This document shows, piece after piece, positions 1 to 64,000 of a DNA stretch of 64,000 nt; position 1 is the stretch's first letter, and every line of letters begins with the position of its first letter. Position numbers and translations under genes: made by a program. Below the pieces are notes generated by a model. That model had not been told where the DNA came from. It was given only the letters and a program-made list of their open reading frames with translations, and did no database searches. The stretch comes from Phyllobates terribilis (taxonomy: Eukaryota), in contig NW_027362762.1 in the NCBI RefSeq assembly GCF_046119375.1, positions 683,798,001 to 683,862,000 on the forward strand, in the 5' to 3' direction.

Positions 1-555
1 CCCATGTCTCCATTTGTCTCCATCCTGCACCCAATGTCTCCATCCTGCACCCAATGTCTCCATCCTGCACCCAATGTCTCCATCCTGTCCCCAATGTGTC
101 CATCCTGCCCCCAATGTCTCCATCCTGTCCCCAATATCTCCATCCTGCCCCCAATATCTCTCCATTCTGCTTCATTGTCGCCATCCTGGCCCCATTGTCT
201 CCAATGTCTCCATTCTGCCTCCAATTTCTCCATCCTGCCCCCATGTTTCCATTTGTCTCCATCCTGCCCCCAATGTCTCAACTCTGCCCCAATGTCTCTC
301 CATTCTGCCCCCATGTCTCTCCATCCTGCCCCTCATGTTTCCATTCTGTCCCCAAAGTCTCCCATTCTGAACCCATGTTTCCATTTTGCTCCCAATGTCT
401 CACATTCTGCCCCATGTTTCCATTCTGCCCCCAATGTCTCACATTCTGCCCCATGTTTCCATTCTGCCCCCAATGTCTCACATTCTGCCCCATGTTTCCA
501 TTCTGCCCCCAATGTCTCACATTCTGTCCCCATGTTTCCATTCTGCCCCTTATGC
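1..555. repeat. Minisatellite with a ~19-20 bp unit (CCCAATGTCTCCATCCTGC), shifting to a ~39-bp unit after ~390
   Basis: Direct tandem repetition. It explains the overlapping Pro/Ser/Cys/His-rich ORFs at 4-699. Confidence 0.95.
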
Positions 556-931
556 CCTCATAGTGCGGCTTTAAAAAAATTTAAAAAAAGTAAAAAAAAA
601 AAGTTTCTTCTTACCTTGCGGCGCCCGGCTCTGCCATCACCGGAAGCACGATCGCTGGAGCATGACAGTGACATCATAAGTCAGCGACGTGCGCGCTGAC
701 ATCAGCTGCCGGCCTGTGATTGGCCAGCAGCTGTCAACTATTGCCGTGCGGGAAGCTTCCCGCACAGCAAAAGATTTAAAGTGAACCTGCGTCCGAGGAC
801 GCACATTCACTGTGCCGCTAGAATCCTGCCGCTGGAGCCTGGTGAGCAGAAGAACAGGGGCCCGAACGGCCCCCCTCTGCTCACTGGGCCCCATACATCA
901 GAAGGGCAATAATGCCCTGATGGCTGCCCTG
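1..931 (-). mobile_element. Non-autonomous minisatellite-bearing DNA element, cut by the window start
   Basis: Ends in GGCTGCCCTG (reverse complement CAGGGCAGCC), a GC-rich hAT-like terminus. The other end lies outside the window. Confidence 0.45.
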
Positions 932-1103
932 TGCAGACCCCTCGGTTATCTCATATTGATGACCTATCCCATGGACAACTCAAAATAATAATGTCACAAT
1001 TAAGTGTATGGTTTTTTTTTTTGTTTTTTTTTACATAAAAACAGCAGCTTTTGTGGCTAAACATTTTTGATGAATTTTTTTTGCACTTTATTCTTTTTAT
1101 ATA

Positions 1104-2733
1104 CAGTACAGACCAAAAGTTTGGACACACCTTCCCATTTAAAGATTTTTCTGTATTTTCATTACTATGAAAATTGTACATTCACACTGAAGGCATCAAA
1201 ACTATGAATTAACACATGTGGAATTATATACTTAACAAAAAAGTGTGAAACAACTGAAAATATGTCTTATATTCTAGGTTCTTCAAAGTAGCCACCTTTT
1301 GCTTTGATTACTGCTTTGCACACTCTTGGCATTCTCTTGATGAGCTTCAAGTGGTAGTCACCGGAAATGGTCTTCCAATAATCTTGAAGGAGTTCCCTGA
1401 GATGCTTAGCACTTGTTGGCCCTTTTGCCTTCATTCTGCGGTCCAGCTCACCCCAAACCATCTCGATTGGGTTCAGGTCTGGTGACTGTGGAGGCCAGGT
1501 CATCTGGCGTAGCACCCCATCACTCTCCTTCTTGCTCAAATAGCCCTTACACAGCCTGGAGGTGTGTTTGGGGTCATTGTTCTGTTGAAAAATAAATGAT
1601 GGTCCAACTAAACGCAAACCAGATGGAATAGCATGCCGCTGCAAGATGCTGTGGTAGCCATGCTGGTTTAATATGCCTTCAATTTTGAATAAATCCCCAA
1701 CAGTGTCACCAGCAAAGCACCCCCACACCATCACACCTCCTCCTCCATGCTTCACGGTGGGAACCAGGCATGTAGAGTCCATCCTTTCACCTTTTCTGCG
1801 TCGCACAAAGACATGGTGGTTGGAACCAAAGATCTCAAATTTGGACTCATCAGACCAAAGCACAGATTTCCACTGGTCTAATGTCCATTCCTTGTGTTCT
1901 TTAGCCCAAACAAGTCTCTTCTGCTTGTTGCCTGTCCTTAGCAGTGGTTTCCTAGCAGCTATTTTACCATGAAGGACTGCTGCACAAAGTCTCCTCTTAA
2001 CAGTTGTTGTAGAGATGTGTCTGCTGCTAGAACTCTGTGTGGCATTGACCTGGTCTCTAATCTGAGCTGCTGTTAACCTGCGATTTCTGAGTCTGGTGAC
2101 TCGGATAAACTTATCCTCAGAATCAGAGGTGACTTTTGGTCTTCCTTTCCTGGGGCGGTCCTCATGTGAGCTAGTTTCTTTGTAGCGCTTGATGGTTTTT
2201 GCAACTGCACTTGGGGACACTTTCAAAGTTTTCCCAATTTTTCGGACTGACTGACCTTAATTTCTTAAAGTAATGATGGCCACTCGTTTTTCTTTACTTA
2301 GCTGCTTTTTTCTTGCCATAATACAAATTCTAACAGTCTATTCAGTAGTTCTATCAGCTGCGTATCCACATGACTTCTGCACAACACAACTGATGGTCCC
2401 AGCCCAATTTATAAGGCAAGAAATCCCACTTATTAAACCTGACAGGGCACACCTGTGAAGTGAAAATCATTTCTGGTCACTACCTCTTGAAGCTCATCAA
2501 GAGAATGCCAAGAGTCTGCAAAGCAGTCATCAAAGCTAAAGGTGGCTACTTTGAAGAACTTAGAATATAAGACATATTTTCAGTTGTTTCACACTTTTTT
2601 GTTAAGTATATAATTCCACATGTGTTAATTCATAGTTTTGATGCCTTCAGTGTGAATGTACAATTTTCATAGTAATGAAAATACAGAAAAACCTTTAAAT
2701 GAGAAGGTGTGTCCAAACTTTTGGTCTGTACTC
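1104..2733 (-). mobile_element. Tc1-like transposon, DD38E (Intruder/IT-type)
   Basis: TA-flanked. ~268-bp inverted repeats (1104-1371 and 2466-2733) beginning CAGTACAGACCAAAAGTTTGG. Internal transposase. Confidence 0.95.
1267..2319 (-). pseudogene. Tc1 transposase (350 codons) with a TAA at codon 21 and a D>N change at the second catalytic Asp
   Basis: MARKKQLSKE start at 2319, stop at 2257-2259. Motifs GRPK, WSDESKF, FQQNNDPKH and SPDLNPIE, with 38 residues between the D position and E. Confidence 0.92.
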
Positions 2734-2859
2734 TATGTGTAGATATATTCACAAAATGTTATTGTACTTATTTTACTTATTTACTTAGTCCCCCCATAGG
2801 ACTCAAATTTTCAGTGGTCTGATCGTATAAATTGTATTGTACACAGGTTGCGCAACCAA

Positions 2860-3520
2860 AGATCGCTCTGTGTAGCTGCTACATCTGAGGTCAGGGGGTC
2901 GCATTTCAACCCATAGGGTACGACTGTGGCAAGCAAATCTCAAGAAATACAACCAGCTCCGTCTTTTTGCGGCATGCTTGTCGGAGTAGCGGTACCCTAT
3001 TTGCCTGAATTATGTTTTGATGAAACAGCCGCACAAAGCGACCTTTTACCGTATGACCTGTGTCATAGACAAAGTCGCCGTCCAAGTGCAGCCATATCAG
3101 GCTGGAATACAAATTTATGTGTGGAAGTTTGATACTCACCCCAAGAAGTATAACCTCCCATTAGCAAGTTACCAGATTTATGTAATTATTAATCAGCTCT
3201 GATTCATGCACTTTAGCAGCATTTAAGGTTCCGTCATCTCATTGATTTTCATATTATATGTACCGTACTTGAGACCTTGGGTACCAATGGAATGATGTTT
3301 TTATGTGTAATTCATCTTTTGATGTAGTTAATAGTGTAATGATTTATTCATATAAAAGAAATTTGGTTGGCACTGCTTTCTGTTTATCCTGACAAAAATC
3401 TGCCAGGGCAGAGGAAGCATGATTGAATGCGAAACAGCCCTCACCCTGTCATACACATCCCTTAGATATCCACTTTTCTAAATAAAAAAATATTTTTTTT
3501 TCACTCAAGTGCTGTATTTT
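2860..3520 (+). mobile_element. Degenerate Penelope-like element 3' end
   Basis: Frameshifted EYKF-WKFDT--PR-like C-terminus near 3100-3150, followed by a hammerhead-like motif and an AATAAA. Confidence 0.55.
3404..3448 (+). ncRNA. Degenerate type I hammerhead ribozyme motif
   Basis: CAGGG-CAGAGGA-A-GCAT(GATTGA)ATGC-GAAAC-AGCCC-TCA-CCCTG. Stems I and II pair; the core has U4>A and G16.2 is lost. Confidence 0.55.
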
Positions 3521-3950
3521 CTTTCTATTCTTTAGTCTATTGGTTTATATTTGACATCAGTCTTTTTGTATCAGTGTTACCCGAGGCAAACACAGACAGA
3601 AAAGAATCACTGTGCAAGACTAGTATATGGCCCATTGCAGTCCAAAAGCTCATCTTAAAGCACCCCTATATGATATGTGTCTGTGACATGAGTTGCTTGC
3701 TTCTTTGGAGGCGGAATTGGGCCCCCTTGCCGCTTGGTCCCTGTGCGGCTACACAGATTGCACAAATGGCATATCCGCCCCTCGGTGTTATGTTTTAAAT
3801 GATTGTAGAAAAAAATGCTAAGTAATTTTAACTGTGCTTTTACATTTTTTTTCCTGGAATTTCAATAGAGAAGCCTATGGGAAAAATTCTACAAGAAATA
3901 TCACACGATGAGTATGCTACATTTTGAGAAAATTACCAGAAAATGACATA

Positions 3951-5512
3951 CACTGCTCAAAAAAATAAAGGGAACGCTTAAACAACACAATATAACTCCA
4001 AGTCAATCACACTTCTGTGAAATCAACCTGTCCAGTTATGAAGCAACACTGATTGTGAATCAATTTCTCCTGCTGTTGTGCAAATGGAACAAACAACTGG
4101 TAGAAATGATGGGCAATTAGCAAGAAACCCCCTATAAAGGAGTGGTTCTGCAGGTGGTGACCACAGACCATTTCTCATCCTTTTTGGCTCTTGTTTTGGT
4201 CACTTTTTCATTTTGCCATTGCTCTCACCCCTAGAGGTACAGTAGCATGAGGCGGTGTCTACAGTACAACCCACAGAAGTTGCTCAAGTAGTGAAGTTAA
4301 TCCAGGATGGCACATCAGTGTGAGCTGTGGCAAGAAGGGTAGCTGTGTCTGTCAGCACAGTGTCCAGAGCATGGAGCAGATACCAGGAGATGTGGAGGGA
4401 GCCATAGGAGGGTAACAACCCAGCAGCAGGACCTTTACCTCCGCCTTTGTGCAAGGAGGAACAGGAGGAGCACTGCCAGAGCCCTGCAAAATGACCTACA
4501 GCAGGCCACAAATGAGCATGTGTCTGCACAAACGGTTAGAAACCGATTCCATGAGGGTGGTATGAGGGCCTGACGTCCACAGCCCCACATGCTCACAGCC
4601 CAATACCATGCAGGATGCTTGGCGTTTGCCACAGAACACCAGGATAGGCAAAGTCACCACTGGCGCCCTGTGCTCTTCACAGATGAAAGCAGGTTCACAT
4701 TGAGCGCATGTGACAGACGTAACAGAGTCTGGAGATGCCCTGGAGAGCAATCTGCTGCCTGCAACATCCTTTAGCATGACTGGTTTGGCAGTGGGTCAGT
4801 AATGGCGTAGGGTGGCATTTCTTTGGAGGGGCCGCACAGCCCTCCATGTGCTCGCCAGAGATAGCCTGACTGCCATTACGTACCGAGATGAGATCCTCAG
4901 ACCCCTTGTGAGGCCATTTGCTGGTGCGGTTGGCCCTGGGTTCCTCCTAATGCAGGACAATGCCAGACCTCATGTGGCTGGAGTGTGTCAGCAGTTCCTG
5001 CAAGATGAAGGCATTGAAGCTATGGACTGGCCCTCCCATTCCCCAGACCTGAATCCGATTGATCACATCTGGGACATCATGTCTCGCTCCATCCACCAAC
5101 GTCACGTTGCACCACAGACTGTCCAGGAGTTGGCGGATGCTTTAGTCCAGGTCTGGGAGAAGATCCCACAGGAGACCATCCACAACCTCATCAGGAGCAT
5201 GCCCAGGCATTGTAGGGAGGCGATACAGGTACGTGGAGGCCACACACAATACTGAGCCTCATTTTGACTTGTTTTAAGGACATTACATCAAAGTTGGATC
5301 AGCCTGTAGTGTGTTTCTCCACTTTAATTTTGGGGTGACTCCAAATCCAGGCCTCCATTGGTTAATAAATTTGATTTTCATTGATGATTTTTGTGTGATT
5401 TTGTTGTCAGCACATTCAACTTTGTACAGAACAAAGTATTCATTGAGAATATTTCATTCATTCAGATCTAGGATGTGTTATTTGAGTGTTCCCTTTATTT
5501 TTTTGAGCAGTG
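3951..5512 (+). mobile_element. Tc1-like transposon (DD34E type) with short TIRs and a decayed transposase
   Basis: TA-CACTGCTCAAAAAAATAAAGGGAAC...GTTCCCTTTATTTTTTTGAGCAGTG-TA. Fragments VLFTDESRF, QDNARPH and SPDLNPID. Several stops and frameshifts. Confidence 0.93.
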
Positions 5513-7156
5513 TATAACCACATCCAAATACAGTATGTGGATTCTTCGGAATATCTATCCTTGCATGACTGATAATCTCAATGCATTGGAAGACTCAATA
5601 ACCAGTAGCAGAAATCCAAATTTAACTGGGATCTAAGGGATTGTAAAAATTATGAGATATACACCTGGAAAGAGAGAAACCATGACAGATGTAATATGAG
5701 GCCTATGGCAAAAATTGGAATTCTAATCGCCCTCAGACAAATGGTAGTAATTCATCAAATAAGTGTGTTTCTTTTTCATCATCTGAATGGGATTCTAATT
5801 ACTTTAGTTCCGATAATTCTGTTTCCTGCAATTCATCTTCCCTGTCAAAAAAAAGCAAGAGGAGGAGGAGGGGAGGGACAAGGATCAGGAACAGATACCA
5901 ACAGAAGATATCCTACGAGGGAGAAAAAGAGACACTAGCTTCACTAGAGAATTGCCTTGACAGTGTGTTGATCTTTACCCCCATAATCCTTTCCATTGCT
6001 CAGGTTGAGGTTTTGATTAAGGGGCTTAAAGGGGTTGTCTGATCCAAATTGATAAGTCTGTAGTCGCTCTGTGTGACTGCAAACTTATGATTTCCCCCAA
6101 CGCATGCACTGTGTGCTGCGGGGATTCGCCGGATTCTGATCGGGACTGGAGGATATGTATGCAGGGGTGGATTAAGAGTAGCCAGGGCCCTGGGCAGTTT
6201 AGAAGGCGCGGGTGTCCCCCCAACTAGCTACTGAATATATCACGTGACATGTCACATGTTCCCCTTTGATATATCATGGGATAGGTTCTGTGAGTAACAC
6301 ACAGGTGCTTTGGTGCATATCCGTAGATGGAAAATGACAGAGATAGCAGCGCGCGTAGCGCACCGTGCAAATTTTTCCCTTGCGTACAACACCATACATA
6401 ACATAGCACTATATAAAATAGAGCAGGTGTGGGAAATTAATTATCAAGGGGCCGGCCACATGAGAGACCCTGACTGTTGTGGGGGCTGAACCAATAGGCT
6501 GAAATTAATTCTGCTCAATATTAAGATAATATTTAAAAAAATATTATTAATTGTATGACTTAATATTGAGCAGAATTAAGTATGCTGACATTCTCCTTTA
6601 TACAGTATGAGCCCCTATAATCAGCAACCAAATCGATCAACCTATGGGGTCCTTATACATGTAAACCATAATAAAAAACAGTAAAAAATTCTCTATTTAG
6701 TTCATTTAAAAACCTACTACATGAAGACATAACTGCACACATACATAAATACACACACATTTGCACAGAAAAACTGTGATTTAAAAAAAAGCAGAAATGA
6801 GGAGAGATGAAGACTAGTTTTGCCCTTCACAATTACCTTCCTGACAGCAGAGGTTGGCACCCTAACTTGAAACGGTATGGCACCCCCTCTTCTCGCCGAC
6901 TGCCCCTATGTAGCCCTACCACTATTCTAACTGACCAGGCATCCTCTATAGGTGATCAGACAATATGTAATGAACATATATAAATATATACAGTATAGAT
7001 ACTAGTGAGGGGTATATATATCATCAATATTTTTCAACAATCTGACCAGAAAAAAAAACCCAAACAAAGTCCAAGAAGAAACTCATATGATGTCCTTGTC
7101 AAGCACAGAATAACCCTTCAGATCATAAATAGCCGGTCAAGTGGCAGTGCAAATAA

Positions 7157-7594
7157 AGGTGTTGTCCACTACTTGGACAACCCCTTCTCATACCCCACGT
7201 TTTGCCCCGATAAAATAAAAAAAGTATATACTCACCTCGCCATTCCCGCGGTGTCGGCACTTGTGTTCCTGGGGCTCTCGTGCTGTTGTTATGACACGTG
7301 ACCTCGGCGGCCAATCTGCACTGGCGTCACTGTCTCCACCTTTGGACATATTGAACATGAAAAGGAAGTCCGGGTTGCAGCTGATCTATGACTTTCTCTT
7401 CATGTTCAATTCAACAAAACGCGGAGACAGTGATGCCAGTGCTGACTGCACGCCGGGCATCACGTGTCATAAAGCCGCACAACCGGGACCGTGAGTGCCG
7501 ACACCGCAGGAAGGGGGTGAGTATAGGCCTTTTTATTCTATCGGGGCAAAATGTGGGGGGTGAGAATGGGTTGTCCTAGTAGTGGGCAACCCCT
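7157..7594. mobile_element. T2/Kolobok-type MITE
   Basis: Termini AGGTGTTGTCCACTACT and AGTAGTGGGCAACCCCT, flanked by ATAA/TTAA. Confidence 0.65.
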
Positions 7595-7649
7595 TTAAAA
7601 CCACAAAACATCCGTATTCCTCATAGTCACGATTCTATGGACATGTACT

Positions 7650-8090
7650 ATCCTACATACAATATGAGCCCCCACACAGCCCTGTACATACAGTATGAGC
7701 ACTCACATAACTCCCTGTGTACAGTATATGCCCCACATAGCTCCCATATACAGTATGAGCCTGCTCATAGCCTCCTATATACTGTATGAGCCGCACATAG
7801 CTCACACAGCTCCCTATATACAGTATGAGCCCCATATAGCCTCCTATATACACTATGAGCCTGCACATAGCCTACTGTATACAGTGTGAGCCCCTATACA
7901 GCCTCCTGTATACAGTGAGCGCCCCAATATCGCCTCCTATTTACATTATGAGCCCCTATATAGCCTCCTGTATACAGTGTGTGCCCCCATATTGCCTCCT
8001 ATTTAGAGTATGAGCCCCTATATGGCCTCCTGTTTATAGTGTGTGCCCCCATATCACCTCCTACAGCATGTGTCCCTATATAGCCTCCAA
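7650..8090. repeat. Degenerate ~30-bp minisatellite (ATACAGTATGAGCCCC...)
   Basis: Tandem repetition. Confidence 0.85.
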
Positions 8091-8114
8091 ATAGCTAAGT
8101 CTGCCGGATGGTAA

Positions 8115-8316
8115 GTATGAGTTATACATACTCCCAGCCAGAGCCCATCCAGTACAGCCTCGCTCCATACACTTTTATTGAGTGAGGCCGCACCTCGACT
8201 AGTGATGCAGCTAGTGGGCATGACCATCTAGAGGGTGAGGCCTCGCTCCATACAAATGTATGGAGCGAGGCCGCCCCACTGGACGGGCTCTGGCTGGGAG
8301 TATGTATAACTCATAC
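8115..8316. repeat. Palindromic MITE-internal segment
   Basis: GTATGAGTTATACATACTCCCAGCCAGAGCCC is mirrored by GGGCTCTGGCTGGGAGTATGTATAACTCATAC. Confidence 0.75.
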
Positions 8317-8743
8317 ATACCCTCCGGTCCCAGCTCAGAAACCAATAAATCCCCGCAGCACACAGTGCTCACCGTTCTTTAAAATCAGTAATCCTTTATT
8401 TCATAAATTGAATAAAAAGTCACTGGAAAGCAGGGAGTGTGGGGAGGAGAGACGGACGACAGTCATTTCACGCTGTAGATAGTGTGTCGCCCCTGAGGGT
8501 TCAGTCGCCACAGAGGTACTGCATCCATGGTGCCTCACTCTCTGGTAAGGAAAGGAGTACAGGCCGGGACCCCAACACCTGCATCCAACAATACACTGCT
8601 CCAGGCCGGCTGGAAGGGCAAGATGCACTGTGTTCTGCTGAGCCCTGTCCCTGGCTGGAGTGGGGGGAACCAGAGTGAAGGGGAACCAAGTAGTGTGTGT
8701 GGGTGGAGGAAGGAGTTTAGGGGAGCATTTTGTTAGGAGTATA

Positions 8744-10394
8744 CAGTTATATGAAAAAGTTTGGGCACCCCTATTAATCTTAAGCTTAATGTTTTATAAA
8801 AATTAGTGTTTTTGCAACAGCTATTTCAGTTTGATATATGTAATAACTGTTGGACACAGTAATGTTTCTGCCTTGAAATGAGGTTTATTGTACTAACAGA
8901 AAATGTACAATCTGCATTCAAACAAAATTTGACAGGTGCATAAGTATGGGCACCCTTATCATTTTCTTGTTTTAAATACTCCTACCTACTTTTTACTGAC
9001 TTACTAAAGCACTTTTTTTTGGTTTTGTAACCTCATTGAGCTTTGAACTTCATAGCCAGGTGTATGCAATCATGAGAAAAGCTACTTAAAGTGGCCACTT
9101 GCAAGTTGTTCTCCTGTTTGAATCTCCTCTGAAGAGTGGCATCATGGGCTCCTCAAAACAACTGTCAAATGATCTGAAAACAAAGATTATTCAACATAGT
9201 TGTTCAGGGGAAGGATACAAAAAGCTGTCTCAGAGATTTAACCTGTCAGTTTCCACTGTGAGGAACATAGTAAGGAAATGGAAGAACACAGGGACAGTTC
9301 TTGTTAAGGCCAGAAGTGGCAGGCCAAGAAAAACATCAGGAAGGCAGAGAAGAAGAATGGTGAGATCAGTCAAGGACAATCCTCAGACCACCTCCAGAGA
9401 GCTGCAGCATCAACTTGCTGCAGATGGTGTCACTGTGCATCGGTCAACTATACAACGCACTTTGCACAAGGAGAAGCTGTATGGGAGAGTGATGCGAAAG
9501 AAGCCGTTTCTGCAAGCACGCCACAAACAGAGTCGGCTGAGGTATGCAAAAGCTCATTTGGAGAAGCCAATTTCATTTTGGAAGAAGGTCCTGTGGACTG
9601 ATGAAACCAAGATTGAGTTGTTTGGTCATACAAAAAGGCGTTATGCATGGCGGCAAAAAAACACAGCATTCCAAGAAAAACACTTGCTACCCACAGTAAA
9701 ATTTGGTGGAGGTTCCATCATGCTTTGGGGCTGTGTGGCCAATGTCGGCACCGGGAATCTTGTTAAAGCTGAGAGACGCATGGATTCCACTCAGTATCAG
9801 CAGATTCTTGACAATAATGTTCAAGAATCAGTGACAACGTTGAAGTTACGCAGGGGATGGATCTTTCAGCGAGACAATGATCCAAAACACCGCTCCAAAT
9901 CTACTCAGGCATTCATGCAGAGGAACAATTACAATGTTCTGGAATGGCCATCCCAGTCCCCAGACCTGAATATCATTGAACATCTGTGGGATCATTTGAA
10001 GAGGGCTGTCCATGCTCGGCGACCATCAAACTTAACTGAACTGGAATTGTTTTGTAAAGAGGAATGGTCAAAAACACCTTCATCCAGGATCCAGGAACTC
10101 ATTAAAAGCTACAGGAAGCGACTAGAGGCTGTTATTTTTGCAAAAGGAGGATCTACTAAATATTAATGTCACTTTTCTGGTGAGGTGCCCATACTTATGC
10201 ACCTGTCAAATTTTGTTTGAATGCAGATTGCACATTTTCTGTTAGTACAATAAACCTCATTTCAAGGCAGAAACATTACTGTGTCCAACAGTTATTACAT
10301 ATATCAAACTGAAATAGCTGTTGCAAAAACACCAATTTTTATAAAACATTAAGCTTAAGATTAATAGGGGTGCCCAAACTTTTTCATATAACTG
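8744..10394 (+). mobile_element. Tc1-like IR/DR transposon, structurally intact
   Basis: TA TSD. 211-bp TIRs (8744-8954 and 10184-10394) with two mismatches seen, and a (T/A)TGGGCACC direct repeat at both ends of each TIR. Confidence 0.97.
9144..10166 (+). CDS. Tc1 DD34E transposase, 340 aa, uninterrupted
   Basis: MGSSKQLS start. Motifs SGRPRK, WTDETK, MLWGC, QRDNDPKH and SPDLNIIE (34 spacing), ending GGSTKY*. The ORF track start at 9099 is an upstream non-ATG codon. Confidence 0.93.
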   Translation: MGSSKQLSNDLKTKIIQHSCSGEGYKKLSQRFNLSVSTVRNIVRKWKNTGTVLVKARSGRPRKTSGRQRRRMVRSVKDNPQTTSRELQHQLAADGVTVHRSTIQRTLHKEKLYGRVMRKKPFLQARHKQSRLRYAKAHLEKPISFWKKVLWTDETKIELFGHTKRRYAWRQKNTAFQEKHLLPTVKFGGGSIMLWGCVANVGTGNLVKAERRMDSTQYQQILDNNVQESVTTLKLRRGWIFQRDNDPKHRSKSTQAFMQRNNYNVLEWPSQSPDLNIIEHLWDHLKRAVHARRPSNLTELELFCKEEWSKTPSSRIQELIKSYRKRLEAVIFAKGGSTKY

Positions 10395-11531
10395 TATATA
10401 GGGGATCCATCTTAGTTAGAAAAGGAGAAAAAGGGAGTGTAAAGTAGTGAGTCTGAGAGACAGGAGCAGATGCTCTTCAGGATCTCTACTCCAGACCGGG
10501 CCTGGTAAATGAGGCCCAGCGGAGGAGAGAAGAGGAGGGGAGCAGAGGAGGAAGGCTCCAGTAACTGAAGGGGTCCCAGGGGTACGGAAGGAGCAGGAAG
10601 CCACCCGTATGCCCATATCTGTCAGGTGTCAGAGGGACCAGGCCGCAAGAAGGGAACCGGTCCCTGGGCTAGTCATGTCGCTTCAAGCCTCGGCTAGGAA
10701 ACCGGAGGCTTCTGACTTTTATGGTGCAGTTGCCATACTCGCATTCTAGCAGCCAAGAAAGGTAGCCTTGTAGGACCAGGGAACTCCAGGTGTCCCTGAA
10801 GGATCCGAGGACGCCATCTTGGGGCTCAGTTTGTGAGGCGCAGGGCAGGAGGGAGAGACCCAAAGCGGAAAGTCGGTTGAAGAAAGGAACACATAGAAAG
10901 GTGGTCCCGACAAGTACTCTCGAATTGCCGGAGGGACTTCTGAACCCCTGCTTGGGGAACGCAGCACAACGTGGGAAGCGGTAACCTGTGCACTGTAACC
11001 TGAGGAACTTGTCAACAGTGAGTAAAAATCAGAGGACTGCACTTGAATGTCTCTGTTGGTTATTGACGCTGCGCCATCTTCCCTCCTACACCACAGCGCC
11101 CTACATCCCATTCAACAACTCTGCCCCGGGGGCCCGCTCTGCCTGTGGGGAGCAGGAACATCCCAGCTGCCATCCCATCACCCCCGAAGGTCTGCATCAG
11201 CGCTGGTAACTATTACCAGAAACCACAGGTGGCGTCACAAAACAAACCGTTAACAAAAACACTAAAACCCCTTTTAAAGAGTGACCCAGAGGACGGGCCC
11301 AGGAGCCGACTGCCGTGATATCCTGCAAAGAAGGTAACGGCCCGGGTACCGAGTCTCCCCCGTATCCCCCTGGGCGAGACAATAGCGCTTCTGCAGGTCC
11401 AGATAGTCAGAAGTGCAACCTCACTTCCTCTAGCAGGTGAGTAATTAGGTTCACATCAGAAAATTAAAACAATCATAAAAACATAGAAAAATCTGATTGG
11501 TTATTCAGCCCCAAAGGGTCAGTAGCATTGG

Positions 11532-12631
11532 TGACGCGCCCCCTGGGCCGTGGGGTACTCGGCAGCCAGGCCTCTGGTTGCTGGGGGATATCACCGTAGT
11601 TGGCCCGGTCCGTGACCCAGGGCGGTCAGTAAAAGGGGGGGAATAGTTTATAGGGGATTTGGAAAGTGTTTGTGATGCTACCTGTGGAATGCGGCTAAGG
11701 GGTGCCGCCGCTGCGGAGCAGTCCTCTGGAGCTGGTGTTACGGCAGCAGGGATGGTGCTGCTCTCCACAGGTAGAGCTAGCTCCAGGGCAGCGTAGGGTG
11801 TAATGGATGGTGTTGCAGGGGGGAGACGGCAGGATGGTCCCGGAGGAAAGACAGACGCTCACACGGGGGTAAGCTTCAGTACCTTTACTGGTGATGTTGC
11901 AGGCACGGTCCAGGGTACTCCAGGCGAAGGGCACACTTTTGGACTCTCCCCAGTGAGCGGGTATAGGGCCTCCTGATCCGTTGCTTTATTCTCTAAGCTT
12001 CTGACCTGCCTGGAGCTAGGCCTAGCTTGGTTACTGTCTCTCTTTGCACCTGCTGACCTGGTTATTGGGCCTTCACTTTGGAAATCACTCTCCCTGGATA
12101 CTGGGACCTCCGTGACTCCTAGCCCTGGTACTGTAATCAGCGTTTGGTGAACCTGGGACCTGTAGTCCTCCAGGGGTTCCGGTAGTTCCTACTGGGTATA
12201 AGGAGTCCCTGTAGGCGTGGACCCGGTGTCCGGTATATATATCGGGGTGAGCCTAGTATGCTCCTCTGCCCCCTTGCTACTTCTTCCTTCTCCTCTCACC
12301 TTCGGCCCACTCAAGTCCCTCACTAGGCCTTCACACGTGCTGTAGGCCTTGGCTCGCCTAAGCACAGCAGCCAGCTCGATGCCTCTTCGCTGCTCTCTGA
12401 GCGTCAGCATGCTCTCTGCTCACTCTGAGCTCTGTCCCTCTCTGTCTCTAAGCAGCAACTAATCTGAGCTGCCTGGCTCCACCCTCCCTTTATATATCCC
12501 TATCAGGGCTCCCTCTGCTGGTCTGAGGTGGTAGGGTGGAGGTGTGTGAATGTAGTGAGGGCCTCTTGTGGAGAAGTCCATCCATGAACCCTTCTGGGTT
12601 CTGTGGCACCAGTGCGCAGCAGGGCGCCACA
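11532..12631 (-). mobile_element. Gypsy-type solo LTR (1100 bp)
   Basis: TGACGCGCC...GGGCGCCACA ends, 4-bp TSD TTGG (11528-11531 and 12632-12635), and a TATA-like TATATAAA on the minus strand near 12490. Confidence 0.9.
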
Positions 12632-13862
12632 TTGGTACAAGAAATCTATATAGCTTCTCTCTGCAAAAGCTATTTATTATAATTACCCCCTCTAACAGGG
12701 AAAGAAACATGTTCAATACCAGCAAATTTAAGTAAGTTAGAATCAGCATTATGGAAATGAGTCACGTGTGATATCAATATTTCTGATCCTTTCTTGGTTA
12801 TGATAGAATGAAAGTGTTCTCTGATACGTATGAACAGGGGGCGAATTTTCTTGCCCATGTAATAATATCAACATGGACAAAAGATTACATATACTATAAA
12901 TTTCGATCTGCAAGAAATAAAGTTTTTAACCATATGAGTGACAGGACCCATTCTCAAAGGATTATCCATAAGGTGTCTGTCACAGAAAGAGCAAGTGCCA
13001 TATTTAAAATTGCCAATAGGTGTAAATCTTTGAAGCCAGTTCCCTGACTCCACTGGTAATCGATGCTTACTAATAAGATCACCAATATTTTGACTCCTTT
13101 TATAGGAGATAATGGGTTTACTGCTGGCAGTGGTTGCAAGATCTTTGTTTCTTTCAATTAAATGCCAATTATTGTAAATGGCTTTCCTAATAATGTCATC
13201 TAGGGGACCATGTTTGAAATGAAAAACAAATCTATTTTGCCTATGGGTTTTATGTTTATCCCTGCATCTATGTAATAAATCTGATAGGGAAAATTTTGCA
13301 GCTTTAGCCAAAGCCGCATTAAGTGCTTTTATGGGGTAACCTCTAGTTGTAAAGTTAGACCTCAATTCATACGCTTGCTCAAAAAATGTCTCATCAGTAC
13401 TGTTAATTTTTCTGAGTCTTCAAAATTGGCTATAAGGCTATCCGGTTCTTGTGTGGACAGAGTGTGCACTGCGATAATGCAGAAAAGAATTAATAGATGT
13501 CGGTTTTTTATAGACTGTTATCTGTATATCACCATCTTGTATTGAAATAGAAACATCCAAGAAATTGACCTCCAAATTCTGTAGTAAACTGCATATTGAA
13601 CATATTTACAGTGTTAAGATAGGGAACAAAATCTGAAAATTCTTTGGCGGTTCCCGCCCATACAATAAAAATATCGTTTATATATCTTAGAAATAGTTTT
13701 ATCTTAGAAATAGTTTGACATGCTTAATGTAGAGGTTCTCAACAGTACTGATAAATTTACTCTCAAAATAAGCCAAGAAAAGGTTAGCGTATACTCAAGC
13801 GACAGGTGTCCCCATCGCAGTGCTGGTACACTGCTTGTACCATTTTTGTAAAAAAAAAGTGT

Positions 13863-14850
13863 AAGACTCAGAAAAATTAACAGTACTGATGAGACATTTT
13901 TTGAGCAAGCGTATGAATTGAGGTCTAACTTTACAACTAGAGGTTACCCCATAGCAACACTTAATGAGGCTTTGGCTAAAGCTGCAAAATTTTCCCAATC
14001 AGATTTAACATCGTCCCCTAGATGACATTATTAGGAAAGCCATTTACAGTAATTGGCATTTAATTGAAAGCGACAAAGATCTTGCAACCACTGCCAGCAG
14101 TAAACCCATTATCTCCTATAAAAGGAGTCAAAATATTGGTTATCTTATTAGTAAGCATCGATTACCAGTGCAATCAGGGAACTGGCTTCAAAGATTTACA
14201 CCTATTAGCAATTTTAAATGTGGCACTTGCTCTTTCTGTGACAGACACCTTACGGATAATCCTTTGAGAATGGGTCCTGTCACTCATATGGTTAAAAACT
14301 TTATTTCTTGCAGATGGAAATTTATAGTATATGTAATCTTTTGTCCATGTGGATATTATTACATGGGCAAGAAAATTCGCCCCCTGTTCATACGTATCAG
14401 AGAACACTTTCATTCTATCATAACCAAGAAAGGATCAGAAATATTGCTATCACACTTGAATCATTCCCATAATGCTGATTCTAACTTACTTAAATTTGCT
14501 GGTATTGAACATGTTTCTTTCCTGGTTAGAGGGGGTAATTATAATAAATTGCTTTTGCTGAGAGAAGCTATATGGATTTCTCCTACCAATGCTACTGACC
14601 TTTTGGGGCTGAATTACCGATCTGATTTTTCTATGTTTTTATGATTGTTTTAATTTTCTGATGTGAACCTAATTACTCATCTGCTAGAGGAAGTGAGGTG
14701 GCACTTCTGACTATCTGGACCTGCAGAAGTGCTATCTACAGCGCCAAACCGCTGACGTCCGTCTCTCCTTCCCGCACTCCCTGCTTTCCACTGACTTTTT
14801 ATTCAATTTATGAAATAAAGGACTACTGATTTTAAAGAACGGTGAGTGCA
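13863..14850 (+). mobile_element. Inverted duplicate (pLTR-like arm) of the 3' part of the Penelope element
   Basis: Reverse complement of 13420 to 8365 minus the insertions. GIY-YIG ORF remnant at 14168-14644; ends GGTGAGTGC. Confidence 0.9.
14717..14760 (+). ncRNA. Degenerate type I hammerhead ribozyme in the PLE 3' region
   Basis: GGAC-CTGCAGA-A-GTGCT(ATCTAC)AGCGC-CAAA-C-CGCT-G-AC-GTCC. The other arm's copy retains GAAA and GTC. Confidence 0.6.
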
Positions 14851-14959
14851 GCTTTCATCATCTTTTTCTATTGGTACAAGCCATACAGTACCATTTAGAT
14901 CATTACAGCTCCTTTTCCAATGAACTAAAGCAGTTTATTTTAATTGCTTTAAATTACCT

Positions 14960-16480
14960 TCCTAAGCATAAGTTTTATGTTGGACTCTAACTTTTACCAA
15001 CAGATTGAAATTTTCCCCATCTTTGGTGATCCTATATATGTTGACGTGGCTTGGTACGGTTGCTACGTGGACGACTTACTTTTACTGTGGTCAGGCCATG
15101 TGGGGACCGTGCCAAACTTCCTTGCCTATCTTAACAAAAATAATCTCAATTTAAGGTTCACTTGTTCTCCTTCTAGTTTGCAAAACCCTTTTCAGGACAT
15201 TTGGCTGTCTGGGGATTCTTATACCAACAAGGTAAACACTTCTTTGTATGGGAAAGATGTTTCAGGGAACACCATTCTCCAATCTTCTAGTTGTTACACC
15301 TAATACACCATGAAATCTATTCTCTATGGAGAATTTATCGTTGAGGACAGGCTTCGTAATAGAGGCTATAGTAAACAATTGATTGAAACTACTACAAGAG
15401 AGCTAAGCTTGAAACCAAGGAAACAATGCTTCATAATACAAACAGAAATAACAACTGTAGGGGTAAAAGTGCAGCGTTGCCTATCACATTCAGTACATTT
15501 AATTTACAGTTTAATACATTCAAACACATTGTATGCAAATATCTGCCAGTGCTGAACCAGGATAATATTTTTTAAAAAGTAACAGAAAACTGATGTAGAT
15601 GTGTTGCCAGAAGGTGCTGAATGGAAATATTCTCTCCCAGTTTATTCACAGGTTGTCCCAGGTTATCTTGTGTAGGTTTTTATAGGTGTGGTGGCATTCG
15701 TTGTAATGTTTGTGGTTTTGATGTCAATGGAAAACATAATTTTTCATTACTGAATTGCGTGAACAACACTATTAAAAGGGTTTTCCCACGAACAAATGTT
15801 AGTTTTAATCAATGGCTATATCTGACCGTGTACGGAACATGGTCTGATCATACCTCATCTCCTGGGCAGTGGAGGAAGCAAAAGACAATACATACTTTAC
15901 AGCAGAGGATGACAGAGGATTCATTTTGTGAGGTAAAACATTTCACTGCCTGTTTTTAAACAATATTTTATCTCACAAAATGAATCCTCTGTGATCCCCT
16001 GCTGTAATGTCTGTATAGTCTTTTGCTTCCTCCCCAGCCCAGGAGCTGTGGTATGATCAGACCATGTTCCGTACACGGTCAGACACAGACATTGATTAAA
16101 ATGAACTTTTGTTCGTGGGAAAACCCCTTTAAGTCTTTTATCAATTGTAATTCGCATTATGTCATGTATTGCATTGAATGTGTGTCCTGCAATGTGCAGA
16201 ATATAGGGTGTACAACCCGTAAACTCAAAAGGCACATTGTGGAACACACAGCAAACATTACCAACAAAAACAGTTTTTATTCGGGTGTGATACAACACAT
16301 TTTTTAACACTTATAATGTAGATATGTTCACGTTAAGATTTTAGGGTAATGAGAAGGTGACACACCCCAATAGGAGAGGAAGTTGGCAAAGACAGCTTAT
16401 GCTACATGAGGCTTTTTGGACTCTGACATTTGAATTCAAATTTCATAAAGGTATAAATCTAAAAAGTGATCTTTATTATA
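14960..16480 (+). pseudogene. Second, highly decayed Penelope-like RT/GIY-YIG remnant
   Basis: CYVDDLLLLWSG (RT) and YVMYCIECVSCNVQNIGCTTRKLKRHIVEH (endonuclease). Confidence 0.8.
15776..16128. mobile_element. T2/Kolobok-type palindromic MITE
   Basis: TTAA TSD on both sides. Termini AAGGGTTTTCCCACGAACAAA and TTTGTTCGTGGGAAAACCCCT. Confidence 0.9.
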
Positions 16481-16829
16481 TTTATTATATTAAGAGCATT
16501 TGATGTTTTCTAAATAGTCCATGTTAATTAAGTAATTTAATTCATGTGAAATTGATCATTGTTTGTTTAAAACGAGGCTCTTTGTGCTTTGGTTTCATAC
16601 TGTGACTAAGTTCTTTGTGTTGCTAAAAATGTATCAGTTTTAATTCTATTCTATGGATCCAAGGTTTTAACAGATTGTGAATAAACTTCAAGATTTTATC
16701 AACCATATAGCAGCGCCGAATGTTTCCTAAATTTGCTCACGGGTCAAAGTACCATATAACAATAGTGCTTCTTAAGCGTCCAGTTAACATTTAATAATGT
16801 CTGCTGAGTCCCCCCATTTACAGTAATAA

Positions 16830-17950
16830 TGTTCCCTTAGTCCCCCTATGTACAGCTCCCCCATACACAGTATGAAGTCCCCACAGCTTCTCTTTGCACA
16901 GTATGATGTCCCCACAGCTCCCCTATGCCCACTATGATGGGCCCACAGCTCCCTTATGCACAGTGTAATGGCTCTACAGCTCCCCTATGCACCCTGTTAC
17001 GGGCCCACAGCTCCCCTACACAGTGTGATGCCCCCTCACCTCCCCTATATATAGTGTGATGGACCCCAGCTCCCCAATGCACAGAATGATGGGCCCATAT
17101 CTCCCCTATACACAGTATGATGGGCCTATGGCTCTCCTATGTAGTATGATGCCCCCCCACAGCACCTTATATACAACGTGATGCCCCTTACAGCACCCTA
17201 TACACAGCATGATGCCCCCAAAAACAGCCTTTACCCAGTGTGATGGCCCCCCACAAAGTAGATGGGCCCACAGCTCCCATACACACATCGGGATAGGCCC
17301 ACAGCTCCACCAGACACAGCAATATGGACCCACAGCTCCACCACATACAGCAGGATGACCCCCATTAGCCCCTTACACTGTATTATGGCCCTCAGTAGCC
17401 CTTCCACATTGTGTGATGCCCGCAGTAGTCCCTACATGGTGTATGCTGGCCCCCAGTAGCCCCTCCATGTTATATGATGGCCCCCAGTAACCCTTCCACG
17501 TTGCATGGTGGCCCCTAGTAGCTCTTCCACATTGCGTTATGGCCCCAGTAGTCCCCAAAAGTGCTTTTAATAAAAAATAAAAAACATTGTATACTCATCT
17601 AACCCTCAGTCCTCACAACTCCACTCCCACACAACTGCAAGACAATGTGGTGATCTCACTGGACTTAAGTCCTATGCAAGCCCCGATGCGATTACGGCAT
17701 CACACCGCTCCGCCTGTGACTCATCCTGTGCGTCTCCCTGCTGTTCTGCGGGCTACAGGACTAAAGTGACCTACAGCCTACAGACTGAAGAGGGTAGTGC
17801 AGGGAGACTATTCTCCCTCCCTGCTCACATGCAAAGTTTGACAGTATTGGTGTGCCATACATCGAAGAGTGGGGAACACCCCAGGTGGGCCCCTCCAAGT
17901 AAGGAAACTGGGGTGACCGCATCCTCTGCCCCCCCTGGTAGCTATGCGAC
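16830..17950 (-). mobile_element. Non-autonomous element with an internal ~31-33 bp minisatellite (16830-17560)
   Basis: CACAGCTCCCCTATACACAGTATGATG-type array. The end CTGGTAGCTATGCGACT resembles the terminus CAGTAGCATAGCTACC at 55516. Confidence 0.6.
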
Positions 17951-18374
17951 TAGGTGATACACTTCAAACCAAGGAGAAAATATGGAGTAAATCAATAGGA
18001 AAAATCTTTATTAAATACATAAATATAAAAGATGCATAATCAAATCACAGCATTTAGCAGATAGGGATACATAGGGTCGAGGGATAGCAGCAGTAAATAG
18101 CTCATGAGCCCCCCGCACACCCACATGATGAATTGTAAATTATGGTGTGGGGACTCCTCAGGTAAGGTAACTAGCATAAATAGAAAATGGCCATGGAACA
18201 GTAATACTCAGTATATCCTGGACTGAGTACCGTCCACAATCTCTTAATGTACCCACTGTCCAAAAATACATAAAGGGAACCGTACCAGGGAATAGAACAC
18301 GAGACTAAAGTGCTGAGTGCAATTGGCCATGGAAACAAACGCCTTGCTACACTTGCTTGGTAATGTTATATACT

Positions 18375-19676
<1,302 letters not shown>

Positions 19677-21577
19677 TAGTGTTGAGCCACCCCCGTAGTG
19701 TTCGGGTTCGGTTGGGTTCGTCGAACACCGTGATGTTCGTGGAACTGTTCGTCGAACACCTTAGAACACCATCGAACACCGTCGAACACCGTTAAAACCA
19801 ATGGCAGACAAACAAAAACACATAGAAACACATAGAAAACACCTTCAAAGGTGTCCAAAAGCTGACAAACTGCTCAGAAGACACTCTCTTTAAAAAAGCC
19901 GGCCGGCAATTCAGCAGCGGCATACACCGGTACCCGACAATTTAGACAAGACGGAATAGAGCATCACACATAGATTAGATAGATAGAAACATGTCAGTCA
20001 AATATATAAGAAGTACAGTGACAGTGTTGCTTACTGTACTTGTCATTTAGTGTTAAAGTATTTATTTAAAAAAATAATAGTGTTTTCATGCACCGTCTCT
20101 TTAAAAAAGCCGGCCGGCAATTCAGCATCGGTACCCAACAATTTATAACAGAAAGAATAGAGCATCACACATAGATTAGATAGATAGAAACATGTCAGTC
20201 ACATATATAAGAAGTACAGTGAGAGTGTTCATTACTGTACTTGTCATTTTGTGTTAAAATAAAGGATTTATTAAAAAAAAAATTGGCGTGGGGTTCCCCG
20301 TAATTTTAGTCTCTAGCGGAGGTTAAGCAGGCAGCTGGGGCAGATGTTTGAAGCCTGGGAAGGGGTTAATACCCACGGAGCTTCCCAGGCTACTAATATC
20401 AGCCCCCAGCTGAATACCTAGCCTTTACTAGCTATTAAAATGGGGGACCCCCAAAAAGATGACATGGGGTCCCCCCTATTTTAATAGCTAGCAAAGGCTA
20501 GGCAGACAGCTGGGGGCTGATATTAATAGTCCAGGAAGGGTGCCATGAATATTGGCCCCCTCCCAGGCTAGAAACACCAGCCGTCAGCCGCCCCAGAAAT
20601 GGCGCATCCGTAGGATGCGCCAATTCTGGCACTTAGCCTCGCTCTTCCCACTGCCCTGTAGCGGTGGCAGTGGGGTAATAGGGCTGGAGTTGATGTCAGC
20701 TTATAATGCCAGCTGACATCAAGCCCAGGTTAGTAATGGAGAGGCGTCTATAAGACACCCCCTTTACTAACCCCATAGTCAAAGTTAAAAAAAAACACAA
20801 ACACCCAGAATAAAGTCCTTTAATTGAAATAAACACACAATTCTTTATTGTTCTAAATTAAACCATACTTACCGTCACGCCCATTCCAGCTGAAGCCAAC
20901 GATCTCCTGCAATAAAAGTAAAATAATAAAGCAACATCATCCTTACCTTTCCATGGTTCCCACGACAGCTTCAGCTCTGCTACATTCACATGACAGGCTG
21001 GAGCGCAGCAGAACGCTGCCATCCAGCTTGCCATGCGGCAGACACTGAGAAGGGCAGGCATGCTTGCGCTCCTCAGTAGTGTTGAGCCACCCCCGTAGTG
21101 TTCGAGTTCGGTTCGGTCCGTCGAACACCCGTGTGTTCGCCGAACTGTTCGTCGAACTGTTCGTCGAACACCTTCGAACACCGTTAAAACCAATGGCAGG
21201 CAAACAAAAACACATAGAAACACATAGAAAACACCTTCAAAGGTGTCCAAAAGCTGACAAACTGCTCAGAAGACACAACTAACACATGGAAAAGTGACAA
21301 GTACATATAGTCATGCGAAAAGAAAAGAGGTGGAGGAGTAAAAGGAGGGGGAGACACAGATATAGGCATGTCATGCCCTTCTAAAATCCAAAAAGTGAGA
21401 AGCCGAGACGGCCAGTCCGCTCCTGCCCGTGCCACCTCCGTGTCGCCGGGTTTGTGCCAGAGCCGCGGTGAACCCTGACGGCCAGCCCCCCTCTCCCAAT
21501 ACTGGTGCCTGTCCGCTGGTGGGTCGAGAGAGCCCCCCTGTGGTGGAGGCAGCTCTAAGCTTTTTAATTTAAATTGT

Positions 21578-21848
21578 CCCTCTAATTTGAATGAATACAC
21601 TTTAAATCCATTTACAAGGATCTATTGGAGGGCAAGTCTCATGCCAGCAGCCGCGTAATTCCAGCTCCAGTAGCGTCCACTAAAGCTGCTGCAGTTAAAA
21701 AGCTTTTATAAGGATCGAGCTCGGCTGTCCACCGCAAGGCATCCTAGTGCCAGTCCCAGCCCCTATGCCTTGGGGTGCCTCCTGATGCTCTTCACTAAGT
21801 ATCCCGTGGTCCCGAAGCATTTCCTTTGAAAAAATTAAGTGTCCAAAC
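21578..21848 (+). pseudogene. 18S rRNA gene fragment (~270 bp, 530-loop region into V4) inside the hAT element
   Basis: TGGAGGGCAAGTC..TGCCAGCAGCCGCGTAATTCCAGCTCC..GCTGCAGTTAAAAAGCT..CCCGAAGC..TTTGAAAAAATTA is colinear with vertebrate 18S as I recall it. Confidence 0.93.
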
Positions 21849-21959
21849 TACAGGTGGTGTAGCTTGCTTAACAGCCGGGATAATCCGCTGACTAGCAGAC
21901 ACTGCTACTAGGCACAAAGTATTTCCTGGGCTAGATGCAGTTAAAAATTTGTAAGTAGA

Positions 21960-23792
21960 TACTCTCGTTGGATGCTGAGAAAGCATTCCATAGAGTCTCC
22001 TGGCACGCCATATATGATTCTCTTAAAAAGCTTGGGGTAGGGGTCTAGGGGACCCTTTTATAGCCAAAATCACGGCCCTGTATCACAATACGTCACCTAG
22101 GCTGAAGATAAATGGAACTGTAGCACCGAGGGCTCGGTTGCTACAGACGTATTGCACCTCACCCAGAGGTGTGATATCTCACTCTCAGATAAGGATGGAG
22201 TGTGGATCAGGACCCGACACCTGCATGCATTACACCACATTGCCGTGGGGCAGGGCGACCAATATGCCCCTGAGATGGGCACGACAGTCCCTGTCCCTGG
22301 CTGGAGTGGGGGGAGGGAACACTGAGGAAGGGGAACCCTGCAGTGCAGGAGCAGGGAGGAAGCAGTTCCTGGGTGCATTGAGAAGGGAGTATAAAAGGTG
22401 GGCACCATCTTAGTTCAGTGCAGAGAAGTCTGAGCAGAAGTGGCAGGGAGCAGGGGCTCTGCATGAGCTCTGCTCCGGAGGCGGGCCTAGTAACAGAGGC
22501 CCAGGCCTGCAAGAGGGAGAAGGAAGGAAGAGGAGCGGAGAAGGCTCCAGGAACGAGGAATGAAGGGATCCCAGGGGTGCGGACGGGCGAGTCGCCACCG
22601 CATGCCCGAATCCACCTGCGTGGAGGGGTCAGGCCAAAGGGGGAGACCGGTCCCCGAACTAGTGGAGGCAGGAAACGACCCTCAGCTAGAAACCGGAGGC
22701 TCTGACATTTTATGTGGCGCAGCCCCTTGCTCCACCCGCTAGGAAGGCACCACATAGGGTCAGGGAAACTGGCGCCAAGTTTACCAAGAGGAGGCCCGAG
22801 GCAGCCGGACAGAAGTGTTGGTAAGAAAGGCCAGACAAAGGACACACAAAGGGGGTCCTGTGAAGCGCTCCAAAGTTATCTGGGAGTTGTCTGAGCCCCT
22901 CACCTGGTGAGCACAGTACGACGTGGGCAGCCGTTACCTGCAGACGTGGTCTGGATAATAAGAACTGTGAGTAAAGGCCCTGAACTGCATCACTGACTCC
23001 GTGTCGTTACTGCTGCTGCCCTGCACCATCACCCCCATCCTCCGCATACACTGCCCTGAGGCTATACTCCTCCCGTGGGGAGTTATGCTACGCTCTGCTG
23101 CACCCACAACACCAGCCTTAGCGGTCTGCCCTGTAGCGGCGGTTCACTCTGACCGCAATCCACGGGTGGCGTAGTCGGACATTTAAACATCAAAACCACA
23201 TAAATAGTTCCGCCACTGGTTTGACCGCCCTGAGCCACGGAACCGGATCGCCGCCACGAAGACTACAACCACCAGCATCCACCAAAAAGGGTCCGGCTCC
23301 GGGTGTCCCAAGGCCCAGGGGGTGCGTCAGAACATTTTCATCACCTTTCACAATCACCAATGGGACAAGGCAGGGATGTCCTCTGTCCCCTCTCTTATAC
23401 ATCCTAGTGACGGAGCACCTGCTCTCATCAATTCGCCATAACCCCAATATTAGGTGGATTGAGGTGGGAGGCACCGAGTACAAGTGCTCTCTATTTGCTG
23501 ATGATGTCCTAGTATATATCACTCAATCACATATATCCATCCCTGCTGTTATGGCTGAAATAGATCACTTTGTTACATGGTAAAATTTTAAAATCAATGC
23601 AGCGAAGTCTGAGGCCCTCGATGTCTCCCTCCCTAAATCCATATAGGATTCCATCCAGTCCAACTTTCCCTTTGCCTGGCCCTCACAGGGTATCAAATAC
23701 TTAGGAATTCCTATTCATAGAGACCTCTCCCATCTATGTTATCTTAATTTTGGGCCCTTTATTGAACAATTCCATACAGACCACGGTTGGCA
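21960..23792 (+). pseudogene. Internal L1-clade ORF2 reverse transcriptase fragment split by a solo LTR
   Basis: SLDAEKAF, GTRQGCPLSPLL, LFADD and IKYLGI motifs. The reading continues across the LTR (LKING|TFSSPF). Confidence 0.9.
22119..23329 (+). mobile_element. Gypsy-type solo LTR (1211 bp)
   Basis: TG...CA ends, 4-bp TSD GAAC (22115-22118 and 23330-23333), TATAAAA at ~22390, and 3' part homologous to the LTR at 46485. Confidence 0.92.
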
Positions 23793-26700
23793 AGTTGGAA
23801 CTGTGAGATTCACTACGTGCACCACTGGTATTTTGTGGAAAAGCACATGTAAGATTCTGCAACAGTCTCTGCTGATACTCCTGCATGCGTGCATCCCTTT
23901 CTATGGCAGGAATAATTTCTGCAAATTTACTTTTGTACCGGGGATCTAACAGTGTGGCAACCCAGTAGTCAGGATTATTTCTAATTCTCACAATTCGAGG
24001 GTCATGTTGCAGGTAGTGCAGCAAGAAGGCACTCATGTGTGTTGCGCATCCAGGAGCACCAAGTCCCTGTTGTGTTGGTGGCGAGGTAACAATCATGCTT
24101 CCTTCCTCTGTCCTCTCCCCCCAACCTCGCACAACAGAAATGTGATCAAGGTCTCCTTCATCTGATGAGTCTTCCATCAGTTCGTCCTCCACTTCTTCCT
24201 GGGCTCCTGCACCTTCCTCACTAGTTTGGCTGCTACCATGCGCCCTGGTAAAATCATCTCCCCCACCCTCACATGCCTGCCGCCCTGGTGCTGCCGACCG
24301 TCTGGACCTTGCAGATGTTAGCCCTTCCACATACAACTCCTCCTCCTCTACTTCCTCCACCTCCTCTTGTGCCACCACCTGACTCCGAATTCTGTTTAAC
24401 ATGTGCTCCAGCATGTAAATCACCGGAATAGTCATGCTGATAATGGCATCGTCAGCACTAAACATCTTCGTCGCCATTTCAAAACTGTGCAGAAGGGTGC
24501 ATAGGTCCCTGATCTGAGACCACTCCTCCAGCGTGATTTGCCCCACCTCTGAATCTCGTTGGCCCAGGCTATACGTCAGAACGTATTGCACCAGGGCTTG
24601 TCGGTGCTGCCACAGTCGCTGCAACATGTGCAGAGTTGAATTCCACCGGGTAGGCACATCGCATTTTAGCCGGTGAAGTGGCAGGCCCAACAACTTCTGT
24701 AGAGATGTAAGTCGCTGAGCTGCGGGATGCGAACGGCGGAAGTGAGCACACAGCGACCGTGCTCTCTGCAGAAGGCCATCTAGTCTGGGATAGTGGGCTA
24801 AAAATTGCTGGACAACCAGGTTCAACACGTGAGCCATACAAGGCACGTGTGTGACATTGCCCCGGCGAAGGGCCGCACCCAGGTTTGCAGCATTGTCGCA
24901 CACGGCCTTCCCTGGTTTCAGGTCCAGTGGAGACAACCATTCATGAAATTGGTTCTCCAGAGCTGACCACAACTCCTCAGCTGTGTGACTCACATTTCCC
25001 AGACATTTCAATGTAAAAACCGCCTGATGACGTTGAGCCCTACTGCCAGCATAGTAAGGAGGTGTGCAGGATCCCTTCTGCGCAGTTAGAAAGCTTGTGG
25101 CATGACCAGACAGGCTTTGGGTACAGGTGGAAGACCGAGAGGAGGTTGAGGAGGCAGAAGCAGTGGAGGAAAAATGACATAAAGAGGATTGACGCACAAC
25201 TCGTGGGGACGGCAAGACTTGGACAGCAGCCCCTTGTCCTGCTGTCACCATAGTTACCCAGTGCCCAGTCAGCGACATGTAACGCCCCTGTCCATGCCTA
25301 CTCGTCCAAGTGTCTGTGGTGAAATGCACCCTGTCACACACAGAGTTTCTCAAAGAAGCGGTGATGTTGTGTGCGACATGCTGGTGGAGCGCAGGCACAC
25401 CTTTCTTTGAGAAGTAGTGCCGACTGGGCATCTGGTACTGGGGCACTGCGACGGACATAAGGTCTCGAAAATCCTCTGTGTCCACCAGGCGGAAAGGCAG
25501 CATTTCTGTAGCCAAGAGCTTGCAGATGGTGAAATTCAACCTCTTAGCTTTCTCATGGCTAGGAGGAAATGGTCTTTTACTTGTCCACATCTGAGGGACC
25601 GAGGGCTGGCTATTGTGCTTAGACGGGGTTGATAAGGGTGTCCCCGGCAAACTGCCGGTCTGTGAGGAAGATGCAGGCGGACATGTTAGGTTGCCTTGAT
25701 CCAAAGGTGGTGCTATCGATGTCGGACAGCGCTCAAGACCAGCTGGTGTTACCACCTCCAAAGAAAATGATGACCTGCCAATCACTCTGGCTGTTGCGGG
25801 TAAAGAGGTGGCAGGTCTGCGCCCCAAAACAGGTGTGACTGCTGTCCCCCCAGTCACAGAGGATGAAGAGGCCGCGGATGCACAAGATATGGCAGACGGT
25901 GGTTGGCCCGGCCGGCTAGACCGCATTGTAGCACACTGAGCTTCCCACTGCAACTTATGCTTCATGTCCATGTGCCGGTTCATGCATGAAGTACTCAAAC
26001 TATGTATTTTTTGGCCTCTACTTAGCTTTTGCTGACAAATGTTACAGATAACACGAGTTGGGTCATCTTTATCGATCTGAAAAAATGCCCAGGCTATGCA
26101 AGGCTTAGCACCCATGCGACCTGAAGAGCCACCACGTCTTGTGGTGAGAGGCAGAGTTGTGTTTGAGGATGCAGTTGTTGACGTGCTTCCAGTACTACGT
26201 CTCTGTCCAGGAAGGCGCAACCTGACCTCGTCGTCACTAGCATCTTCCTCCACCTCCTCTGCTGACCTCATCTCTTGGCTGACTGTGGGTTGACAGTAAG
26301 TGGGATCTCCGACCTCATCATCATCACCCTGTGCGTTATCACACCCGTCGTCCTCAGAGCCAACCTGTTCCTGCCCTGACAAAAAACTAAAGTTGTCGCT
26401 CCAATCAGGTATTTGAGTCTTATCATCGTCTTCCTCATTGTCTCCACCAACAGGAGTTACAGTTTGGGAATGAGGGTCTACATTATGGTCAGAACCTTCT
26501 GCGTCTGGTCCTGGATCCGACTCATAAAGATTCTGGGCATCAGTGCAGATCATTTCCTCGTCTGGATTCACAGAAGCGCTGGAGTCGACCTCTGATTCCC
26601 AGGATATAGTATGAGTAAACAGCTCTGCAGACTCAACCATCTGTTCTACCTCATACTCAGACGGGCAGCTGGAGATTTGGGAGCTGTGAGGAAGCAAGTG

Positions 26701-26870
26701 CGATTTGGGTGACACCTTTGAGGACTGGAGTATTTGTGATGTTGAAGTTGATGTGGATGAGAGCCCACTTAAAGGAGCACTTGATATCCGTTGAAGCACC
26801 TGCTGTTTTTGTGCCGCATCTGGAATTTGTAGCGATTAGCGTGGCCGTAAGAAAGGGATCTTATCACATT
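23793..26870 (-). pseudogene. hAT transposase with BED zinc finger; in-frame stop at 26836-26838 and truncated C-terminus
   Basis: WAFF..CNIC..RHMDMKH, TTDTWTS, CDNAAN, CMAHVLNL, CDVPTRWNST and ATLLDPRYK. The region carrying the catalytic Glu and dimerisation domain is absent. The last ~20 aa of the ORF-track product are antisense L1. Confidence 0.92.
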
Positions 26871-27121
26871 GTCCGCTAAAAGAAGTAGACATTTTAGTTT
26901 GGCTGGAAGATGGTCTTTCTTCTGCACCTACCCCACGGACACAACCTTTTTTCCCCTTCCCAACACGCCTATTCCCCTTTCCACCAGCAGCAGGCCTTTT
27001 TCCACTCATTTTGGTGGTTAACTAATTCACAACTCTGGAGTTGTTTGCACAAAAAAACAATGGATGGTAACCGAGCAGAGCTGAGTGGCCAAACTGTGGT
27101 ATTAGGCCAAAACTATTGGCT

Positions 27122-29100
27122 GGGTTAGATGCAGAAAAAAATTATTTTTAATTTGCAACCTGATGGAGGTCAGTATAGATGGACTAATAGACCAAGTCCC
27201 ACACACCGCTAGAAGCCCAAATATTTTTTCAGAGCTACATGCAGAAATTTTTTTTATTCAATTTGCAACCTGATGGAGGTCAGTATAGATGGACTAATAG
27301 ACCAAGTCCCACACACTGCTAGAAGCCCAAATATTTTTTCAGAGCTAGATGCAGAAAAAAATTATTTTTAATTTGCAACCTGATGGAGGTCAGTATAGAT
27401 GGACTAATAGACCAAGTCCCACACACCGCTAGAAGCCCAAATATTTTTTCAGAGCTAGATGCAGAAAAAAATTATTTTTAATTTGCAACCTGATGGAGGT
27501 CAGTATAGATGGACTAATAGACCAAGTCCCACACACCGCTAGAAGCCCAAATATTTTTTCAGAGCTAGATGCAGAAAAAAATTATATTCAATTTGCAACC
27601 TGCTGGAGGTCAGTATAGAAGGACTAATAGAACAAGTCCCACACACTGCTAGAAGCCCAAATATTTTTTCAGAGCTAAATGAAGAAAAAAATTATTTTTA
27701 ATTTGCAACCTGATGGAGGTCAGTATAGATGGACTAATAGACCAAGTCCCACACACTGCTAGAAGCCCAAATATTTTTTCAGAGCTAGATGCAGAAAAAA
27801 ATTATTTTTAATTTGCAACCTGATGGAGGTCAGTATAGATGGACTAATAGACCAAGTCCCACACACTGCTAGAAGCCCAAATATTTTTTCAGAGCTAGAT
27901 GCAGAAAAAAATTATTTTTAATTTGCAACCTGATGGAGGTCAGTATAGATGGACTAATAGACCAAGTCCCACACAGCGCTAGAAGCCCAAATATTTTTTC
28001 AGAGCTAGATGCAGAAAAAAATTATATTCAATTTGCAACCTGCTGGACGTCAGTATAGAAGGACTAATAGTACAAGTCCCACACACTGCTAGAAGCCCAA
28101 ATATTTTTTCAGAGCTAGATGCAGAAAAAAATTATTTTTAATTTGCAACCTGATGGAGGTCAGTATAGATGGACTAATAGAACAAGTCCCACACGCTGCT
28201 AGAAGCCCAAATATTTTTTCAGAGATAAATGAAGAAAAAAATTATTTTTAATTTGCAACCTGATGGAGGTCAGTATAGATGGACTAATAGACCAAGTCCC
28301 ACACACTGCTAGAAGCCCAAATATTTTTTCAGAGCTAGATGCAGAAAAAAATTATTTTTAATTTGCAACCTGATGGAGGTCAGTATAGATGGACTAATAG
28401 ACCAAGTCCCACACACCGCTAGAAGCCCAAATATTTTTTCAGAGCTAGATGCAGAAAAAAATTATATTCAATTTGCAACCTGCTGGACGTCAGTATAGAA
28501 GGACTAATAGAACAAGTCCCACACACTGCTAGAAGCCCAAATATTTTTTCAGAGCTAAATGAAGAAAAAAATTATTTTTAATTTGCAATCTGATGGAGGT
28601 CAGTATAGATGGACTAATAGACCAAGTCCCACACACTGCTAGAAGCCCAAATATTTTTTCAGAGCTAGATGCAGAAAAAAATTATTTTTAATTTGCAACC
28701 TGATGGAGGTCAGTATAGATGGACTAATAGACCAAGTCCCACACACCGCTAGAAGCCCAAATATTTTTTCAGAGCTAGATGCAGAAAATTTTTTTATTCA
28801 ATTTGCAACCTGATGGAGGTCAGTTTAGATGGACTAATAGACCAAGTCCCACACACTGCTAGAAGCCCAAATATTTTTTCAGAGCTAGATGCAGAAAAAA
28901 ATTATTTTTAATTTGCAACCTGATGGAGGTCAGTATAGATGGACTAATAGAACAAGTCCCACACGCTGCTAGAAGCCCAAATATTTTTTCAGAGCTAGAT
29001 GCAGAAAAAAATTATATTCAGTTTGCAACCTGATGGAGGTCAGTATAGATGGACTAATAGAATGATGCTATGCCCAAAATATTTTACTTCACTAGGTGCA
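27122..29100. repeat. 110-bp tandem array, ~18 units, upstream of the hAT transposase
   Basis: TG(A/C)TGGA(G/C)GTCAGT recurs at 27161, 27271 ... 29031, exactly every 110 bp. Confidence 0.97.
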
Positions 29101-29978
29101 GTAAAAAAATTGGTATTCTATACACAGGTGGTATATCTTGCAACACAGATAGGCTACTCCACTGACTAACACACTCTGCAATAGGCCAAAAAGGATTAGC
29201 TTTGCTAGATTCAGCCAAATGCTGTGAAAAAAACTTGCACAGCACTGGCACAGACCTGCCTGGCAAAAACTGATAGGAATTGATGTAACTTAGTCCTGAA
29301 AAGGACTCCAATTACAATTAGTCTTTACTCCCACAATCTATCTATTTAAGAGCACAGACCTGCCTGATAAAAGTCGTAGGAAATGCTGTAACCTAGTCCT
29401 TAAAAGGACTGCAATCACAACTATTCCCTACTCCCAAGCTATCTGTAGATTTGTGCGAAAATTGGCTTGAAATTAACAAGGTATAGCGCACACAGCAATA
29501 GCGGTGCCGTCTAACACGCAGCTGCAGCAGTGAGAAAATGGTGGCGATGGGGAAAATGGCTTGGTCTTATAGGGCAAGGACATGTGACATACACTGCCAA
29601 TCACACATGCCCTTGCTTGTGTGAAAAAAAGCACTTCGCTCCGTGTGTGCGCTGCTGATAGGCTGACAGATTGCACCTCCCCACTGCAAATGCGGGAAAG
29701 AGAAAAAAAAATGGAGATCTTCATTGTTCCTGCAGAGATCCATCCCCTGCCCCTCCCCCCGCCCCGCTGTACACTCAAACTGCGTATTAACATTAATTTT
29801 CATCATTACTGAGAAAAAATCCAGTTATGATTTTGGTGCACGAACAGTTATCGAACATAACCTCGAACAGCCGAATTTTTCTCAAATTGTTCGTGTTCGC
29901 CGACCGGCTCGAACACCGCCCAAAACAGCTCGAATTTGAGATTGGCGAACAGTTCGAGTAGAACAACGCTCATCTCTA

Positions 29979-30486
29979 CTCCTCAGTGTCTGGCTGTGAC
30001 GGTATAAAGATGAGCCGAGGTCATGTCCAATGAACTCAGCTCACCTCATGCACATCACTGACAGCGTGGGAAAATTCTCCTGCGCATGCGGTGAGTGCAG
30101 GAGAATTTTCCCATGCTGTCAGTGACGTGCATGAGGTGAGCTCATGTCCAATGAACTCGGCTCACCTCATGCACGTCACTGACAGCGTGGGAAAATTCTC
30201 AGCGCTCAGCGCTTCAGCAGGAGAATTCTCCCACGCTGGAATGGCATTGAGATGGCAGGCTGGATGGCAGCTGAGCGCTGCCATCCAGCCTGCCATCCTT
30301 CATAGACACATGTTCATTGGACATGAGCTCACCTCATGCTCGTCACTGACAGTGTGGGAAAATTCTCCTGCACTCACCGCATGCGCAGGAGAATTTCCCA
30401 CGCTGTCAGTGACGTGCATGAGGTGAGCTGAGTTCATTGGACATGACCTCGGCTCATCTTTATGCCGTCACAGCCAGACACTGAGG
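29979..30486. repeat. Nested palindrome forming the centre of the foldback element
   Basis: CTCCTCAGTGTCTGGCTGTGACGG...CCGTCACAGCCAGACACTGAGGAG, with internal hairpins. Confidence 0.9.
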
Positions 30487-31552
30487 AGCGCAAGCATGCC
30501 TGCGCTTCTCAGTGTCTGCCGCATGGCAAGCTGGATGGCAGCGTTCTGCTGCGCTCCAGCCTATCATGTGAATGTAGCAGAGCTGAAGCTGTCGTGGGAA
30601 CCATGGAAAGGTAAGGATGATGTTGCTTTATTATTTTACTTTTATTGCAGGAGATCGTTGGCTTCAGCTGGAATGGGCGTGATGGTAAGTATGGTTTAAT
30701 TTAGAGCAATAAAGAATTGTGCCTTTATTTCAATTAAAGGACTTTATTCTGGGTGTTTGTGTTTTTTTTTTAACTTTGACTATGGGGTTAGTAATGGGGT
30801 GTCTTATAGACGCCTCTCCATTACTAACCTGGGCTTGATGTCAGCTGGCATTATAAGCTGACATCAACCCCAACCCTATTACCCCACTGCCACCGCTACA
30901 GGGCAGTGGGAAGAGCGAGGCTAAGTGCCAGAATTGGCGCATCCTATAGATGCGCCATTTCTGGGGTCGCTGACGGCTCGTGTTTCTAGCCTGGGAGGGG
31001 GCCAATATTCATGGCACCCTTTCTGGGCTATTAATATCAGCCCCCAGCTGTCTGCCTAGCCTTTGCTAGCTATTAAAATAGGGAGGACCCCACATCATTT
31101 TTTTGGGGGTCCCCCATTTAAATAGCTAGTAAAGGCTAGGCATTCAGCTGGGGGCTGATATTAGTAGCCTGGGAAGCTCCGTGGGTATTAACCCCTTCCC
31201 AGGCTTCAAACATCTGCCCAAGCTGTCTGCTTAACCTCCGCTAGAGACTAAAATTACGGGGAACCCCACGCCAATTTTTTTTTTAATAAATCCTTTATTT
31301 TTACACTAAATGACAAGTACAGTAATCAACACTATCACTGTACTTCTTATATATGTGACTGACATGTTTCTATCTATCTAATCTATGTGTGATGCTCTAT
31401 TCTTTCTGTTATAAATTGTCGGGTACCGATGCTGAATTGCCGGCCGGCTTTTTTAAAGAGACGGTGCATGAAAACACTAATATTTTTTTTAATAAATCCT
31501 TTAACACTAAATGACAAGTACAGTAACCAACACTGTCACTGTACTTCTTATA

Positions 31553-33180
31553 CAGTACAGACCAAAAGTTTGGACACACCTTCTCATTTAAAGATTTTTC
31601 TGTATTTTCATGACTATGAAAATTGTACATTCACACTGAAGGCATCAAAACTATGAATTAACACATGTGGAATTATATACTTAACAATAAAGTGTGAAAC
31701 AACTGAAAATATGTCTTATATTCTGGGTTCTTCAAAGTAGCCACCTTTTGCTTTGATGACGGCTTTGCACACTCTTGGCATTCTCTTGATGAGCTTCAAG
31801 AGGTAATCACCGGAAATGGTCTTCCAACAATCTTGAAGGAGTTCCCAGAGATGCTTAGCACTTGTTGGCCCTTTTGTCTACACTCTGCGGTCCAGCTCAC
31901 CCCAAACCATCTCGATTGGGTTCAGGTCTGGTGACTGGAGGCCAGGTCATCTGGCGTAGCACCCCATCACTCTCCCTCTTGGTCAAATAGCCCTTACACA
32001 GCCTGGAGGTATGTTTGGGGTCATTGTCCTGTTGAAATATAAATGATGGTCCAACTAAACGCAAACCGGATGGAATAGCATGCCGCTGCAAGATGCTGTG
32101 GTAGCCATGCTGATTCAGTATGCCTTCAATTTTGAATAAATCCCCAACAGTGTCACCAGCAAAGCACCCCCACACCATCACACCTTCTCCTCCATGCTTC
32201 ACAGTGGGAACCAGGCATGTAGAGTCCATCCGTTCACCTTTTCTGCGTCGCACAAAGACACGGTGGTTGGAACCAAAGATCTCAAATTTGGACTCATCAG
32301 ACCAAAGCACAGATTTCCACTGGTCTAATGTCCATTTCTTGTGTTCTTTAGCCCAAACAAGTCTCTTCTGCTTGTTGCCTGTCCTTAGCAGTGGTTTCCT
32401 AGCAGCTATTTTACCATGAAGGCCTGCTGCACAAAGTCTCCTCTTAACAGTTGTTGAAGAGATGTGTCTGCTGCTAGAACTCTGTGTGGCATTGACCTGG
32501 TCTCTAATCTGAGCTGCTGTTAACCTGCGATTTCTGAGGCTGGTGACTCGGATAATCTTATCCTCAGAAGCAAAGGTGACTCTTGGTCTTCCTTTCCTGG
32601 GGCGGTCCTCATGTGAGCCAGTTTCTTTGTAGCGATTGATGGTTTTTGCAACTGCACTTAGGGACACTTTCAAAGTTTTCCCAATTTTTTGGACTGACTG
32701 ACCTTCATTTTTTAAAGTAATGATGGCCACTTGTTTTTCTTTACTTAACTGCTTTTTTCTTGCCATAATACAAATTTTAACAGCCTATTCAGTAGGACTA
32801 TCAGCTGTGTATCCACCAGAGTTCTGCACAATACAACTGATGGTCCCAACCCAATTTATAAGGCAAGAAATCCCACTTATTAAACCTAACAGGGCACACC
32901 TGTGAAGTGAAAACCATTTCCGGTGACTACCTTTTGAAGCTCATCAAGAGAATGCCAAGAGTGTGCAAAGCAGTCATCAAAGCAAAAGGTGGCCACTTTG
33001 AAGAACCTAGAATATAAGACATATTTTCAGTTATTTCACACTTTTTTGTTAAGTATATAATTCCACATGTGTTAATTCATAGTTTTGATGCCTTCAATGT
33101 GAATGTACAATTTTCATAGTCATGAAAATACAGAAAAATCTTTAAATGAGAAGGTGTGTCCAAACTTTTGGTCTGTACTG
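31553..33180 (-). mobile_element. Second DD38E Tc1-like copy
   Basis: TA-CAGTACAGACC...GGTCTGTACTG-TA; same family as 1104-2733. Confidence 0.95.
31716..32766 (-). pseudogene. DD38E transposase with a 2-bp deletion near 31935
   Basis: Open from MARKKQ through FQQDNDPKH; the frame shifts after TWPP. Confidence 0.92.
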
Positions 33181-33578
33181 TATATGTGACTGACATGTTT
33201 CTATCTATCTAATCTATGTGTGATACTCTATTCTTTCTGTTCTAAATTGTCGGGTACCGGTGTATGCCGCTCCTGAATTGCCGCTTTTCATGTTTCACTG
33301 TGAGCAGTGTTCCCACCGATTTGGGCAACCACTGTAATGCCACAACCACCAAGGCTGTGACATTACAGTGAGTGGCAGACAATCCCTGCATGATTGGTGC
33401 TCTAAATAGCGCCAGACATGCAGGACACGCTTTTAGTGCACGAACAGTTATCGAACATAACCTCGAACAGCCGAATTTTTTGCAAATCGTTTGCGTTCGT
33501 CGAACGACTTGAACACCGCCCAAAACAGCTCGAATTTGAGATTGGCGAACAGTTCTAGTCGAACACCGCTCATCTCTA

Positions 33579-33656
33579 ATTCTGACCTCTCCACTCTTAG
33601 TAGGTTGGAAAACTTGCAAAATCGACAGTGTATCAAATACTTTATTTTCCCCAGTG
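33579..33656 (-). mobile_element. Displaced terminal piece of the Tc1 at 18375
   Basis: ...AAACTTGCAAAATCGACAGTGTATCAAATACTTTATTTTCCCCAGTG-TA. Confidence 0.8.
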
Positions 33657-33744
33657 TAGGTGTTCCATGCAAAAATGTAGGCAGTTCATACATACAGTAT
33701 TAGCAAACAGCAAAAAAAAAACACTCATTAGTCCACCCAGTTTA

Positions 33745-34098
33745 GGCCACGTGCACAAATTAAGTGTTTGATGAGATTTTATACCTCAGTGTTTCTAATG
33801 CCAAAACCAGGAGTGGAGCAATCAAAAGGAAAAGTATAATAGAAACACGTGCAAAATACTCAATATGTGCACAAGGTCTTAGTTATTAAACTCATCAGTT
33901 CTTTTTAGACCATGTGCACACGTTGAGTATTTGGTGAGTTTTTTACCTCAGTATTTGTAAGCCAAAACCAGAAGTGTGTAAAAAATGGTGAAGTGGTGAT
34001 GTGTTTCTATTATACTTTTCCTTTAACTGTTCACTCCTGGTTTTGACTTACAAATACAGATGTAGAAAACTCACCAAATACTCAAAGTACACTTGGCC
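33745..34098. mobile_element. PIF/Harbinger-type MITE
   Basis: TTA TSD. TIRs GGCCACGTGCAC and GTACACTTGGCC. Confidence 0.8.
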
Positions 34099-34239
34099 TT
34101 AGTCTGCTCAGCCCTGTATCTAATTCCATCATGTGTCATACAGTGTACTGAGCCCTATATCAACTCCCATCCTGTGTGATACACTCCATGTATCTAATCC
34201 TATGTTTTACACTGTGTATCTAATCCCATCCTGTATGAT

Positions 34240-35645
34240 CGCAAACAAAGGTTTCTGTACCAAATATTAAGTTCTGTTTTTCTATTGTATCAAATACTTA
34301 TTTCATGCAATAAAATGCTAATTAATTATGTAAAAATCATATAATGTGATTTTCTGGATTTGTTTTTTAACCCCTTCACCACCTTTTTTTTTTTGCTACC
34401 CTTGTTCCCATAGCCATAAATTTTTTATTTTTCTGTCAATAAGGCCATGTTGGGGCTTGTTTTTTTGTGGGATGAGTCTTACTTTTGAACGATACCATTG
34501 GTTTTACCATATAGTGTACTGGAAAACAGGAAAAAAATCCAAGTGCGATGAAATGGCAAAAAAAGTGCAATCCCACAATTGTTTTCTTTATTTTTATCAT
34601 GTTCACTAAATGTTGAAACTGACCAGCAATTATGATTCTACAGATCATTACAAGTTCGTAGATACCAAACATGTATAGGTTCCTTATTATGTAAGTGGTG
34701 AAAAAAAATGTAAAAGTTTGTAAAAAAAAAAAAAAAAGCGCCATTTTCCGAGACACATAGCGTCTCCATTTTTCATGATATGGGGCTGGCTAAGGGCTTA
34801 TTTTTTGCGTGCTGAGCTGACATTTTTATTGATACCATTTTGGGGTAGATATGATGTTTTGATCGTCTTTTATTACGTGTTATTGCAATGTTGTGGCAAC
34901 CAAAAAAAATGTAATTCTGGTGTTCTGATTTTTTTCTCTCATGATGTCATTTACCGATCAGATTAATTCTTTTTATATTTTGATAGATCGGGCGATTCTG
35001 AACTCGGCAATAACAAATATGTGTATTTTTTTTTTAATTGTTTTATTTTGAATGGGGCTAAAGGGGGGTGATTTGAACTTTTAATTTTTTTAACATTTTT
35101 AAAAACTTTTTTCTTTACTTTTTACCTGCTTCAATAGTCTCCATGGGAGACTAGAAGCTGCGATCATCCGATCACTTGCACTACACATAGTAAGGCTACA
35201 GCCCTGCTATGTGTAGTAAAACTGCTCATCTGCTATGAGCGCTGGCCACGGGGCGGCACTCATAGCAGTTCGGTAATGACAAACACAGGGGTCTCCTGCA
35301 GACCCCGAGTTGTCATGCCAACCCATTGGCGCCCCGTAATCACGTGACAGGCGCGCCAATGGGAGCTAGTGACACGGGTGGATTGCGATTCCATCCACGA
35401 CTGTTATTGACTAATGAAATCAGCTGACATGTGCCGGAAAAGATGCGGGCTCATCACCGGAGCCCGCATCAAACAGGGGGAGGCGACCTATGACGTACCT
35501 ATACATCATAGGTCATAATGGGGTTAAGATGCTGTCTCTCACACTTGAAATGTACCTACGATAAAAATTACAGACCTCTCCATTTTTTTGTAGGTGGGAA
35601 AACTTGCAAAATCGGCAGTGTATCAAATACTTATTTTTTCCCACT
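34240..35645. mobile_element. Tc1 terminal remnant (34240-34366 plus 35528-35645) interrupted by a TTAA insertion
   Basis: Same TIR family as the 18375 element. Confidence 0.75.
34371..35523. mobile_element. Non-autonomous piggyBac-like element
   Basis: TTAA-CCCCTT...ATGGGG-TTAA. Confidence 0.8.
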
Positions 35646-35859
35646 GTCCATGTATGTCATGTCGGGAAATGGCTCATAATTGGGTCAGCATTATGTTAAT
35701 TACCATAATATTCTAAAACTTGTGTGAAAATGAGCAGTGGTAAGTGCTAAAAGCCACATTCCTTGATTTTTTACAGCATGGAAGGAGGCTTTACCAGGGT
35801 GCTGGCTTGCATAATGACTGAGCAAGAAAGCAAGCCAAGCCTTCTTACCTGTGGCTTAA

Positions 35860-36163
35860 AGGGGTATTCCCATCTCCAAGATCCTATCCCAATATGTAGC
35901 AGGTGTAATAATAATAATAATAATAATATTACCAAATACCTCAAATTAGAAATGTGGTATAGAATTTCTGATTCGCTTCATCTCTTTCCTCATATGCAGG
36001 CATTGCAGGACCTTAGGTATCCATGGTTATGACCATTAATATAGTGATAGTTCTAAAAAGCACATAAAGTGGTAATTGAAAAACAGTAATATAAATATGA
36101 ACATTTTTCATTTTTGTTTATTATGTTGATGTAATTACATTTTAATCTCCTGGGAATACCCCT
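35860..36163. mobile_element. T2/Kolobok-type MITE
   Basis: TTAA-AGGGGTATTCCCA...TGGGAATACCCCT-TTAA. Confidence 0.88.
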
Positions 36164-36394
36164 TTAAAATTACTGTCTCACAAATACAACCTGTGTCTAT
36201 AGAAAGTACTAGGGCAAAAGACAAACATCGAGGGGTAGCCACCATTCAGTATCACAATTCCACAACAGTGGCCAGTTATGACTTCAGTGACCATATTTTT
36301 AAAAATAAACAAAAAAGACTGACCGTCACTTCCAAAACAAGAAATAGGTGTGTACAGGTGCTTACTAGGAGCAGCCATCTGCATACACAACCAA

Positions 36395-38650
36395 CAAATA
36401 AAGTAGCACTCTGCAGCACTAAGTATGCGAACATGGAATATATGAAGAAAGAGAATGGTGGCGCTTGTGGGTCGGCCCTTTTGTACCTGCTGCAAGAAGG
36501 ACAACTACCACAGGTTGTCTGGATGGGTATTTAAAAAAGGAAGCGCGCTGGTAGCATAGGGCAGAGACGGATATGGATAGAAGATTCCAGATGATTAAAA
36601 AATGAAACAATTTTATTTAGATTTAGCTAAAACATATAAAAGGATAGAAGTACTGGAGATGCTTAAAATATATTATAAAAGATGATATAAAACAGTTAAG
36701 AACACTTAGGGTTGGTCGTCGTGGTCCCAGATAACGGGTGTAACATGCTTTCTTAGGTCATTGTGGTAGGTAGTTCTATGTAGGGTGAATCCCCTGGGGA
36801 GAGAGACAAAGGTTTATTTAGAACAATTTGGGATTGAGTTGCTTGTGGGTAAGTTCAAGAGAGAGGATTACCTGAAGTTTTTACCTGAAGTTTTTATTGA
36901 AAGAACGAGGGAGTAAATCCGGCCAGGTGGGAGATCTCCAGTATGAGGTACGGCTGTGGATAAAGAGTAGAGAGTTGAGGCCTCAGCCTACGGAGATACT
37001 GGGTTTATCTTAGGGGCAATCATATACCTGTGAAGGTGGTAGTTCTGGTTGAAGGATACTTGATGGGAAGTGGGATGGAGAACCGACAGGGCCCCTTGAG
37101 TGGTGAGAAGTCCTATGAAAGGAAAAAAAGGGGGGGGGGATCAATTGCGGTTAGGAGGAGAGAGCAAGGCCTGCTACAGAGAGCAGGTGACGGGTTTACC
37201 TGCGATGGTCAGGTCAGTAGACAGCAGCCACTGAAGCTGTATACTTTCCAGATATACCTTAGAAGCCAAGGAGCGCTGGTTAGGTCATAAATCGGGAATA
37301 GGTAACACCTGATAAAAACCGTGGCCAGGTGGGCTCCATGGTGGTTAGAAGTAGGTCAAAGTGGTTATGCTTCTGCAGCGCAAGTGAGGCGCTACTCCGT
37401 TAATGTCTTGGCACTACGGATTAAGTGTTGTGCTCTTCAGGCTTTAGTGGGGAATAAGACCCCAGACGATAGTCTCTACCACGTGCAGCTTTCTGAACCT
37501 AGCGCTGCAACGCTCTATCTGCACCACCTTTAAGCATCTCCTTGAATCTACATTGATCCCTTCATTCCATCAAGGTATCCAGCCACTTACTAAGGGGTCT
37601 TATTCCCCACTAAAGCCCGAAGAACACAACACTTAATCCGTAGTGCCGAGACATTAACGGAGTAGCGCCTCACTTGGCTGCAGAAGCATAACCACTTTGA
37701 TTTACTACTTACCACCAGGGAGCCCAGTTATTATCTGGTGTCACCTATGCCCGATTTATGACCTAACCAGCGCTCCTTGGCTTCTAAGGTATATCTATCT
37801 ACTGACCTGACCATCGCAGGTAAACCCATAACCTTGTCTCTGTAGCAGGTCCTGCTCTCTCTTCCTGACCACAATTGATCCCCCCCCCCTTTTTTTCCTT
37901 TCATAGGACTTCCCACCACCCAAGGGGCCCTGTCGGTTCTCTATCCCACTTCCCATCAACTATCCTTAAACCAGGAATACCACTGTCACAAGTATATGAT
38001 TGCCCCTAAGATTTACCCCCCCGTTCTTCCAATAAAAACTTCAGGTAATCCTCTCTCTTGAACCTACCTACAGGCAACTCAAGCCCAAATTGTTCTAAAT
38101 AAATCTTTTTCTCTCCCCAGGGGATCCACCCTACATAGAACTATCTACCACACTGACCTAAGAAAGCATGTTACACCCATTATCTGGGACCACGATGACC
38201 AACCCTAAGTGTTTTTAACTGTTTTATATCATATTTTATAATATATTTTAAGCACCCCAGTACTTCTATCCTTTGATGTGTTTTAACTAAATCTAAATAA
38301 AATTGTTTCATTTTTTTAATCATCTGGAATCCGCTATCCATATTCATCTCTGCCCAATTCTACCAGCGCAAGTCTGCTTCCTTTTTCATGGAATATATGA
38401 AATTTGAATTGCATTACTGTTCTAAAAAATAGAAAGAACTGAGAAATCTTAGCGCATAAATTGGCCAATTCGTGTGTACCTGGTAGCCACGATAAGACGT
38501 TTCTTGTTACCAGGACCTTAGCAATGTGTATCCTCTCTTAGAGACCCCGAGAGGGGTTATTTCTATTTTTAAAAGCAGTAATGCAATTCAAATTTCATAT
38601 ATTCCAGGTTTGCATACTTAGCATTGCAGAGTGCTACTTTATTTGTTAGT
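36395..38650. repeat. Long imperfect inverted repeat (arms ~36535-37465 and ~37595-38385), possibly a PLE-derived head-to-head structure
   Basis: The arms are reverse complements, and both run out into ...TTCATATATTCCA..GCATACTTAG..GCAGAGTGCTACTTTATTTG. Confidence 0.75.
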
Positions 38651-38949
38651 CATATTTTTAATGTTGTCATGTAACTTTCTAGCATACTTTGTGTTTCAAC
38701 TTTGACTCAGTGTATTATTTCTGCCATTGTGTAGCGTATTCCTTTATATTTAAGCTACACAGAGAACGCTATTTGACACCTTCTGGCAACCCATAATGAA
38801 CTGAAAGATATTAAAATGCAACTCTGCAATTTAGTGTTCTTTAGTTTACAGGAATATATGCAAAAAAAAAAAAAAATACAACAAAAAAGTTGAGTCATAT
38901 TGTGATCACCTGACTCACAACTTTACCGCACTCACGCATTTCCTGACAG

Positions 38950-39012
38950 ATTGGGCCAAAATACACAAGGCTTTGTGCATGGGAGTGGTAGAGAAATACA
39001 TGGATTTTTGTG
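38950..39012 (+). other. Candidate host exon (63 nt)
   Basis: TTTTCCTGACAG acceptor, GTAATA donor, open reading WAKIHKALCMGVVEKYMDFC. No homology recognised. Confidence 0.2.
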
Positions 39013-39636
39013 GTAATACTACAAAGTTTTTTGAAAGATGTGAAAATGGAATCTGTATGGAAATAGTAATTTACTCATAAGATAACCTGCATGTCATGGG
39101 GCTTTTAAATGTTTTACTGTACCTGAGAAGTGACGACTGAGGTGTTCTGTTCACACATTTCTTTTGTCGTTATGACTCACAAGTCAAAACCATGGTAATG
39201 AAAATGTACAATATTTGTGACGTTATAGTTATGATATTTGAGCCATATTTCCAAACACTAATGTTTCAGCCTTTTTCTCACACACCCTTAACAGGTCATG
39301 TTTTTGAAGAATTTCCTATGAATAAAAGATAATAGAATTTTAAAAGCACCAACTGCAGTCTCCTATCTCAGTAAAGTAAAAATCAGTCTTCAATAACTAC
39401 AGATTTTACCCAAAGAATTTAGAGTGAAAGATCAATCCAGAAGATGAGAAAAGCAAATTTCTCTGATAAGATTTCAATGTTGCTTATTTTCATGTGTACT
39501 ACTTATTAAATGAAAATGAATACAACGATCACTATTTGACTGTATTTGCACCACTGTGTTCTGTATTTAGCTTTTGTTTGCCCATGCTTGACTGTAGCTA
39601 GCCTTGTTTTCATGTTTCTGATTTTCTCTTTAATAG

Positions 39637-39746
39637 TGGACCAATCTAAAGACAGTGAGACCTTCAAGTACTTCCCGTAATCACCTACATAATCATGAGG
39701 ACACTGGCCAAGGTGACAAGTGCTGGGAACCACAGAGCAAAGTCAA
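39637..39746 (+). other. Candidate host exon (110 nt)
   Basis: TTTTCTCTTTAATAG acceptor and GTGAGT donor in apparently non-repetitive DNA. Confidence 0.3.
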
Positions 39747-39781
39747 GTGAGTGGTTCTCTTGCAAGTCAGACTATTCATTA

Positions 39782-40680
39782 GGCCCTCTTCACACATGCA
39801 CATACAGTAAAAACACGTCCGTGTGGGACGTTTTAGTTTTGACCATCAGAGCAGTTTTTTTAGCAGCATCCATGTGTGCGTTTTTTTCAATCCTTGTGTC
39901 CATGTGCGGCATTCATGTGGCATCCATGTGCCATCCGTGTGACACGTAATGTAATGTATTCAAGAAATTACTGATTTTTAAGTGTTAAAGATAAGATAAA
40001 TAGATAGATAGCTTGTAGAGCTTTCTATTAAGCCTAATGAATAAATAATTAAAAGAAAAAAATGACGTGGAGTCCCCCCTATTTTTTGAAACCAGCAAAG
40101 GTAAAGCAGACAGCTGTGAGCTGATATTATCAGGTTATTGGGCCCTTCTCAGCCTAAAAATAGCAGCCCGCAGACGCCCCAGCTTGACTCTTCCCGATTG
40201 CACTGGTGCTTTGGCATTCAGGGTAATGGTTTTTGGGATTGATGTCAGCTGTGTCCAAAAACACAACTGGCATCAAGCCCTAGTGTTAGTAATGGAGATG
40301 TGTCTATCAGACACCCCCATTATTAACCCAGTAATCAAAAACAAAACACACATAAAAATACTTTAATGAAATAAACATTCCCTGACACTTTCCCCCATTC
40401 ACCACTTTATTACTTTATTAAAAAATGAAAAAAATCCCACACAGGTCCGTCGTAGTCCACCGAATTCGACGCAGTCCAATGATTCTGATGGACAAAGGGT
40501 ATGGAGCCTCGATCTGAGACTCCATAGGCTTTGTCTACATGCACTATCAGGTCCCGCTACGTTGCATGAGATCCGGCGACTGTGAAGAGCGATGATGCCA
40601 GTAACGTCACCGAACTTCAGACATTCTGAGTCAAGCAGTCCTCTGCGTGACTCAGCGACTGTGAAGAGCAGTAATGTTAC
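39782..40680. mobile_element. Harbinger-type MITE remnant
   Basis: TTA-GGCCCTCTTCACAC start. The internal sequence resembles the arms at 20.3-20.8 kb. Confidence 0.5.
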
Positions 40681-41760
40681 TGTGGAGCAATATGGGGACC
40701 ATTTTACTATTTTGAGGGCTTTATGAGGCCATTATACTATATGGAAGGCTATGTAGTGCCCATTATACTATATGATAAGATATGTAGGGGCCATTATACT
40801 ATCTATAGGGCTATGTGGGGCCCATTATAATATCTGGAGGGCTATGTGGGGGCCATTATACTATTTGGAGAGCAATGTGGAGGTCTTTATAGCATTTGGA
40901 GGGCTGTGTGGGGGACATTTTATTATTTGGAGGGCTATGTGAAGGTCATTATATTATTTGGTGGGTTATGTGGAGCCATTATACTATATAGAGAGCTATG
41001 TGGAGGCCATTATACTTTATGGAGGGTTATGTGGGGACCATTATACTGTTTGGAGGGCTATATGGGGGCCATTATACTGTTTGCAGGGCTATGTGGGGGG
41101 CCATTATTCTGTTTGAAGGGCTATGTGGGGGCTATTATATTGTATGGAGGGCTATGTGGGCAGTCATTATACTTTTTGAAGGACTTTGTAGGGGCCATTA
41201 TACTGTATGAAAGCAATTATACAGCGTGAAAGTTTGTCTGGCATCCATCATACTGTGTGGAGAACTGTGTGCGAACCATTAGGCTGTTTGGAGGGCTGTG
41301 GGTTGGAGATTATACAGTGTAGAGGTTTATATTGGGGCCGTCATACTGTGTAGAGGTGTGTGGGGGCCATTATACTGTATGGAAGCCCATTATACTGTAT
41401 GGAAGGCTATGTGGGGGTCACAGTCGGGAAATCATACTGTGTTGGGATCACCACACTTTACCAGGGAGTTGAGGGGGAAGGGTACAGTATGGTCATCATA
41501 AAATGCATGTGGAGGGTACTGTGGAGGAATTCACTGTGGGGGTATCATATTGTGTTTGAGGGGGAGCACTTTTGCTGGCATGATACTTTATAGGGGCAAT
41601 GAAAGGGGAATCTAGGGGCTTCAATAGGAAGAAAACTACATTGTAATGGCGGTAAAGTTGTGAGATATGTTCTTCTGTGTCCTAAATATTAAGTTTGTGT
41701 TTTGGGGAGCCCAATTAGATCTTTTGCTATGGGACCTCATGACTTTTATGCATGCCTCTG
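40680..41760 (+). mobile_element. Minisatellite-bearing non-autonomous element (~32-bp array, 40690-41420)
   Basis: GGAGGGCTATGTGGGGGCCATTATACT units. The 3' part is homologous to 55260-55442. Confidence 0.7.
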
Positions 41761-43231
41761 TATATAGGGTTGAAACTAATTGTATGGTTCATTTTCTCCT
41801 ATTATCCCTTTTGAAAATTAAAAACTTGGGGCTAAAGCAACATTTTAGTGGAAATAGTAGTAATTTTCCATTGACTCGGCCCAATCTTATACAATCCTGT
41901 GAATCGACTGAGGATTAAAACTGTTCACTACACCCCTAGATGAATTCCTCAAGAGGTGTAGTTCCCCAAGTGTGGTAATTTGTGAGGATTTCTGCTGTTT
42001 TGGAATGCCAGGGGCTCTTCAAATGTGACATGGCATTCAAAATGTATTTCAGCCAAAATTGCGCATCAGAATTCAATTGGTGCTCCTTCCCTTCCGAGCC
42101 CTGCCGTGTACCCAAACAGTAGTTTTCCCCCAGATATGGAGTATTTGTATACTCAGGAGAAATTGTACAACAAACTGTATGTCCACTTTTCTTATGTTAC
42201 CCTTGTGAAAATTAATCATTTGGGGATAAAGCAACATTTTTGTGGGAATAATGTGATTTTTTATTTTCACTGCTCAGCTTTATAAAATTCTATGAAGCAC
42301 CTGCTGGTTCAAGGTGCTCATCTCATGTCTAGATGTGTGCCTTGAGAGGTGTAGTTTTTAAAATGGGGTCACTTATGGGAGGTGGTTTCCAGTGTTTAGG
42401 CACACCAGAGGCTCTGAAAAGTGACATGACATCCACTATCTATTCCAGACAATTTATAAAATTCTGTGAAGCACCTGGTGGTTCAAGGTGCTCACTACAT
42501 GCCTAGATGTGTGCCTTGAGGGGTGTAGTTTTCAAAATGGGGTCACTTATGGGGGGGGTTTCCAGTGTTTAGGCACATCAGAGGCTCTGAAAAGTGACAT
42601 GGCGTCTCCTATAAATTCCAGCCAATTTTGCGCGCCAAAAGTCAAATGGTGCTCCTTTGCAAACAAACAATAGTTTTCCATCACATATGGTATATCGGAG
42701 TACTCAGGAGAAATTGTACAACAAATAGTATAATCCATTTTCTTCTGTTACCCTTGTGAAAATTAATAATTTAGGGCTAAAGCAACCCTTTTTGTAGAAA
42801 TAATGTGATTTTTTATTTTCATGTCTCAACGTTATAAATGTCTGTGAAGCACCTGCAGGTTCAAAGTGCTAACCACACCTCTAGATAAGTTCTTTGAGGA
42901 GTGTAGTTTCCAAAATGGGGGGTTTCCACTGTTTGGCACATCAGGCGCTCTGCAAATGCGACATGACATGCACTATCTATTCCAGACAATTTTACCCTCC
43001 AAAGTTAAAGGGTGCTCCTTCCCTTCTGAGCCCTGCTGTGTACCCAAACAGTAGTTTTCCACCACATATGGGGTATCGGTGTACTAAGGAGAAACTGCAC
43101 AACAAATTGTATCATACATTTTCTCCTGTTACCCTTTTGAAAATGCAAAATTTGAGGCTAAATCAATATTTTGGTGGGAAAAAGTAAAATCTTCATTTTT
43201 TTTCTACCACATTGTTTTAATTCTGGGGAAG

Positions 43232-43622
43232 TATATAACAAACTGTGAGGAAAATAATGGCCTGGGAGGGGTATATTGATAATGTATTTACAAAGTGGGG
43301 AGAACCCCAAAAAAGACCCCTCTCTATCAAGCCATAAAACTAAGCTTTTATTTCATATTTGATTAAAAACGCCTAGGGGTATATAAAAAATGTCCCTAAT
43401 CTGCTTTTAGTATTTTAAAGTGGTATTCGTATTTCTACACACACTTAGCGGCACCCGGGTGCCTTCATTCGAACGTCAGAATAGGACAAACTGTACTCAT
43501 AGCACAAGTCTCCCCAACATGTTTCACCGCATGTGCGGTGTCATCAGGGGATGGGACACTGGCACATCTTTATGGTTTGTTAGAGAGGGGTCTCTTTTGG
43601 GGTTCTCCCCATTTTGTAAATA
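43232..43622 (-). mobile_element. 391-bp hammerhead-bearing insertion (PLE-derived or retrozyme-like)
   Basis: 13-bp direct repeat AATTCTGGGGAAG (43219-43231 and 43623-43635), and a ~54-bp internal inverted repeat (43285-43337 and 43569-43622). Confidence 0.8.
43511..43551 (-). ncRNA. Type I minimal hammerhead ribozyme with an intact core
   Basis: UCCC-CUGAUGA-C-ACCGC(ACAU)GCGGU-GAAA-CAUG-UU-GGGGA. Predicted GUU cleavage between 43516 and 43515. Confidence 0.8.
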
Positions 43623-44206
43623 AATTCTGGGGAAGCCCCTAAAGGGTTAATAAACTTCTTCAATGTGGTTTTGAGCACTTTAAGGGGTGTAATTTTTAAA
43701 ATAATGTCACTTTTAGGTATTTTCTGTCACACTGGCCTTTCAAAGTCACTTCAAAAGGGATGTGGTCCCTAAGAAAATTGGTTTTGTTCATTTTGTTGGA
43801 AAATTGAGAAATTGCTGATAAACTTTTAACCCTTCTAACTTCCTAACAAAAAACTATTATGTTTCAAAAATTATGCTGATGTGAAGTAGACATGTGGTAA
43901 ATATTATTTATTAACTATTTTATGTGGTATAACTATCTGGTTTAAGGGCATAAAAATTTAAAGTTGGAAAATTGCTAAATTTTCAAATTTGTTTGTTAAA
44001 TGTTCAATATTTTCATAAATAAACTCAAATCACATCAATGTAAAATTACCACTAATATGAATTACAATATGTCACCTAAAAACTGGGACAGCACTGGGAT
44101 ATGTTGGAGCATTCCAGAGTTATTACCTCATAAAGTGACCTTGGACAGAAGTGAAAAAATTGGCTTGGTCAGGAAGGTGAAAACGGGCTCGGCGTGAAGG
44201 GGTTAA

Positions 44207-44696
44207 AAAACTATTTTTGCCGATGACATAAAACATTGTAGAAAAATAAAAACTGAGCTAGATTTTATAATATTACAGAACGAGTTATATTAGATGTCTG
44301 CCTGGGCAAACACAATGGCAGATGAATTTTAGTGTTAATAAATGTCGAGTAATGCACCTAGGCCGCAGTAATCGTAGTGCTGCATATACATCAAAAGTAA
44401 ATTATACTCAGGATGACAGAGCAGGAGAAGTATTCTGTGTATTCTGGTTACAAGTAAGCTAAGCCGAAGTACTCAATGTCAGGCAGCAGCTACAAGAGCA
44501 AATAGTGGTGTATAAAAAGAAAGATAAAATCCTGGTTTCCTAATTTATTATTACTCTCTATAATTCACTTGTAAGGTCAGTCACATCTAGAATATGAAAT
44601 GCAGTTTTGGACTCCACATTTTAAAAATGATATTGGAAAACTACAGTTGGTTTAAAAACAGCAACTAAATTATTAAATGGGAAGGAAGGTCTCTTA
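44207..44696 (+). pseudogene. Decayed CR1-clade LINE RT C-terminal fragment
   Basis: FADD, QMNFSVNKCRVMHLG and LVR-HLEY-MQFWTPH-like remnants. Confidence 0.8.
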
Positions 44697-45895
44697 CAGT
44701 GGCGCAGCGCCAGTGGGCTGCTATGGGGCCCGCCCGTCATCGCATGTTCAACTGTATCAGCAGTCTGGATGCCAATACAGTTGAATGTAATGATGAAAGA
44801 GAGAGCGTCATCATTTTCCCTCGACTTCTAACGTCTCAGCAGAGCGGGCGCGATGACGTCACTACACAGCGCCCACTGCCCTAAGATGTGCGGGTGCTTC
44901 AGAACATTCACTGCAGAAAATGGAGCAGCAGGGGAACCAGAAGGGGAGGTGAGTATTGTTGTTTTTTGTTTTTTTTTGTAAATCAGTGAGTACATTGTGG
45001 TGGCCATAATACTGTATAAGGGACAATGGTGAGTGCATTATACAGTATGGAGGAGTATGGGAAGTGTAGAATACTGTATGGAAGACTTTGGGGAAGCGCA
45101 TTATATTATGTGCACTATGAAGGATTATGAGGAGTTCATTATACTATGTGGAGGACTATGGGGAGCGCATTATACTGTATGGAGGACTATGGGGAGTGCA
45201 TTATATTATTTAGAGGATTATGGGGAGTGCATTATACTATATGGCGGACTATGAAGTGCATTATACTATATGGAGGACTATATGAAGTGCATTACACCGT
45301 ATGGAGGACTATGGGAGTGCATTATACTGTATGGACTATGGAGGATTGTGGAAAGTGCATTATCCTATATGGAGGATTATGGGAAGTGCATTGTACTATA
45401 TTGAGGACTATGGAGTGCGTTATACTATATGTAGGACTATATGAAGTGCATTATACTGTATGAAGGACTATGGGGAGTGCATTATACTATATGGACTATG
45501 GGGAGTGCATTATACTGTATGGAGGACCATGGGGAGCACATTATACTATATAAAGGACTATGGGAAGTGCATTATACAATATGGAGGACTATAGGGAGTG
45601 CATTATACTATATGGAGGACTATTGGTTGCAGTATACTATATGGAGGATTATGGGGTGCAGTTTACTATATGGAGGACTTTGGGGGATTCATTATACTAT
45701 ATGTAGGATTATGGGGTGTCATATACTTTATGGATGACTATGGGTCCCATTATACTATATGGAGGGCTATGTGGGGACTATTATAATATCTGAAGGTTTA
45801 TGTGGGGTTATTATAATATTTGAAGGGCCTTGTGGGGCGCATTATAATACTTGGAGGGCTATGTGGGGGACATTATAATATTTGGCTAATAGGGG
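44697..45895 (+). mobile_element. 5' part of a minisatellite-bearing element (~31-bp array, 45030-45880); continues at 54621-55442
   Basis: CAGTGGCGCAGC terminus and GGAGGACTATGGGGAGTGCATTATACT units. Unit-like sequence resumes after 54620. Confidence 0.7.
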
Positions 45896-46484
45896 TGTAA
45901 GAAAGTCCCTTACTGAGAGCAGGAAGAGCTGGGGAAACAGTGTGGACAATTCTTCTTTAAAGCAGAGAATGAAGTTTATTCAGAGATACGCTGCAGAACA
46001 GTTCAGAATGCAAACAGGGAAAATACACTAGCACTCGCAGGTGACCAAATCAGCGACACAGCATTAGGATATCTGGCGATGGTCTGGCCATGATCTTGCG
46101 TTGTTGTGGCCTTGGCAGTGGACTGCACCAAACAACAGTATCAGAGCCTTTTTATACATAGCTTAAACAAAGGAACTACATATTGCGGCAAAGGGCGTAT
46201 ACATGATAACATCATACTGCAGAGAGACGTGTATTTTAGACAAACAAAGTGATAATGAAACATGACAATATTTATGAGTATTTTTACCAAACTCCATTAC
46301 AATCCATGAATCCCCATGTCCTTCTCAACTAATGACAGTTACCTCATAATTCTCCACATATTGACAACTGTATTGGCCTAATTTCTATACCACTATTACA
46401 ATGACACTATTTACTACCATATAACACCACTTATTTACTTTCACAATGACCTGCAGCTGCTCCCATTATACACCTTTGTGTATA

Positions 46485-47517
46485 TGTGGCACCCCAGGGG
46501 TCTGGTTTCCACAGTAATAGCAATATTACGTCTGTGAGCAGGTGGGAGGTTTCCTGGTCAGACATCCTATGCATGCCACACCTCCTGCCCAGTCCTGGGA
46601 GGGGAAGAACTTCCCCTATATAAAGCTGGGGCTGAGGCAGGGTTAGAGAGTAGAGAAAGAGTGAGAGAACACAGACAGAGACACAGTCTGGTCTGTAGTG
46701 GAGCAGCTTTAGGAACAAGAAAGATCAGGAGCTCTGTGGGAGCTGTGCTAAAAAGAGATCAGGGGCTGGAAGCTGTAGAGCTCGCCCTGATTGAAGAGTT
46801 CTTACCGGACCCGGGGTCCGAGGCTGTGGGGACTAATCCTTACCCAGCAGCAGAAACCGCCCGGCAGGGGATTTCAGGTCCTCTGGCCAAGAAACCCGAA
46901 GGCACGGTCACACGCAAGGGACCAGCACCGCGACGTGGAGCGGAAGTTACCAAAAGGCCCCGAGTCACCGGCCATACGGGTGAGCACCACACGGTACACT
47001 CAGGGACGTGGGCTACTTTTACCCGCCTCTAGCAAGGTAGCCAGAAGAGTACGATTAGTTGGGGAGGCCTACAACTCTGCCTGGCCAGGGGAGATCCCAT
47101 CAGCTCACGGACTGACCAGGCCCCGATCGCTAGCCAGTACTCCGGGAGGGTCTACCTTGTCACCAGTAAAGACCTAAAACTACACCGCACCGTCTCTGAG
47201 TGGTTCCTGCTACCCCCCTTCAAACACGTCGGCTGCCCTGAGGCCATACCCCTCCCGTTGGGGGTTATACCATCCCCGCTGCACAACCGTATCACCGGCC
47301 TCAGCGGTCTGCCCTGCAGCGGCGGTCTCATGACCGCATTCAACGGGTGGCGTAGTCGAACATTCTAAACATCTACTGCTAAATACTGCCGCTCAGTTTG
47401 ACTCCCTGGGCACGGACCGGGTCACCGCCACGAGGACTACTACCCCCAACAGATCCGGCTCCGGGTATTCCCTGCGTGTGCAACGCTGCACCACAGCACA
47501 GGCCCAGGGGCGCGTCA
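46485..47517 (+). repeat. 5' LTR
   Basis: TGTGGCACC...GCGCGTCA, TATATAAA at ~46615, and a candidate AGTAAA poly(A) signal at ~47164. Confidence 0.97.
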
Positions 47518-47521
47518 ACTT

Positions 47522-47540
47522 TGGCGTAGTCGGCAGGATT
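47522..47540 (+). promoter_or_regulatory. Primer binding site complementary to the tRNA-Ser (AGA/TGA-type) 3' end
   Basis: TGGCGTAGTCGGCAGGATT, 4 nt after the LTR, complementary to ...AATCCTGCCGACTACG-CCA. Confidence 0.92.
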
Positions 47541-47614
47541 CCGTGCCCGCAACCACCGGGTACTGCGTGCCTGAAAAAGACTGTTAAACTCACCTGTAGT
47601 GAAGATTCCCGCCA

Positions 47615-47730
47615 TCCGACGCCATCTTCTACCTTCTTCCCGCCATCCGTGGAGTTTTCCCGCCAGTGGACGCCATCTTCTGCCTTCTTCCCGCCATCCG
47701 TGGAGTTTTCCCGCCGTTGGACGCCATCTT
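47615..47730. repeat. ~51-bp tandem repeat (about 2.3 copies) in the Gypsy leader
   Basis: CGCCATCTTCT(A/G)CCTTCTTCCCGCCATCCGTGGAGTTTTCCCGCC is repeated. Confidence 0.8.
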
Positions 47731-47956
47731 GAAGACGCCGCGCGGGAAGAAGAGGGGCGTGGACTCCGAAAGCGCGCGAGAACTGAAGCTCCGCCTCACG
47801 TCCGGACGTTGCGTAAGGTCCTGGAAGGAGCCCAGCAGACGCTGACGTCACAGGAGCGCGACGGAAGGTCCTCAACCCTGACGATCCACTGCGGAACCGC
47901 GGCCTACGGAAGAGGATCATCGCAAGGTAGGCCACGGTCCACTAGGGGGGAGGAGG

Positions 47957-48937
47957 ATGTCGGATACGGAGGAGAGCTTCACTGCCACAGCCACCGCCAG
48001 CGCCGCCGCTGCTGCGGTCATGCCTTTCACCATGCCCTATATCCCGGGGGCAGCCTGGCTACCCCAGTACTCAGGGGAGTCACATACCCTGAATGACTTT
48101 AGAGAAAAGCTGGATAGCCTCTTCCAGGTGTACCCCCTCACAGAAGAGCAAAAAGTGAGCATCCTGGTGGCCCAACTAACCGGGGCAGCCCAAAGGGAGG
48201 TAAAGTCCTGGCCACCTGGGAGGAGGACTGTCGCAGGGATATTAACCCGGCTGAAGGACACCTTTGATACCCGCACCTCAGCCGAGATTAAGCTTAGATT
48301 CTACGGGTGCAAACAGCGAGCACATGAGAATATAAGGGACTATGCACTAAACCTACAAGAGGCCCTGAGAGCCATTAAGCAGACCGACCCTGACGGCGTG
48401 AGAAACGAGGACAGGCTGTTGACCGAACAATTTATAGAGGGACTATATTGCAATGCCCACCGAACCCAGTTGCGGGCAATGGCCTTACAGGATCCTCATC
48501 TGGACTTTGCACAGTTCAAGGACAGAGCCATCCGGGTGCTCCGAGAACCGGCACCGGGTGGCGTGGTGACCCACAGGCGCCCTACTACCGCTTACCACCA
48601 GGAGGCGGCGCCCTTGTCGGCAGGGCCTGTGGGAGCTGACGCGCAGGCTTTGAACAATGACCCGGCTCCAGACCTGTACCATCAGGTCCAAGAGCTAGCT
48701 AAAAGCGTTGCTGCGCTAACCCGAACTGTGCAGTCTTTACAGGTTTCTGCTCCAGGGAAGATCCAGCTGGCATCCGGACCGGAGGACATCCCGTGGCGTC
48801 GACCAAGGAGGACCCCACCGGCCAGAGGAAGACCCAGCGACCGATACAACGAGGACGGACAACCCATCTGCCGCCGCTGCAATCAACCCGGACATATGGC
48901 AAGGTACTGTCCTTTAAACTGGCACAACCTGGGGTAG
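47957..48937 (+). CDS. gag: Gag, 326 aa, with a CCHC zinc knuckle
   Basis: Open ORF containing CRRCNQPGHMARYC. Confidence 0.93.
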   Translation: MSDTEESFTATATASAAAAAVMPFTMPYIPGAAWLPQYSGESHTLNDFREKLDSLFQVYPLTEEQKVSILVAQLTGAAQREVKSWPPGRRTVAGILTRLKDTFDTRTSAEIKLRFYGCKQRAHENIRDYALNLQEALRAIKQTDPDGVRNEDRLLTEQFIEGLYCNAHRTQLRAMALQDPHLDFAQFKDRAIRVLREPAPGGVVTHRRPTTAYHQEAAPLSAGPVGADAQALNNDPAPDLYHQVQELAKSVAALTRTVQSLQVSAPGKIQLASGPEDIPWRRPRRTPPARGRPSDRYNEDGQPICRRCNQPGHMARYCPLNWHNLG

Positions 48938-48971
48938 AGGGCCAACCCCCAGGAATAAGATCACCAGGCCC
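48913..48971 (+). promoter_or_regulatory. Predicted -1 programmed ribosomal frameshift signal
   Basis: T TTA AAC in gag phase, an 8-nt spacer, stem CCTGGGG/CCCCAGG, and a second helix GGGCC/GGCCC. Confidence 0.8.
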
Positions 48972-51900
48972 ATCAAACTGGCGTGACAAATACGTGGGAG
49001 GACGTCCAGTCTTGCCTGTGGTACTGGATGGCATTCCTATGAGTGCCCTACTTGACACCGGGTCACAGGTCACCACCATCCCGTACGTGCTCTTTAAGCA
49101 GTACTGGAATGACTCGGATATAACCCGCTACCCTGACGACGACTTGAGTATCATCGCCAGCAATGGTCAACCCGTGCCACAGATCGGATTCAAAGAGATG
49201 ACCATTAAAGTCGGTAGAGTCGAACTGGCAGCACAGGGACTGATCATTGTAGACATTGACAAGCGCGAGAGTCACCCAAAGATAACTCTAGGAACTAATG
49301 TGATTGAAAATTGTCTTGCAGAGGTGATTTTCATTTTACAGCAGGTTGCCAAGAACGCCAGCTCCGGCCAGCAGCGAGTGCTCCAAAAAGAGATCCGGGC
49401 ACTGATGCGGCGGCAACAGGTGGAACTCTCCGGTGGTGAGATTGGAAGCGTGAGAATGTGTGACCCTTTCCCTATTGCCATGCCCCCAAAAAGTGAAATG
49501 ATGATTTGGTGCCGGGCAGCTATTGGTCTAAGAGGTAGAGACTACCAAGCAATGGTAGAACCCATCTACTCAGACAGTAGGCCCACCATTTTGACAGCAC
49601 GGGGGGTGGTTGATGTACGCCATGGGAGGGTGCCCGTTCGCATAATAAATATCGGGAAGAGGGAAGTGTACCTGCCCCGGTATGCTACGCTAGCCAAATT
49701 GTATACCATCAATCAGAATTCTGTACAGGCCGTGGAACCCTTGCCTCCATCTCAACCAGAGGAAGGTAACGGCTCTAAGAAACCAATGGAGGACTGGTGT
49801 CAGCAACTACATCTGGGTACTGACTCCACTCCCTCACACCAGAAACAAGGAGTCTATCGGGTGGTTCAAGAGTACGAGAGAGTGTTTAGTAAACACCCGT
49901 TAGACTTCGGGCGAGTAAAAGGGGTAGAACACCACATCCCCACGGGAGACCATCCTCCCATAAAGGAGAGATACCGACCCGTACCCCCTGCACACTACCA
50001 ACACGCCAAGGGGATGCTTAGAGACATGAAGGAGGCTGGAGTAATCAGGGATAGCTGTAGCCCCTGGGCAGCTCCACTAGTCTTGGTTAAAAAGAAAGAC
50101 AACACTATGAGAATGTGTGTAGATTACCGGAAAATCAACCGTATCACACACAAAGATGCGTACCCCTTACCAAGGATAGAGGAGTCTTTGGCTGCTTTAA
50201 AATCTGCTAACTTCTTCTCCACTTTGGATCTCACTAGCGGGTACTGGCAGGTTCCTGTAGCAGAGGCGGACCGGGAGAAGACCGCATTCACCACCCCGAT
50301 GGGACTTAGCGAGTTTACCTGCATGCCGTTCGGACTCTGCAACGCACCAGGAACCTTCCAACGATTGATGGAATGCTGTCTGGGACACCGAAACTTCGAG
50401 ACGGTCCTGTTATACCTGGACAATGTCATCGTCTACTCCAAGACCTACGAGGACCACCTGAAACACCTGGCAGAAGTGTTCGAAGCCCTGGCAAACTACG
50501 GCCTAAAGGTGAAACCCTCCAAGTGTCACCTCCTGAAACCAAAGGTGCAGTACCTGGGACACGTGGTGAGTGCTGACGGAGTGGCTCCCGACCCTGATAA
50601 GATCACCGCAATTAAGGAATGGCCAAGCCCCTCCAGCGTAAAGGAAGTGCGGCAGTTCCTCGGGTTGGTAGGCTACTACCGAAGATTCATTCCCGGTTTC
50701 ACCAAAAAGGCAGCTCCTATGCAGGACCTCCTGATAGGCCAGTCCAGGAAGGCCAAGAACCAGAAGCCGCCCTTCAGATGGGAGAAGCTGGAAGAAGAGT
50801 CCTTCCGCCAGCTGAAGATGGCCCTCACGGGGGATGAAATCCTGGCGTACCCGGATTACAGCCAGCCCTTTATCCTCTACACCGACGCAAGTAACATCGG
50901 GCTAGGAGCCGTACTGTCCCAGATCCAGCAGGGGAAAGAACGGGTAATTGCTTACGCCAGCCGAAAACTGCGACCCACCGAAAGAAACCCTGAGAATTAC
51001 AGCTCATTCAAGCTAGAGTTCCTGGCAGTGGTGTGGGCAGTCACCGAACGCTTTAGGCACTACCTCGCCTCTTCCCGGTTCACCGTGTACACGGATAACA
51101 ACCCGTTGACACATCTGGACACTGCAAGACTCGGTGCCCTGGAGCAGAGATGGATGGCCCGCCTGTCCAACTATGAGTTCACGATCAAATACCGGGCAGG
51201 ACGCTCCAATACCAACGCGGATGCCTTGTCCAGAATGCCAAACCTACCGGACGTAGGGGAAGATCCAGAGGAACTGGAAGAAGTTGAACTCCCCGCGTTC
51301 CACCGTCATGGGACTATCCAGTATTCCCACCGTGTAAGGGGTAAGCAATCTGCTACGTTCAACCCCTTACCTCATTACAACTGGGCGGAAATGCAAGACA
51401 GTGACCCCGCCGTCCGACTGGTGAAGGAGATGCTGACTCAGCCAGATGCCCGCCTTGACCCAGACGCTCCGGAGGAGGCCAAGCAACTGTGGGTTGAGAA
51501 GAGTCGACTGTTCCTTTACAAGGGGAAGTTGTGCCGCAGAATGGTTAACTCCCGGACGCATGAACTGATCTGGCAAGTAGTGGTGCCAAGAAGAGACGCG
51601 GCTATGGTACTGGAGGCATACCACGACGGAGCTGGGCACTTCGGATGGAAGAAGCTGGAGTTCCTGCTGCGCGGGCGGTTCCACTGGGTAGGCATAAGAG
51701 GAACCATCGAGAGGTGGTGCAGAGACTGTGGCCCATGCAACCTAAGAAGGAAGGACCGTGCTAGCCAGAAGACTCCCCTGCAGTCCATCGTCACCAAGCA
51801 GCCGTTGGAACTGGTAGCCTTGGATCATGTAAAACTGACCCCCAGCAGAAGTGGCTACGTCTATGCGTTAACCATCGTGGATCACTACTCCCGGTTTTTG

Positions 51901-53049
51901 GTTGTCGTCCCCGTCAAGGACTTAACGGCTCAAACAGCAGCTAGAGCCTTCCAGCAGCACTTCTGCCGTCCACACGGATACCCAGAGCAGGTGCTGACGG
52001 ACCAGGGACCTGCCTTTGAAGCGGAAGTCTTCCAGGAGTTCTGTACTCTGTATGGCTGCCGGAAGATAAGAACAACACCCTATCATCCGCAAACCAATGG
52101 GCTCTGCGAGAAAATGAACCAGGTGGTGATAGATCTTCTGAAAACATTGCCCCTGGAAGAACGCAATCTGTGGCCTGAGAAACTGCCTGATCTGGTGGAC
52201 CTATACAACCACATCCCGGTAGGTTCTACCAACTGTACCCCGGCTTACCTAATGAGAGCAAGACCTGGTAAGCTTCCTGTTGATCTGGAGATGGGAGTTC
52301 TGACACCTGAGGACACTTCACCAGAAGCAGACTGGGACACAGAAAGGCAGCAGCAGTACCGGAAAGTACAGGAGAGCGTGGAGCGAAGTCTCTGTCAAGC
52401 TAGAGAAAGACAGGAGAAGACTTACAACCAGTGTGCTCCCGCTGTTCCCCTGGTACCTGGAGAGCAGGTCTTGAAGAGGAAGAGACGGCTCCACAAGTTG
52501 GACGACCAGTGGGAGAAGGACCCGTACACCGTACTGCCCTCAAGCCATGAGAACCCGAAAGTCTGCACAATCAGTAAGGATGGAGGAGAAACCACAGCCA
52601 TTGTATCCCGAGATCACCTGAAGAAGTGTCCCGAACAGCTACGGAACCCTGAAGAAGAACAAGAAGACCCTCGACCCGCAGAGGAAAGGGAAGATATGGT
52701 CAGTACTGTGCTCGGAGACTTCCCTCGGTCTTGGACTCAAGTCAATGGCGCTGTTGTGGTACCCGTCCTCACCTTCCTCCAACCAGCATCCCAAGTGCCT
52801 ACGGAGAAACAGGTAGAGCTGGAAGAGCAGCCGGTCCAGGAGGCAGAAGACCCCACACAAGCAGACCAGGAGGATCAACCCTCTGCGTATAGTGAGCCTG
52901 CCGTACCCCTAGTGAGCCAAAGAGCCCGTAGACAGCTGCCCAGTTTACCTTTGACAGCTCCTACACCTGGTAGCTCAGGACCAGTCAGTCAGCTCCGTAG
53001 GTCCACTAGAGCCACTAGAGGCCAGTTGCCCGTACGTTGGAGGATCTAG
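48916..53049 (+). CDS. pol: Pol polyprotein (protease, RT, RNase H, integrase) in the -1 frame relative to gag
   Basis: LLDTGS; PWAAP; YLDN (YxDD altered); TDAS/E/TDNNPL; HHCC; D, D(35)E; GPY/F-like tail; no chromodomain seen. Confidence 0.93.
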   Translation, partial: KLAQPGVEGQPPGIRSPGPSNWRDKYVGGRPVLPVVLDGIPMSALLDTGSQVTTIPYVLFKQYWNDSDITRYPDDDLSIIASNGQPVPQIGFKEMTIKVGRVELAAQGLIIVDIDKRESHPKITLGTNVIENCLAEVIFILQQVAKNASSGQQRVLQKEIRALMRRQQVELSGGEIGSVRMCDPFPIAMPPKSEMMIWCRAAIGLRGRDYQAMVEPIYSDSRPTILTARGVVDVRHGRVPVRIINIGKREVYLPRYATLAKLYTINQNSVQAVEPLPPSQPEEGNGSKKPMEDWCQQLHLGTDSTPSHQKQGVYRVVQEYERVFSKHPLDFGRVKGVEHHIPTGDHPPIKERYRPVPPAHYQHAKGMLRDMKEAGVIRDSCSPWAAPLVLVKKKDNTMRMCVDYRKINRITHKDAYPLPRIEESLAALKSANFFSTLDLTSGYWQVPVAEADREKTAFTTPMGLSEFTCMPFGLCNAPGTFQRLMECCLGHRNFETVLLYLDNVIVYSKTYEDHLKHLAEVFEALANYGLKVKPSKCHLLKPKVQYLGHVVSADGVAPDPDKITAIKEWPSPSSVKEVRQFLGLVGYYRRFIPGFTKKAAPMQDLLIGQSRKAKNQKPPFRWEKLEEESFRQLKMALTGDEILAYPDYSQPFILYTDASNIGLGAVLSQIQQGKERVIAYASRKLRPTERNPENYSSFKLEFLAVVWAVTERFRHYLASSRFTVYTDNNPLTHLDTARLGALEQRWMARLSNYEFTIKYRAGRSNTNADALSRMPNLPDVGEDPEELEEVELPAFHRHGTIQYSHRVRGKQSATFNPLPHYNWAEMQDSDPAVRLVKEMLTQPDARLDPDAPEEAKQLWVEKSRLFLYKGKLCRRMVNSRTHELIWQVVVPRRDAAMVLEAYHDGAGHFGWKKLEFLLRGRFHWVGIRGTIERWCRDCGPCNLRRKDRASQKTPLQSIVTKQPLELVALDHVKLTPSRSGYVYALTIVDHYSRFLVVVPVKDLTAQTAARAFQQHFCRPHGYPEQVLTDQGPAFEAEVFQEFCTLYGCRKIRTTPYHPQTNGLCEKMNQVVIDLLKTLPLEERNLWPEKLPDLVDLYNHIPVGSTNCTPAYLMRARPGKLPVDLEMGVLTPEDTSPEADWDTERQQQYRKVQESVERSLCQARERQEKTYNQCAPAVPLVPGEQVLKRKRRLHKLDDQWEKDPYTVLPSSHENPKVCTISKDGGETTAIVSRDHLKKCPEQLRNPEEEQEDPRPAEEREDMVSTVLGDFPRSWTQVNGAVVVPVLTFLQPASQVPTEKQVELEEQPVQEAEDPTQADQEDQPSAYSEPAVPLVSQRARRQLPSLPLTAPTPGSSGPVSQLRRSTRATRGQLPVRWRI

Positions 53050-53402
53050 GTGTTTAGACTGTTTATTTGTATTTATCTGTTTTCTGTTACTTGTAAATAA
53101 TTGTGTATTTCTAGTTATGTTATAGATGTCGTTTATGGATTATCCGGAATCCTTTGTACATATGTTGGAGCGTAACCCAGGAAAGGACTAAGACTGTTAA
53201 GGACTCGGGGTAGGACAGACCCCTACCTGGTTACGGCTTCCGGTCTCATGGTGAAATGGACACCTTAGTTTTCTTCAAAGACTGCACCCGGTTGCGGACA
53301 TTCCGTGACCATCCTAATGTGTTTTTCTTTATTGTACTGTTTCTGTTTTTACTTGTTATGTTTTATAAAAATATGTTTAGTCCCGGAGTACTAAATTTCA
53401 CT

Positions 53403-53411
53403 AGGGGGGAA
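53403..53411 (+). promoter_or_regulatory. Polypurine tract
   Basis: AGGGGGGAA immediately before the 3' LTR. Confidence 0.85.
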
Positions 53412-54444
53412 TGTGGCACCCCAGGGGTCTGGTTTCCACAGTAATAGCAATATTACGTCTGTGAGCAGGTGGGAGGTTTCCTGGTCAGACATCCTATGCA
53501 TGCCACACCTCCTGCCCAGTCCTGGGAGGGGAAGAACTTCCCCTATATAAAGCTGGGGCTGAGGCAGGGTTAGAGAGTAGAGAAAGAGTGAGAGAACACA
53601 GACAGAGACACAGTCTGGTCTGTAGTGGGGCAGCTTTAGGAACAAGAAAGATCAGGAGCTCTGTGGGAGCTGTGCTAAAAAGAGATCAGGGGCTGGAAGC
53701 TGTAGAGCTCGCCCTGATTGAAGAGTTCTTACCGGACCCGGGGTCCGAGGCTGTGGGGACTAATCCTTACCCAGCAGCAGAAACCGCCCGGCAGGGGATT
53801 TCAGGTCCTCTGGCCAAGAAACCCGAAGGCACGGTCACACGCAAGGGACCAGCACCGCGACGTGGAGCGGAAGTTACCAAAAGGCCCCGAGTCACCGGCC
53901 ATACGGGTGAGCACCACACGGTACACTCAGGGACGTGGGCTACTTTTACCCGCCTCTAGCAAGGTAGCCAGAAGAGTACGATTAGTTGGGGAGGCCTACA
54001 ACTCCGCCTGGCCAGGGGAGATCCCATCAGCTCACGGACTGACCAGGCCCCGATCGCTAGCCAGTACTCCGGGAGGGTCTACCTTGTCACCAGTAAAGAC
54101 CCAAAACTACACCGCACCGTCTCTGAGTGGTTCCTGCTACCCCCCTTCAAACACGTCGGCTGCCCTGAGGCCATACCCCTCCCGTTGGGGGTTATACCAT
54201 CCCCGCTGCACAACCGTATCACCGGCCTCAGCGGTCTGCCCTGCAGCGGCGGTCTCATGACCGCATTCAACGGGTGGCGTAGTCGAACATTCTAAACATC
54301 TACTGCTAAATACTGCCGCTCAGTTTGACTCCCTGGGCACGGACCGGGTCACCGCCACGAGGACTACTACCCCCAACAGATCCGGCTCCGGGTATTCCCC
54401 GCGTGTGCAACGCTGCACCACAGCACAGGCCCAGTAGCGCGTCA
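53412..54444 (+). repeat. 3' LTR
   Basis: About six substitutions versus the 5' LTR, counted by eye. Confidence 0.97.
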
Positions 54445-54769
54445 TATACTAACCATACCTGCTAATGGCACTGACATCATTTTATGTCTCCATTGTGGCG
54501 AGAGCGCGGAGAACATGCATCTCCTTAGCTGCAAAACTTCGTTAGCTCAAACTTCTGAACAAGATGGCTGCTAGGTTTAACATGGCTGTTCAGAATATTA
54601 GGACTTCTCATTCTCTTACAGGGGGCGATTATACAGTGTGGAGAGGTGTGGGGCCATTATACTGTTTGTAGACCCATTATACTACATGGAGGGCTGAGTG
54701 TGGGTCACAGTTTTGGAATCATATTGTGTTGGGGTTGCCATATTTTGCAGAGGGAGTTGAGGTGGGGTA

Positions 54770-55250
54770 GAGTAAGTTCAGACACGTGGATCTCGGATAT
54801 AGATGCAGGTACCGCCGGAGTGGCTTTAGGGTTCAGACACTGGCCACACACGGACTAGGAGATGATGTTCAGGCTCTGGCTACACAAGGACCAGTAACTT
54901 CGGGTTCAGGACTGACCACGCAAGGAAGAAAGACTTCGGGTTCAGGACTGGCCACACAAGGCCAGGGGACCTAACAACTCACTAGTTGCACCACACGTTG
55001 CTTCAGCACCTCCCTATTGGGGAGGATGCCTTTTAAACAAGATGCCTCCCAGCTATTGGCTGGGGGCATCTTAGCAGGTGTGCGCTGACCCTTTAAGAAT
55101 AGGGCAGCGTGAGAACTAGGCACACCACCGGGAATTAGACCAGGAAGCAAGGAGCACGCCGAGGAACACGCCAAATGACGAGTAGGTAACAACACAGCCG
55201 CAACGGTGAGTATGTTGGCGTTCCTGCATGGAGGGGGATGGGGACCCATG
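54770..55250 (-). mobile_element. Possible LTR-like remnant
   Basis: Short GGTTCAGGACT repeats and a CCTTTTAAA motif interrupt the host element; no clear TSD. Confidence 0.3.
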
Positions 55251-55401
55251 CAGGGGCACTGGCATTAGTGTTACAAATGAAAGGTAAATCTAGGACTTCA
55301 ATAGGATGAAATTACCTTGTAAAGGCTACAAAGCTGTGAGGTATGCCCTTCTGTGACCTTGCTGAATATTATTATTTTTTTTTATTAGAGAGTGCACAAT
55401 T

Positions 55402-55678
55402 AGAACTTTTGCTATGGGGCCCCATGATTTCTATGTATGCCCTTAGTCTCTTACATAAAAAGAGGTTAAAAAATATTGGTTTGTTTAGCTCAGAATAATA
55501 AGGATGCCTCAGAGGCAGTAGCATAGCTACCGGGGGGCAGAGGGGGCGGTCGCTATGCTACTGCCTCTGAGGCATCCTTATTATTCTGAGCTAAACAAAC
55601 CAATATTTTTTAACCTCTTTTTATGTAAGAGACTAAGGGCATACATAGAAACCATGGGGGCCCCATAGCAAAAGTTCT
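55402..55678. repeat. ~126-bp near-perfect inverted duplication with a 24-nt spacer
   Basis: 55402-55527 is the reverse complement of 55552-55678. Confidence 0.95.
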
Positions 55679-56029
55679 GAGGGGGCCCACCTGGAGCTAT
55701 GCTACTGTAACTGTATTGGTGTGCGCAGCACTCCTTTACAGTTACATTCTGGGCAGAGCAGGGAGACTGGATGTCCCTGCACTGCCCGGCAGCTGATATG
55801 CAGCCATTGAGCAGGATGGGGAGGATGCCCCGGTGCCAGCAACGGGCTCCCCCCCCCCGTCACCGCCGCAAGTTAACTGATGAGAGAAGTCCCCTCTCTG
55901 CATCTGACATCAATGACATCATCACCTGGAGCCCGGCCTCTGTGCTGAAGATGTGTGCGAGTCGGGCACTCGGAGCAGCGAGGGAACGAGGAGGAGAGGT
56001 GAGTTCTGTTTTTATTTATTTATTTTTCC

Positions 56030-57895
56030 TATGGGGGGGGATATTATGCTACATACTTTGCTTATGGGAGGAGGAGATTATACTACAGATTGCCTATGGG
56101 GGGAGATTATACTACATACTGCCTATGGAGGGTATTATACTACAAACTGCCTATGGGGGGGGGGGAGATTATGCTACAGACTGCCTATGGGGGGAGGAGA
56201 TTATACTACAAACTGCCTATGGGGGGAGATTATGCTACATACTTCCTATGGGGGGGAGTAGATTATACCACAGACTGCCTATGGGGGGGGAGATTATGCT
56301 ACAGACTGCCTATGGTTGGAGATTATACTACAGACTGCCTATGGGGGGGAGATTATGCTACAGACTGCCTATGGGGGGGAGATTATGCTGCAGACTGCCT
56401 ATGGGGGGGATATTATACTACAGACTGCCTATGTGGGGGGGAGATTATGCTACAGACTGCCTATGGGGGGGAGATCATGCTACAGACTGCCTATGGGGGG
56501 AGGAGATTATACTACAGACTGCCTATGGGGGGAAATTATACTACAGACTACCTATGGGGGGATTATGCTACAGCCTGCCTATGGGGGGATTATGCTATAG
56601 ACTGCGTATGGGGGTATATTATACTACAGACTGCCTATGGGGGGGATTATGCTACAGACTGCCTATGGGGGGGATTATGCTACAGACTGCCTATGGGGGG
56701 ATTATGCTACAGAATGCCTATGGGGGGGAGATTATGCTACAAACTGCCTATGGGGGGGAGATTATGCTACAGACTGCCTATGGGGGGGATTATGCTACAA
56801 ACTGCCTATGGGGAGGATTATGCTACAGACTGCCTATGGGGGGATTATGCTACAGACTGCCTATGGGGGGATAATGCTACAGACTGCCTATGGGGGGATT
56901 ATGCTATAGACTGCGTATGGGGGGGATATTATACTACAGACTGCCTATGGGGGGATTATGCTACAGACTGCCTATGGGGGGATTTTGCTACAGAATGCCT
57001 ATGGGGGGGATTATTCTACAGACTGCCTATGGGGGGATTATGCTACAGACTTTCTATCGGGGAGAGATTATGCTACAGACTGCCTATGGGAGGGAGGAAA
57101 TTATACTACAGACTGCTTATGGGGGAGATTATACAACAGACTGCCTATGGGGGGGAGATTATACTACAGACTGCCTATGGGGGGGAGATTATGCTACAGA
57201 TGCCTATGGGGGGATATTATGCTACAGGCTGCCTGTGGGGGGATTATGCTACAGACTGCCTATGGGGGGGAGGAGATTATGCTACAGACTGCCTATGGGG
57301 GGGGGGGATTATACTACAGACTGCCTATGGGGGAGATTATACTACAGACAGCCTATGGGGGGAGATTATGCTACAGACTGCCTATGGGAGGGGGAGATTA
57401 TGCTACAGACTGCCTATGGTGGGGGGATTATGCTACAGACTGCCTATCGGGGAGAGATTATGCTACAGACTGCCTATGGGAGGGAGGAGATTATACTACA
57501 GACTGCTTATGGGGGAGATTATACAACAGACTGCCTATGTGGGGGAGATTATACTACAGACTGCCTATGGGGGGGAGATTATGCTACAGATGCCTATGGG
57601 GGGATATTATGCTACAGGCTGCCTGTGGGGGGATTATGCTACAGACTGCCTATGGGGGGGAGGAGATTATACTACAGACTGCCTATGGGGGAGATTATAC
57701 TACAGACTGCCTATGGGGGGAGATTATGCTGCAGACTGCCTATGGGAGGGGGAGATTATGCTACAGACTGCCTATGGTGGGGGGATTATGCTACAGACTG
57801 CTTATGGGGGGGATTATGCTACAGACTGCCTATGGGGAGGATTATGCTACAGACTGCCTATGGGGGGATTATGCTACAGACTCTGCCTATGAGGG
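56030..57895. repeat. ~29-31 bp minisatellite (ATGCTACAGACTGCCTATGGGGGGGAGATT)
   Basis: Roughly 60 units; variation is mainly in G-run length. Confidence 0.97.
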
Positions 57896-57954
57896 GATTA
57901 TACTATATGAAGGACTATCTGGTGCATTATACTATATGTAGGCTATTTATACAG

Positions 57955-58380
57955 TGTGGGGATTACAGTTAGGGTCATACAGTGTGGGAGATAATGTGGG
58001 GTCTTTGCACAGTGTGGGGGCCATCATATAATGTGGGAGATAATGTAGGGTCTTTGCACAGTGTGGAGGCATTCATACAGTGTGGGAGATAATGTGGGGT
58101 CCTTGTATAGTGTGGGGGCCATCATACAGTGTGGGAGATAATGTGGGGTCATTTTATAATGTGGGGGCCATCATACAGTGTGGGAGATAATGTGGGGTCT
58201 TTGCGCAGTGTGGGGGCCATCATACAGTGTGGGAGATAATGTGGGGTCTTTGCACAGTATGGGGGCCATCATACAGTGTGGGAGATAATGTGGGGTCTTT
58301 GTATAGTGTGGGGGCCATCATACAGTGTGGGAGATAATGTGGGGTCTTTGTATAGTGTGGGGGCCATCATACAGTGTCGG
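57955..58380. repeat. ~49-bp tandem repeat (CAGTGTGGGAGATAATGTGGGGTCTTTGCACAGTGTGGGGGCCATCATA)
   Basis: About 8 units. Confidence 0.9.
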
Positions 58381-59633
58381 AGCCATCAGTTGGAGGCTAC
58401 TAAGGGGTCAGTATACTGTGTGGGGTACTATACAGTGAGGGAGCATTATACTGTGTATAGGAGAGCATCATACTGTGTAGAGGGGAGCTGTACATGGGGG
58501 GAGACTCAAGACATTTTTTAATGTTAAGTGGGCACTTATCGTTATAGGGGAACTCAGGTTATTATGACTGTCAAAGGGGCACACAGAGGGCATTATTACT
58601 TTCAAGGGGGGAAAATGTGGGCACTGTTTTCTAGGGCACTTGCACACGGCATTACTATATTCTAAAGGTTTGTTTAACCATCTAGAGGGCGCAAAGCAGG
58701 TGCAGTAATAGGAACACATACGGCAGCGACTCAGTATTGGGGTATCAGCAGGATGAGGAGTTTGTGCAGGTTGGGAATAGATGGGGATGGGGCCTGAAAT
58801 GTAAGGAGTCAAATGTGTCTTTGTTGTGATCTCTGCAGACCTGAGACTGAGTCCTGGATGGAGGAGTTGTCGTGTTGGTCTGGGCCAGATGGAAAAGACA
58901 GGAAAAATGAACAATTTAATCGGAAAGAACGTCAGCTGTATGTTACAATATATAACCGTGCTGTGATCGCTTATATGTTCTGCAGGACTGGAATCTATCA
59001 ATTTATGTCACCATATGGTGGTAGTATCAGTGCTGGTTTTGGTATAGAGATTATTTTTAGTAACAGCGCCGTCATCTGCTGACGTTTTCCAAAATCCACT
59101 ATCTGGGTGCCCCACCATAGCTGTAATCAGGGTTACCTGGTAAGGGGCCCATTCAGAATCCTAGCTACGCCACCGCTCAGAGGTGATCTAATTTACCTGT
59201 GTGGTCAATACAATGTACTAGCACATGTTTTCTTTCTTCCAAGGACCTTAAAAAGGTGAACATTAGTGATGAGCGAGCGTACTCACCACTGCTTGTTACT
59301 CGCTCGAGCATCACCCTGTTCGACATGCTCGGCGACTATTTCCGGGGTTGCTCGGGCAGGTGCTTTGGTCCCCGCCCTGCATGTTTGGCGCTCTTTAGAG
59401 AGTCAATGAATATGCAGGGATTGTCTGCCACGCACTGTAATGCCGTAGCCATGTTGGTTATGGCATTACAGTGATTTTCTTGCCGCATAGCATCATTGGG
59501 TCTATATAAGACCTGGTGACGCTAGGCAAGTCACAGTCTATCCTGGAAACAGGCAGAGTAGGGAGAGGTGCTGCTGTGTGAGGGACAGAATTGGAGGTGT
59601 AATAGTTACATATAGGTAGCGGTACTCCAGGAG

Positions 59634-59662
<29 letters not shown>
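59634..59662. repeat. (TA)n microsatellite
   Basis: Direct observation. Confidence 0.95.
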
Positions 59663-59666
<4 letters not shown>

Positions 59667-59699
59667 ATCTGAACAAACAGTCCTTAGTATCGAGGGTGG

Positions 59700-60125
59700 A
59701 AAATATTGTCTTTTTAAAACCGTTGGCGTCCGACAGACGTATCACATATAACTGCGGTACAAATACAGCCATTTGTAGCGAGCGTGGAAAATATTGTCTT
59801 CCATTTACAGTTTGTAGCAGTGTGTCAGTGAAGCTTTTCACATGTGGTCGCTGTGAATAATAGGAAACTACAAGCTCGCTACTTAAAACCGTTGGCGTCC
59901 ATCAGACGCATCACATATAACTGCGGTATAAATCCAGCCATTTGTAGCGAGCTTGGAAAATATTGTCTTCCATTTACAGCTTGTAGCAGTGTGTCAGTGA
60001 AGCTATTCACACATGGTCGCTGTGAATAATAGGAAACTACAAGCCTGCTATTTAAAACCGTTGGCTTCCGTCAGACGTATAACATATAACTGCGGCACAA
60101 ATCCAGTGATTTGTAGTGAACGTAG
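59700..60125. repeat. 169-bp tandem repeat, ~2.5 units, upstream of the hAT transposase remnant
   Basis: AAAACCGTTGGC at 59716, 59885 and 60054. Confidence 0.85.
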
Positions 60126-61189
60126 TGCTTGCGCTCAAAATATTGCCTTTAAGGCTCGTGGAGACGGAAGCTTTCCGCAACCTGAAGGCGATGGCCGTCC
60201 CTCGGTACTCAGTCCCCAGACACCACTATTTCTCCGTCCCCGCATTACACAAGCACGTGTCCCACAACATTAGCCGTGCCCTCAACCACGCAGTTACTGG
60301 GAAGGTCCACCTAACCACAGACACGTGGACAAGTGCTTGTGGGCAGGGATGGTACATCTCGCTGACGGCACACTGTGTTAATATAGTGGAAGTTGGGACC
60401 CTTGGGACGTATCATGTCCTCCTGATGCTGAGGATTGCAGGCACTGGGTCAATCAGGGTTTGCCCTCCACATTCTACAGCTCCTGCACCTCCTCCTCCTC
60501 TTCTTCAGCCTCCATCTCCGAAATGCTCACGTAAGTCAGAAGCTGGAAACACTGCAGCACTGCCTCGGCCAAGCGGCAACAGGCTGTGCTGAAGCTAATA
60601 TGCTTAGGTGACAAACCCCACACTGCTGAAGAGTTGTGGACATCTCTGAAAGAGAAGGCAGATCTTTGGCTGTCATCCCTGAACCTACGGCCAGGCATGA
60701 TCGTGTGTGACAATGGCCGGAACCTGGTGGCGGCTCTGAAGCAAGGCGGGCTCAGACACGTACCGTGCCTTGCCCATGTGCTTAACCTCATGGTTCAGCG
60801 TTTTCTCAAAACCTACCCAGATCTGCTTGTCAAAGTACGTCACGTGTGTGCCCATTTTAGAAATGCAGCTCCAGCTTCCGCCGACCTTGCTGTGATTCAG
60901 CAGCATTTGCAGCTTCCAGCTCACCGACTGTTGTGCGATGTCCCCACACGTTGGAACTCAGATTGCAGATGTTGGGAAGGATTTGTGAACAGCACAGGGC
61001 AGTTGTTCAGTACCAGCTTCAAAACGTCCGTCGGTATTCAGGTCAGCCTCCACACATAAGAGCTGAGGAGTGGGCATGGATGTCAGACATCTGTGCCGTC
61101 TTCCAAAACTTTGAGGACTGCACCAAGATGGTGAGTGGCGATGATACCATAATTAGCATCACCATCCCGCTTCTCTCTCTTCTGAATAA

Positions 61190-61445
61190 GAAAAATAACT
61201 AAATAACTAAATAAGAAAAAGTTCTTTACAGTTAGAGTTATCAAACTGTGGAATGCTCTGCCACAAAAGATAGCATTAGCAGATACTTTATCTGCATTTA
61301 AAAAAGGGCTGGATGCTTTTCACAAAACTAATTGTATTGTAGATTATAAAAACAGTAATCTAGTCCTTGATAATGTTTAGCTTCTCGAGGAAGATTGAAT
61401 TTGATGGACAAGTGTCATTTTTCAACCTATGTAATTTCTTTATGT
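61190..61445 (+). mobile_element. CR1-clade LINE 3' end
   Basis: FFTVRVIKLWNALP-like tail, then ...TTTTTCAACCTATGTAA. Confidence 0.75.
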
Positions 61446-61976
61446 GCTTTAAAGATGAAATTTTATTATTATAATCAGTGCTGAGCCACCCCCGTAGTGT
61501 TCGAGTTCTGTTCGGTTCGTTGAACACCCATATGTTCGCCAAACTGTTCGTCGAACTGTTCGTCGAACACCTTCGAACACCGTTAAAACCAATGGCAGGC
61601 AAACAAAAACACATAGAAACACATAGAAAACACCTTCAAAGGTGTCCAAAAGCTGACAAACTGCTCAGAAGACATAACTAACACATGGAAAAGTGACAAG
61701 TACATATAGTCATGCGAAAAGAAAAGAGGTGGAGGAGTAAAAGGAGGGGGAGACACAGATATAGGCATGTCATGCCCTTCTAAAACCAAAAAAGTGTGAA
61801 GCCGACACGGCCAGTCCGTTCCTGCCCGTGCGACCTCCGTGTCGCCGGGTTTGTGCCAGAGCCGCGGTGGACCCTGACGGCCAGCCCCCCTCTCCCAATA
61901 CTGGTGCCTGTCCGCTGGTGGGTCGAGCAAGCCCCCCTGTGGTGGAGGCAGGTCTAAGCTTTTTAATTTAAATTGT

Positions 61977-62246
61977 CTCTCTAATTTGAATGAATACACT
62001 TTAAATCCTTTTACAAGGATCTATTGGAGGGCAAGTCTCATGCCAGCAGCCGCGTAATTCCAGCTCCAGTAGCGTCCACTAAAGCTGCTGCAGTTAAAAA
62101 GCTTTTATAAGGATCGAGCTCGGCGGTCCACCGCAAGGCGTCCTACCGCTAGTCCCAGCCCCTATGCCTTGGGGTGCCTCCTGATGCTCTTCACTGAGTA
62201 TCGCGGGGTCCCGAACCATTTCCTTTGAAAAAATTAAGTGTCCAAA
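61977..62246 (+). pseudogene. 18S rRNA fragment, copy 2
   Basis: Same block as 21578-21848. Confidence 0.93.
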
Positions 62247-62517
62247 CTACAGGTGGTGTAGCTTGCTTAACAGCTGGGATAATCCGCTGACTAGCAGACA
62301 CTGCTACTAGGCACAAAGTATTTCCTGGGCTAGATGCAGTTAAAAATTTGTAATTAGATACTCTCGTTGGATGCTGAGAAAGCATTCCATAGAGTCTCCT
62401 GGCACGCCATATATTATTCTCGTAAAAAGCTTGGGGTAGGGGTCTAGGGGACCCTTTTATAGCCAAAATCACGGCCCTGTATCGCAATACGTCACCTAGG
62501 CTGAAGATAAATGGAAC

Positions 62518-63709
62518 TGTAGCACCCCGAGGGCTCGGTTGCTACAGAGGTATTGCACCTCACCCAGAGGTGTGATATCTCACTCTCAGGTAAGGATGGA
62601 GTGTAGATCAGGACCCCGACACCTGCATGCATTACACCACATTGCCGTGGGGCAGGGCGACCAATATGCCCCTGAGATGGGCACGACAGTCCCTGTCCCT
62701 GGCTGGAGTGGGGGGAGGGAACACCGAGGAAGGGGAACCCTGTAGTGCAGGAGCAGGGAGGAAGCAATTCCTGGGTGCATTGAGAAGGGAGTATAAAAGG
62801 TTGGCACCATCTTAGTTCAGTGCAGAGAAGTCTGAGCAGAAGTGACAGGGAGCAGGGGCTCTGCATGAGCTCTGCTCCGGAGGAGGGCCTAGTAACAGAG
62901 GCCCAGGCCTGGAAGAGGGAGAAGGAAGGAAGAGGAGCGGAGAAGGCTCCAGGAACGAGGAACGAAGGGATCCCAGGGGTGCGGACGGGCGAGTCGCCAC
63001 CGCACGCCCGAATCCACCTGCATGGAGGGATCAGGCCAAAGGGGGAGACCGGTCCCCGAAACTAGTGGAGGCGGGAAACGACCCTCATTTTATGTGGCGC
63101 AACCCCTCGCTACACCCGCTAGGAAGGCACCACATAGGGTCAGGGAAACTGGCACCAAGTTTACCCAGAGGAGGCCCGAGGCAGCCGGACAGAAGCGTTG
63201 GTAAGAAAGGCCAGACAAAGGACACACAAAGGGGGTCCTGTGAAGCGCTCCAAAGTTATCTGGGAGTTGTCTGAGCCCCTCACCTGGTGAGCACAGTATG
63301 ATGTGGGCAGCAGTTACCTGCAGAAGTGGTCTGGATAATAAGAACTGTGAGTAAAGGCCCTGGACTGCATCACTGACTCCGTGTCGCTACTGCTGCTGCC
63401 CTGTACCATCACCCCCATCCTCCACATACACTGCCCTGAGGCTATACTCCTCCCGTGGGGAGTTATACTACGCTCTGCTGCACCCACAACACCAGCCTCA
63501 GCGGTCTGCCCTGCAGCGGCGGTTCACTCTGACCGCAATCCACGGGTGGCGTAGTCGGACATTTAAACATCAAAACCACATAAATAGTTCCGCCACTGGT
63601 TTGACCGCCCTGAGCCACGGATCCGGGTCGCCGCCACGGAGACTACAACCACCTGCATCCACCAAAAAGGGTCCGGCTCCAGGTGTCCCAAGGCCCAGAG
63701 AGCGTGTCA
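62518..63709 (+). mobile_element. Solo LTR, copy 2, at the identical site in the L1 fragment
   Basis: TSD GAAC (62514-62517 and 63710-63713). Confidence 0.92.
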
Positions 63710-64000
63710 GAACATTTTCATCACCTTTCATAATCACCAATGGGACAAGGCAGGGATGTCCTCTGTCACCTCTCTTATACATCCTAGTGACGGAGCACCT
63801 GCTCTCATAAATTCGCCATAACCCCAATATTAGGTGGATTGAGGTGGGAGGCACCGAGTACAAGTGCTCTGCATTTGCTGATGATGTCCTAGTATATATC
63901 ACTCAATCACATATATCCATCCCTGCTGTTATGGCTGAAATAGATCACTTTGTTACATGGTCAAATTTTAAAATCAATGCAGCGAAGTCTGAGGCCCTCG

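Follow-up and report, generated by a model that had tools for sequence, protein, structure and literature searches.

A 391-base hammerhead-bearing insert as a stub copy of the terminal module of a decayed PLE

The anatomy of the stubs that Penelope-like elements (PLEs) leave in genomes has already been described (PMC8557442, PMC3846280, PMC2377424; these papers, like all others cited here, are used in extract). Thousands of hammerhead-bearing PLE remnants are present in amphibian genomes (PMC4209133). Hammerheads with a helix III of a single base pair and a palindromic loop belong to a motif type that cleaves as dimers (PMC7229834, PMC6765202, PMC4209133). An Anolis PLE studied in vitro primes internally, nicks and extends both strands, and uses uncleaved RNA (PMC11167929). 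A CX2-5CxxC Zn-finger-like linker before the endonuclease is found in Neptune and is common to Nematis and Naiad (PMC8557442). For LINE-1 and SVA, an untemplated G at the 5' end has been interpreted as copying of the cap (PMC4859970).

The window, that is, the whole stretch of DNA analysed in this work, comprises 64,000 nucleotides. This window carries an insert of 391 bases, a stub that reproduces the terminal, ribozyme-bearing module (pLTR head and tail) from a decayed PLE. The starts and ends of the insert's sister copies suggest that such stubs reproduce in full the short capped front end of the element's RNA and do not represent a separate small ribozyme element. For the comparison of copies, 73 unique arms were mapped, taking as +1 the A of GCAGCC-ATCTTTG. 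The insert and the repeat that hosts it contain the following features.

41774..44206, no strand: host repeat with internal direct repeats and right end AAGGGGTTAA; extent from copy comparison, left end unmapped
43219..43231, no strand: left copy of the 13-bp TSD, with a single homologue in host-repeat copies lacking the insert
43232..43284, minus strand: PLE tail (about +289 to +341 of the head), the outer 3' end, on the direct arm only
43285..43564, minus strand: direct arm, pLTR head from +6 to +288, mapped against sister copies
43450..43463, no strand: 14-bp palindrome, seen in the sequence and as a hairpin in the fold prediction
43512..43551, minus strand: type I hammerhead, from its sequence and its conservation within and across families
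43551-43548/43515-43512, minus strand: hammerhead stem I
43547-43541, minus strand: hammerhead CUGAUGA
43540, minus strand: hammerhead bulged C
43539-43526, minus strand: hammerhead stem II
43525-43522, minus strand: hammerhead GAAA
43522-43517, minus strand: hammerhead palindromic ACAUGU
43565..43568, no strand: 4-nt inter-arm junction, GATG on the minus strand, either filler or a mutated G+ATC start
43569..43622, plus strand: inverted tail-less arm (+235 to +288), mirroring 43285-43338; the inner 3' end
43623..43635, no strand: right copy of the 13-bp TSD

The direct repeat at 43219-43231 and 43623-43635, which the preliminary description had taken as a 13-bp TSD, is a true one, because 14 of 14 other host-repeat copies are free of the hammerhead and continue uninterrupted across the site, most of them with one recognisable homologue of the 13-mer. 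Another locus (L018), with a single 13-mer homologue and no insert, also supports the empty site. The host repeat is very abundant (8924 candidates) and is presumably a TTAA-type non-autonomous DNA transposon. TSDs were found automatically for 20 of the 73 arms, and 11 of those measure 13-14 bp.

The insert had also been described as having inverted ends. The inverted repeat itself is real (43281-43338/43569-43626, 58 nt with 91% identity, or 54 nt excluding the overlap into the TSD), but the ends are not symmetric, since its left arm lies 53 nt inside the insert. Similarly, the GGGTGCCGC motif is present, not as a standalone motif but as one half of the palindrome at 43450-43463. A MITE or another DNA transposon with terminal inverted repeats was considered and rejected, given this internal left arm and a mirror arm that is absent or of locus-specific length, with no fixed terminal inverted repeats. 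The length of the mirror arm ranges from about 11 to more than 270 nt between copies, a variation that resembles that of the known inverted pLTRs of PLEs. The window insert, with a direct arm from +6 to +341 and an inverted arm from +235 to +288, is typical of its family, and its tail end is common to other copies, its tail class being that of 39 of the 73 mapped arms. The strong fold of the whole insert (z = -9.26) reflects the presence of the inverted arm and nothing more. In this copy the +1 position, the putative transcription start, has been lost or mutated, and the copy begins at +6 after a 4-nt linker instead of at G+1. It is most likely inert.

The window also carries two degenerate 18S rRNA fragments (21557-21676 and 61935-62286), probably carried by one repeat family because they share the same departures from consensus. 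Three Tc1-type transposase frames lie at 1267-2256 (minus), 9090-10166 (plus) and 31897-32784 (minus), and an open frame of 1033 aa with a BED zinc finger, which we take to be hAT-like, at 23734-26835 (minus). An LTR-type element at 47882-53049 (plus) combines a PNMA and zinc-knuckle gag region with an open RT-RNase H-integrase frame of 1448 aa.

The insert is one of many copies, as the preliminary description expected: a copy-number search gave 849 candidates in its own 10.6 Gb genome, and the 40 scored showed 82-94% identity apart from the self match. An exact 21-mer of the family occurs 54 times in the genome, from which, at about 4% divergence, the family is roughly estimated at 130 arms. 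The head of the family is covered by four contig sets, presumed to be RNA, from one study; such assembled contigs carry no information on start, strand or level.

Seven of the first 30 loci extend upstream of the unit. On the hammerhead strand, the upstream order is an ORF end, a UTR of about 570 nt, a 109-bp minisatellite, a promoter-like region of about 230 nt with several ATTGG boxes and a TATA-like run, and then the head. The direct-arm head of the window is continuous with promoter, minisatellite, UTR and ORF end in two loci, L054 and L031. In L054, an RT-thumb, a CxxCxxCxxC linker and a GIY-YIG-like sequence precede the UTR, the minisatellite, the promoter-like region and the head on the hammerhead strand, and L208 shows the RT motifs DKG and IDD plus an inverted arm. 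The ORF pieces of L054, L031 and L208 are broken but collinear, and all lie upstream of the same head. Their Pfam GIY-YIG scores fall under the cut-off (E 0.021 and 0.0015), and the pieces are 37% identical to an intact ORF of 843 aa from another family, which itself gives a weak RVT_1 hit; a PDB sequence search with the N-terminal piece of L208 gave no match. Two further observations concern these loci. The 3-kb copy of L031 (684-3773), which includes the ORF end, has a long inverted arm carrying a second hammerhead in mirror orientation, and in L019 and L029 Tc1-like elements are inserted in the TATATA run just upstream of +1 (to the right of the main match).

Judged from these joined sequences, the 333-nt unit of the insert is the 3' terminal module of an ORF-bearing PLE. 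The earlier idea of a separate small non-autonomous retrozyme-like element is not supported, although the insert does have the size and type of a retrozyme (a type I hammerhead in a non-coding unit of 170-400 nt). The broader idea, namely that PLE machinery made this retro-insertion, which has flanking TSDs and a type I hammerhead of the dimer kind, is supported by the TSD, the hammerhead and the PLE-joined copies. The features of an endonuclease-positive PLE are present, namely RT and a GIY-YIG-like end in one ORF, a hammerhead in the pLTR, an adjacent inverted copy, a tail at one end and a TSD. The Zn-finger-like linker seen between RT and endonuclease, as in Neptune, points to a Neptune type. 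No intact ORF was found in the family, the five closest ORF matches (80-100%) having open frames of at most 318 aa among the best candidates scored. Likewise, none of the loci examined, where the best candidates were scored, holds a partial-tandem full-length copy (pLTR-ORF-pLTR) of the insert's family. The PLE family of the insert looks extinct.

The hammerhead, which lies on the ORF strand inside the pLTR, has the complete core previously reported, the minus strand at 43551-43512 being UCCC-CUGAUGA-C-ACCGC(ACAU)GCGGU-GAAA-CAUG-UU-GGGG. The cut is predicted at the GUU triplet between 43516 and 43515, also in agreement with the preliminary description. Since matches to the core motif alone are not above chance in the window (7 against 3.47 expected, with 8 of 100 shuffles reaching 7) and Rfam searches at the gathering threshold and at E<=10 gave no hammerhead match, the case for the ribozyme rests on conservation across PLE families. 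Across 11 aligned copies, drawn from the insert's family and other PLE families of its genome, ten of the eleven core positions are invariant; A9, the eleventh, likewise shows the same base in every row. Loop II varies among the same copies while the core remains constant, and in two of the 11 the helix III palindrome ACAUGU is replaced by another palindrome, ACGCGU. Within the family the hammerhead decays neutrally (18% change at CpG against 4% elsewhere in 60 copies), and its core is intact in the window and in 47 of the 60 copies. The closing pair of stem II is A-U in the window and G.U in 45 of these 60, so that the A of the window is probably due to CpG decay. With regard to folding, the ACAUGU self-duplex has a computed energy of -4.6 kcal/mol. 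The minimum-energy folds contain no active hammerhead: in the monomer (z -2.82) core bases are mispaired, and in the two-copy fold stem II strands are paired instead. The ribozyme probably cleaves only as a dimer or with the help of a protein.

The 5' ends were analysed in a sample that is blind to them, because its members were chosen by a 21-mer downstream of the ribozyme. Among 54 such arms, 24 end at -1..+10, 11 extend past -25, 3 end at -24..-2, 10 at +11..+52 and 6 at +53..+59. After duplicated loci were merged (n=49), the corresponding counts are 23, 10, 3, 10 and 3. The counts retain arms misplaced by internal deletions or mismatches, at least three in the blind sample (L165, L183, L189) and two in the pooled one (L007, L172). 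The hot spot at +1 lies about 22 nt before the hammerhead core and about 30 nt after the TATA-like box. Most aligned families have GCCAT at the +1 site, presumably a YY1-like motif.

The start is also marked by an additional base. In genome-wide exact matches, obtained with a pattern that is neutral among non-templated bases, the base preceding +1 is G in 16 of 20 (two matches being one duplicated locus); matches with a templated base before +1 number 21, of which 15 continue upstream. Among pooled arms, the extra G is present in 17 of the 20 that end at +1 but in 3 of the 25 that end at +2..+11 (Fisher p 9e-7). For instance, L093 has a lone G between the TSD and +1 (TSD-G-ATCTTTG). This G may be attributed to cap copying by the RT. 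It could also reflect a terminal-transferase bias that acts at the 5' end of any RNA, or else microhomology, and in L004 and L096 there is a microhomology able to supply it.

A few arms begin instead at the predicted cut: L198-L201, the second arm of L106 and, in family B (see below), L263 and L292. The first of these (C11:344.5-345.2 Mb) is one insertion in four copies generated by segmental duplication, whose direct arm begins exactly at the predicted cut, and it is the sole event exactly at the cut in the blind sample of the insert's family. In that sample, 6 of 54 5' ends fall near the cut, or 3 of 49 once duplicates are merged, with only one exactly at +55 and further ends scattered around it over +46..+59. 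The cut-site starts are a genomic hint of self-cleavage.

The 3' ends of the 73 arms fall into two classes about 50 nt apart, 39 near +340 (tail) and 25 near +290 (short), with 9 others. The 27 two-armed insertions comprise 15 tail/short, 4 short/tail, 1 tail/tail and no short/short combinations, and 7 unresolved; hence 19 of the 20 resolved ones have one end of each class. The initial search enriched tailed arms, a bias that does not set the class of the partner arm. Three loci (L086, L092, L158) show short fold-back junctions formed from the first 20-40 nt of the head, which resemble the palindromic junctions reported in rotifer PLEs.

Two related families were compared. From family B, a younger one with 106 matches, the first 60 were retrieved, and 59 of them could be used. 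Among these 59, the 5' end lies past 216 nt in 31 and at -119 in one, in 13 the start is 15-20 nt ahead of the core, in 12 the end falls between -45 and -15, none ends between -53 and -118, and two start exactly at the predicted cut, one of them with a 13-bp TSD and a 4-nt filler and the other without a visible TSD. Family B thus repeats the start cluster at the same offset from the hammerhead in a different sequence. An untemplated G is not evident in these arms; the hot spot of family B contains a templated G, to which the extra-G test is blind. In family C (L231), the 5' repeat reaches beyond the two 3' end sites in the direction of the ORF. The inverted arm of L231 exceeds the direct end in length and closes on a 14-bp TSD, and the structure as a whole gives genomic support for internal priming. 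L231, together with L229 and L232, belongs to a related PLE family with open frames of 839-867 aa, and the 99% identity between the repeats of L231 marks this family as young. The hammerhead of these three loci has a long stem II, an ACGCGU palindrome and a GUA triplet.

These results can be combined in a model that we consider likely, in which the stub was produced by an endonuclease-positive, Neptune-type PLE, whose staggered nicks prime internally on a capped and mostly uncleaved transcript. A putative Pol II promoter inside the 3' repeat of the element would drive a transcript starting at +1, about 22 nt before the hammerhead core, capped and continuing into the downstream ORF. An RT-endonuclease would nick both target strands 13-14 nt apart, the stagger recorded by the TSDs, and each nick would prime cDNA at an internal RNA site, one near +290 and one near +340, where the two classes of ends are observed. 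Since no copy of the insert's family with a head running on into an ORF was found among the loci examined (best candidates scored), internal priming in this family is deduced from family C and the literature. With sites so near the RNA 5' end, the outer cDNA would need only about 340 nt to reach the presumed cap, often adding a C opposite to it, which the copies retain as the extra G. The inner cDNA would stop early and the two cDNAs would be joined head to head, giving a direct arm with tail, an inverted arm without tail and a TSD, as in the window insert. The window copy and most others include sequence upstream of the cut, so their template was not cut by the hammerhead; a few copies may derive from cleaved RNA.

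The main rival is a plain 5'-truncated PLE insertion, in which the cDNA copied from the 3' repeat of a long transcript stops early and the hot spot marks a hairpin or pause near +1, not an RNA start. Truncation at the 5' end is a known rule for PLEs (PMC8557442; bioRxiv 2026), 30 of the 54 arms end outside the hot spot, and a potential 7-bp hairpin, itself a conceivable cause of breaks, has +1 in its loop. However, one would expect a pause at the 3' foot of this hairpin (+12) and not in its loop, and truncation leaves unexplained the confinement of the extra G to +1 (17/20 versus 3/25), the TATA-like spacing and the equal hammerhead offset of family B in a different sequence, so that we regard this explanation as unlikely. 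A self-propagating non-autonomous PLE (SINE-like or a retrozyme monomer), that is, a short G-ATCTTTG master with an internal promoter copied in trans, seems more improbable still. Short copies do exceed long ones (43 versus 17), Penelope has an internal promoter (PMC2377424), and pLTR-related retrozyme monomers have been described in Xenopus (bioRxiv 10.64898/2026.07.22.740005). Against it, none of 36 sites is diagnostic for short or long copies (the best, at a CpG, has p 0.012), their pairwise distances are equal (0.101, 0.105, 0.104), and their labels are unclustered on a star-like tree of low power (16 changes versus 15.0 when shuffled); moreover, 5' ends are scattered over -1..+10 and mirror arms differ at every locus.

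The strict form of the retrozyme idea, a tandem non-LTR retrozyme moving through hammerhead-processed circular RNA, is the least credible of all and can be given hardly any weight. The unit of about 335 nt and the hammerhead type fit amphibian retrozymes (PMC7229834), and some support may be seen in the few arms that begin at the predicted cut, but in longer copies a PLE ORF is attached to the unit, and the ends of the unit are fixed and not circularly permuted. The search for tandem arrays that the preliminary description called for gave no head-to-tail units in the mapped loci and, among the 54 exact matches, no same-strand neighbours within 1 kb. A separate candidate, an LTR retrozyme (type III hammerhead, LTRs and a 4-bp TSD), was rejected on account of the type I motif, the 13-bp TSD and the lack of an LTR pair.

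Returning to internal priming on a capped transcript, the stubs might be a readout of transposition itself. One RT-endonuclease complex would prime twice, about 50 nt apart, within the 5' leader of one and the same capped transcript (the number of templates being a supposition of the model), copy to the cap and join the cDNAs, and the rare cut-site stubs would come from ribozyme-cleaved RNA, so that a dimer-type PLE hammerhead would cut in vivo. This extension is tentative and may well prove wrong. If true, the start site, the priming sites and the cleavage rate of any PLE family could be mapped through its stub ends, using nothing but DNA. As an element the insert is ordinary, and its worth lies in the copy set, which bears on how PLEs form inverted repeats and tails and on the role of the hammerhead. 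The fixed start with its extra G, the use of one 3' end from each class and the rare starts at the cut yield direct predictions for the PLE system established in vitro, as well as for young families of this genome. In the literature covered, no report was found of a fixed start with an extra G or of paired 3' ends in the stubs of PLEs; the comparison did not extend to subscription papers, Repbase or Dfam, and the family may already have a name.

With respect to known systems, endonuclease-positive PLE units (Craig et al. 2021, PMC8557442; Arkhipova et al. 2013, PMC3846280) share with the insert's family the 5'-shortened copy, the adjacent inverted copy, the tail at one end, the TSD, the pLTR hammerhead, and TATA and Inr-like motifs in the pLTR, and Neptune and Nematis also share the Zn-finger linker before the endonuclease. 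The family differs in its tail of about 50 nt, against the 30-40 reported in PLEs, and in its TSD of 13-14 bp, against 8-10 in a rotifer PLE; the extracts of these two papers do not mention for PLEs the fixed 5' start with an extra G or the strict pairing of 3' ends. The Anolis Poseidon element PAc (Frangieh et al. 2024, PMC11167929) is similar in its two internal RT start sites bracketing the tail, in the nicking and extension of both target strands, in the uncleaved RNA as main template and in a hammerhead near the transcript 5' end. However, PAc belongs to the Poseidon clade and its sites lie within the ORF, whereas the element of the insert is of Neptune type with a non-coding head, and no RNA-seq reads ending at the cut were found for PAc, whereas a few copies start there in the insert's genome.

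Animal non-LTR retrozymes (Cervera and de la Pena 2020, PMC7229834; Li et al. 2026, bioRxiv 10.64898/2026.07.22.740005) resemble the insert in the unit of about 330 nt, the pLTR kinship, the dispersed monomers and the type I hammerhead with a one-pair helix III and a palindromic loop. They are defined by head-to-tail repeats and circular RNA, and the insert, for which no such head-to-tail units were seen, differs from them in its inverted arm, its tail, its TSD and its being part of an ORF-bearing element. These results suggest that among the dispersed "retrozyme monomers" there are by-products of PLE transposition that do not form a replicon themselves. Finally, full-length LINE-1 and SVA insertions also show an extra G at the transcript start, interpreted as reverse transcription of the cap (PMC4859970), but there it marks full-length poly(A)-primed copies, whereas here it marks internally primed stubs of 340 nt.

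What the first reader, a model, noticed from the sequence alone, without database searches (positions are those of the whole stretch)
47348..47358. A second PBS-like sequence embedded in U5 of the Gypsy LTRs
Seen: TGGCGTAGTCG, identical to the first 11 nt of the true PBS (47522), lies ~170 nt upstream inside the LTR. It is also in the 3' LTR (54275-54285) and, as a 12-nt match, in the otherwise divergent solo LTRs (23167-23178, 63547-63558). It is downstream of a conserved AGTAAA. Established: tRNA 3' ends prime reverse transcription, 3' tRNA fragments target PBS sequences, and Ty3 uses bipartite tRNA annealing. Inference: an auxiliary primer-binding or strand-transfer element, a tRF decoy, or a fossil PBS absorbed when the LTR boundary moved. 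Its persistence across diverged LTRs suggests selection.
Basis: partly seen in the sequence, partly recalled or inferred. Interest (0 to 1): 0.7.

Follow-up and report, generated by a model that had tools for sequence, protein, structure and literature searches.

The report
Retrotransposon clamp for its primer tRNA
A huge family of frog Gypsy retrotransposons carries, inside its terminal repeat, a short second copy of its primer-binding site plus a match to the other end of the same tRNA, both change whenever the primer tRNA changes, and together they likely form a non-priming docking site that helps open or load the tRNA for reverse transcription.

Summary
In this genome the family uses two tRNA-Ser primers, and the LTR motif follows the PBS type. 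Genome-wide exact counts are 59,508 and 4,372 matched motif/PBS pairs against 2 and 3 mismatched. A second LTR element, about 80 nt downstream, is complementary to nt 1-11 of the same tRNA and switches type too; intermediates are preserved. The motif sits directly behind a covarying 7-bp pseudoknot helix and stops after 10-14 nt. It is almost never followed by a full PBS (5 cases), so it is not a working second primer site. Best reading (inferred, untested): a two-arm U5 site that holds both acceptor-stem strands of the primer tRNA before or during initiation. About 70 copies show the plus-strand intermediate landing on the motif by mistake. Limits: one genome; one or two type switches (AU p = 0.096); U5 placement rests on a conserved AGTAAA; no binding data. 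The two solo LTRs cited are one insertion, duplicated. No earlier scan finding on like DNA.

The parts
46485..47517 (+). 5' LTR (1,033 nt, TG...CA) of a Ty3/Gypsy element; 4-nt target duplication TATA
   Evidence: 6 differences to the 3' LTR
47165..47170 (+). AGTAAA, likely poly(A) signal; would put everything below in U5
   Evidence: present 139-227 nt upstream of the motif in 79 of 81 representatives; not checked on RNA
47236..47347 (+). Predicted structured domain upstream of the motif: long stem 47236-47244 with 47298-47307, hairpins, and a 7-bp pseudoknot helix 47254-47260 with 47341-47347 that ends at the motif's first base
47348..47358 (+). PBS-like motif (type A): complement of the last 11 nt of the primer tRNA-Ser (CCA, discriminator, acceptor 3' strand)
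47384..47392 (+). Short stretch that can fold back on the motif, seen in many type A subfamilies
   Evidence: read; about 3.5 bp on average between motif and spacer in type A ensembles
47399..47411 (+). 5' strand of a predicted stem with the LTR end (47502-47517); it would bring element 2 close to the PBS
   Evidence: median -22.2 against -13.8 kcal/mol for shuffles, 56 sequences
47427..47440 (+). Element 2: complement of nt 1-11 of the primer tRNA (here with a 3-nt bulge); switches with the PBS type
47522..47539 (+). True 18-nt PBS for tRNA-Ser (GTAGTCG-type acceptor stem)
47882..48937 (+). gag frame (weak PNMA match, CCHC zinc knuckle)
48703..53049 (+). pol frame: RT, RNase H, integrase in Ty3/Gypsy order
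53399..53411 (+). Polypurine tract region before the 3' LTR
53412..54444 (+). 3' LTR, with motif at 54275-54285 and element 2 at 54354-54367
22119..23329 (+). Solo LTR of another type A subfamily (GAAC on both sides); motif 23167-23178, element 2 23253-23266
62518..63709 (+). Duplicate of the same solo-LTR insertion; motif 63547-63558, element 2 63633-63646
11532..12631 (-). Solo LTR of a type C family (primer tRNA-Ser CGA); decayed type C motif 11668-11680, element 2 11590-11601

Best explanation
The motif is a 10-14-nt second copy of the element's own PBS that switches type together with the PBS and with a nearby match to the tRNA's 5' end, and it likely works on the RNA as one arm of a non-priming docking site for the primer tRNA-Ser. 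Shown: the motif matches the tRNA's 3' acceptor strand; element 2 matches its 5' strand plus nt 8-11; nothing in the region matches the T arm or anticodon arm above shuffle level; the motif follows directly on a covarying pseudoknot helix. Inferred: the two arms would capture both strands of the acceptor stem and hold it open without melting the T arm. The 3' end would then pass to the true PBS (18 bp, about -37 against -21 kcal/mol) while the 5' end stays on element 2, which a long stem would place next to the PBS. A 3' end docked on the motif would abut the pseudoknot helix and so would prime poorly. The module would make primer choice strict and force three sites to change together when the primer changes.
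For: Genome-wide motif x PBS table: 59,508 A/A, 4,372 C/C, 2 A/C, 3 C/A. In copies picked by PBS alone the motif is within 1 mismatch of the own PBS in 29 of 30 (A) and 22 of 29 (C) and of the other type in 0 of 59. Motif columns are 93-100% conserved in type A for 10 nt, against 44% in the next 40 nt; the last five columns match in about 5% of type C. Element 2 binds the cognate tRNA 5' end better than the other tRNA in 28 of 30 and 25 of 29, as an unbroken 11-bp helix in most type C copies and in family 4. Several different sequence solutions keep it, and old type A copies still show the type C element with three bases added. Complementarity is confined to the two tRNA ends. Pseudoknot helix 96.7% paired, 2 of 7 pairs with compensatory changes. 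Motif context followed by a full 18-nt PBS: 5 cases genome-wide. Single copies with a switched PBS keep the old motif (L084, L176-L180), so it is not rewritten automatically. Non-autonomous 3-kb elements keep the module. Precedent for a U5 site that pairs with the primer's 5' end: FIV (PMC3230847, passage).
Against: No binding, probing or priming experiment exists; every pairing is predicted. In type A the cognate advantage of element 2 is small (median -15.9 against -15.0 kcal/mol) and needs bulges of 2-5 nt; in the C2b subfamilies it has two mismatches. The comparison (tRNA a better partner than motif or PBS in 81 of 81) is biased, since element 2 was located as the best tRNA site. Only two primer types and one genome: the tree needs two motif changes, but a single origin of type A is not rejected (p-AU 0.096). 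The motif lies in a block that is conserved anyway (upstream 40 nt: 73% in type A), and the sample includes copies picked by the motif. Single-sequence folds mostly bury the motif (unpaired 0.24 in A, 0.41 in C), though they cannot model the pseudoknot. U5 placement is not shown on RNA.
Confidence: 0.5

Rival explanations
1. Intramolecular switch: the motif is a decoy for the LTR's own anti-PBS stretches (element 2 and the spacer stretch), keeping the true PBS free; the tRNA never binds the motif.
For: Both halves of element 2 have complements in the motif; type A spacers carry a stretch that folds back on it; this would also force covariation with the PBS.
Against: The two halves come in swapped order, so only 5-6 bp can form at once; predicted motif-element 2 pairing averages under 0.4 bp; in type C the motif runs 2-3 nt past anything element 2 can pair with (match 0.92 and 0.72 at PBS positions 12-13).
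Confidence: 0.15
2. The motif binds a second, separate tRNA molecule that bridges or stabilises the RNA dimer or aids packaging, as tRNA bridges do in Ty3 and Drosophila gypsy.
For: The motif and the PBS compete for the same tRNA end, so both can be filled only by two tRNAs; predicted duplex -19 to -26 kcal/mol; tRNA bridging is shown for Drosophila gypsy (PMC1635307, passages).
Against: Nothing here measures stoichiometry; in the known bridges one tRNA uses two different regions.
Confidence: 0.12
3. Fossil PBS kept in step by reverse-transcription errors: plus-strand mis-transfer copies the PBS onto the motif position often enough to explain the match without any function.
For: 72 copies show an 18-nt PBS spliced onto U5 at the motif and L171 has the motif overwritten by a full PBS; a CA lies 4-5 nt before the motif, as at a true LTR end.
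Against: Overwriting is seen once among about 64,000 copies; overwritten copies have 18 nt while the population has 10-14; the motif's CpGs are kept; element 2 cannot be copied this way yet switches too.
Confidence: 0.08
4. The motif is selected as a landing pad for plus-strand strong-stop DNA, an intermediate or recombination aid in second-strand transfer.
For: Of 30 duplications read, 20 resume the element's own U5 at motif +18/+19 and 8 resume another subfamily's U5, so the landing happens, also between different elements.
Against: It is found in about 0.1% of copies (72 against 65,289) and leaves a duplicated U5; normal products show no trace; element 2 is not explained.
Confidence: 0.08
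5. Decoy for 3' tRNA fragments that would otherwise block or silence the PBS.
For: 3'-tRFs target PBS sequences, and repression can be seed-independent (10.64898/2026.01.22.698655, passages).
Against: The motif binds far more weakly than the PBS and lies on the same RNA, where it would add a target; element 2 is complementary to the 5' end, which 3'-tRFs lack.
Confidence: 0.04

Closest known systems
FIV U5 stem-loop paired with the extreme 5' nucleotides of tRNA-Lys3 (Miller et al. 2001, seen only as a passage and reference in PMC3230847)
   Same: A U5 site complementary to the primer's 5' end, thought to control initiation; this is what element 2 looks like.
   Different: No second PBS copy is described there in what I read; here natural covariation with a primer switch is seen, in a Gypsy retrotransposon.
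HIV-1 primer activation signal and A-rich loop (PMC3185550, sections 20 and 22 and passages; PMC11181671 and PMC11251516, passages)
   Same: U5 sites upstream of the PBS that pair with the primer and must be changed with the PBS for a stable primer switch.
   Different: They pair with the T arm or anticodon; here the matches are to the two acceptor-stem strands and none to T arm or anticodon.
Bipartite or two-site PBS of Ty3, Ty1 and Drosophila gypsy (PMC5371799, passages; PMC1635307, abstract and passages)
   Same: A Ty3/Gypsy-type element with an additional short (11-nt in gypsy) tRNA-binding site.
   Different: Those extra sites bind other parts of the tRNA and, in Ty3 and gypsy, lie at the RNA's 3' end; here the extra site repeats the PBS itself and lies about 150-180 nt upstream of it.
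tRNA-Lys3-like sequence in HIV-1 U3-R that promotes minus-strand transfer (Piekna-Przybylska et al. 2010; title and one passage only, via PMC6468702 and PMC11241228; paper not held)
   Same: tRNA-complementary sequence embedded in the LTR, in the order of an antisense tRNA and over about a tRNA's length.
   Different: Here only the two ends match, the middle is the element's own structure, and the site is probably in U5.
Partial PBS duplication in HIV-1 MAL-like isolates (PMC3185550, passage)
   Same: A partial second copy of the PBS near the PBS.
   Different: It lies downstream of the PBS, outside the LTR, in 14% of isolates; here it is upstream, inside the LTR, near-universal and type-matched.

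Membership tests
Ty3/Gypsy LTR retrotransposon (the host element) | Two LTRs TG...CA, target duplication, PBS, polypurine tract | tested here: met
Ty3/Gypsy LTR retrotransposon (the host element) | gag, then pol with RT, RNase H, integrase in that order | tested here: met
Functional second PBS | Full 18-nt complement of the tRNA 3' end | tested here: not met
   exact run 10-12 nt in 40 of 42 type A and at most 14 nt in 39 type C representatives
Functional second PBS | Leaves integrated products primed there (LTR ending at the motif, then full PBS and leader) | tested here: not met
   2 such junctions (L172, L174) among 5 hits genome-wide, not told apart from deletions
Bipartite PBS (Ty3, Drosophila gypsy) | Second site binds a different region of the tRNA than the 5' PBS | tested here: not met
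   not met by the motif (same region); met by element 2
Bipartite PBS (Ty3, Drosophila gypsy) | [quoted passage not shown] | tested here: inconclusive
   conserved AGTAAA upstream argues for U5; RNA ends unreadable
Bipartite PBS (Ty3, Drosophila gypsy) | tRNA annealing to the second site shown biochemically | not testable with these tools
   needs in vitro annealing
Primer activation signal (HIV-1 PAS) | Complement of the 5' strand of the tRNA T arm | tested here: not met
   no excess over shuffles for the T-arm windows
Primer activation signal (HIV-1 PAS) | Changes together with the PBS when the primer changes | tested here: met
FIV-type U5 / tRNA 5'-end pairing (element 2) | Complement of the primer's extreme 5' nucleotides in a U5 stem-loop | tested here: met
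   complementarity; enclosing stem predicted
FIV-type U5 / tRNA 5'-end pairing (element 2) | Controls initiation of minus-strand synthesis | not testable with these tools
   needs primer extension
Embedded whole tRNA copy (HIV-1 U3-R type, or tRNA pseudogene) | Similarity along the whole tRNA | tested here: not met
   only nt 1-12 and the last 11-14 nt match
Described RNA family or ribozyme (Rfam) | Match to a covariance model | tested here: not met
   3 matches at E 1.2-8.5, all far below gathering score, none over the module

The most novel reading that the evidence does not exclude
A vertebrate Gypsy radiation has evolved an RNA-encoded tRNA opener: a pseudoknot-capped copy of the PBS and an anti-5'-end arm that together unzip the primer's acceptor stem and hand it to the true PBS. 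This priming strategy is not among those I found described, and a natural three-site primer switch is recorded in over 60,000 genomic copies with its intermediates.
Probability: 0.3. Interest if true: 0.85.

Novelty: new variant of a known kind. Interest (0 to 1): 0.72.

Why it matters
Whether pairings outside the PBS govern primer choice has been argued for decades from forced HIV-1 mutants, with conflicting results (PMC3185550). Here evolution has run the switch between two tRNA-Ser species, and the genome shows which sites had to follow, at base resolution, with intermediates and with rare mismatched copies as controls. It makes the question testable with short RNAs and cross-matched tRNAs. 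The module belongs to a family with more than 69,000 PBS-bearing copies in a 10.6-Gb frog genome. The 72 mis-transfer products also record the 18-nt end of the plus-strand intermediate and jumps between different subfamilies.

Tried and rejected
Rfam scan of the LTR: nothing credible. DNA search of G000 with the family 2 LTR end: no candidates, probably because its words are too common; uninformative. RNA evidence: no RNA holder listed on record; four guessed-RNA runs are contigs and show no ends; two more runs, one of another organism, cover the stretch, but no listed piece spans it and only the best-supported differences are listed, so I draw nothing from them. Other species: 80 metagenome loci with RT relatives at 39-55% identity gave no tRNA-Ser PBS and no credible repeat of a PBS; viral contigs gave 0 and 1 (unrelated) PBS matches and no RT relative. 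So presence outside this genome is untested, not absent. Whole antisense tRNA fossil: rejected. Self-cleaving ribozyme: considered for the pseudoknotted domain from recalled topologies; no Rfam support, not pursued. DNA-level protein site: would not explain element 2. A longer LTR alignment to firm up two origins failed: upstream LTR parts do not align between most groups; the -340..-190 part links family 4 to C2 (median 41-46 bits) and not to the main type A group (0). Protein placement of family 4 was impossible: 8 of 8 fetched copies have no gag or pol match. Literature: 10 searches found no description of this module; subscription papers, Repbase and GyDB entries were not searchable, two cited papers were not held, and no supplementary files were opened. 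PMC12789967 and PMC6278860 (passages) held nothing on it.

Full report
Observation. The 11-mer is at all five cited places, against 0.38 expected by chance. It lies in a Ty3/Gypsy element: LTRs 46485-47517 and 53412-54444 with 6 differences and a TATA target duplication, gag with a weak PNMA match and a zinc knuckle, pol with RT, RNase H and integrase. The nearest annotated RT is a Phyllobates terribilis protein (98%); relatives from other anurans are mostly 56-73% identical and those from teleosts about 54-61%. A third solo LTR, on the minus strand at 11532-12631, has a different sequence at the homologous place.

Primer identity. Genes in this genome give two tRNA-Ser species: one starting GTAGTCGTGGCC (L093, L094, anticodon TGA) and one starting GTCACGGTGGCC (L063, anticodon CGA). 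Their 3' ends match two PBS types, called A and C here. Exact LTR-end plus PBS patterns count 65,289 type A and 4,289 type C copies.

Covariation. Relatives of the third LTR have a type C PBS and a type C motif, up to 14 nt long. Genome-wide, with the motif 125-175 nt before the PBS, the table is A/A 59,508, C/C 4,372, A-motif/C-PBS 2, C-motif/A-PBS 3. These counts are copies, not independent events. In the first 30 copies of each type picked by PBS alone (59 distinct), the motif is within one mismatch of the own PBS in 29 of 30 and 22 of 29, and of the other type in none. Across 87 representatives (from 149 elements, 14 rearranged ones dropped, clustered at 92%; some picked by the motif) the first 10 motif columns are 93-100% conserved in type A, the next 40 nt 44% and the preceding 40 nt 73%. 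Controls: 17 of 18 elements with another tRNA-Ser PBS have unrelated LTRs and no copy, and the 18th (L084) is a type A LTR with a switched PBS and an unswitched motif. Of 26 loci (24 distinct) with a further PBS type, 18 show no copy and 6 of one subfamily show a 1-2-mismatch stretch in G-rich sequence.

A second element. About 80 nt downstream (47427-47440) lies the complement of tRNA nt 1-11. It is an unbroken helix in most type C copies and in family 4 (a non-autonomous 3-kb type A group), has a 2-5-nt bulge in the main type A group, and a single mismatch in one subfamily. Basal type A copies such as L236 still carry the type C element with three bases added, which explains the bulge and suggests a C-to-A direction. 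The cognate tRNA binds better than the other in 28 of 30 type A copies (small margin) and 25 of 29 type C copies. A scan of all 8-nt windows of each tRNA finds a clear excess only for the two ends, weaker peaks at the D loop and variable arm that coincide with the element's own stems, and none for T arm or anticodon. This is therefore not a fossil tRNA copy. Positions 8-11, and position 7 in type C, pair with the tRNA but not with motif or PBS in the same register.

Structure. An alignment of 56 representatives supports stems upstream of the motif, and a 7-bp helix from a hairpin loop (47254-47260) to the bases just before the motif (47341-47347): 29 pairs, 96.5% paired, 16 with compensatory changes, 0 of 500 shuffles as high. 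The structure was derived from the same alignment, so this leans in its favour. The consensus leaves the motif unpaired, while single-sequence folds, which cannot form the pseudoknot, mostly pair it. A second stem joins 47399-47411 to the LTR end and encloses element 2. AGTAAA is kept upstream of the whole module in 79 of 81 representatives, which would place the module in U5, only at the RNA's 5' end.

How often did it switch? On a tree of U5 columns without the traits, the motif type changes twice (main type A group within C1; family 4 among C2), but one origin is not rejected (p-AU 0.096). A pol tree puts A with C1 apart from C2, all in one clade (100/100) distinct from the other frog and fish proteins included. 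The evidence is thus one certain and one probable three-site switch.

Is it used as a primer site? The motif context followed by a full 18-nt PBS occurs 5 times in the genome: one motif overwritten by 18 nt (L171), two motif-to-PBS junctions, two other deletions. Productive priming there is negligible. In contrast, 72 copies have PBS, U5 remainder, PBS. Of 30 read, 28 have an LTR end and the native motif upstream; 20 resume their own U5 at motif +18 or +19, 8 resume another subfamily's U5, and 2 are other cases. [quoted passage not shown] The motif thus carries a cost of about 0.1%, and such errors offer a route by which it arose or changed type in one step.

Mechanism. The simplest reading of all this is a two-arm docking site on the RNA: the motif takes the tRNA's 3' acceptor strand, element 2 its 5' strand, and the 3' end then moves to the stronger PBS (about -37 against -21 kcal/mol). 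All pairing steps are inferred. The rivals are an intramolecular switch, a second bound tRNA, a fossil kept by overwriting, a selected transfer pad and a tRF decoy; they are weighed in their own section.

Comparison and novelty. Extra primer-template pairings are known: HIV-1 PAS and A-rich loop, FIV U5 with the tRNA 5' end, the bipartite PBS of Ty3 and Ty1, two sites in Drosophila gypsy. Element 2 works like the FIV case. A type-matched partial PBS copy inside U5, capped by a pseudoknot, was not found in 10 searches of the open library. The scan's own notes hold no like sequence and two unrelated fungal cases. Verdict: a real, selected, new variant of extended tRNA-primer binding; interest 0.72.

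Noticed in passing
L061-L072, L091-L096: 15 of 18 hits to a 22-nt tRNA 3' pattern are not tRNA genes but elements whose PBS runs on into the tRNA, by up to about 50 nt: fixed read-through past the usual 18-nt stop.
   Followed up: partly
L368-L397; L069: U5 duplications with an exact 18-nt PBS at the motif position; 8 of 30 join U5 of a different subfamily, a record of jumps between co-packaged elements.
   Followed up: yes
L321-L328: Family 4 is a non-autonomous element of about 3 kb with no gag or pol match; many type A and C copies also lack gag within 1.5 kb of the PBS, yet keep the module.
   Followed up: partly
window 47940-47957: A polypurine-tract-like stretch (CACTAGGGGG...) just before the gag start repeats the context of the true tract at 53399-53411.
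   Followed up: no
L349, L350, L351, L359, L362, L363: An unrelated short-LTR family with another tRNA-Ser PBS has a 1-2-mismatch PBS-like 11-mer about 120-150 nt upstream, in G-rich sequence; chance or a second case.
   Followed up: no
window 21076-26000 and 61477-64000; L098, L110: The solo LTR sits in a larger repeated block (96-99% identical copies elsewhere) next to a 1,033-codon frame with a BED zinc finger (23734-26835, minus strand).
   Followed up: partly
G000:C1:438.86-440.0 Mb: A long tandem array of family 4 copies, dozens within about 1.1 Mb.
   Followed up: no
window 1267-2256, 9090-10166, 31897-32784: Three Tc1-type transposase frames; the window also holds several satellite arrays (units of 20, 30, 31, 49 and 110 nt).
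   Followed up: no

Follow-up and report, generated by a model that had tools for sequence, protein, structure and literature searches.

A composite hAT transposon carrying 18S rRNA, L1 and solo LTR sequence appears to have moved as a unit in the poison frog Phyllobates terribilis

The 64,000-nucleotide stretch of Phyllobates terribilis DNA analyzed here (the window) contains two copies of a hAT transposon with a composite cargo, made up of a decayed 18S rRNA fragment, a piece of an L1 reverse transcriptase (RT) and a solo LTR. While copy A is complete, copy B runs off the window (Table 1). A preliminary description had proposed that hAT transposition carried the entire composite in one piece. 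Our results support this: the match between both copies starts exactly at the terminal inverted repeat (TIR), the flanks are unlike, copy A has a target site duplication (TSD) and an empty site, and the divergence is even along the match. Contigs of the host species fit movement as a unit as well, since the cargo is about as deep in them as the transposase. Unit transposition is the best-supported reading of the A/B duplication, with copies A and B as independent members.

Table 1. Features of composite copies A and B in the window (positions are those of the window)
Feature	Position	Strand	Remark
Copy A: complete composite hAT, 8902 bp	21077..29978	-	TIRs and TSD
Copy A TSD CTCCTCAG, left	21069..21076	.	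perfect 8-bp match with right
Copy A TSD CTCCTCAG, right	29979..29986	.	perfect 8-bp match with left
Empty site: single CTCCTCAG	30481..30488	-	sister arm of host foldback element
Copy A right TIR (11 bp) and subterminal region, GTTCG/CGAAC repeats	21077..21400	-	
GC-rich (69%) segment, hAT 3' region or cargo	21401..21560	.	
Copy A decayed 18S rRNA fragment	21577..21848	+	Rfam profile
Copy A spacer: hAT-type 5' repeat unit	21850..21949	.	
Copy A L1 RT fragment, left	21955..22118	+	
Copy A solo LTR, 1211 bp, GAAC TSD, TATAAA at 22390	22119..23329	+	antisense to transposase
Copy A L1 RT fragment, right; meets hAT ORF at 23781	23330..23780	+	
hAT transposase frame, 1076 codons	23781..27009	-	stop at codon 58
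110-bp tandem array, 17.6 copies, hAT 5' region	27126..29061	.	
Copy A left TIR, TAGAGATGAGC on minus strand	29968..29978	.	9/11 match with right TIR
Copy B: right end and cargo, runs off window	61476..64000	-	self-alignment with copy A
Copy B left 8-bp flank ATTATAAT, predicted TSD	61468..61475	.	partner outside window
Copy B right TIR CAGTGCTGAGC	61476..61486	.	2 changes from TAGTGTTGAGC
Copy B decayed 18S rRNA fragment	61976..62247	+	model positions ~470-785
Copy B spacer: hAT-type 5' repeat unit	62249..62348	.	74-79% like copy A's upstream repeats
Copy B L1 RT fragment, left of LTR	62354..62517	+	frameshift common with copy A
Copy B solo LTR, TG..CA	62518..63709	+	GAAC repeats 62514-17, 63710-13
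Copy B L1 RT fragment, right of LTR	63710..64000	+	self-alignment, RT profile

Copy A shows the hallmarks of the hAT superfamily. Its short TIRs start with (T/C)AG and are accompanied by subterminal repeats, with 7-11 GTTCG/CGAAC motifs per end, while CTCCTCAG stands on both sides as an 8-bp TSD. In the sister arm of the foldback element that hosts it, the same sequence runs on uninterrupted and contains CTCCTCAG once, which serves as an empty-site control. The asymmetry between the two TIRs recurs at 19677 and 33578. Counted from the right TIR, the order of parts is subterminal region, 160 bp of GC-rich sequence, 18S, spacer, L1, solo LTR, L1 and transposase. The region around copy A (18376-33660) is an apparent four-level nesting: the foldback element (20005-31552) hosts copy A in one arm and lies inside an older short copy of the composite's own hAT family (19677..33578, ends 90-91% like copy A), which in turn sits inside an element that is presumably Tc1-like. 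Two Tc1-type copies at 1100-2740 and 31549-33187 are 96% identical and have TIRs of ~276 bp and TA flanks.

By self-BLAST of the window, 21078-23620 matched 61477-64000 with 95.8% identity over 2547 columns. The alignment places the start of homology at base 1 of the hAT TIR (21077 and 61476), as had been claimed, and among 36 flank bases aligned upstream of it 25 are mismatches. The flanks were also correctly described as unlike, with a foldback arm next to copy A and, next to copy B, a 3' end that we take to be CR1-like from its translation. This CR1-like 3' end cuts a second hAT family, frameshifted and on the plus strand (59264-61475), and copy B follows directly after its tail. Over the 2521 aligned bases, 82 substitutions separate the two copies (3.25%, or 2.4% without CpG-type changes), together with 4 indels, every one inside the solo LTR, in agreement with the scattered substitutions and small indels reported before. 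Relative to copy A, the solo LTR of copy B has a 23-bp deletion. Divergence was homogeneous across 8 segments (chi2 p=0.13; non-CpG p=0.40), and the substitutions are spread evenly over the hAT, 18S, L1 and LTR parts, which is expected if these parts aged together. Divergence in the TIR region does not significantly exceed that of the cargo, and the TIR form TAGTGTTGAGC, from which copy B departs, is present in copy A and at 19677. The 18S block, the L1 piece and the solo LTR at its GAAC site are all common to both copies, as first noticed. If copy B was transposed, its far end would carry a GCTCATCTCTA-like TIR followed by ATTATAAT; this TIR and the partner TSD would lie beyond position 64000, and the TSD is shown for copy A alone.

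The cargo consists of pieces of different origin. The 18S piece is recognized in both copies by its Rfam profile (RF01960, E 8e-16 and 2e-14). It comprises ~270 bp of a 1831-position model and shows 81-83% identity to a full 18S reference (L001). With this reference, the difference of 17-19% exaggerates or blurs how far the piece has actually decayed. Between copies A and B, the piece differs by just 3.8%. The full length and the intact conserved core of a functional 18S gene are absent from it. A ~100-bp hAT-type 5' repeat piece separates 18S from L1; joints from 21949 back to 21886 in the contigs suggest that it comes from a related hAT in which units of ~67 bp are repeated in tandem. A GC-rich 160-bp segment (21401-21560 in copy A, 61800-61959 in copy B) separates the 18S piece from the hAT end. 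In copy A, neither Rfam nor six shuffle tests against the 18S piece, the LTR and the ORF (p 0.04-0.65, uncorrected) gave a clear match for it. By eye, an 11-bp inverted match was seen between its end (21556-66) and a site inside the 18S piece (21695-705).

The L1 piece yields an RVT_1 match (E 7e-11), and four of its best five PDB matches are named LINE-1 ORF2 protein. Its frame is continuous once the LTR is skipped, and a frameshift is common to both copies, with no indel among the variant rows listed there. It is cut inside the RT at both ends and has neither a 3' tail nor a TSD. An independent L1 insertion or an rRNA-L1 chimeric retrocopy has a 3' end with poly(A), a TSD and the RNA piece joined directly to L1. 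Both were rejected given the missing tail, the missing TSD and the spacer between 18S and L1, and a Tx1-type targeted insertion was rejected on the same grounds. The solo LTR is of Gypsy type, with TG..CA ends, GAAC on both sides and no internal region. Over 232 bp it is 78% identical to the LTRs of another element in the window (46484-54444, domain order RT-RH-IN), and because the pol frame of this related element is on the plus strand, we judge the solo LTR to point antisense into the transposase. The element at 46484-54444 is a young full-length LTR retrotransposon with 99.4% identical LTRs, a 4-bp TSD (TATA) and a 1448-codon open frame whose RT, RNase H and integrase domains follow the order typical of Gypsy. 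The composite had been proposed to act as a cut-and-paste vehicle for rDNA, LINE and LTR promoter sequence. What is carried of rDNA and LINE are decayed fragments, and the LTR promoter is a putative one.

The transposase frame of copy A contains a BED finger (PF02892, E 3e-10) and two Asp motifs, and thereby the BED finger and DDE core homology of the hAT superfamily. A protein search gave 57 matches, mostly named BED-domain or hAT proteins, the best being from poison frogs; the top relatives are poison-frog BED-domain proteins with 79% identity over 449 aa. In two protein searches, no relative was at least 90% identical over the full length and none had the chimeric tail. P0058, the nearest protein with a full C-terminus, is 68% identical and runs ~150 aa beyond the copy A frame. 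This additional part spans PF05699 and the SERVF motif and aligns to Hermes (E 2e-11). The Glu of the SERVF motif is catalytic in hAT transposases. A profile search found no PF05699 in the copy A frame, which lacks the last ~150 aa, the catalytic Glu among them, and is therefore unable to encode an active enzyme. The ~2.2 kb of cargo substitute for the end of the transposase gene and do not merely split it. The composite is non-autonomous, as previously stated, yet it is no small element but a near-full-length hAT disabled by its cargo. The stop at codon 58 is the sole one in the copy A frame and is private, as 99.5-99.8% of depth reads Gln, and the frame was therefore open when the family spread. 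A C2-domain protein model of Ranitomeya imitator (P0063) starts with ~70 aa of the composite family's transposase (87% over 61 aa); this chimera is probably an annotation fusion.

Sequencing runs of the host species allow an estimate of abundance. In 16 runs from four studies, 0.79-0.98 of the words of 21860-27100 were present; in two other organisms (B and C) the values were 0.17-0.18. Contigs of four runs (X1, X5, X9 and X10) were placed on the 5.2-kb L1-LTR-transposase stretch. The 18S piece lies outside this stretch, and we infer from copies A and B that it is family-wide. X1 and X5 are DNA contig sets from which the window DNA itself may have been assembled; 192,666 of 25.9 M records (X1) and 168,423 of 48.6 M (X5) fell on the stretch. 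Summed depth over 30 bins varied 1.9-fold (X1) and 2.4-fold (X5), with the bin 23085-23259 raised by other LTR families, and the median depth of the cargo was 0.81 (X1) and 1.09 (X5) times that of the transposase. Records that lay only partly on the stretch numbered 1885 (1.0%) in X1 and 3254 (1.9%) in X5. Among the best 15 of 186 joints, four skip the LTR and amount to 0.02% (X1) and 0.12% (X5) of local depth; the LTR-free joint 22114>23330 occurs in at least 2 (X1) and at least 6 (X5) contigs. The low-depth joints 21904>26587, 21949>26612 and 23329>24500 may represent shorter deletion derivatives of the composite. Among the best 24 of 2906 loose ends, those at 23781 involve at least 65 (X1) and at least 53 (X5) contigs. 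Translated by hand, they give ten open codons resembling the continuation of P0058, so uninterrupted hAT elements exist in the host species. A 779-nt contig in X10 has 406 unlike letters past 23781.

Of the A/B substitutions, 52 lie in this range. Copy B has the majority allele (59-99%) at all seven A/B-differing sites among the best 40 of 181 variant rows; neither copy is therefore simply the other's parent, and they belong to different sub-lineages. Assuming that no base is counted more than 31 times, and taking the depth of the most diverged pieces as that of a single copy, the computed floor is about 1,200-10,000 copies of the composite, a figure to be read as an order of magnitude because summed contig depth does not equal copy number. 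From contig depth we infer a high-copy family of roughly 10^3-10^4 copies, beyond a two-copy pair. The contig sets X9 and X10 are either unlabelled or guessed to be RNA. Depth varies 10-16 fold in them, and their main alleles are rare in X1 and X5, a pattern that transcripts from one or few copies would fit. Contigs of these two runs bridge the spacer/L1 and both L1/LTR junctions, and the L1/hAT junction was bridged by none of the 32 pieces listed of 201,765.

Taken as a whole, we consider block capture, mobilization in trans and high-copy spread the probable explanation of these data. A young intact frog hAT copy would have lost its last ~150 transposase codons, and the lost end would have been replaced by ~2.2 kb copied from elsewhere in one template-switch event (gap-repair or FoSTeST-like). 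At the breakpoint near 23781, an imperfect 4-nt match was read by eye. The donor was probably a mosaic of repeats in which an old 18S scrap, a repeat unit of a related hAT and an L1 fragment with a solo LTR inside were already present. We lean toward the view that the young hAT took up this already old mosaic block in one step: the cargo was already decayed at a time when the transposase frame was still open, which favors one capture of an old block over three acquisitions. Of the earlier proposal that three kinds of foreign sequence were acquired before transposition, a cargo that preceded the spread agrees with our reading, while three separate acquisitions are less likely. Both TIRs and the subterminal repeats are kept, which would allow the catalytically dead composite to be excised and inserted in trans by uninterrupted relatives, making 8-bp TSDs. 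It would then have passed through several master lineages to its present number of copies, about equal to or above the uninterrupted form, with the cargo and the truncated frame as presumable passengers.

Unit transposition would be equally real if the cargo had been gained stepwise inside the element, the 18S piece coming before the L1 and a Gypsy-type insertion, later reduced to a solo LTR, coming last. The LTR-skipping joints at 22114>23330 could be pre-LTR composites, 18S-only forms may account for the joints that lead from the spacer to 26587 and 26612, and nested insertion is common in the window. However, such intermediates are rare, and free L1s or later deletions explain them equally well. 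An L1 that is cut inside the RT at both ends, with neither tail nor TSD, also speaks against a stepwise history. Furthermore, the 18S piece is far decayed and the L1 frameshifted, yet 1076 neighboring codons are open without a sign of selection, while 10-17% neutral decay of the frame would be computed to leave 13-22 stops. We thus regard stepwise gain as rather unlikely. That there were few unit moves, and that the flat high depth reflects independent, equally abundant hAT, L1 and LTR families, appears quite improbable. In its favor, summed depth does not equal copy number, one bin is raised by other LTR families, no listed contig bridges the L1/hAT junction, and the joint and loose-end counts of X1 and X5 are minimum counts. 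However, joints that skip the LTR would be expected from free L1s, and loose ends at 22119 and 23329 from free LTRs, while LTR-free joints and partial records are as scarce as given above, and depth stays within 2.4-fold over the 30 bins in two runs. Least probable is that a segment was duplicated locally, or that two hAT copies at a distance of 40 kb underwent ectopic gene conversion. Copies A and B are close and in the same orientation, and the far end of copy B is outside the window. In contrast, the match breaks exactly at TIR base 1 with no common flank, the TIR region shows no significant excess of divergence over the cargo, and the A/B differences occur at 59-99% among ~100 or more contigs each, which is impossible from two loci.

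A further possibility is that the truncated transposase or the antisense LTR was selected as a repressor of the family and aided its spread. The frame was open at the burst, the BED finger is kept and the sense strand of the LTR runs antisense into the ORF. A precedent exists in KP of Drosophila, which has an internal deletion and is a shown repressor of P elements through its polypeptides; like the composite, it is described as a defective derivative of a TIR element, with the potential to encode a shortened transposase that keeps the DNA-binding end (PMC4938643). Unlike for KP, no selection on the truncated frame of the composite was detected: among 27 listed sites, with the adjacent sites 25172-74 excluded from the per-site count, the intermediate-frequency sub-lineage variants in the frame were 3 synonymous and 8 non-synonymous, compared to a neutral expectation of 26% synonymous (p=0.58, n=11). 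This ratio is neutral within a small sample, and selection is therefore no explanation for the open frame. In addition, the dominant central contig in X10 has a stop at codon 766 of the transposase frame. Consequently, we consider a repressor role doubtful. One might also speculate that the dead 8.9-kb composite overtook its autonomous parent and seeded thousands of solo LTR, L1 and 18S pieces with identical junctions by cut-and-paste alone, while the predicted LTR promoter antisense into the transposase spread silencing (antisense RNA/piRNA) and ended the burst; we think of this as an unlikely course of events.

Maize Ds elements with filler DNA and the Pack-MULE and Pack-TYPE elements of plants are non-autonomous TIR derivatives whose inner sequence was replaced by copied DNA and which are moved in trans. 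The composite differs from them in its animal host, in its rRNA and solo LTR cargo and in keeping most of the transposase frame. With hAT elements of the Hermes/Ac type it shares the 8-bp TSD, the short TIRs, the subterminal repeats and the BED finger; unlike these, copy A is without the C-terminal domain carrying the catalytic Glu. Another comparison is offered by Tx1 in Tx1D of Xenopus laevis, an arrangement also named 'composite Tx1C'. Both cases involve a frog DNA transposon with a non-LTR retrotransposon inside, and Tx1 is described as inserting repeatedly and target-specifically into a non-autonomous piggyBac (PMC4494074). In contrast, the composite has one L1 fragment without tail or TSD that is inherited with the hAT.

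A close parallel is offered by Pack-TIRs, which were defined by Tan et al. (2021), with four multicopy cases reported in animal reference genomes and a median cargo of 224 bp (PMC8277862). One of these, Pack-hAT-N8_XT of Xenopus tropicalis, is a multicopy hAT Pack-TIR with three derived copies. Like the composite, it is a frog hAT with captured non-TE DNA between its ends, and the Xenopus copies are found at distinct TSDs (PMC8277862). Capture by template switching, as given for Pack-TIRs in the same source, is proposed for the composite too. However, the composite has ~2.2 kb of cargo, mostly other TEs plus rRNA, in a near-full-length element with apparently thousands of copies. Pack-TIRs carry non-TE sequence between their ends, which in the composite is the 18S fragment, while the rest of the cargo is mostly TE-derived. 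In its sequence organization, the composite thus seems to work like a multicopy Pack-TIR; strict membership is incomplete, as no parental copy was identified and there is one TSD. In the literature, we found no description of the composite family or of a hAT with 18S, though Dfam/Repbase and supplements may hold a consensus. A term search of the main text of the poison-frog genome papers PMC11152451 and PMC6278860 gave no mention of 18S or rRNA.

While the class of mechanism is already known, the apparent scale and the cargo of the composite would be its unusual part. One capture event, once multiplied, would leave what look like solo LTRs, L1 pieces and 18S scraps in the thousands, and these may be misread as independent events. 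In amphibians, solo LTRs have been used as a signature of deletion by ectopic recombination (PMC11562844), so families like the composite could bias such counts. L1 counts and 18S hits, as they enter rDNA copy estimates, FISH and metabarcoding, would be affected too. Fixed composite junctions, in turn, may serve as markers for the dating of bursts and for population work. Multicopy Pack-TIRs are reported as rare and low-copy in animal reference genomes, with the four cases mentioned above (PMC8277862). In contrast, if the composite indeed has thousands of copies, size and junk cargo need not limit the success of a TIR element in large frog genomes.
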